DNA from: Leptolyngbyaceae cyanobacterium
GTDB lineage: Bacteria; Cyanobacteriota; Cyanobacteriia; Phormidesmidales; Phormidesmidaceae
Length of the DNA: 64,000 bases
Assembly (NCBI GenBank): GCA_965263355.1
Contig: CBDHHL010000032.1
Span: 2,848,001-2,912,000, forward strand
Reading direction: 5' to 3'
Part shown: positions 1-64,000 of the stretch, one piece after another
Layout: each line of letters opens with the position of its first letter
Numbering within the stretch: the first letter of the stretch is position 1
Program-made: the position numbers and the translations under genes
The notes under the pieces: model-generated
Told to the model about the DNA's origin: nothing
The model's database searches: none
Seen by the model: only the letters and a program-made list of their open reading frames with translations

Positions 1-32230: not shown

Positions 32231-34027
32231 ATGATGACCGTTGATTATCAACCTAATCAGACGGCTGATGTCCCAAAGGTATCTCAGCGTCCTTGTTTGG
32301 ATCTTACCGTTGTTATTCCTACCTATAACGGAGCTGAGCGTATTCCTCAGGTGCTGGATGCGCTGAAAATTCAGCAAGATATGGATGGCATCCGTTGGGA
32401 AGTGATTGTCTGCGACAATAATAGTTGCGATCGCACCGTCAATATAGTTTTAGATTATCAGCATACCTGGTTGCAAGATGTGCCACTACGTTACTGCTTT
32501 GTTGCAGAGCAGGGGGCAGCTTTTGCTAGACAGCGAGGAGTGGTAGAAGCCAGTGGTCATATAGTTGCATTTCTTGATGACGATAACATTCCGACCCGTA
32601 ATTGGCTAAGCAACGTACATCGTTTTGCCCAGGCTTATCCCAAAGCTGGTGCATTTGGTAGTCAAATCCATGGTGAATTTCACGGTGAGTTGCCCGAAGG
32701 GTTTGAGCATATTGCCTGTTTTTTAGCGATTGTTGAACGAGGTAATCAGCCTCATCTTTATCAACCTAAATCTAAAATTCTTCCGCCAGCGGCAGGCTTA
32801 GCAGTTCGTCGTTCAGCTTGGCTGAAAGTAGTTCCAGAACGTCTGTTTTTAAATCACAAAGGCAAATCAGCAGGCTTGGCTAGTGAAGATCTAGAAGCAC
32901 TACTGCATATTCAAAGAGCAGGTTGGGAGATTTGGTATAACTCTGATATGGTGGTTACCCATCAAATTCCTGATAGCCGTTTGACACGAGAATATTTAAT
33001 TTCTCTTCTGCGCTGTGTGGGACTTAGTCGATTTTACATTCGATTTTTAGGGGCTAAAGATTGGCAAAAGCTTTTTAAGGTGCCAGCCTACATTGCCAAT
33101 GACCTACGTAAGCTAGCGCTTCATTATATGAAAAATGGACTGCAACAATGCGATCTCGATATTGTTGCTGCTTGTGAACGTTCACTACTCACAAACACAG
33201 TTGTTAGTCCTGGCTTTTTGATGAGAAAGGCATTTCAGGATTTTTGGCAGAATCAGCGAGACAACAAGCAACTTCCCGAACGTCAACAATGGTTACGACG
33301 CTTGACAGATGCATTTGAAGGTAAGCAGCTAGATCTATATCAGCAAGCGGTTGTTTGCCTTGACTCATCACAGTCAGTAAATCTTGATAATACAGTTCTG
33401 TCTCAAATTGAAATCTTACTCAGATTGCGACAAAAATCTCCAGATCTTCCACCAATTTCTCCAGCTCAATTCTTTCCAACAGCTGAGCGCTATGGCCTGA
33501 TGCGTACGCTTGATCGGCGTGTGATTCAGCAGGTCTGCCAAACTTTGGAGGGACGTTCTCTGGAGGCAGCATATTCTTTAAATCTCTCTGCAGCTAGTGT
33601 TTGTGACCCTAGCTTTCCTGTTTTTCTAGAAGATCAGCTGAGACGTTATTGTGTAAATCCTGAGAATATATACTTTGAGATTTCTGAGTCTGTGATGATG
33701 GACTCATTATCTGAAGTTGCAGTCTTGATTGGGCGTATAAAACCCCTGGGGCTACGTGTGATTATTGACGAGATTGGTTATGTTGCGGAGTCATTGGATT
33801 ACATGGCGCAGTTGCCGATTGATTGCTTGAAACTAAGCAAAGAGCTAATTAGCCAACCTAAACGTTCAAGTTTAGCTTTGTCAAATTGGATTAAATTTAG
33901 TCGTCAAAGGGGGATTCAGTTGGTTGCCAAAGGTGTGGAAACACAGGCTGAAGTAGATTATCTGAAAAGTTTAGGCATTGATTATCTTCAAGGGTATTAC
34001 TTGTCAGAGCCATTTTCGTTTACTTAA
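32231..34027 (+). CDS. HpsE-like GT2 glycosyltransferase fused to a degenerate EAL domain
   Basis: VVIPTYNGAER, DNNS, QGAAFARQRG, FLDDDN, LPPAAGLAVRR, SEDLE; C-terminal EILLR, SLNLS, FEISES, VAKGVET, LQGYYLSEP. Confidence 0.88.
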   Translation: MMTVDYQPNQTADVPKVSQRPCLDLTVVIPTYNGAERIPQVLDALKIQQDMDGIRWEVIVCDNNSCDRTVNIVLDYQHTWLQDVPLRYCFVAEQGAAFARQRGVVEASGHIVAFLDDDNIPTRNWLSNVHRFAQAYPKAGAFGSQIHGEFHGELPEGFEHIACFLAIVERGNQPHLYQPKSKILPPAAGLAVRRSAWLKVVPERLFLNHKGKSAGLASEDLEALLHIQRAGWEIWYNSDMVVTHQIPDSRLTREYLISLLRCVGLSRFYIRFLGAKDWQKLFKVPAYIANDLRKLALHYMKNGLQQCDLDIVAACERSLLTNTVVSPGFLMRKAFQDFWQNQRDNKQLPERQQWLRRLTDAFEGKQLDLYQQAVVCLDSSQSVNLDNTVLSQIEILLRLRQKSPDLPPISPAQFFPTAERYGLMRTLDRRVIQQVCQTLEGRSLEAAYSLNLSAASVCDPSFPVFLEDQLRRYCVNPENIYFEISESVMMDSLSEVAVLIGRIKPLGLRVIIDEIGYVAESLDYMAQLPIDCLKLSKELISQPKRSSLALSNWIKFSRQRGIQLVAKGVETQAEVDYLKSLGIDYLQGYYLSEPFSFT

Positions 34028-34096
34028 ACTCCGACTACCTAATTTCTTAGCCTTGACCGATGACTGTTGTTAAGCACGAAGATATCAACGAGTTTT

Positions 34097-35278
34097 ATGA
34101 TCGGTTTACCCAAAAAAATTGCAGTTCTTTTGCATGACCTTGACGCAGGAGGTATGCAAGCTATTTGCTTACGCCTGTTGACCTCATTGGCAAAACTACC
34201 TGCAATTGAACTGGAACTTATTTTGGCTAAGCGAACTGGCCTCTATATCAATCAACTGCCAGCTTCCGTCAAAGTTATTGACTTAGATGTCCCTTTTGAG
34301 CTGCGCCTTAAATGTATGTATAAGTTAACCCTGGCGCTCTCAAGCTACTTACGCTCTGCTCAGCCAGACATTATTCTGTCTAATTTACCCTTTGTTAACT
34401 TCGTTACAATTCTGGCTAAACTTGTTTCGCGAAGTTCAAGTATGTCTATCCTTGTGGAACATACCCTACCTCTCAAGCACTTCTTACAAAAGCAAGATAA
34501 TCAAAAGGTAAACGGTCAATTCCCTATTATTACTCATCAACTGGTTCGTTTACTTTATCCTTACGCTAATCATATTGTTGCCCCATCCACTGGTATTGCT
34601 TGTGAACTAGGGCAGTTTATTAAATTTAGACCTGAGCAGCTCAAAGTTATATACAATCCTGTTATAGATTCACAGCTTGAGGAAAAGTCTAGGATTAAGC
34701 CCGAGCATCCATGGTTTCGCTCAGGTGAACCGCCAGTATTACTGGCAGTTGGGAGGTTAGCTACCCAAAAAGACTATGAAACTCTTATTAGAGCTTTTGG
34801 TCAAGTTTCACAAACAAGGACTGTTCGTCTGATGATTCTTGGTGAGGGGGAGTTGCGGCCTCAATTAGAAGATTTAATCCAATCACTAGAACTTAAGCCC
34901 AATGTTGCCTTACCCGGTTTTGTGGGCAACCCCTACTCATACATGCGTGCATCATTTGCATTTATATTGTCTTCTATTTGGGAAATTTTGCCAACGGTGC
35001 TTATTGAAGCTCTAGCCTGTGAATGCCTGATAATATCTACTGATTGTGACTATGGCCCGGCTGAAATTCTTGAGGATGGAAAGTATGGGACGTTAGTTCC
35101 TGTAAATGATCCAACGACTCTAGCTAAAGCTATAGAAGCAATTTTTTCTTCATCCTATGAACAACTTTATCAACGGAAACAGATGTTGAAAGAGCGAACA
35201 AATGTATTTTCAACTGATTACTCGATTGAACAATATCTAAATCTTATGCAATTAGGTCGAGAGAATATTAATGAATAG
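34097..35278 (+). CDS. GT4 glycosyltransferase
   Basis: VIYNPV, AVGRLATQKDYETLIRAF, GFVGNPYSYM, SSIWEILPTVLIEALAC. Confidence 0.9.
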   Translation: MIGLPKKIAVLLHDLDAGGMQAICLRLLTSLAKLPAIELELILAKRTGLYINQLPASVKVIDLDVPFELRLKCMYKLTLALSSYLRSAQPDIILSNLPFVNFVTILAKLVSRSSSMSILVEHTLPLKHFLQKQDNQKVNGQFPIITHQLVRLLYPYANHIVAPSTGIACELGQFIKFRPEQLKVIYNPVIDSQLEEKSRIKPEHPWFRSGEPPVLLAVGRLATQKDYETLIRAFGQVSQTRTVRLMILGEGELRPQLEDLIQSLELKPNVALPGFVGNPYSYMRASFAFILSSIWEILPTVLIEALACECLIISTDCDYGPAEILEDGKYGTLVPVNDPTTLAKAIEAIFSSSYEQLYQRKQMLKERTNVFSTDYSIEQYLNLMQLGRENINE

Positions 35279-35342
35279 AAATTAAAGAAGTATCCGTAAA
35301 GCAGCGCAATGAGTTAATCAGTTCTTCTACATCAACATTATT

Positions 35343-36323
35343 ATGACAATTGATTTTACCCTGGTAATCCCCACCTATAATGGCGCAAAAAGGCTACCTT
35401 CCCTTTTGGATAGCCTGCTTGCACAAACTGATTTAGATCCGCTCTGCTGGCAAGTTATCGTTGTTGATAACAATAGCACTGATGCGACATCGCAAGTTTT
35501 GAAAGAGTATCAACAGACTTGGACAAGTAGTACAACCAATAGTTCCATAGAATATGTACTAGAAACTCAGCAAGGTGCAGCGTTTGCTCGTCAACGAGGC
35601 ATGCAGCTAGCAAAAAGCGAGCTAGTTGGCTTCCTTGATGATGATGTAGTTCCTGCTTCTGACTGGATTGCATCTGCTTATCAATTTGGACTAACGCATC
35701 CTAACGTAGGTGCCTATGGAGGACGCATCATTGGCAAGTTTGAAGTGGCACCACCCGAGAACTTTAAGAGAATTCAGTCGTTCCTCGCTATTCGAGACCG
35801 TGGTAGTTCCCCGCATCTCTACAAACCAGAGAATTTGATTTTGCCTCCTTCAGCAGCTTGGGTAATTAAAAAACAAGCTTGGCTAGAAACTGTTCCACCC
35901 CAGCCTAAGTTGAGTGGGCGAACGGGAAAATCCATGGTTCAGGGAGATGATTATGAACCGTTACTCCATATTCATAATGCAGGTTGGGAGATTTGGTATC
36001 ATCCTGGGATGTATGTTGAACATCATATTCCAGCGAGTAGACTGCAAGATGAGTATTTGCTTGCTCTCAGTCGTGGCTGTGGCTTATGTATTTTCCAATT
36101 ACGCCTGATCACATCTAAAAATTGGGAGAAGCCGATTACGCTTATCAAAATTGTGTTAGGAAACTTAAATAGAACGATATTACACTTCTTTAAATATCGT
36201 CAGCAGCTAAGGTCAGATATTGTAGCCCAGTGTGAGATGAATTTTTTTATAAGTGGTTTTTTGAGTCCTGCCTACTATTTTAGCCGTTTACTCAGAGATG
36301 CGTTCTCTCGGCAAGGTGTGTAG
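35343..36323 (+). CDS. HpsE-like GT2 glycosyltransferase (hormogonium polysaccharide type)
   Basis: LVIPTYNGAKRL, VVDNNSTD, QGAAFARQRG, FLDDD, RIQSFLAIRDRG, AGWEIWY. Confidence 0.88.
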   Translation: MTIDFTLVIPTYNGAKRLPSLLDSLLAQTDLDPLCWQVIVVDNNSTDATSQVLKEYQQTWTSSTTNSSIEYVLETQQGAAFARQRGMQLAKSELVGFLDDDVVPASDWIASAYQFGLTHPNVGAYGGRIIGKFEVAPPENFKRIQSFLAIRDRGSSPHLYKPENLILPPSAAWVIKKQAWLETVPPQPKLSGRTGKSMVQGDDYEPLLHIHNAGWEIWYHPGMYVEHHIPASRLQDEYLLALSRGCGLCIFQLRLITSKNWEKPITLIKIVLGNLNRTILHFFKYRQQLRSDIVAQCEMNFFISGFLSPAYYFSRLLRDAFSRQGV

Positions 36324-36411
36324 ATGCTACTCTCTAACGCTGTGTGACCCTTGATGTTTATGCATTCTATACTGTCAGTTATTTGCTTAATGTTCTCTGG
36401 ATAATCAAAAT

Positions 36412-37602
36412 ATGGTCGTTATTAGAAAAAAGCCAATCATATTGCTGTATGGAGGTTTTTGGGCCGCTAACCGGTGTGAATATCTCGTAGAATTTTTAAT
36501 CGCTTCAGGATATTACGTATCTGGTGTTTTTCCAGATTTTTATTCTAGTGAAAGACAGCAAAGAAATTTTCTGACCAAAGTGTTTAGAAAAATAGCTTTT
36601 CCAGTTTTTGCCCTGATTGAGCTATTTGTGAAAGCTAGTTTTGCTGATGTTATATATATTTTACCTGGAAACGTAAGCCTCTTTAAATATGCCTTGCTAG
36701 CCGCAAGAGTTTTCAAAACTAGGATTATATTAGAGTTCTATGACAGTATGTATACTCACTATATGGAGAATAAAGGTGCAGGATCTATTGCTCCAGAAGA
36801 ACTCAAAAGAGTTAAGCAAGACAATGTTAACTTAAATCCTGAAAATGAAAAGCTTGCTATTAGAAAAGCAGACTATATTATTCATGTATCTAACTGTGAG
36901 CTTGGTTATCTCTCTAAAGTTTTAGAAATAAATATCGATTTTGATAAAGTCTTTGTGGTCCCTATCTTTTGTTCTGATAGGCCTGCCTATGCTAGAGAGT
37001 TTATGCAAGATGGCGTATTTAGGATATGTTGGTGGGGAAGCTTTTTGCCGATGCATGGCTTAGACTATATCCTGATTGCATTGAATAAGCTGAAGCAGGA
37101 TGGACTAAATTTTGAGTGCGACTTATTTGGAGCTTATTCTGCTGGCTCACGAGCTTACTTTTTTGAGAAATATAGGCAAGAAATTGCATCTCAGTCACTT
37201 GACTCGCATGTTAAGCTCAGGCGAGATTTAACGTTTATTGATGGCAAATTACCTGAATACCTTATAAGCCATTGTGATTTATCTTTAGGAATTTTTGGTG
37301 ATACTTTGAAAGCTGAGAGTTCTGTACCAAATAAGTTGATTGAATCCTTATCAATGGGAATTCCGACACTTACTCGCTCTTCTCCGGTGTTAGAGGAGTT
37401 TTTTGATGTGCAGGCAGACTTTTGGACTTGTCAACCTTCTCCAGAATCCATAGCCCAAGCAATTTCGGATGTTTACCATCAAAAATCGCATCCGGTACAT
37501 TGGGGGAAAACTCGAGATAAGGTTCGCAACACCTTTAATGCTGAAACCTATAGAAAGGTAGTTAGCAAGGTTTTGAATCAGGTGAATCAGGACTTACTCT
37601 AG
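36412..37602 (+). CDS. GT-B fold (GT4-like) glycosyltransferase
   Basis: ICWWGSFLPMHG, CDLSLGIFGDT.KA.SSVPNKLIESL. Confidence 0.8.
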   Translation: MVVIRKKPIILLYGGFWAANRCEYLVEFLIASGYYVSGVFPDFYSSERQQRNFLTKVFRKIAFPVFALIELFVKASFADVIYILPGNVSLFKYALLAARVFKTRIILEFYDSMYTHYMENKGAGSIAPEELKRVKQDNVNLNPENEKLAIRKADYIIHVSNCELGYLSKVLEINIDFDKVFVVPIFCSDRPAYAREFMQDGVFRICWWGSFLPMHGLDYILIALNKLKQDGLNFECDLFGAYSAGSRAYFFEKYRQEIASQSLDSHVKLRRDLTFIDGKLPEYLISHCDLSLGIFGDTLKAESSVPNKLIESLSMGIPTLTRSSPVLEEFFDVQADFWTCQPSPESIAQAISDVYHQKSHPVHWGKTRDKVRNTFNAETYRKVVSKVLNQVNQDLL

Positions 37603-37636
37603 GTGTAAACTTTTTGACGTTTGCTTTAGTTTCTCT

Positions 37637-38917
37637 ATGCAAAGAAGTGTTTTTGTCCTACCCCGTGGTATTGAACTAGGAGGCGTAACTATCTGGTCGC
37701 TCAAGATGGTACGTCATCTAACTGACAGCAACTATTCTGCAAATATTTTAAGACATCAGGAAAGTAGCCCTGTTGATGATGATTTGTTGATTGCTCAGCT
37801 ACCAATCCTTAGCTGTCCAGGTAAACCTGCTTGGTCAGCCAATGTAAAGGATATCAAGACATATTTGCCAACCTATCAGCAAACATTGCCTGCCACGTTG
37901 ATTCCGAATTGGACTTTTGGAACCTATGCAACTTGTGCTGCTTTGAGTAGTACGCAGGCTGATGGTATGCGTGTCATTGGTATTGCCCACAGTGATGAGG
38001 ATATTTTTTATGCTTGGTTACAATATTACGAGCCGATTATTCATACGTATGTTGCCGTCAGTGAAAAAATTGCTACTGTTTTGAAGGCGCGATTACCCGA
38101 GCGTTCAGATGATATTGTTGTTAGGTCCTGTCCGGTCGATGTACCACCTGACTTTAATCGTATACCTGCTGATGGCAACAAGGTACCGATCAAGTTAATG
38201 TATGCAGGCAGAGTTCAAAATCAGCAAAAGCGTATCTCTGATTTGTTGATACTTGTTAAGCTACTAACCCAAAAGAAAATTGACTTTAAACTGACTATTG
38301 TGGGTGATGGTGGTGAAAGGCAGTGGTTGGAGAAACAGTTTGCGAGATTGATGGGGTCTGACGCGTGCCAAAAGGTTGTTTTTGTGGGTACAGTAAATCC
38401 TGATCAGATGCCCCACTATTGGCGATCAGCTGATATTGGTTTACTTGTTTCTGATTTTGAAGGGACTTCAATTTCTATGCTGGAGTCGATGGCCCAGGGT
38501 TGTGTTCCCATAGTCACTGATGTGAGTGGTGTTAAGGCTGTCATCCAGGATGGGGAAAATGGGTTTAAGGTTCCCATTGGGGATATGACTACCATGGCCA
38601 ATATTATTCAGCGCTTGCACACCGATAGGCAGCTATTACAGCAACTGGGACGGCAGGCTCATCTTAAGGTGCTTCATAACTATGCGTTTGCTGACTACAT
38701 TCCTTGGTTTGCGGAGTTGACAGAGCAGGGTTGGCAAAAACCACCAAGAAATTGGCCACCCGAACGGCCCTTATTGCCTGATCCGTTACCAACGCAGCCA
38801 CAATCAACACGCTACAGACGCGCTATTAATAAATTGAAAAAGTATCTATGGAATACGAAACTAATGATAAAACTTTATGGAGTTAATGCAATCCCATCTT
38901 TACTTAGTTGGGACTGA
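37637..38917 (+). CDS. GT4 glycosyltransferase
   Basis: YAGRVQNQQKR, IVGDG, SDFEGTSISMLESMAQGCVPIVTDV. Confidence 0.9.
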   Translation: MQRSVFVLPRGIELGGVTIWSLKMVRHLTDSNYSANILRHQESSPVDDDLLIAQLPILSCPGKPAWSANVKDIKTYLPTYQQTLPATLIPNWTFGTYATCAALSSTQADGMRVIGIAHSDEDIFYAWLQYYEPIIHTYVAVSEKIATVLKARLPERSDDIVVRSCPVDVPPDFNRIPADGNKVPIKLMYAGRVQNQQKRISDLLILVKLLTQKKIDFKLTIVGDGGERQWLEKQFARLMGSDACQKVVFVGTVNPDQMPHYWRSADIGLLVSDFEGTSISMLESMAQGCVPIVTDVSGVKAVIQDGENGFKVPIGDMTTMANIIQRLHTDRQLLQQLGRQAHLKVLHNYAFADYIPWFAELTEQGWQKPPRNWPPERPLLPDPLPTQPQSTRYRRAINKLKKYLWNTKLMIKLYGVNAIPSLLSWD

Positions 38918-39024
38918 TCTAGTTACCTAACCTAAGTTTATTAAAAGGCTAAGGTAACCCTATGGATGAGCAATCATGGTACAACATTCATGGCTGTTAA
39001 TCAAGACATCGCAGGGAGTGTTCG

Positions 39025-40266
39025 ATGACGCATTCATCTTGTCGGTTTTGCAAGACACCTCTACATTACACATTTGCTAACTTGGGTGTTTCACCTATTT
39101 CAAATGATTACCTTGACCAGGCTCATCTTAAGCAGGCTGAAAAATTTTATCCATTACATGCATATATATGTGAAGAGTGTTTACTGGTTCAACTCGAAGA
39201 ATTTGAGTCTCCCGAGCATCTTTTTGGAGACGGTGACTATGCTTATTTTTCCTCCTATTCTGAAAACTGGCTGAATCATTCCAGGGCGTATACCGATTTA
39301 GTGATCGAGCGATTTGGCTTAAACGCTAATAATCTGGTAATCGAAATTGCAAGTAATGACGGCTATCTTCTGCAATATTTTGTCAAACAAGGTATTCCCG
39401 TGCTTGGTGTAGAGCCTGCTTCTAACGTGGCAGCCGCAGCTGTGGAGAAGGGGGTGCCAAGTTGGGTTAAGTTTTTTGGTGTCGAGACTGCAAAAGAACT
39501 AGTGGCCGCCAATAAACGGGCTGATCTTTTATTAGCTAACAATGTTTTGGCTCATGTGCCAGATTTGAATGATTTTGTTGCGGGGATGCAGATTGTCCTG
39601 AATCTGCAGGGGATTATTACAGTTGAGTTTCCTCACTTGCTGCGGTTAATTCGAGGTAATCAGTTTGATACTATCTACCACGAACATTTTTCCTATTTTT
39701 CCTTTTTAACTGTTGAGAAAATTTTTGCCCATCATAGGCTCACACTGTTTGATGTAGATGAGTTGTCAACCCATGGAGGATCGCTGCGTATCTATGCCCG
39801 CCATGTGGATGATTCTAGCCATCCTATTACTGAGAGAGTGAAGTTGCTGAGACAGAAAGAATTGGAAGCAGGTCTTACCGAAGTTCAGACGTATTTGAAT
39901 TTTGAAGAACAGATCAGGTCTACTAAACGCAAGCTGCTCAGTTTTTTAATTGAAGCTAAAGCAGAAAAAAAGGTGATTGTTGGTTATGGTGCTCCTGCCA
40001 AGGGAAATACCTTGCTTAATTACTGCGGTGTGGGGACAGATTTTCTCGACTATACGGTAGATTGCAATCCTCATAAGCAATCATTATTCTTGCCTGGTAC
40101 CCGTATTCCAATTTTTGCGCCTGATCGTATTTTTGAGACAAAGCCCGACTATGTGCTGATATTACCTTGGAATATTAAGGATGAGATCATGGGGCAGATG
40201 TCAGGGATCCGTGAATGGGGAGGGAAGTTTGTTACGCCAATTCCTGAGGTACAGATTTGCCCATAA
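39025..40266 (+). CDS. NDP-sugar C-methyltransferase (TylC3/NovU-like)
   Basis: CRFC...CEECLLVQL Zn site, YAYFSS, EIASNDGYLL, FDTIYHEHFSY, HGGSLR, GYGAPAKGNTLLN. Confidence 0.88.
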   Translation: MTHSSCRFCKTPLHYTFANLGVSPISNDYLDQAHLKQAEKFYPLHAYICEECLLVQLEEFESPEHLFGDGDYAYFSSYSENWLNHSRAYTDLVIERFGLNANNLVIEIASNDGYLLQYFVKQGIPVLGVEPASNVAAAAVEKGVPSWVKFFGVETAKELVAANKRADLLLANNVLAHVPDLNDFVAGMQIVLNLQGIITVEFPHLLRLIRGNQFDTIYHEHFSYFSFLTVEKIFAHHRLTLFDVDELSTHGGSLRIYARHVDDSSHPITERVKLLRQKELEAGLTEVQTYLNFEEQIRSTKRKLLSFLIEAKAEKKVIVGYGAPAKGNTLLNYCGVGTDFLDYTVDCNPHKQSLFLPGTRIPIFAPDRIFETKPDYVLILPWNIKDEIMGQMSGIREWGGKFVTPIPEVQICP

Positions 40267-40374
40267 AGTGTGTAGGGGAGCAGGGATATGGTAGAGAAAT
40301 AGTTAGAGTCCATGATTGCGTCCCCACTTTAAAGGCAACATGTAAACAACTAAACAATTGAATCTACAAGACTG

Positions 40375-41097
40375 ATGCAATGCTTTAATAATCAGACTGC
40401 TGTAGTAACGGGTGCAAGTAGTGGAATTGGGCGGGCAACAGCGCTGGCTCTTGCACAGCAGGGTGCTAATCTCTGTTTGCTGGGTAGGAACAAGTCTGCC
40501 CTTGAAGCTGTTGTCAAGCAAGCTGAATCATATAATGTACAGGCAATTTCCTGTCCTTTTGATTTAGCTGAGATCGCATCTACTCAAGCCATGCTAGCTG
40601 CCCTTAAACAGGTGCAAGAGGTGCATATCCTTATACATAGTGCTGGTACTTTCACACTGGGTAGTTTGTCAAATTCTTCTCTGGTGTCGTTAGACTATCA
40701 ATATAAGGTGAATGTTCGAGCACCCTACTTGATCACGCAAGTGCTGCTATCCAGAATGCCTGCGTTCAATGCCCAAATTGTGTTTGTTAATTCAACTCTA
40801 GGGTTGGTGGCGAAGGGGGGAGTTGGTCAATATGCTGCTTCTAAACATGCGTTAAAGGCAATTGCTGATAGTTTACGTGAAGAACTCAGTTCTCAGGGGA
40901 TTCGAGTTTTGAGTGTCTATCCTGGACGAACAGCCAGTCCTATGCAAGCCCAGGTTCATGTCTTAGAAGGTAAGCCTTATTTGCCCGATAGCCTCATGCA
41001 GCCTGAAGATGTTGCGGCGACTATTGTGCACACCTTGGGGTTACCAAAGACTGCTGAGGTGACCGATCTAAGGCTAGTTCCTCGTAAGAATCAATAG
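40375..41097 (+). CDS. SDR-family oxidoreductase
   Basis: TGASSGIG, YAASK catalytic motif, YPGRTASPMQ. Confidence 0.9.
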   Translation: MQCFNNQTAVVTGASSGIGRATALALAQQGANLCLLGRNKSALEAVVKQAESYNVQAISCPFDLAEIASTQAMLAALKQVQEVHILIHSAGTFTLGSLSNSSLVSLDYQYKVNVRAPYLITQVLLSRMPAFNAQIVFVNSTLGLVAKGGVGQYAASKHALKAIADSLREELSSQGIRVLSVYPGRTASPMQAQVHVLEGKPYLPDSLMQPEDVAATIVHTLGLPKTAEVTDLRLVPRKNQ

Positions 41098-41396
41098 TCA
41101 TCAATAGTTCTTCTCAATTTATACCAACAATTAACTACAGCGAATGTAGCAGATGTTTGACAATATGAGAGTGAAATAAGAGTTAGGTGTTGTTGACTAA
41201 ATGGAGAGCGCGTCAGCCTTCTAATGGCAAATATTCTATGATTTGAGGGGGGTATAGATTATTTGCCGTTGATCTGAAAATACTAGGGTTAGTCATTCTG
41301 ATACCCTTCAAACTTTTGTCAGTCAATCAGGTGAGTGTCTTAAGAGTTAGTCATTTGATAGTTTGTACAAGCTCTTTAAAGCGGAGGAGTTAACTG

Positions 41397-42329
41397 GTGT
41401 TACCAAATTTCCTGGTTATTGGCGCAGCGAAGGCAGGGACTACATCTCTCCACAGTTATCTGACCCAGCATCCAGAAATTTATATGAGTTCTGTCAAGGA
41501 ACCGGGCTACTTTATGTTTGCTGACGATGGCCTTACCTATGAAGGCCCGAAAGATATAGAGGTATTACAAAATCTGGGTTTTGATGTTACGGATTTGGAT
41601 GTTTATCAAAGCTTATTTAGGGATACCTTGGATGCAAGGGCTGTAGGTGAGTCAACTCCTTTCTATCTATATAGTGCCAAAGCTTGTCAACGGATTAAAT
41701 ATCTTATTCCTGATGTAAAGCTTATTGCGATTTTACGCAGTCCTATGGAGCGTGCTTATTCTAACTATATGCATCAAGTGAATTGGGGACGTGAAAGTCT
41801 TCGAACGTTTGATCAAGCACTTCAAGCAGAAGAGGATCGGATTGCGCATAACTGGCACCCGGTTTGGCATTATAAAGAACAGGGATTTTATTTTGCTCAG
41901 CTGAAGCGATATTTTGATGAATTTCCTCGCAGTCAGATTAGGGTTTACCTTTATGAGGATCTAAATCGAAATGCCACTGCATTAATGCAAGATATTTTTC
42001 AGTTTCTTGGTGTTGATGATAGCTTTTGTTCAGATGTAACTGTTAGACATAACAGTTCAGATAGTGCAAAGAAAATAGCTGACAATGTGAGGCATGAGGC
42101 CTTGCTTCAGCAATTTAGGCGTCTTAAACCCATGACTGCAAGGCTTATGCCAGATGCTTTGCAGCGTCTGCTTGGTAAAGGATTGGGGGCTATAATCAGA
42201 AAAAATGTCAGCTATACTACTCCGCCATTCACAGCAGCTGTTCGAAGCAAACTACTGTCAGCGTATCGCGATGATATTCTCAAACTACAGGAGTTGATTC
42301 AAAAAGATCTTGCTGACTGGCTGGTTTAA
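41397..42329 (+). CDS. Sulfotransferase (PAPS-dependent)
   Basis: IGAAKAGTTSL 5'-PSB loop, KEP, GESTPFY, LRSPMERAYS 3'-PB motif. Confidence 0.9.
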   Translation: MLPNFLVIGAAKAGTTSLHSYLTQHPEIYMSSVKEPGYFMFADDGLTYEGPKDIEVLQNLGFDVTDLDVYQSLFRDTLDARAVGESTPFYLYSAKACQRIKYLIPDVKLIAILRSPMERAYSNYMHQVNWGRESLRTFDQALQAEEDRIAHNWHPVWHYKEQGFYFAQLKRYFDEFPRSQIRVYLYEDLNRNATALMQDIFQFLGVDDSFCSDVTVRHNSSDSAKKIADNVRHEALLQQFRRLKPMTARLMPDALQRLLGKGLGAIIRKNVSYTTPPFTAAVRSKLLSAYRDDILKLQELIQKDLADWLV

Positions 42330-42735
42330 GGAGATTTAAAGCTTTTTGGGATTTTAATGCTAGAAGTTAGCTAGACATTGAAATATGGGTTTTTTCAAAT
42401 CTCACTGATAAATGTCAATCAAGATTCAAGCAGTTCAGAACTTTAAAGACTTGGTAAAGTGGAGTTGATAGCTTCGGATAGTTTTTGTTTTCTCAAATTA
42501 GAATATGCGCAGCTGAGATGGGAAGCTTTTAAAGGTACTTTTTACTACCTTAAAGTGCTTTAAATTACGTAGGGTAATCTCTGAAATCTTCTTCTTATGT
42601 TGAGTTTGCTATGTTCTAAGTAGCAATTATGCCTTGATAAGTCGGTCTTTAGTGCGTGCCTAAATATTTTTCTACGAAAAATCAACTGTATAAATTTGAA
42701 GTGCGATCGCTTTTATTAACGATATTGATTTAATT

Positions 42736-45700
42736 ATGGTTAAGCAGGTATCTCATCTTAAATATTCATCTCAGCAGAGTGATTCTTCTGTTGTAGAGAC
42801 GTCAGGATCTGGTGATAAATCTGATCAGCTTGTAATCTCATCTACCTTTACGGCAGAGCCTATTCAGGAAACTTTGCAGTTTTGGCTGGCGCAGCTTGGG
42901 TTGCCATGGGTAGTTTCGTTTGCTGATTATAATCAAGTTTTTCAGCAACTTCTCAATCCGACGAGTCTGATGGCTCAAAATCAGGGGGGAGTGAATCTTG
43001 TTTTACTGCGTATTGAAGATTGGGGCCGATTTCAATCGTTGTCTGGTGATGATCGCTTAGACGATGACTCAGACGAGTGGAAACTATCCCTAGAACACAG
43101 TGCCCAGGACTTTATCGATGCGATGGGCACTGTCGCTCGTCAATCGTCTACGTCTTATTTAGTTGCGTTTTGTCCCAGTAAACCTGGAATATCAGCTGTC
43201 CATGATCAGTGGTATACACGCTTGGAGGGCACAATTGCAGAGGCCCTGGCCCCCTTGCAAAGTGTATATCTGATACGCTCGGCAGATATTTTCTCTCGCT
43301 ATCCTGTCCCTGACTACTATGACGAAAGTCGAGATCGCGTAGGTCATATTCCTTACACTGATCTTGCATTTGCGGCTTTAGGGACCGTGTTAGCACGTGA
43401 AATTTACGCGCTTAAGCGCCCGCCATATAAGGTAATTGCCCTTGATTGCGATCGCACTCTATGGAGCGGTATCTGTGGTGAGGATGGTCCGTTAGGGGTT
43501 GCAGTTGATGAGCCTTTCAAAGCATTACAGTCGTTTATGGTGCGTTGTAGTGAGTTAGGACTGTTGCTTTGTTTGTGTAGTAAAAATGTCGAAGAAGATG
43601 TTTGGCAAGTCTTTTCTCAGCGGGATGATATGGTGCTCAGCCGTGACCATATTGTAGCTTGGCGAATTAATTGGGAACCTAAATCGGAAAATTTGAGATC
43701 ACTGGCTGCAGAACTTAATCTGGGCCTGGATAGCTTTATCTTTGTTGACGATAACCCGGTTGAATGTTCTGAAGTGCAGGCACGTTGCCCAGAGGTATTA
43801 ACACTACAGCTGCCCAATGATCCTGATAAGATTCCGGCTTTTTTAGATCATATTTGGCCTTTCGATCTGCTCAAAGTCACGGATGCTGATAAACAACGCA
43901 CTCAGCTCTATCAGCAAAACCGGAAACGTAGCAAGTTTGAGCAGGAATCTATTGACTTCCAATCCTTTATCCAAGGATTGCAGATTGATATTCAGATTAT
44001 GCCACCGTTGCCATCGCAGATGGGGCGTGTGGCTCAGCTTACCCAGCGGACCAATCAGTTTAATGCCACTACCCGTCGTCGTACTGAGTCTGAGATTCAG
44101 CATTGGTGTGAGGCCCAAGGCTATGGCTGTCGGGCGGTCGTGGTTAAGGATCGCTTTGGCGATTATGGTTTAGTTGGGGTCATGTTGTTTCAGTTGCAGG
44201 ATGATACGTTAGAAGTAGATACCTTGTTGTTAAGCTGCCGGGTTTTAGGGCGTGGTGTGGAGTATCGGATGGTTGCTCACCTTGGTGAGATTGCAACCAA
44301 ACAAAATCTCTCATCTGTTGTTATTAAGTATATTCCTACACCTAAAAATAAGCCCATGGACAAATTTTTATCATCCATCGGCCATCCATATTGCCACCCT
44401 CAATCAAGTTATACCAGCTATAGTTTCCCCACCGAGTTTGCCAGTAATCTTACTTTTGAAGTTAGTGAACTTGAAAATCAGCAGCATGTTAATGCTGCTG
44501 GTACAGCATCTACTAAAAAGACAGCAACTTCTCTGACCACTTCCTCTGAGATAGGTATTAACAAGAAATCTGAAAGATGGAATCATATTGCTGTAGCCTT
44601 GACAACACCCGCTCAGATTGTAGAAGCTGTTAATCAAGCTTTTCAGCGCCAAAATACATATACCTCCTCTACTAATAATCCATGGGTGGCACCGCGGACT
44701 GAAATAGAAACGACCCTAGCGAATATATGGTGTAAGACGCTACGGCTAGATTGTGTCAGCGTGCAGGATGATTTCTTTGCCCTGGGTGGAAACTCGCTTC
44801 TGGCGGTCGATGTTTTTACCCGTATTGAAGATATCTTTCGAAGACGTTTACCGATTACGACTCTTTTGAACGCGCCTACGATTGAACAATTGGCGCAAAT
44901 TGTAGAGCAGGACGATAGTCAAGATGTTTGGAATCCTCTTGTACCTGTTAGGGAGAACGGAGAGCGTCCTCCCCTATTTGTTGTGCATGGAGGCTTTGGA
45001 GATGCCTTAAGTATTGCTCAGATTGCACCACATCTGAGTAGCAATCAACCCTTTTATGCCTTGAGAGGGGTAGGCTTAGATGGTAAGCAGCTACCCCTAG
45101 AGAATCTTGAAACAATGGCGTCCAAGTATCTAGAAGCCATTAAAGTAGTTTTCCCCCAGGGGCCTTATCGCTTAGCAGGTCAATGTTCTGGGGGGATTGT
45201 CGCCTTTGAAATGGCCCAACAACTGATAGCACAAGGTGAGCAGGTCGACTTTTTAGGGTTAATTGATACACCCTACCCTCAATTAGAAAATCATTTTAAT
45301 AATCGTTACCGCTATTACCACCATTTCCCTACCTATCGCTACGGGCAGTGGGATATAAATTACTATCTTTTTACTGCAATTGTCTATTTATTCCGTAAAT
45401 GGCCTCATATGTTTCGATATCATTACCGAGAGTTGGTTAAGCAAAGCTGGCAGGGACGCTTAGAATATGTAGTCAGTTATTTGCGTAAGCTAATAGAAAT
45501 TCTAAGTCGTCGGTTAGAGGTGCGTAAAAAACATATAGATGTAGCGCCTTCATCTTCTCATCATCATTCTTCTAAGAGAGATACTCAAACTAATCCTGTA
45601 GCGAGTGGATTAACAGCTTCTTCTGAAGATCTGCCACAAATATCCAGCTCATCCCAAGAAAATTTTCGTTGGGTGAAAGATCGTTTTTTTGAAGTCTTCT

Positions 45701-45987
45701 TGAGAGCTCAAAAGCGTTATATGCCCAAAGCCTATCCTGGCAAGATTCATTTCTTTTTAACAACCTTAGATACCTATGTTTCTAAGCACCATCCTTATAA
45801 TCCACGCTCTTTTGTCCTGAACAAAAATATAGTGGCGTCGGTCGCTCAGCTTCGATTTGGCTGGGATAAGTTAGTAGAGCCTGAGAATTTTAGAATCCAT
45901 CCTATGCAGATTGAACATGATCAAATGCTTGATTTACCCTATGTTCAGTTACTAGGCAAAGCTTTAGACGAGCACTTGCAGAAATAA
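42736..45987 (+). CDS. FkbH-like (HAD-IIIC) acyl-loading protein with carrier and thioesterase domains
   Basis: ALDCDRTLWSG, SKN, FVDDNPVEC, TQRTNQFN, DRFGDYGLVG, LLSCRVLGRGVE; carrier DFFALGGNSLL; TE FVVHG..GPYRLAGQCSGG..AFEMA..EH. Confidence 0.9.
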   Translation: MVKQVSHLKYSSQQSDSSVVETSGSGDKSDQLVISSTFTAEPIQETLQFWLAQLGLPWVVSFADYNQVFQQLLNPTSLMAQNQGGVNLVLLRIEDWGRFQSLSGDDRLDDDSDEWKLSLEHSAQDFIDAMGTVARQSSTSYLVAFCPSKPGISAVHDQWYTRLEGTIAEALAPLQSVYLIRSADIFSRYPVPDYYDESRDRVGHIPYTDLAFAALGTVLAREIYALKRPPYKVIALDCDRTLWSGICGEDGPLGVAVDEPFKALQSFMVRCSELGLLLCLCSKNVEEDVWQVFSQRDDMVLSRDHIVAWRINWEPKSENLRSLAAELNLGLDSFIFVDDNPVECSEVQARCPEVLTLQLPNDPDKIPAFLDHIWPFDLLKVTDADKQRTQLYQQNRKRSKFEQESIDFQSFIQGLQIDIQIMPPLPSQMGRVAQLTQRTNQFNATTRRRTESEIQHWCEAQGYGCRAVVVKDRFGDYGLVGVMLFQLQDDTLEVDTLLLSCRVLGRGVEYRMVAHLGEIATKQNLSSVVIKYIPTPKNKPMDKFLSSIGHPYCHPQSSYTSYSFPTEFASNLTFEVSELENQQHVNAAGTASTKKTATSLTTSSEIGINKKSERWNHIAVALTTPAQIVEAVNQAFQRQNTYTSSTNNPWVAPRTEIETTLANIWCKTLRLDCVSVQDDFFALGGNSLLAVDVFTRIEDIFRRRLPITTLLNAPTIEQLAQIVEQDDSQDVWNPLVPVRENGERPPLFVVHGGFGDALSIAQIAPHLSSNQPFYALRGVGLDGKQLPLENLETMASKYLEAIKVVFPQGPYRLAGQCSGGIVAFEMAQQLIAQGEQVDFLGLIDTPYPQLENHFNNRYRYYHHFPTYRYGQWDINYYLFTAIVYLFRKWPHMFRYHYRELVKQSWQGRLEYVVSYLRKLIEILSRRLEVRKKHIDVAPSSSHHHSSKRDTQTNPVASGLTASSEDLPQISSSSQENFRWVKDRFFEVFLRAQKRYMPKAYPGKIHFFLTTLDTYVSKHHPYNPRSFVLNKNIVASVAQLRFGWDKLVEPENFRIHPMQIEHDQMLDLPYVQLLGKALDEHLQK

Positions 45988-46321
45988 TATTGAGATAGTT
46001 TAACGTCAATTCGGAATAAACAAGAGCATAGAAAGGAGGGCCGTTAAGCTGAGGTGACTCATCACTAAGGGTTGCTTAAACAGGCTTACCCCGAACTCAG
46101 GTGAACTAGGAAACTAAACATTTACATATCCATGTTCAGTGAGGTATCCAAAGCTCTTGATAAATCTGATGTAGTAACTTGAGGATAGAGCAGCAGCAAG
46201 GCAGAAACTTTTCACTGCCCAATTTCGTCATCTTAATGTTAACAGGGTGAATCTCGATATCCTAGATAGGATGGTTTCTCATAAGCATATTCATAGCTTT
46301 ATTCGTATCTTGTTGAAGATA

Positions 46322-47257
46322 ATGAATGTTGATTTACCGCTGATTTCAGTTATTATTCCAGCCTATAACTGTCAAGGGACCATTGTTGAAACATTGGGTT
46401 CTGTTTTTCAACAAACATACTCAAATATGGAGGTTATTGTTGTAAATGATGGTTCTACTGACGGCACTTTAGAAATTCTGAAGAACTTTCAGGATTCTCG
46501 GCTACAAATTGTAACACAGCCTAATGCTGGCGTTTCTGTGAGCCGTAATCGTGGAATTAACCTTGCAAAGGGTGATTTTATTGCTTTTCTGGATGCTGAT
46601 GACCTCTGGTTGTCAAATAAATTAATCGAGCAGATAATGGCTTTGCAAACAGCACCTCACGCAGCTGTTGCCTATAGCTGGACAGATTATATTGATCAAG
46701 CTGGTAATTTTCTGCGAAATGGCTACTACTGTAACTTTCAGGGGAACGTTCATCGTCGATTATTACTTGGTTGCTTTCTTGAGAGTGGTTCCAATCCTTT
46801 AATTCGTCGTAGTCTATTAAAGACTGTTGGTGGCTTTGATGAGTCTTTGATCACCTGTGAAGACTGGGATCTATGGATTCGTCTAGCCCTAAAATATGAG
46901 TTTATTGTTGTTCCACAGGTACATGTACAATACAGGGTTGTAACCAACTCTAAATCCTTTCTCTTAGATAAACACGAAGCAGGTGGTTTAACCGTTATCA
47001 ATAAAGCATTTTTGCAAGCATCAGATTCTGTCGAGCCAATGAGGTCTAAAGCGTTATCTAACTTTTATAAGTATCTGCTCTTTAAACTATTAGATGCACC
47101 TAAGACCTCCGGTTCGAAGGAGATGCATGGGCCAAAAACTGCCCTTAGATACCTAAGCCTTTCCGTGTACCATAATCCTCAGTTATTACGACAGATGACA
47201 GTTATTCTTTCGGCACTTATCAAAATTCTAGCTATATCAGTGCAGCCATTCTATTGA
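46322..47257 (+). CDS. GT2 glycosyltransferase
   Basis: ISVIIPAYN, VNDGSTD, FLDADDLW, ESGSNPLIRR, EDWDLW. Confidence 0.92.
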   Translation: MNVDLPLISVIIPAYNCQGTIVETLGSVFQQTYSNMEVIVVNDGSTDGTLEILKNFQDSRLQIVTQPNAGVSVSRNRGINLAKGDFIAFLDADDLWLSNKLIEQIMALQTAPHAAVAYSWTDYIDQAGNFLRNGYYCNFQGNVHRRLLLGCFLESGSNPLIRRSLLKTVGGFDESLITCEDWDLWIRLALKYEFIVVPQVHVQYRVVTNSKSFLLDKHEAGGLTVINKAFLQASDSVEPMRSKALSNFYKYLLFKLLDAPKTSGSKEMHGPKTALRYLSLSVYHNPQLLRQMTVILSALIKILAISVQPFY

Positions 47258-47335
47258 TTGCGTAGTGTCCAAGTAGGTGTTGATTATAGACACTGCCGAC
47301 AGTAACTCTGAAAAACTGCACTATTAACAACGGCT

Positions 47336-48502
47336 ATGTCAATTAGTAAAAAAAGATTGAAAATTCTGTTGTATGGTAATTTTTTTGGGGCTTATCGCTC
47401 TCAAAATTTAGTGAAGTATTTATTGGACTCAGGTTATCGAGTGTCGATAATATCGCCTGAGTTTTTCTATGAAAGAGGTGAAAAAAAGGATATTTTTGCC
47501 AAAGTTCTGCGTTTGATTTTTTCAGGTTATTACCTGATTGAGCTTTGTATTAAAGCAGCTTTAGCAGATGTCATTTATTTATTGCCACTAAATAGTGAGC
47601 TGATTCGTCCAGTTGTGTGGACTAGCCGATTATTTAGAACTAAATTGGTGGTCGAGATGTATATCTCAGCCTACGATACATTAGTCCGTGAGAAACAGGA
47701 GGTGCCTGCAGGAAGTGCTGCAGCACAGTTACTGTATAGGAATGATCGACTTGCCCTCACTGAAGCTGACTATATCGTTCATCTGTCTCGCTATGAGTTG
47801 AGTTATTGGGAAAAGATCCTGGATGTCAAATTGTTAGATCAAAAGCTTTTGATTGCCCCTTTATTTTGTGAATCGAGGTTACAAATGTTTCGGCATGAGA
47901 GAATTCCTGCACAATGCTTACATATTTGCTGGTGGGGAACTTTGATCCCCAGTCACGGAATTTCCAATATTCTTGAAGCTCTTCATATATTACAGATTCG
48001 AGGCTTAGATTTTTCGTGTCAGTTGTTTGGTATTCCAGCTAAAGGCAAAGAGTATTTAGTTAAAACCTATAAAACTCAAATTGATCAGTTAGAACTAAGT
48101 GAAAAGGTCACCTTACGTCAAGATTTGAAGTTTACGGATAGCTCATTGCCTCAGTATCTTGTCGAAAATTGTGATCTTGCTTTAGGAATTTTTGGCGATA
48201 CTGAAAAAGCCCAGTCTACTGTTCCTAATAAATTGGTTGAAGCTTTAGTGCTTGGCATTCCTAGTTTAACAATGTCTACGCCTTCTCTTGACGAATTTTT
48301 TGACCCTGAAGTAGATTTATGGACCTGTGAATCTACCCCTGAGATCATTGCTAATACCATTAGTCAAATTTATGAGAAAACTATTTATCAGGTTGATTGG
48401 GCTAAAACAAGAGAAAAAGTGTGTCAAATATTCTCTGTTAACAAGTACCATCAAATGGTTGAACAGGTTTTAAATACTGTTGTTTATGATATTAATCACT
48501 AA
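47336..48502 (+). CDS. GT-B fold (GT4-like) glycosyltransferase, paralog of 36412..37602
   Basis: ICWWGTLIPSHG, CDLALGIFGDTEKAQSTVPNKLVEAL. Confidence 0.8.
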   Translation: MSISKKRLKILLYGNFFGAYRSQNLVKYLLDSGYRVSIISPEFFYERGEKKDIFAKVLRLIFSGYYLIELCIKAALADVIYLLPLNSELIRPVVWTSRLFRTKLVVEMYISAYDTLVREKQEVPAGSAAAQLLYRNDRLALTEADYIVHLSRYELSYWEKILDVKLLDQKLLIAPLFCESRLQMFRHERIPAQCLHICWWGTLIPSHGISNILEALHILQIRGLDFSCQLFGIPAKGKEYLVKTYKTQIDQLELSEKVTLRQDLKFTDSSLPQYLVENCDLALGIFGDTEKAQSTVPNKLVEALVLGIPSLTMSTPSLDEFFDPEVDLWTCESTPEIIANTISQIYEKTIYQVDWAKTREKVCQIFSVNKYHQMVEQVLNTVVYDINH

Positions 48503-48632
48503 TTTGACTGGGTCTTATCTAGATAACTTAGCCTACATGTTTTTTTGGGAACCTTCCTCAATTTTTGGAAAGCATTGCTTGCAAATATTTTTAGATGCTA
48601 AAGATCATTAAATAGCTCTTTATTGATAAAGT

Positions 48633-49571
48633 ATGAATTATCAAAAATCCTTGGAAAATAATGCGATTCAGTATTCAAAAATAACTTCTAAAAAATCATC
48701 TAGCTTTAATAGATTTGAAAATCTTCAAGATTATCAGTACTTAAAGAACTATCAGATTGTCGTCCTTCCAGATAGTGAAATTATAAATAACCTTTGCGTC
48801 ATCTACTGTTCTAGTCATGGTATCTATCCCGATAGGAAGTCTGCTTTCTATAAGCATGTTGTCGAGCAGGATAGATATGAATGGAAACGTAATATGATAA
48901 AAAATGCTAAAAAGTCTATTTTTATCAGAGATTTGAAGAAGCAATGGTATTTAGAAGGAATTAATTCATCCATTAACTCACTTAGTAAGTTATTAGACTT
49001 TTTGCAAGAAGAGATTGCTGATATGAATCTAATATGTATTGGTAATTCAGCTGGAGGATATTTAGCGACTCTCTTAGGTTGTGAATTGAAAGCTTCTCAT
49101 GTATTTACCTTTTCAGGTCAGTTTTCTCTGTATCCTTATCTAGAGAATCAGAAAAATCCAGTTTTGATGAAATATCAAGGAACACAGCTAGCTCAATCTT
49201 TTTATTCATTGGCGTCTAGATTGAAATCAAGTCAAGTTCCAATTTTTTATTTTTATCCTATCGGTAGTCAATCTGATCAAAAACAAGTTTTAACGCTGAA
49301 GAATATATCTAATATTTATAAAATCCCATTCAAAGTGAGTAAACATGGTAAAACTTGTTTACCTATTAATTTTTCAAACTTGTTTAGGATGAATGTATCA
49401 GAACTGAAAAGTTTAAGTGAAAAGTTTTCAGATGGCGTTCATCCCATATGCTTTTCAATTGAAATATCAGGGTATAGAAAAACATTTATGTTTTTGATTG
49501 AACGATATTTCAAACAATGTTGGCGCTATTGCAAATTAAATCTGAAAATTTTTCCAAGCATTAGAGCTTGA
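48633..49571 (+). CDS. Putative alpha/beta-hydrolase-fold protein
   Basis: IFIRD..KQWYLEG, GNSAGGY nucleophile elbow, FSGQ, late His; AT-rich. Confidence 0.6.
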   Translation: MNYQKSLENNAIQYSKITSKKSSSFNRFENLQDYQYLKNYQIVVLPDSEIINNLCVIYCSSHGIYPDRKSAFYKHVVEQDRYEWKRNMIKNAKKSIFIRDLKKQWYLEGINSSINSLSKLLDFLQEEIADMNLICIGNSAGGYLATLLGCELKASHVFTFSGQFSLYPYLENQKNPVLMKYQGTQLAQSFYSLASRLKSSQVPIFYFYPIGSQSDQKQVLTLKNISNIYKIPFKVSKHGKTCLPINFSNLFRMNVSELKSLSEKFSDGVHPICFSIEISGYRKTFMFLIERYFKQCWRYCKLNLKIFPSIRA

Positions 49572-49638
49572 TGCCTTACTAGATGGCTTGATTCAAGTTG
49601 TCTTTAATGTCTGGGTGTAATTGTTTGAGCGCATTGAG

Positions 49639-50523
49639 TTAATGAATTGACGCAGTTTTCATAGGTAGAATAGCTAAATTTCTTTCCTCTTCATTGAAAA
49701 CGGAGATTTGATCCTTATCTAACTTTTTTTGACGTGAAATTTTGCCTGATTTCAATACAACTGAATCATCTCCGTATCTAAGGATGCCCGTGGTTTTAGA
49801 GACTGTGTATTCCTCAGAAAATGTAGCTTGGGTTTGGAGAAATGATTTGAATTTATTTAAAGACTTATCTGTTTGGTGCAGTAAATCTTCATACTTTACG
49901 AATAAACAACGCTCCTGATCGTCGATTTGCTGTGCTCGTTTTTGTAGGAAGTCGAGACGTTCTTGATAATACTGAAACCAGGTATCGAAATTTTGATATT
50001 GCCTAAGTCCATAGCAATTCTTACCAAGTTTAGCAGCACTTTCGAATGAGGCAGCCGGATCCCTTAGTAAAAAAATAAATTTGACCCATTTATTTGTCAG
50101 AATAGTATTTGATAAGTCATGGTTTCTAACTATCTTATCCATGACATAACTGGCATTGTCAAAGTCAAAAGAATTTTGGATAACAGCAGTTCTGTATATC
50201 AGCTTTTCTAGATCTTGATAGCTTGAATACGTGCAATGGCTTTCACCAAAACCCTCAATTTCAGGATTACTGTTTAGTAAATGGACGAGTAAAGAAGATC
50301 CAGAGCGCATGGGAGAGAGTACAAGTAGGTAACGTAGTTGATGGTTGCGCTTACCTAATCGATATTGAAAATAAGGTTTTAATAGTTTGTAGGCGTAAAG
50401 CTCAAATAATGTCTTGCTGGCTTGCTGGGCAAGAACTGATCTGTAGCTATTCACAAAAAATAAGCGCACCCTTTCAGGGATGCGTATTCGTATATGGAAC
50501 CTACTATTTGCTTTGGCGCTCAT
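49639..50523 (-). CDS. Sulfotransferase family protein (possible frameshift near the C-terminus)
   Basis: LSPMRSGSSLLVHLLNSNPEI.GFGE, DKIV.NH, LLRDP..S, YEDL. Confidence 0.85.
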   Translation of the reverse strand: MSAKANSRFHIRIRIPERVRLFFVNSYRSVLAQQASKTLFELYAYKLLKPYFQYRLGKRNHQLRYLLVLSPMRSGSSLLVHLLNSNPEIEGFGESHCTYSSYQDLEKLIYRTAVIQNSFDFDNASYVMDKIVRNHDLSNTILTNKWVKFIFLLRDPAASFESAAKLGKNCYGLRQYQNFDTWFQYYQERLDFLQKRAQQIDDQERCLFVKYEDLLHQTDKSLNKFKSFLQTQATFSEEYTVSKTTGILRYGDDSVVLKSGKISRQKKLDKDQISVFNEEERNLAILPMKTASIH

Positions 50524-50814
50524 AGTATCTACCTATGTAATGTGCTATCCAGATGTGAGACCTTGGATTGTCGATTCTATGCTTATGTCTATCTTTTATG
50601 CGCTCACTCTGAGTAACTTGCTATTAATTTCTACTATTTCTAAAAGCTCTTAATATATTTATCAGCATGCTTTAAGTAAGCTTTATAAAATGGTGAGATT
50701 TGTTTGATGTTCTAATCCAGAAATTGTAGATTTTATTGTCATATTTCTATGAGATTTATGTTGCTCTGAATAAATTCGGCTTAAGCTATAAGTTTATTGT
50801 ATACATAGGGCTAA

Positions 50815-51726
50815 ATGATGCTGAAGGATTTTAAAGTAACCTTTATTCAGGAACTGCTCAAGCGTAACTTTTATCTTTCGAATCTCTATGAGAATAGAAA
50901 AGTCGCAAGGAGTGATGCGAAGACAAATAAAATCCTGGTCTACCAGATGGGAAAGGTAGCTTCAACTAGTCTGTATAAAACACTTAAAAAACTACAACTA
51001 GATGCTTCTATCTACCATTTACATGTTCTGCAACCGTCATCTATCGATAGAGTGATGCAATCCTATAAGCGTAGATTCTTACATACTCCTAGGATTGATG
51101 AACATATTATTCATAGTCAATATCTTAGAAGGGCTTTGAATAAAGGTTTTGAAACGTTAAACCCAAAGTGGAAAATAATAACTTTGGTTCGAGACCCAAT
51201 TGCTCGCAATATTTCAGAGTTTTTTCAAAGATTACCTCATGAATCTGGATTTGTGAGTATAGAGGATGAAAAGAATATTGACTTGAGTGTACAAAGCCTA
51301 ATTCAAAATTATTTTCAAATCTATAACAATAAACCCCATCCATTTAATTGGTTAGATTTAGAGTTAAGAGCAGTTTTTGACATTGATATTCCATTGTGTG
51401 ATTTTCCTAAAGCTAACGGATTTAAGATTTATACGTACGATCACGTTGATGTACTACTTATAAAACTTGAGAAACTTAATGAGTGTGTCAATGAAGCACT
51501 GGTTGAGTTTTTGAATCTTAAAAGAGATAAAGAAATAAATCTTGTTAAGGCTAATGAGTCAAGTCAGAAAAAGCAAGGAGAACTCTACACAAGATTTAAG
51601 AAGTTGATTGAGTTTTCTCCTGAGTATCTAGATAAAATGTATAAACAAAAACAACTTGAAGAAATTTACAGTGAAGTTGAAATTGAGCATTTCTATCGTC
51701 GATGGCGAGTTATGAAAAGTATTTGA
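50815..51726 (+). CDS. Putative capsular polysaccharide synthesis protein (sulfotransferase-like fold)
   Basis: LVYQMGKVASTS, ITLVRDPIARNISEFFQ, WLD.EL..VF.ID, IKLEKL. Confidence 0.75.
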   Translation: MMLKDFKVTFIQELLKRNFYLSNLYENRKVARSDAKTNKILVYQMGKVASTSLYKTLKKLQLDASIYHLHVLQPSSIDRVMQSYKRRFLHTPRIDEHIIHSQYLRRALNKGFETLNPKWKIITLVRDPIARNISEFFQRLPHESGFVSIEDEKNIDLSVQSLIQNYFQIYNNKPHPFNWLDLELRAVFDIDIPLCDFPKANGFKIYTYDHVDVLLIKLEKLNECVNEALVEFLNLKRDKEINLVKANESSQKKQGELYTRFKKLIEFSPEYLDKMYKQKQLEEIYSEVEIEHFYRRWRVMKSI

Positions 51727-51836
51727 GTACTTTCCTTTAGAGGGATGTCTTAACGGGAAACTGTGATAATTGCTAAATAAGCGGTATTAATTTAGTTAGA
51801 CATCAAAATCGGCAAGGTGCTGCGCTGCAGGTTACT

Positions 51837-53378
51837 CTATTTAGAGCGATGTTCTATCCATTGCTGCCAGCGACGTTCGCACCAGGTCAAAACGTGGTCA
51901 AGCCAACGCAGAATTCTTTCTAAGGGATGCTCTAGATAGCTGACGTCATTGATGTCGGCCTCAAAGGCATGGGGATCTTTGCTAGACAATCGACGGGCAT
52001 TGTGTGCTTTAGGCGAATTGCTTGGTAAACGATGAGCGCGTGCCTTAACAGTATTAGCTGTAGTGGATGATGGAGGAAAAATGCGAGATCTAGGTTGGGG
52101 ATAGTTTTTGATTATAGGGGGAAGTTTGGGAGACTTTCTCCCTGGCGCTATCTGTGACCACGCTTTTTGAAATTCCATGGGTAGGGCTGCCATAAAGGCT
52201 GCACTAATGGCTAGAACAGTTTTTGGCGAGAGTGGCTTGGCTGGACGAGGGACTATGGTTCTCGATTGTCGATACGCCTGCATGACCTGTTCAATGTAGC
52301 GCTTGAGGTCTGCCTGTTGCTCAGGGGTGAAAATATCAAAAACCTCATTTTTAGAATTCACTAATACCAGTCTTTGATTGTTGAGAGAAGAGGCTAGGGT
52401 TGTTCCATTCTGTATAATGTCTGATGTGGCTCTGCGGTGAATAGATGAGGGGTCTTTAGCTGGGTATATAAGACTATGCTTGCTAACAAGAATCAGCTGG
52501 TCCCTCTGTTTGGATGAGAGCAGTTGTTGGGTATGGGTTAGGATTGCTGAATGTGATTGCTCAATGGGTACAACTTGACCCTGAATAGCTGAAATGGATT
52601 GGGCAAAGAGGCGTTTAAACTGTGGGTCGACTCTTGCTTGTTGTTGACCTTTGGCTTGTTCATAAGCCTGTATTATGCGAGTAACATAGTATTGTAGGTC
52701 TGTCTGTTGCTCAGGGGTGAAAATATCGAAGACCTCGTTTTTGAGATTCACCAACACCAGCTTTTGGGTTGTGATAGAAGAGGCCAAGGTCGTTCCATTT
52801 TGCCAAAGGTTTGATGAGTCGCTACGACGAACATTGGTTGTTTTTTCTTGTGTGAGACTGTCTAGTTGTTGGTGTTTGTGATGAGTGGTCGTCAGTCCAC
52901 CAGATTTTCTAAGGTTTTTATTAATTGAAGACAGTTTGCCAGGGCGTTGAAACCCCCTGGTTAGTTGTTGTCTGATTTGGCTAGCTACGCCGGATAGAAG
53001 AGATGTGACCTGATTGATAAAACCGTGGTTTGGTGCCAGGGCTAGCTGTTTCTTTTGCTCTGGTGACAGTAGTTGTTGGGTGTGGGTCAAAATTGCTGTC
53101 AGTGAGTGCTCAATGTCAGTGACATGACCTTTAGCAGGGGTTACGGGTTGCTGAGGCTGCTTGGGTTGTTTAGAACTGTTGCCGCTATCAAGGGCAAAGC
53201 TTGCTCGTTTTACTGCTCGCATGATGGCATAGATAGGCAATATAGCTACCTGTGCCCCCAGGGTGGCGGTTGACTGTAGCTGCCGCCAGGCGAGATCCTG
53301 TCGCTTTAGTCCCTGCTGCCACTGCTGCAGTACAAACCTGAGTAATTTGCTTTTGTAGGGACGAGACGACGATGGCAT
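51837..53378 (-). CDS. Conserved cyanobacterial hypothetical protein with internal duplication
   Basis: N-terminal YKSKL, repeated LASS....LVLVN.KNEVFDIFTPEQQ, C-terminal Y.EHPLERILRWLD. Confidence 0.75.
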   Translation of the reverse strand: MPSSSRPYKSKLLRFVLQQWQQGLKRQDLAWRQLQSTATLGAQVAILPIYAIMRAVKRASFALDSGNSSKQPKQPQQPVTPAKGHVTDIEHSLTAILTHTQQLLSPEQKKQLALAPNHGFINQVTSLLSGVASQIRQQLTRGFQRPGKLSSINKNLRKSGGLTTTHHKHQQLDSLTQEKTTNVRRSDSSNLWQNGTTLASSITTQKLVLVNLKNEVFDIFTPEQQTDLQYYVTRIIQAYEQAKGQQQARVDPQFKRLFAQSISAIQGQVVPIEQSHSAILTHTQQLLSSKQRDQLILVSKHSLIYPAKDPSSIHRRATSDIIQNGTTLASSLNNQRLVLVNSKNEVFDIFTPEQQADLKRYIEQVMQAYRQSRTIVPRPAKPLSPKTVLAISAAFMAALPMEFQKAWSQIAPGRKSPKLPPIIKNYPQPRSRIFPPSSTTANTVKARAHRLPSNSPKAHNARRLSSKDPHAFEADINDVSYLEHPLERILRWLDHVLTWCERRWQQWIEHRSK

Positions 53379-53437
53379 AGTTGTATGACAAGCATTTCCA
53401 GACGCTTGATAAATCCTAGTTCGATCTTAGCGGAACT

Positions 53438-56400
53438 ATGAACTCCTCTACCCCATTTCTGACAAACCTAATCCAAGTACTACGGGCCTATAGCCAGCAG
53501 GATGTGCAGACGCAATGGCTGGGTCTGTATGAAGATTGTGGTGGTGGGCTAGATATGGCTACCCAGGGCTGCCCATGGGATATCAAACCGCTGAATGGAC
53601 GGCAGCATATTGCTTGGCCCCGTGGTCGAGTGTTGTGGCTCTATCAGCGGTTTACGGTGCCTGAGGTCTTACAGGGGTATCCACTCAGGGGACTGACGCT
53701 GCGTTTGTCCACTGCCTGGTGGGCGGAAGATGCCCAGTTGTACGTGAATGGTGAGTTTGTGCAGGCGGGGGATTTATTCGACTTTTTTACGCGGCTGTGT
53801 CTAAGCGAATCGGTGATGCCAGGGGACTCATTTGAGGTAGCGTTGCGGCTAGAGAGCCCAAAACATGATGCGGGGGCATTGGTGCGATCGCACCTAATCT
53901 ATGAAGCCCCTAATCATCCAGTCAGTCCTGAACCCGGCTTCGTTGCCGATGAATTGCAAGTTCTGCAGTACTATTTGCAAACCTTAGCTCCAGAAAAATT
54001 GCCTGTAGTCGAAACCCTGATTACTAAAGAATGGCAATCGAGCAGTGGTGATTTGCACCAACGCCTTGCTAATTTACGCCAGAGTCTATTGCCCTTTGGC
54101 GACTGGGTAAAACAGCGTCAAATCCACTGTGTTGGCCATGCCCATCTGGATTTAGCCTGGTTATGGCCTGTGGCTGACACCTGGCGGGCGGCAGAGCGTA
54201 CCTTTGAGTCAGTATTGGCCCTGCAGCAAGATTTTCCTGAGTTAACCTATAGCCATTCCAGTCCGGCCTTATTTGCTTGGCTAGAAGCCAATCGCCCTGA
54301 GCTATTTGGTCAGATTCAGCGGCAGGTGTCTGCTGGAAAATGGTCTATTGATGCGGGTTTGTGGGTAGAGCCTGAACTCAATATCGTCAGTGGAGAAGCG
54401 ATCGCAAGACAGTTGCTCTATGGGCAACGCTACTGTCAAGAAAAGTTTGGCTCCCGCAGTTTAATTGCCTGGTTGCCCGATACCTTTGGCTTTTGCTCCC
54501 AGTTACCCCAGTTACTCAAGCTAGGGGGGGTAGAGGTATTTGCCACCCAAAAACTACGCTGGAACGATACCACCCAGTTTCCCCATGAGCTGTTTCGTTG
54601 GCAGTCTCCCGATGGCAGTGAGGTGTTAGGCTGGACCCTGCCTCCCATTGGCACCGATGTTGACCCGGTGCAGATCGCAGAGTACGCAGCAAAATGGGAA
54701 AAGAAAACCGATAGCCTTCATGCTTGCTGGTTACCGGGGGTGGGCGATCATGGCGGTGGGCCAACGCGGGATATGTTGCTCAAGGCCCAACGTTGGCAAA
54801 AATCCCCATTTTTCCCAAAGGTGACATTTTCGACGCCAGCAGAATTTTTGAGAGCAGCGATCGCAAATGGAAAATCTGTAGAGTGGGCACTGCCCACTAA
54901 CAATTGTGAAACTTTCAATCAATTACCCCTATGGAACGATGAGCTTTATCTAGAACTTCATCGAGGTTGTTATACATCCCATGGTGATCAGAAACAGCAG
55001 AATCGTCGCGGAGAAGATTTGTTATATCAGGCAGAACTATGGGCGACGGTAGCCCAGCTAGTGGCTGGACAACCCTATCCCAAAGAGATATTAGAGACGG
55101 CCTGGAAAGGACTCTTATTTAATCAGTTTCACGACATTTTACCTGGGTCATCGATTCCAGAGGTATTTGAGGATGCGAATTGGGTGTGGGCTGAGGTGAT
55201 GGCATTAGGGCAAGAGGTGTTAGACGCCGCTTTGGAGAGTTTGTCAGCTCAAGCGGTAACTGAACAAGGCCAGCCATTGCTTGTGTTTAATCCCCATAGC
55301 TGGCGACGCTCGGATGTGGTCAATGTAGTCGTCCCAGCAGGGCCGTGGCAAATTATCAATTGTGAGACTCGGCAGCCAGTTGACTGTGTAGTCAATGCGG
55401 TCAGTAATCCCTTGGGTGGGGAGATGATGCAGGACGGTCAATCTCTTAGCTTTGTAGCCCATGCTGTGCCAGCAGTGGGTTACCGTCTATATGCCTTAGT
55501 TGCCGCTGAGTCGATGGTTATAACGGAACAGTTAGGGGAGACCACTGACTTTGTTTTAGAGAATAGTTATTTGCGAGTTGTTATTTCTCCTGAGACCGGT
55601 GAGATTAGCTCTTGTCTCCATCTGGCAACAGGACGAGAGATGTTTAGTGCCGCTGCAAACCAGCTGCAATGTTTTGACGATAGCGGTCAATATTGGGATG
55701 CTTGGAATATTGACCCTGACTATGGGTCTAAGCCCTGCGCACCTGCAATGCTTGTAGCAATTGAGTGGATTGCGAATAACCCGATCCATCAACGGTTACG
55801 TGTGACTCGTCAGCTGAACCAATCAACCCTGGTGCAAGATTATAGTTTGGCGGCAGAGTCTCCTTTCCTGACAGTAGAAACTTGGGTAGATTGGCACGAA
55901 ACCCAGGTGGTGCTCAAGGTGAACTTTCCAATTACCGTGGAGTCTGACTATGCGACCTATGAAGTTCCCTTTGGTGCTATTGAACGGTCTACAAAGCCGA
56001 CAACTGACCATGAAAAAGCAAAGTGGGAAGTGCCTGCATTGCGGTGGGCAGATTTGAGTGATGACGCCTTTGGTCTCAGTATTCTGACGGACTGTAAGCA
56101 TGGGTTTGATGCCCAACCTTGTCAGCTACGGCTGACATTACTCAAAGCACCCCTGTGGCCAGATCCAGGGTGCGATCGCGGTCATCACCACTTTACCTAT
56201 GCCATTTATCCCCACGCTGGTAACTGGCAAATGGCCCATACGCCTCACCATGCCCAGGCCTTCAATATCCCACTGCGGGCCTATACGTCTAAAAACCATC
56301 AGTCTTCTGTTCAGCGGCCTTCTGCCCAGCGGGATGCCCATCGTAGCTTTCTGAGCCTTGACTCAGACCATCTCATCCTTGCGACCTTCAAACCCACTGA

Positions 56401-56587
56401 GATAGATCGACATAATTTTGTGGCTCGGTACTATGATGCCTATGGCAGGTCATACCAGGAAGAAAGGGCTCCCATTGTTAATAGTCTAGGGTTAACCCTA
56501 GGAGAAGCTTTAAACATTCTCGAAGAGTCCATAGACGACCCCTGCCTAAAGCGAGCTTATCAAATTCAAACCCGTCGTTTGAACTGA
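53438..56587 (+). CDS. Alpha-mannosidase (GH38)
   Basis: VGHAHLDLAWLWP, WLPDTFG, GVGDHGGGPT, ELYLELHRG, NQFHDILPGSSI. Confidence 0.93.
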   Translation: MNSSTPFLTNLIQVLRAYSQQDVQTQWLGLYEDCGGGLDMATQGCPWDIKPLNGRQHIAWPRGRVLWLYQRFTVPEVLQGYPLRGLTLRLSTAWWAEDAQLYVNGEFVQAGDLFDFFTRLCLSESVMPGDSFEVALRLESPKHDAGALVRSHLIYEAPNHPVSPEPGFVADELQVLQYYLQTLAPEKLPVVETLITKEWQSSSGDLHQRLANLRQSLLPFGDWVKQRQIHCVGHAHLDLAWLWPVADTWRAAERTFESVLALQQDFPELTYSHSSPALFAWLEANRPELFGQIQRQVSAGKWSIDAGLWVEPELNIVSGEAIARQLLYGQRYCQEKFGSRSLIAWLPDTFGFCSQLPQLLKLGGVEVFATQKLRWNDTTQFPHELFRWQSPDGSEVLGWTLPPIGTDVDPVQIAEYAAKWEKKTDSLHACWLPGVGDHGGGPTRDMLLKAQRWQKSPFFPKVTFSTPAEFLRAAIANGKSVEWALPTNNCETFNQLPLWNDELYLELHRGCYTSHGDQKQQNRRGEDLLYQAELWATVAQLVAGQPYPKEILETAWKGLLFNQFHDILPGSSIPEVFEDANWVWAEVMALGQEVLDAALESLSAQAVTEQGQPLLVFNPHSWRRSDVVNVVVPAGPWQIINCETRQPVDCVVNAVSNPLGGEMMQDGQSLSFVAHAVPAVGYRLYALVAAESMVITEQLGETTDFVLENSYLRVVISPETGEISSCLHLATGREMFSAAANQLQCFDDSGQYWDAWNIDPDYGSKPCAPAMLVAIEWIANNPIHQRLRVTRQLNQSTLVQDYSLAAESPFLTVETWVDWHETQVVLKVNFPITVESDYATYEVPFGAIERSTKPTTDHEKAKWEVPALRWADLSDDAFGLSILTDCKHGFDAQPCQLRLTLLKAPLWPDPGCDRGHHHFTYAIYPHAGNWQMAHTPHHAQAFNIPLRAYTSKNHQSSVQRPSAQRDAHRSFLSLDSDHLILATFKPTEIDRHNFVARYYDAYGRSYQEERAPIVNSLGLTLGEALNILEESIDDPCLKRAYQIQTRRLN

Positions 56588-56627
56588 ACTTTTCAGCAGC
56601 AGTGGTAGACATCTGCAGAATTATAGA

Positions 56628-56657
56628 GGCCGAGCTGTTAGTAATAACAGCTCGGCC
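56628..56657. terminator. Hairpin terminator between convergent genes
   Basis: GGCCGAGCTGTTA-GTAA-TAACAGCTCGGCC. Confidence 0.7.
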
Positions 56658-56872
56658 CGTTTCTGTATATTAGGGTCGCAATAGGGGGTGGGTTATATAT
56701 AGTTCGTTTGTCTACACACTACATTCAACCCAAAAGAGACCTATCAGCTAACAGTTTGGCGAAGATAATTTGAACTTTCCTTGAAGCTATTTTTGTTACC
56801 TTGGGTTGGGCATGAAAAGTTACCAAACCATGTATAGAAAAGGCACGTCCTATCTCCGCATAACTACGTGCT

Positions 56873-57274
56873 TTAAGCTGCTACAGGTGTTTTACTATTG
56901 CTGGTATGACTATTGTTGCTATTCTCTCCATTGGGATCTTTCACCACATCTAAGTCAATATCTAGTACTTGCATCGTCAAACCAGCCTTGGGAGAGCCGT
57001 CTGATTTTGATACGTAGGGTGTGGGCTCTACACTGCCAGTACAAATAATTAACGATCCTTTTTTCAAAAAAGGTAGTTTTCGCCAGCCAGCCGATCCTTC
57101 CCAGATATTTAACCTCACTGTGAAAGATTCATTGCGATCTTTTACACTACGCACGTAAATGGTGCCAGCCGCTACCTTCGACTGACGACCGCTGCGTAAT
57201 TCCACAGTTTTGACAGTAGCGTCAGCAGCTAAATTACCGCTAACGGTCCATTTATTTAAGCCAGCACTGGACAT
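56873..57274 (-). CDS. SSB-like OB-fold protein (atypical paralog)
   Basis: LNKWTVSGNLAAD, IW....LKKGSLI..TG; no acidic DDIPF-type tail. Confidence 0.72.
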   Translation of the reverse strand: MSSAGLNKWTVSGNLAADATVKTVELRSGRQSKVAAGTIYVRSVKDRNESFTVRLNIWEGSAGWRKLPFLKKGSLIICTGSVEPTPYVSKSDGSPKAGLTMQVLDIDLDVVKDPNGENSNNSHTSNSKTPVAA

Positions 57275-57374
57275 AGAAACAAACCCCTTTTGAGATGTCA
57301 GGTGTACCCTCTCAAAGTGCCCAGCCTAACTATCAGGGTTTGTATTCTTAGTAAGATTAGGTGCAATGCCGACC

Positions 57375-58850
57375 CTAGCGGTGCCGAATAGAATTATAGA
57401 TTTTCAGGTACTGTTCGCCAGGAAGATTCCAGGAATAGTCGTAGGCCATCCCCTGTCGCTGGACTTGCTGAAATCGTTCACGATCTGTATACCAAAGGTC
57501 TAACGCTCGATCTAAAGCTGACTCTAGGGCATAGTCGTCTGAATGGTAGAACACAAAGCCATTGCGCTTTTCAGGGGGTTTATTTTCGTCGTAGTCGATG
57601 TCAAAGACCGTATCCACCAGGCCACCAACACCTCTCACGACGGGCACTGTGCCATACTTAAAGCTAATTAGCTGAGTTAAGCCACAGGGCTCAAAGTTGC
57701 TGGGGACCACGATAATATCGGCACCCGCATAAATCAGATGGGACAGCTCTTCATTAAAGCCCAGCTCTAGATGACAGTTTGGATTATCAGTTTGATGCGC
57801 TTTTTCGTACTGGAAGTGATCGTTGGTGCTGGCATTCGTGGCTGAGCCCAGTAAAACAAACTGAGCACCCCGCTCAAGGGTACGGTACATGGCGTGATGT
57901 ACTAGATGCACCCCCTTCTGCTCATCCAAACGGCCAATAAAGGCAACCAGAGGTTTGTCATCGTGACCTAGCGTCAACTGTTCACGTAGCGCTTTTTTGC
58001 TATACAACTTATTCTCTAACGTGTCTGGCGCATAGGGTTCTGGAATATAGGTATCAACCATTGGGTTCCAGAGGTTGTAGTCAATGCCGTTAAGGACACC
58101 CCTAAACTTATGTTGGTGTAAATGTAGCGTATGACCAAGACCATAACCAAAATCACCATGGTGGGCTTCCCAAGCATGGTGGGGTGAAACAGTATTCACT
58201 GCATTGGAGTAAGTAATGCCACCCTTCATATAGTTGAGGGCAAAGGGATTGAAATTATCCTGTAGGCGCTCGGGGTTGAAGTAATAGGGCTCGCGATTCA
58301 GCCCTGTGGCCCACAGTACTTCCGGACCTGCATTACCCTGATGTTTGAAATTGTGGATGGTATAGCACACACGCTGGTGCTCCATCCCGTGATACTTATA
58401 AATTTCGAATAGCAGCACGGGCACTAGGCCAGTTTGCCAGTCGTGGCAGTGGATCACATCGGGGCGTTTATTGCTCTGTTGTAAGAACTCTAGGGCTGCT
58501 TTACTAAAAAAGGCAAAGCGCATGGAGTCATCATCGCAGCCGTAGTATCGGCCCCGGTTAAACCAGTTATCTTCGTCATCGGGCTCAATAAAAAAGCAAA
58601 GACGCCCATGGACCCAGCCGCAAGAAACATCACAGCGTACTTCGGCACCGTACCAGGGCACCATGAGATCGTTGTAGGCATCGTGTAGACCCCAAATGTG
58701 GTCATACCGCATGCAATCATATTTGGGCAGAATCAGCTCTACGGCATGGCCCCGTAGCTCTAGCTCGCGACTAAGACCGTAGACGACATCCCCTAAACCT
58801 CCGGATTTGATCACTGGAGCGCATTCGGAGGCGATTTGTACGATATACAT
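57375..58850 (-). CDS. glgA: Glycogen synthase
   Basis: SECAPVIKSGGLGDV, IHCHDWQTG, TIHNFKHQG, LNGID, PSNFEPCGLTQL. Confidence 0.96.
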   Translation of the reverse strand: MYIVQIASECAPVIKSGGLGDVVYGLSRELELRGHAVELILPKYDCMRYDHIWGLHDAYNDLMVPWYGAEVRCDVSCGWVHGRLCFFIEPDDEDNWFNRGRYYGCDDDSMRFAFFSKAALEFLQQSNKRPDVIHCHDWQTGLVPVLLFEIYKYHGMEHQRVCYTIHNFKHQGNAGPEVLWATGLNREPYYFNPERLQDNFNPFALNYMKGGITYSNAVNTVSPHHAWEAHHGDFGYGLGHTLHLHQHKFRGVLNGIDYNLWNPMVDTYIPEPYAPDTLENKLYSKKALREQLTLGHDDKPLVAFIGRLDEQKGVHLVHHAMYRTLERGAQFVLLGSATNASTNDHFQYEKAHQTDNPNCHLELGFNEELSHLIYAGADIIVVPSNFEPCGLTQLISFKYGTVPVVRGVGGLVDTVFDIDYDENKPPEKRNGFVFYHSDDYALESALDRALDLWYTDRERFQQVQRQGMAYDYSWNLPGEQYLKIYNSIRHR

Positions 58851-59081
58851 GCTGACCCCTGGCTGCTCCTAAAAATGGATGTTTACTCTGTGAGTGTTAT
58901 CTAATTTAGAACGAAAGCCTTAGGTTAACCAGTCATTTATGCCTGTCAAGGGGGATAGTTTATAAAACCGCGCAGTAGTTATGGTTGCTAACCTTGGATT
59001 AGTGAGTTTAGAGGTCTCATGGTTCAGTCAATTTGGTTTGTGGAGTTTTTAGGATTGCGATCGCACCTCAATACTTTGTAA

Positions 59082-59363
59082 ATCCATCCGACTGAGGCGG
59101 CCATGATTGTAGAGGTTGCAGACTCTTCGTTGGCTTATGATCGGACAGTGAAGCACAGTCTTTATGCCAGGGCGAGGATTGCGGACTATTGGATTGTGAA
59201 TTTGGTAGATCGGCAGTTAGAGATTTATCGGCAGCCGATGGCTGATGCGGATGCAAAGTATGGATTTGGCTATACGGTCTCGGAGATTTATCAGCCTGGG
59301 CAGATAGTGAGTCCGCTGGCTATGGGTGAGAAGATTGTTGCGTTAAGCGACGTATTGCCTTAA
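59082..59363 (+). pseudogene. Uma2-family endonuclease, C-terminal fragment only
   Basis: IHPTEAAMIVEVADSSLAYDRTVKHSLYARARIADYWIVNL; in-frame TAA at 59079-59081 and no N-terminal half upstream. Confidence 0.75.
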
Positions 59364-59374
59364 TAGCAATGTAT

Positions 59375-60103
59375 CTAATCAGTTGAGTTGAGCTTTAAAT
59401 TCTGTTGAATGTAGCCCTGAACTGTAATGTTGTTCTGTTGATAGAAAACTGGGCGTTTTGCATAGCGTTCCTGATGATTACGCTCTCGTTCTTTTGTTGC
59501 GGCTTGAGCTGTAGGGGTTTTAGAAAACTGCTCTATCACTGGATAGCTTGCACCTAGATACATCAGCATCAATTCTTGTACATGAGCGCTATTGACTAAT
59601 TTTGGTGGCAAACTGTTGAAAGCTCGGGAGAGTTTTTGTTGGGTTTCTGGTGAACTGACTTGCTCGGGTTGAGTCAGATCGGCATCAAGGGGTATTTCAG
59701 CGGGCCACTGATAGAAGGCTTGTTCGGCCAGGACCGTCAACCATGGGGCAAATTCAGGGTGATGCCAGAGGGTGATTTGGTTGTCTAACAGTGAGTTGAC
59801 CAGGTCGGTTGGCTCTAGTGGCTGTAATTCTGATGATGGATCGGCAGTATAAAAGTCGTCGATATTATCGTTGAACCAGGCGTACCAGGTGGAGCTGCTG
59901 TCGAGGTCTGTAAATTTGTCAGGAGCTGTAGAGTCCTCAGAAGCAGCACTGCTGGGTTGTTGAGGAGTTAAACCAATCGTTTTTGCTTGAATGTAATTAC
60001 GGACAAGCCAGGTTAACCATGGCATCAATCCTAGCTTGATGGAGCTGGCTAGGATGAAGTCCCGTAAGGTCGATAATGGTTGGTTCAACTGTTGTTTATG
60101 CAT
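59375..60103 (-). CDS. Hypothetical protein
   Basis: 242-codon open frame divergent from the RHH gene; no recognised motif. Confidence 0.6.
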   Translation of the reverse strand: MHKQQLNQPLSTLRDFILASSIKLGLMPWLTWLVRNYIQAKTIGLTPQQPSSAASEDSTAPDKFTDLDSSSTWYAWFNDNIDDFYTADPSSELQPLEPTDLVNSLLDNQITLWHHPEFAPWLTVLAEQAFYQWPAEIPLDADLTQPEQVSSPETQQKLSRAFNSLPPKLVNSAHVQELMLMYLGASYPVIEQFSKTPTAQAATKERERNHQERYAKRPVFYQQNNITVQGYIQQNLKLNSTD

Positions 60104-60235
60104 TCTGAAAGTTTAGTACGAACATTGTTTTGGATCAAGCTTATTTACATTTTTTAGTGTCACCAAGACATGAATTGATGTCTTAATGATGTAATAAGTT
60201 GTGTCTGTAGATTTAGAAGCAGTATCATAACCACT

Positions 60236-60424
60236 ATGACCAAACGTGTGCAAGTAACTCTTCCAGACCGCCTAGCAGAAGCTCTAGAGCAGTGGGCTGC
60301 TTATGATGGCCGACCCCTGAGTAATTTATGTGCTTTTTTGCTGGAAAAGGCAGTGCTTGATGCTAAGCAAGCGGGTGCTGAGTGGTCTGAGTCTGATAAC
60401 GCCTCTGACAAGTCACACAAGTGA
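60236..60424 (+). CDS. Ribbon-helix-helix (CopG-like) DNA-binding protein
   Basis: KRVQVTLPD.LAEALEQWA..DGRPLSNLCAFLLE. Confidence 0.85.
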   Translation: MTKRVQVTLPDRLAEALEQWAAYDGRPLSNLCAFLLEKAVLDAKQAGAEWSESDNASDKSHK

Positions 60425-60658
60425 TTGCAAAGTCACACAAGTGATTGTGAGGGGTATCTATTTGAGCGACATCTACTTTGTGCTCCTGCAAGACTTCGGA
60501 CATTACAACGTAAGAGGTATGGACATCGTCCTTGAGCTGTTCTAATTGCTCCAGGAATGCCATTAGGTCTTTAGATCCATGGGTGTATGCACTCAGACTG
60601 AATGGTAGTAAATCAGAAGATATACATCGGTGAGTGATTCCTGCTAAAAAGTTAATGC

Positions 60659-61252
60659 TTAGATATTTAGAACGGTTTGAGCGGTGATGGCTAGGTCTGG
60701 GAAAACGGCTGAATTGATAATTTGTTGGTCTGTGTAGATTTTTTCTTGGTAAGTTCCGTCTATCAGTATGAGCACGGTGACTTGAGCGCGATGAGGGTCG
60801 ATAATCCAGTATTCTGGGATGCCCCAGTCCTGATATTGCTGGCGCTTCCATTCGTAATCGCGGCGATAATTGTCGCTGGTGGGACCGCCGGGGCTGACGA
60901 CTTCGGCGATCAATTGGGGTGGTGGATCGCCCAGCACAAGGGCGGTTTTGTTGAGTAGGGTTTCGAGCTGCAGGTGGTCTGGGCGAAGGATAACCAGGTC
61001 GGGATGGCGAGATTTACGATTGTCGCCGATGGGGTTGACCTGCATGGTGAGGACGTGGGCAACGATGAGGGTGGCGTCTACATGGGCTTCAATCTGGGCG
61101 GTGAGAAGTTTGACCAAGAGGTTATTGATCCAAGCTTCGTTTGGCACTTCTACCAGTTCTCCATTGCTCAGCAGGTCGTACCGGATATCTGAACCGTCAT
61201 CGTGGTCTAGATACTCGGTGAAGGTCATGGGTTTTGCCTTTGCCTGGGTCAT
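60659..61252 (-). CDS. Uma2-family (DUF820) endonuclease
   Basis: MTFTEYL, SRHPDLVIL, LIAEVVSPG, RDYEWKRQQY..WGIPEYWIIDP. Confidence 0.9.
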   Translation of the reverse strand: MTQAKAKPMTFTEYLDHDDGSDIRYDLLSNGELVEVPNEAWINNLLVKLLTAQIEAHVDATLIVAHVLTMQVNPIGDNRKSRHPDLVILRPDHLQLETLLNKTALVLGDPPPQLIAEVVSPGGPTSDNYRRDYEWKRQQYQDWGIPEYWIIDPHRAQVTVLILIDGTYQEKIYTDQQIINSAVFPDLAITAQTVLNI

Positions 61253-61397
61253 TCGCCTAACCTCCTGGTGTTCAGGATCTTTATTAAGTTTAGCGGGTGT
61301 AGTTGGACGCTGGAAAATATCAGCTTTTTTTACTGAATCGGGTGATACTGGGCTGTAGGTCCTGATAATGACTCCACTCTGCCACGGTATGAACCAG

Positions 61398-63547
<2,150 letters not shown>

Positions 63548-63582
63548 AATGGCAGACATTATGCTTTTGAGGTTGTTGCTGT

Positions 63583-64000
63583 GGGGATGGTGGATAGTTG
63601 GGAGAGTTTTGGTGAGGTGTGATTGATATTGGTTTAGGGATTGCCCATCCTACGGAGACTTTTTAATATGTTTGTTTTTGTCGAAAGATTATTATTCTGC
63701 AGGTTGGTCTTTGGGGATGGTGGGTAATGGAGGTTTGGGTGAGGTGTGATTGATATTGGTGGAGGGGTTACCCTGGGGATGGTGGGTAATGGAGGTGTGG
63801 GTGAGGTGTGATTGATATTGGTGGAGGGGTTACCCACTCTACGGCTGAAATTTGGTCAATGGGTCATTGGGGGAATCTCTGGGGATGGTGGGTAATGGAG
63901 GTGTGGGTGAGGTGTGATTGATATTGGTGGAGGACGGGTTACCCACTCTACGGCTGAAATTTGGTCAATGGGTCATTGGGGGAATCTCTGGGGATGGTGG
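63583..64000. repeat. G-rich tandem repeat array with REP-like arms, runs off the window end
   Basis: Units starting GGGGATGGTGG at 63583 (diverged), 63713, 63775, 63881 and 63990. Confidence 0.88.

Follow-up and report, generated by a model that had tools for sequence, protein, structure and literature searches.

The closest described counterparts of the protein considered here come from polysaccharide synthesis and from c-di-GMP sensing. In Nostoc punctiforme, the glycosyltransferase (GT) HpsE (Npun_F0070) is encoded in the hpsE-G operon, within an hps gene order tabulated in PMC10581220, and deletion of hpsE-G is described in passages of PMC12188702 and PMC10581220 as giving an HPS-deficient, non-motile phenotype. 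The c-di-GMP receptors FimX and LapD of Pseudomonas and Xanthomonas are signalling proteins of GGDEF-EAL architecture whose chain has no enzymatic output; loop 6 of the EAL fold is lost in them and the Arg of the EAL motif is kept; in LapD, according to passages of PMC3032553, this Arg, directly after the motif, is centrally placed in the c-di-GMP site and the motif Glu is lost (KVL), and, according to passages of PMC3527489, FimX keeps 4 of 10 catalytic positions and the EAL of Bacillus subtilis YkuI binds c-di-GMP with a single metal. A GT2 and a c-di-GMP module are joined in one chain in BcsA and in the Thermosynechococcus cellulose synthase Tll0007, as passages of PMC10519070 describe, and these are processive membrane synthases gated by PilZ. 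In cyanobacteria, known c-di-GMP receptors are few compared with the many cyclases, and the targets mentioned in passages of PMC12448109 are PilZ cellulose synthases, candidate MshEN domains and CdgR/ComFB.

The window, that is, the whole stretch of 64,000 nucleotides that was analysed, contains a gene (32231..34027, + strand) that combines elements of these systems in a single open frame of 598 aa. The first-pass annotation had described it as an uninterrupted frame joining a full HpsE-type GT2 to an EAL domain, and both halves are recovered by profiles: the HpsE-family GT2 domain (residues 23-329; 32297..33217, +) matches NCBIfam NF038302 with 420.9 bits, for a cut-off of 300, over model positions 1-306 of 307, and the degenerate EAL domain (residues 356-594; 33296..34012, +) matches Pfam PF00563 with an E value of 4e-45. 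Unlike HpsE of N. punctiforme, the GT has an EAL at its C-terminus, is encoded away from hpsA-D and coexists with EAL-free paralogues; unlike FimX and LapD, the protein (P0001) gives no GGDEF match with Pfam and NCBIfam profiles; and unlike BcsA and Tll0007, it gives no PilZ match with Pfam profiles and contains no stretch resembling a membrane span, the peak hydropathy being 1.27 (KD, 19 residues). No break in G+C content was detected at the GT-EAL junction (0.44 vs 0.42; third positions, 0.33 vs 0.33).

An AlphaFold2 model of the fusion protein (111-row alignment) reached a mean pLDDT of 88.2 and a pTM of 0.87, and this last value, for a two-domain chain, suggests that the GT and the EAL are held in a fixed mutual arrangement. 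In the model, a long helix (residues 311-347; 33161..33271, +) extends out of the GT and into helix 1 of the EAL and may be regarded as a candidate signal-carrying linker; K333, D337 and Q340 are conserved along it in 113, 107 and 98 of 116 fusions, respectively. In a structure search the model folded closest to RbdA (Z 28.6), FimX (Z 27.5) and LapD (Z 24.9), whereas YkuI, which is not known to have phosphodiesterase activity and has no GT, is distant (Z 20.1, 21% identity). The GT half resembles the GT-A enzymes TarS (Z 20.4), WrtF (Z 19.5) and TarP (Z 19-20), and its residues DDD 116-118, SED 218-220 and H244 are invariant (116/116 fusions); these correspond to the metal-binding DxD (D116-D118), the ED of the acceptor site (E219-D220) and the late His.

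The architecture is that of a whole family, already on record and restricted to one lineage. Both domains are present in 116 of the best 120 homologues listed, the four EAL-free ones having been excluded ahead of alignment, and a random or chimeric fusion can be discarded, since so many of them share both; the sources include Leptothoe, Adonisia, Phormidesmis, Romeria, Sphaerothrix and Leptolyngbya spp. When the order of Leptolyngbya sp. Heron Island J (G001) was surveyed, with seven candidates scored per genome, the full-length fusion was obtained in 58 of 172 genomes and a partial one spanning the junction in 2 more; it was not found in the other 112, many of them incomplete, although an hpsA match was obtained in 149 of the 172. 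In a phylum sample scored with three candidates per genome, the fusion appeared in 2 of 401 genomes, the reference genome and another of the same order. A search of 1.84 billion representatives placed nine full-length fusion clusters on top and EAL-free HpsE proteins below, so that clustering at 50% identity leaves the fusion in no fewer than 9 clusters. Database names of the members are either HpsE or EAL domain-containing protein, and JGI gives both domains.

The EAL is under purifying selection, with a constraint looser than that on the GT: in eight pairs drawn from 43 distinct fusion genes, with dS < 1.2 in both domains, dN/dS (Nei-Gojobori) was 0.08-0.34 for the EAL and 0.04-0.24 for the GT, the former exceeding the latter in 8/8 pairs. 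The first-pass annotation had held that absence from relatives, a chimeric assembly or a neutral dN/dS would speak against its reading, and the recurrence in the order and these ratios point the other way. An assembly chimera was discarded given the 58 full-length fusions and the clusters at 50% identity, as was a neutral relic given an EAL dN/dS well below 1; a relic or artefact, which the loss of motifs taken alone would accommodate, is also at odds with the uniform G+C and is hardly credible.

For the EAL, the motif register was set by alignment to RbdA, PA0575, MucR and MorA, and all the motif calls of the first-pass annotation were reproduced: EILLR (residues 394-398; 33410..33424, +), with E394 at metal 1 and R398 as a nucleotide contact, SLNLS with N451, FEISE with E483, DEIGYV (513-518; 33767..33784, +) at an eroded loop 6 instead of DDFGxG, KLS (534-536; 33830..33838, +) instead of KID, with K534 kept and the metal-2 Asp lost, VAKGVET with K567, and QG at 587-588. 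The codon at 33929..33931 (+) reads AAA, which places Lys567 where the strand-7 Glu is expected, a residue that is labelled the general base and that we take to correspond to RocR E352. In passages of PMC5301497 the equivalent Glu is described as a metal ligand; for PA3825, metal 1 is assigned there to Glu39, Asn98, residue 130 and Asp160, metal 2 to Asp161, Asp183 or Glu217, and the setting of the DDFGTG loop to dimer helices 5 and 6. Transferred by alignment and spacing, these ligands become E394, N451, E483 and D513 for metal 1, and positions 514, 536 and 567 for metal 2.

Sites were compared between 121 fusions and 36 other EALs, the latter being those of ids P0221-P0266 in which the EAL match covered over 200 residues. 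The four metal-1 ligands are all found in 114/121 fusions and in 34/36 other EALs (E394 in 120/121 fusions), whereas the complete metal-2 trio D514+D536+E567 occurs in 0/121 fusions vs 31/36 other EALs, so that the catalytic degeneracy claimed from one sequence extends, as an incomplete two-metal active site, to every member of the family. The window protein has E514, S536 and K567 at the metal-2 positions; among the 121 fusions, Lys occupies position 567 in 108, Thr in 6 and Glu in 2 (Glu in 33/36 other EALs), position 514 is acidic in 94, K534 is kept in 120 and D536 in 8. In loop 6, D513 alone is kept family-wide (118/121), and the FG pair is retained in 10/121 fusions vs 35/36 other EALs. 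LapD loses the Glu of the EAL motif, as noted above, whereas in the fusion family site 1 is kept whole and it is metal site 2 that is lost.

The polar nucleotide contacts follow a different course. The five-residue pocket Q372, R398, E/D570, G588 and P594 is whole in 115/121 fusions, and individually Q372 and D428 are present in 121/121, and R398 and E/D570 in 119/121; one member, P0113, has lost the nucleotide pocket as well. When positions conserved to 85% or more among the 36 other EALs were scored for retention in the fusions, 24/37 were retained in the N-terminal half, 5/18 around strands 4-5 and 9/14 at the C-terminal end, compared with 0/12 in loop 6 and helix 5, 1/3 in strand 6 and 0/3 in helix 6. 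As read from these alignments, the pattern is a targeted one: catalysis and the classic dimer face have been lost and the ligand site is spared, and the combination of catalytic loss and kept pocket (115/121) is, at the level of sequence, the one by which FimX- and LapD-type receptors are recognized. Residues conserved specifically in the fusions are L355, F362, Q392, G422, R425 and T426.

The nearest EALs in the carrier genomes belong to REC/PAS-GGDEF-EAL proteins of the RbdA/DgcE-like subclass, with DDFGSG, KID and AE intact, and these genomes also encode intact GGDEF and EAL enzymes. RbdA (PA0861) and the DgcE-like PAS-GGDEF-EAL proteins are the best match of the fusion in both sequence and fold, although they keep the DDF, KID and AE that the fusion has lost. 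In a tree of 67 EALs (FastTree, midpoint root, with long branches), 27 fusion rows and P0244, a 269-aa protein that is possibly a fusion fragment, formed one group with support 99; in a quick GT tree all 21 fusion GTs likewise formed one group (support 97), and both trees fit a single fusion event. The first branch of the fusion EAL group (P0117, P0123 and P0244; support 98) retains Glu567 and has already lost DDFG, which suggests, tentatively, that the loop was lost earlier and the Glu-to-Lys change came later. Further degenerate EALs were seen in the larger proteins P0256, P0251 and P0266, the first of which has a Lys at the same strand-7 position, reached independently of the fusion group.

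With a probability of roughly one half, the EAL serves as a receptor that binds c-di-GMP without hydrolysing it and gates the glycosyltransferase of its own chain. According to this reading, an HpsE-type GT, soluble or membrane-peripheral, would add one sugar to a surface polysaccharide; the EAL of an active PAS-GGDEF-EAL phosphodiesterase of the RbdA/DgcE-like subclass would have been fused once to its C-terminus, and would afterwards have shed the metal-2 ligands along with loop 6 and the dimer helices, the strand-7 Glu changing to Lys later, with the pocket for the nucleotide and the ligands of metal 1 retained. Since metal 1 and the pocket are kept and metal 2, loop 6 and the dimer helices are lost, c-di-GMP is expected to be bound with one metal, by a monomeric domain, and left uncut, the lack of hydrolysis following from known EAL chemistry. 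Lys567 may take the position left vacant by metal 2, adjacent to Asp513 and the phosphate, the fusion-specific residues at the EAL start and at 422-426 may contact the GT, and the signal would pass through the linker helix and tune GT activity. The sign of the effect leans only slightly to inhibition, which is hinted at by the gliding that is released in Leptolyngbya boryana, a species that may lack the fusion, once the cyclase Dgc2 is lost; passages of PMC10581220 report, however, that total c-di-GMP barely changed on dgc2 loss and that overexpression of a phosphodiesterase gave no motility, which counts against the gating reading.

Some of the same sites can be read otherwise. The retained set belongs partly to the barrel core and was possibly kept for folding, which counts against a receptor, and the degenerate EALs YdiV and BluF are not known to bind c-di-GMP. 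An EAL of that kind, devoid of nucleotide binding and retained for structure or protein interaction, would account for the mean identity of just 37% among fusion EALs, for the pocket lost in P0113 and for an EAL dN/dS above that of the GT; it is nevertheless improbable, as the polar pocket residues have no obvious folding role and are near-invariant despite this divergence, and the structural match to YdiV is far weaker (Z 18.8 vs 28.6). The Lys at position 567, a family-specific gain in 108/121 members, might instead pair with an extra phosphate charge in a receptor for pGpG, 3'3'-cGAMP or c-di-AMP; in PA3825 bound to pGpG the equivalent Glu sits next to the phosphate in the metal-2 site, which is vacant (passages of PMC5301497), and FimX-EAL binds pGpG (passages of PMC3527489). 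Such a ligand seems quite improbable when it is considered that the donor subclass is a c-di-GMP phosphodiesterase and that E570, G588, Y589 and P594, which we take, in part, to be the guanine-side residues, match those of c-di-GMP enzymes. Equally faint is the case for a slow, atypical phosphodiesterase working with one metal, with K567 and K534 replacing metal 2 and c-di-GMP being drained beside the GT: metal site 1 and K534 are intact, position 514 is mostly acidic, and isolated FimX-EAL has very low but present activity (passages of PMC3527489), but characterised EALs need two metals and a DDFGTG loop set by dimerisation (passages of PMC5301497 and PMC13492106), and the second site, the loop and the dimer face are all lost in the fusions.

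The relation of the fusion to the hps pathway was approached through gene order. In an Anabaena locus (L011), hpsA, B and C were recognized by NCBIfam and are followed by D, E, F, G and H, named by position, as were the E, F and G genes used for comparison. The fusion is nearer to the E-position than to the F-position gene in 27/27 loci. A second HpsE-family gene lies at +1 or +2 downstream in 18/27 loci, and such genes cluster with F-position genes in a 33-row group (support 99); among the 25 loci whose downstream sequence reaches 0.9 kb or more, 7 show no such gene within two genes. An hpsG-like gene is found downstream in 9/27 loci, six of them with a direct E-F-G run, and in 3/4 carrier genomes (G001, G003 and G435) the hpsG-position protein finds its best genome-wide match behind the fusion. 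No hpsA adjoins the fusion in the 27 loci, and hpsA-B-C-D-H is contiguous elsewhere, without E-F-G, in G001 and G004 (the stretch in G450 ends after D); the fusion therefore looks like the head of a relocated hpsE-F-G-like run. In the quick GT tree, whose deep forks are weak, the fusion group (97) adjoins the hpsE of a canonical hpsA-H locus, G289 (93), and the notion of a gene unrelated to the hps operon was dropped given this tree and the gene order. Tandem hpsA copies were observed at G435:C5:2253246-2265133, G450:C11:1855697-1867683 and G436:C125:44892-56588.

This second HpsE-family gene also bears on whether the EAL could bind c-di-GMP and signal outward, as FimX does, recruiting or localising the GT with catalysis in the same chain unchanged, by way of the pilus and slime-secretion ring, HpsF/HpsG or a cyclase. 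The conserved pocket fits this equally well, FimX and LapD act through protein partners (passages of PMC3032553 and PMC10519070), and an hpsF-like gene is the usual neighbour; however, the seven loci without one within two genes, the confident single-chain packing of the model and the fusion-specific residues beside the linker point to an internal contact, and outward signalling appears rather unlikely. The link to gliding slime proposed in the first-pass annotation holds in part. It is favoured by the hpsE-F-G-like order, whereas in 3/3 genomes inspected hpsA is preceded, at a distance of 7-8 kb, by an hpsE-like gene without EAL, and coordinates place such a gene 6-9 kb from hpsA in 9 more; because of this copy, the product of the fusion may not be gliding slime. 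The EAL-free hpsA-linked gene scores 352-363 bits against the Anabaena E gene, compared with 307-323 bits for the fusion. Carrier genomes hold several HpsE-family genes, the EAL-free copies scoring up to 484 bits with NF038302 vs 421 for the fusion, and since the hpsF-position gene likewise passes this profile, NF038302 marks the family and not the orthologue. In N. punctiforme, hpsE-G also affects heterocyst-envelope staining, so that its product need not be slime alone, and its sigma dependence is only moderate (passages of PMC6495340). Among EAL-free relatives, P0044, P0050, P0055 and P0127 (650-670 aa) apparently contain two HpsE-type domains and are perhaps hpsE-hpsF fusions, and P0146 (591 aa) joins an HpsE-type N-terminal half to another partner domain, its C-terminal half giving no EAL profile match.

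In the window, the fusion heads a variable glycan cassette (34067..51726, + strand, with 49639-50523 on -) recognized by profile matches, which includes GT4s, a C-methyltransferase, an SDR, sulfotransferases and an FkbH-carrier-thioesterase protein. A second HpsE-family GT2 without EAL (35343..36323, +; NF038302, 449.5 bits) groups with the hpsF-position gene, and a GT2 like the hpsG-position gene lies 10 kb downstream (46247..47257, +), whereas in six relatives such a gene comes directly after the hpsF-like one; the hpsE-F-G-like run is here interrupted by the insertion of a GT4 and a 10-kb cassette. The content of the cassette varies widely among relatives, in the manner of a swapped glycan island, and some genomes carry the fusion by itself. 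The FkbH protein (1083 aa; 42736-45987, +), located near the C-methyltransferase, SDR and sulfotransferase genes, possibly serves an acyl or glyceryl decoration of the polysaccharide, and other carrier-protein enzymes occupy its spot in L004, L007, L008, L010 and L072. At the far end of the cassette (48001-52000) the G+C content falls to 0.33-0.36, compared with about 0.47 outside.

Upstream of the fusion, a decarboxylase and a cbiT-like gene are found in 20/27 loci and are probably no more than a fixed address. An alignment of 11 upstream regions revealed a conserved block containing TGTTGTAAT (31982..32018, +), about 230 nt before the start, which is putatively promoter-like; a close pattern matches 21/80 loci, the window being one base off it. 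No SigJ J-box (pattern checked against passages of PMC6495340) was found within one mismatch in 31858-32230, the window as a whole having 10 matches vs 12.7 by chance, and a sigma-70 scan remained at chance level. No riboswitch or other Rfam RNA was detected upstream of the fusion at the gathering threshold, and the window shows rRNA and tRNA only: a complete rRNA operon (18297-23293, +) with two tRNAs in the spacer, and tRNAs at 1609-1682 and 27553-27625 (-). Farther away, a pentapeptide-repeat-like gene (61368-63547, +) is split into two overlapping frames flanking a long Ala-Val low-complexity run, which reads as poly-Gln on the - strand (61801-62199), a frameshift or an assembly slip.

As regards novelty, the first-pass annotation had considered the architecture uncharacterised. 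Literature searches, mainly of open-access sources, yielded no description of a GT2-EAL fusion, and none is mentioned in the passages of PMC6717892, PMC13075795, PMC10519070, PMC12448109, PMC3527489, PMC13492106, PMC8892547, PMC2853384 and PMC12072042; that part of the claim stands, whereas rarity does not, the fusion being a whole family for which one database labels both domains. The parts, an HpsE-type GT and a degenerate-EAL receptor, are known, and their pairing, not found in print, and the unusual pattern of decay are apparently unstudied; what the present analysis adds is the family-wide site pattern, the order of decay, the selection and the synteny. A more specific proposal, that these proteins constitute a distinct class of EAL receptor, with one metal and a stand-in Lys, directly gating the HpsE step of gliding slime, is doubtful.

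The significance of the family is bounded by its confinement to part of one order, within which it offers a concrete, soluble two-domain candidate for a c-di-GMP route to gliding and slime. Should the more specific proposal hold, the family would supply the first glycosyltransferase gated by an EAL and, for filamentous cyanobacteria, the first direct connection between c-di-GMP and the making of slime, operating beside an ungated hpsE copy. It would also add to the PilZ control of processive synthases another way of gating polysaccharide synthesis, through an EAL attached to a single-step GT.
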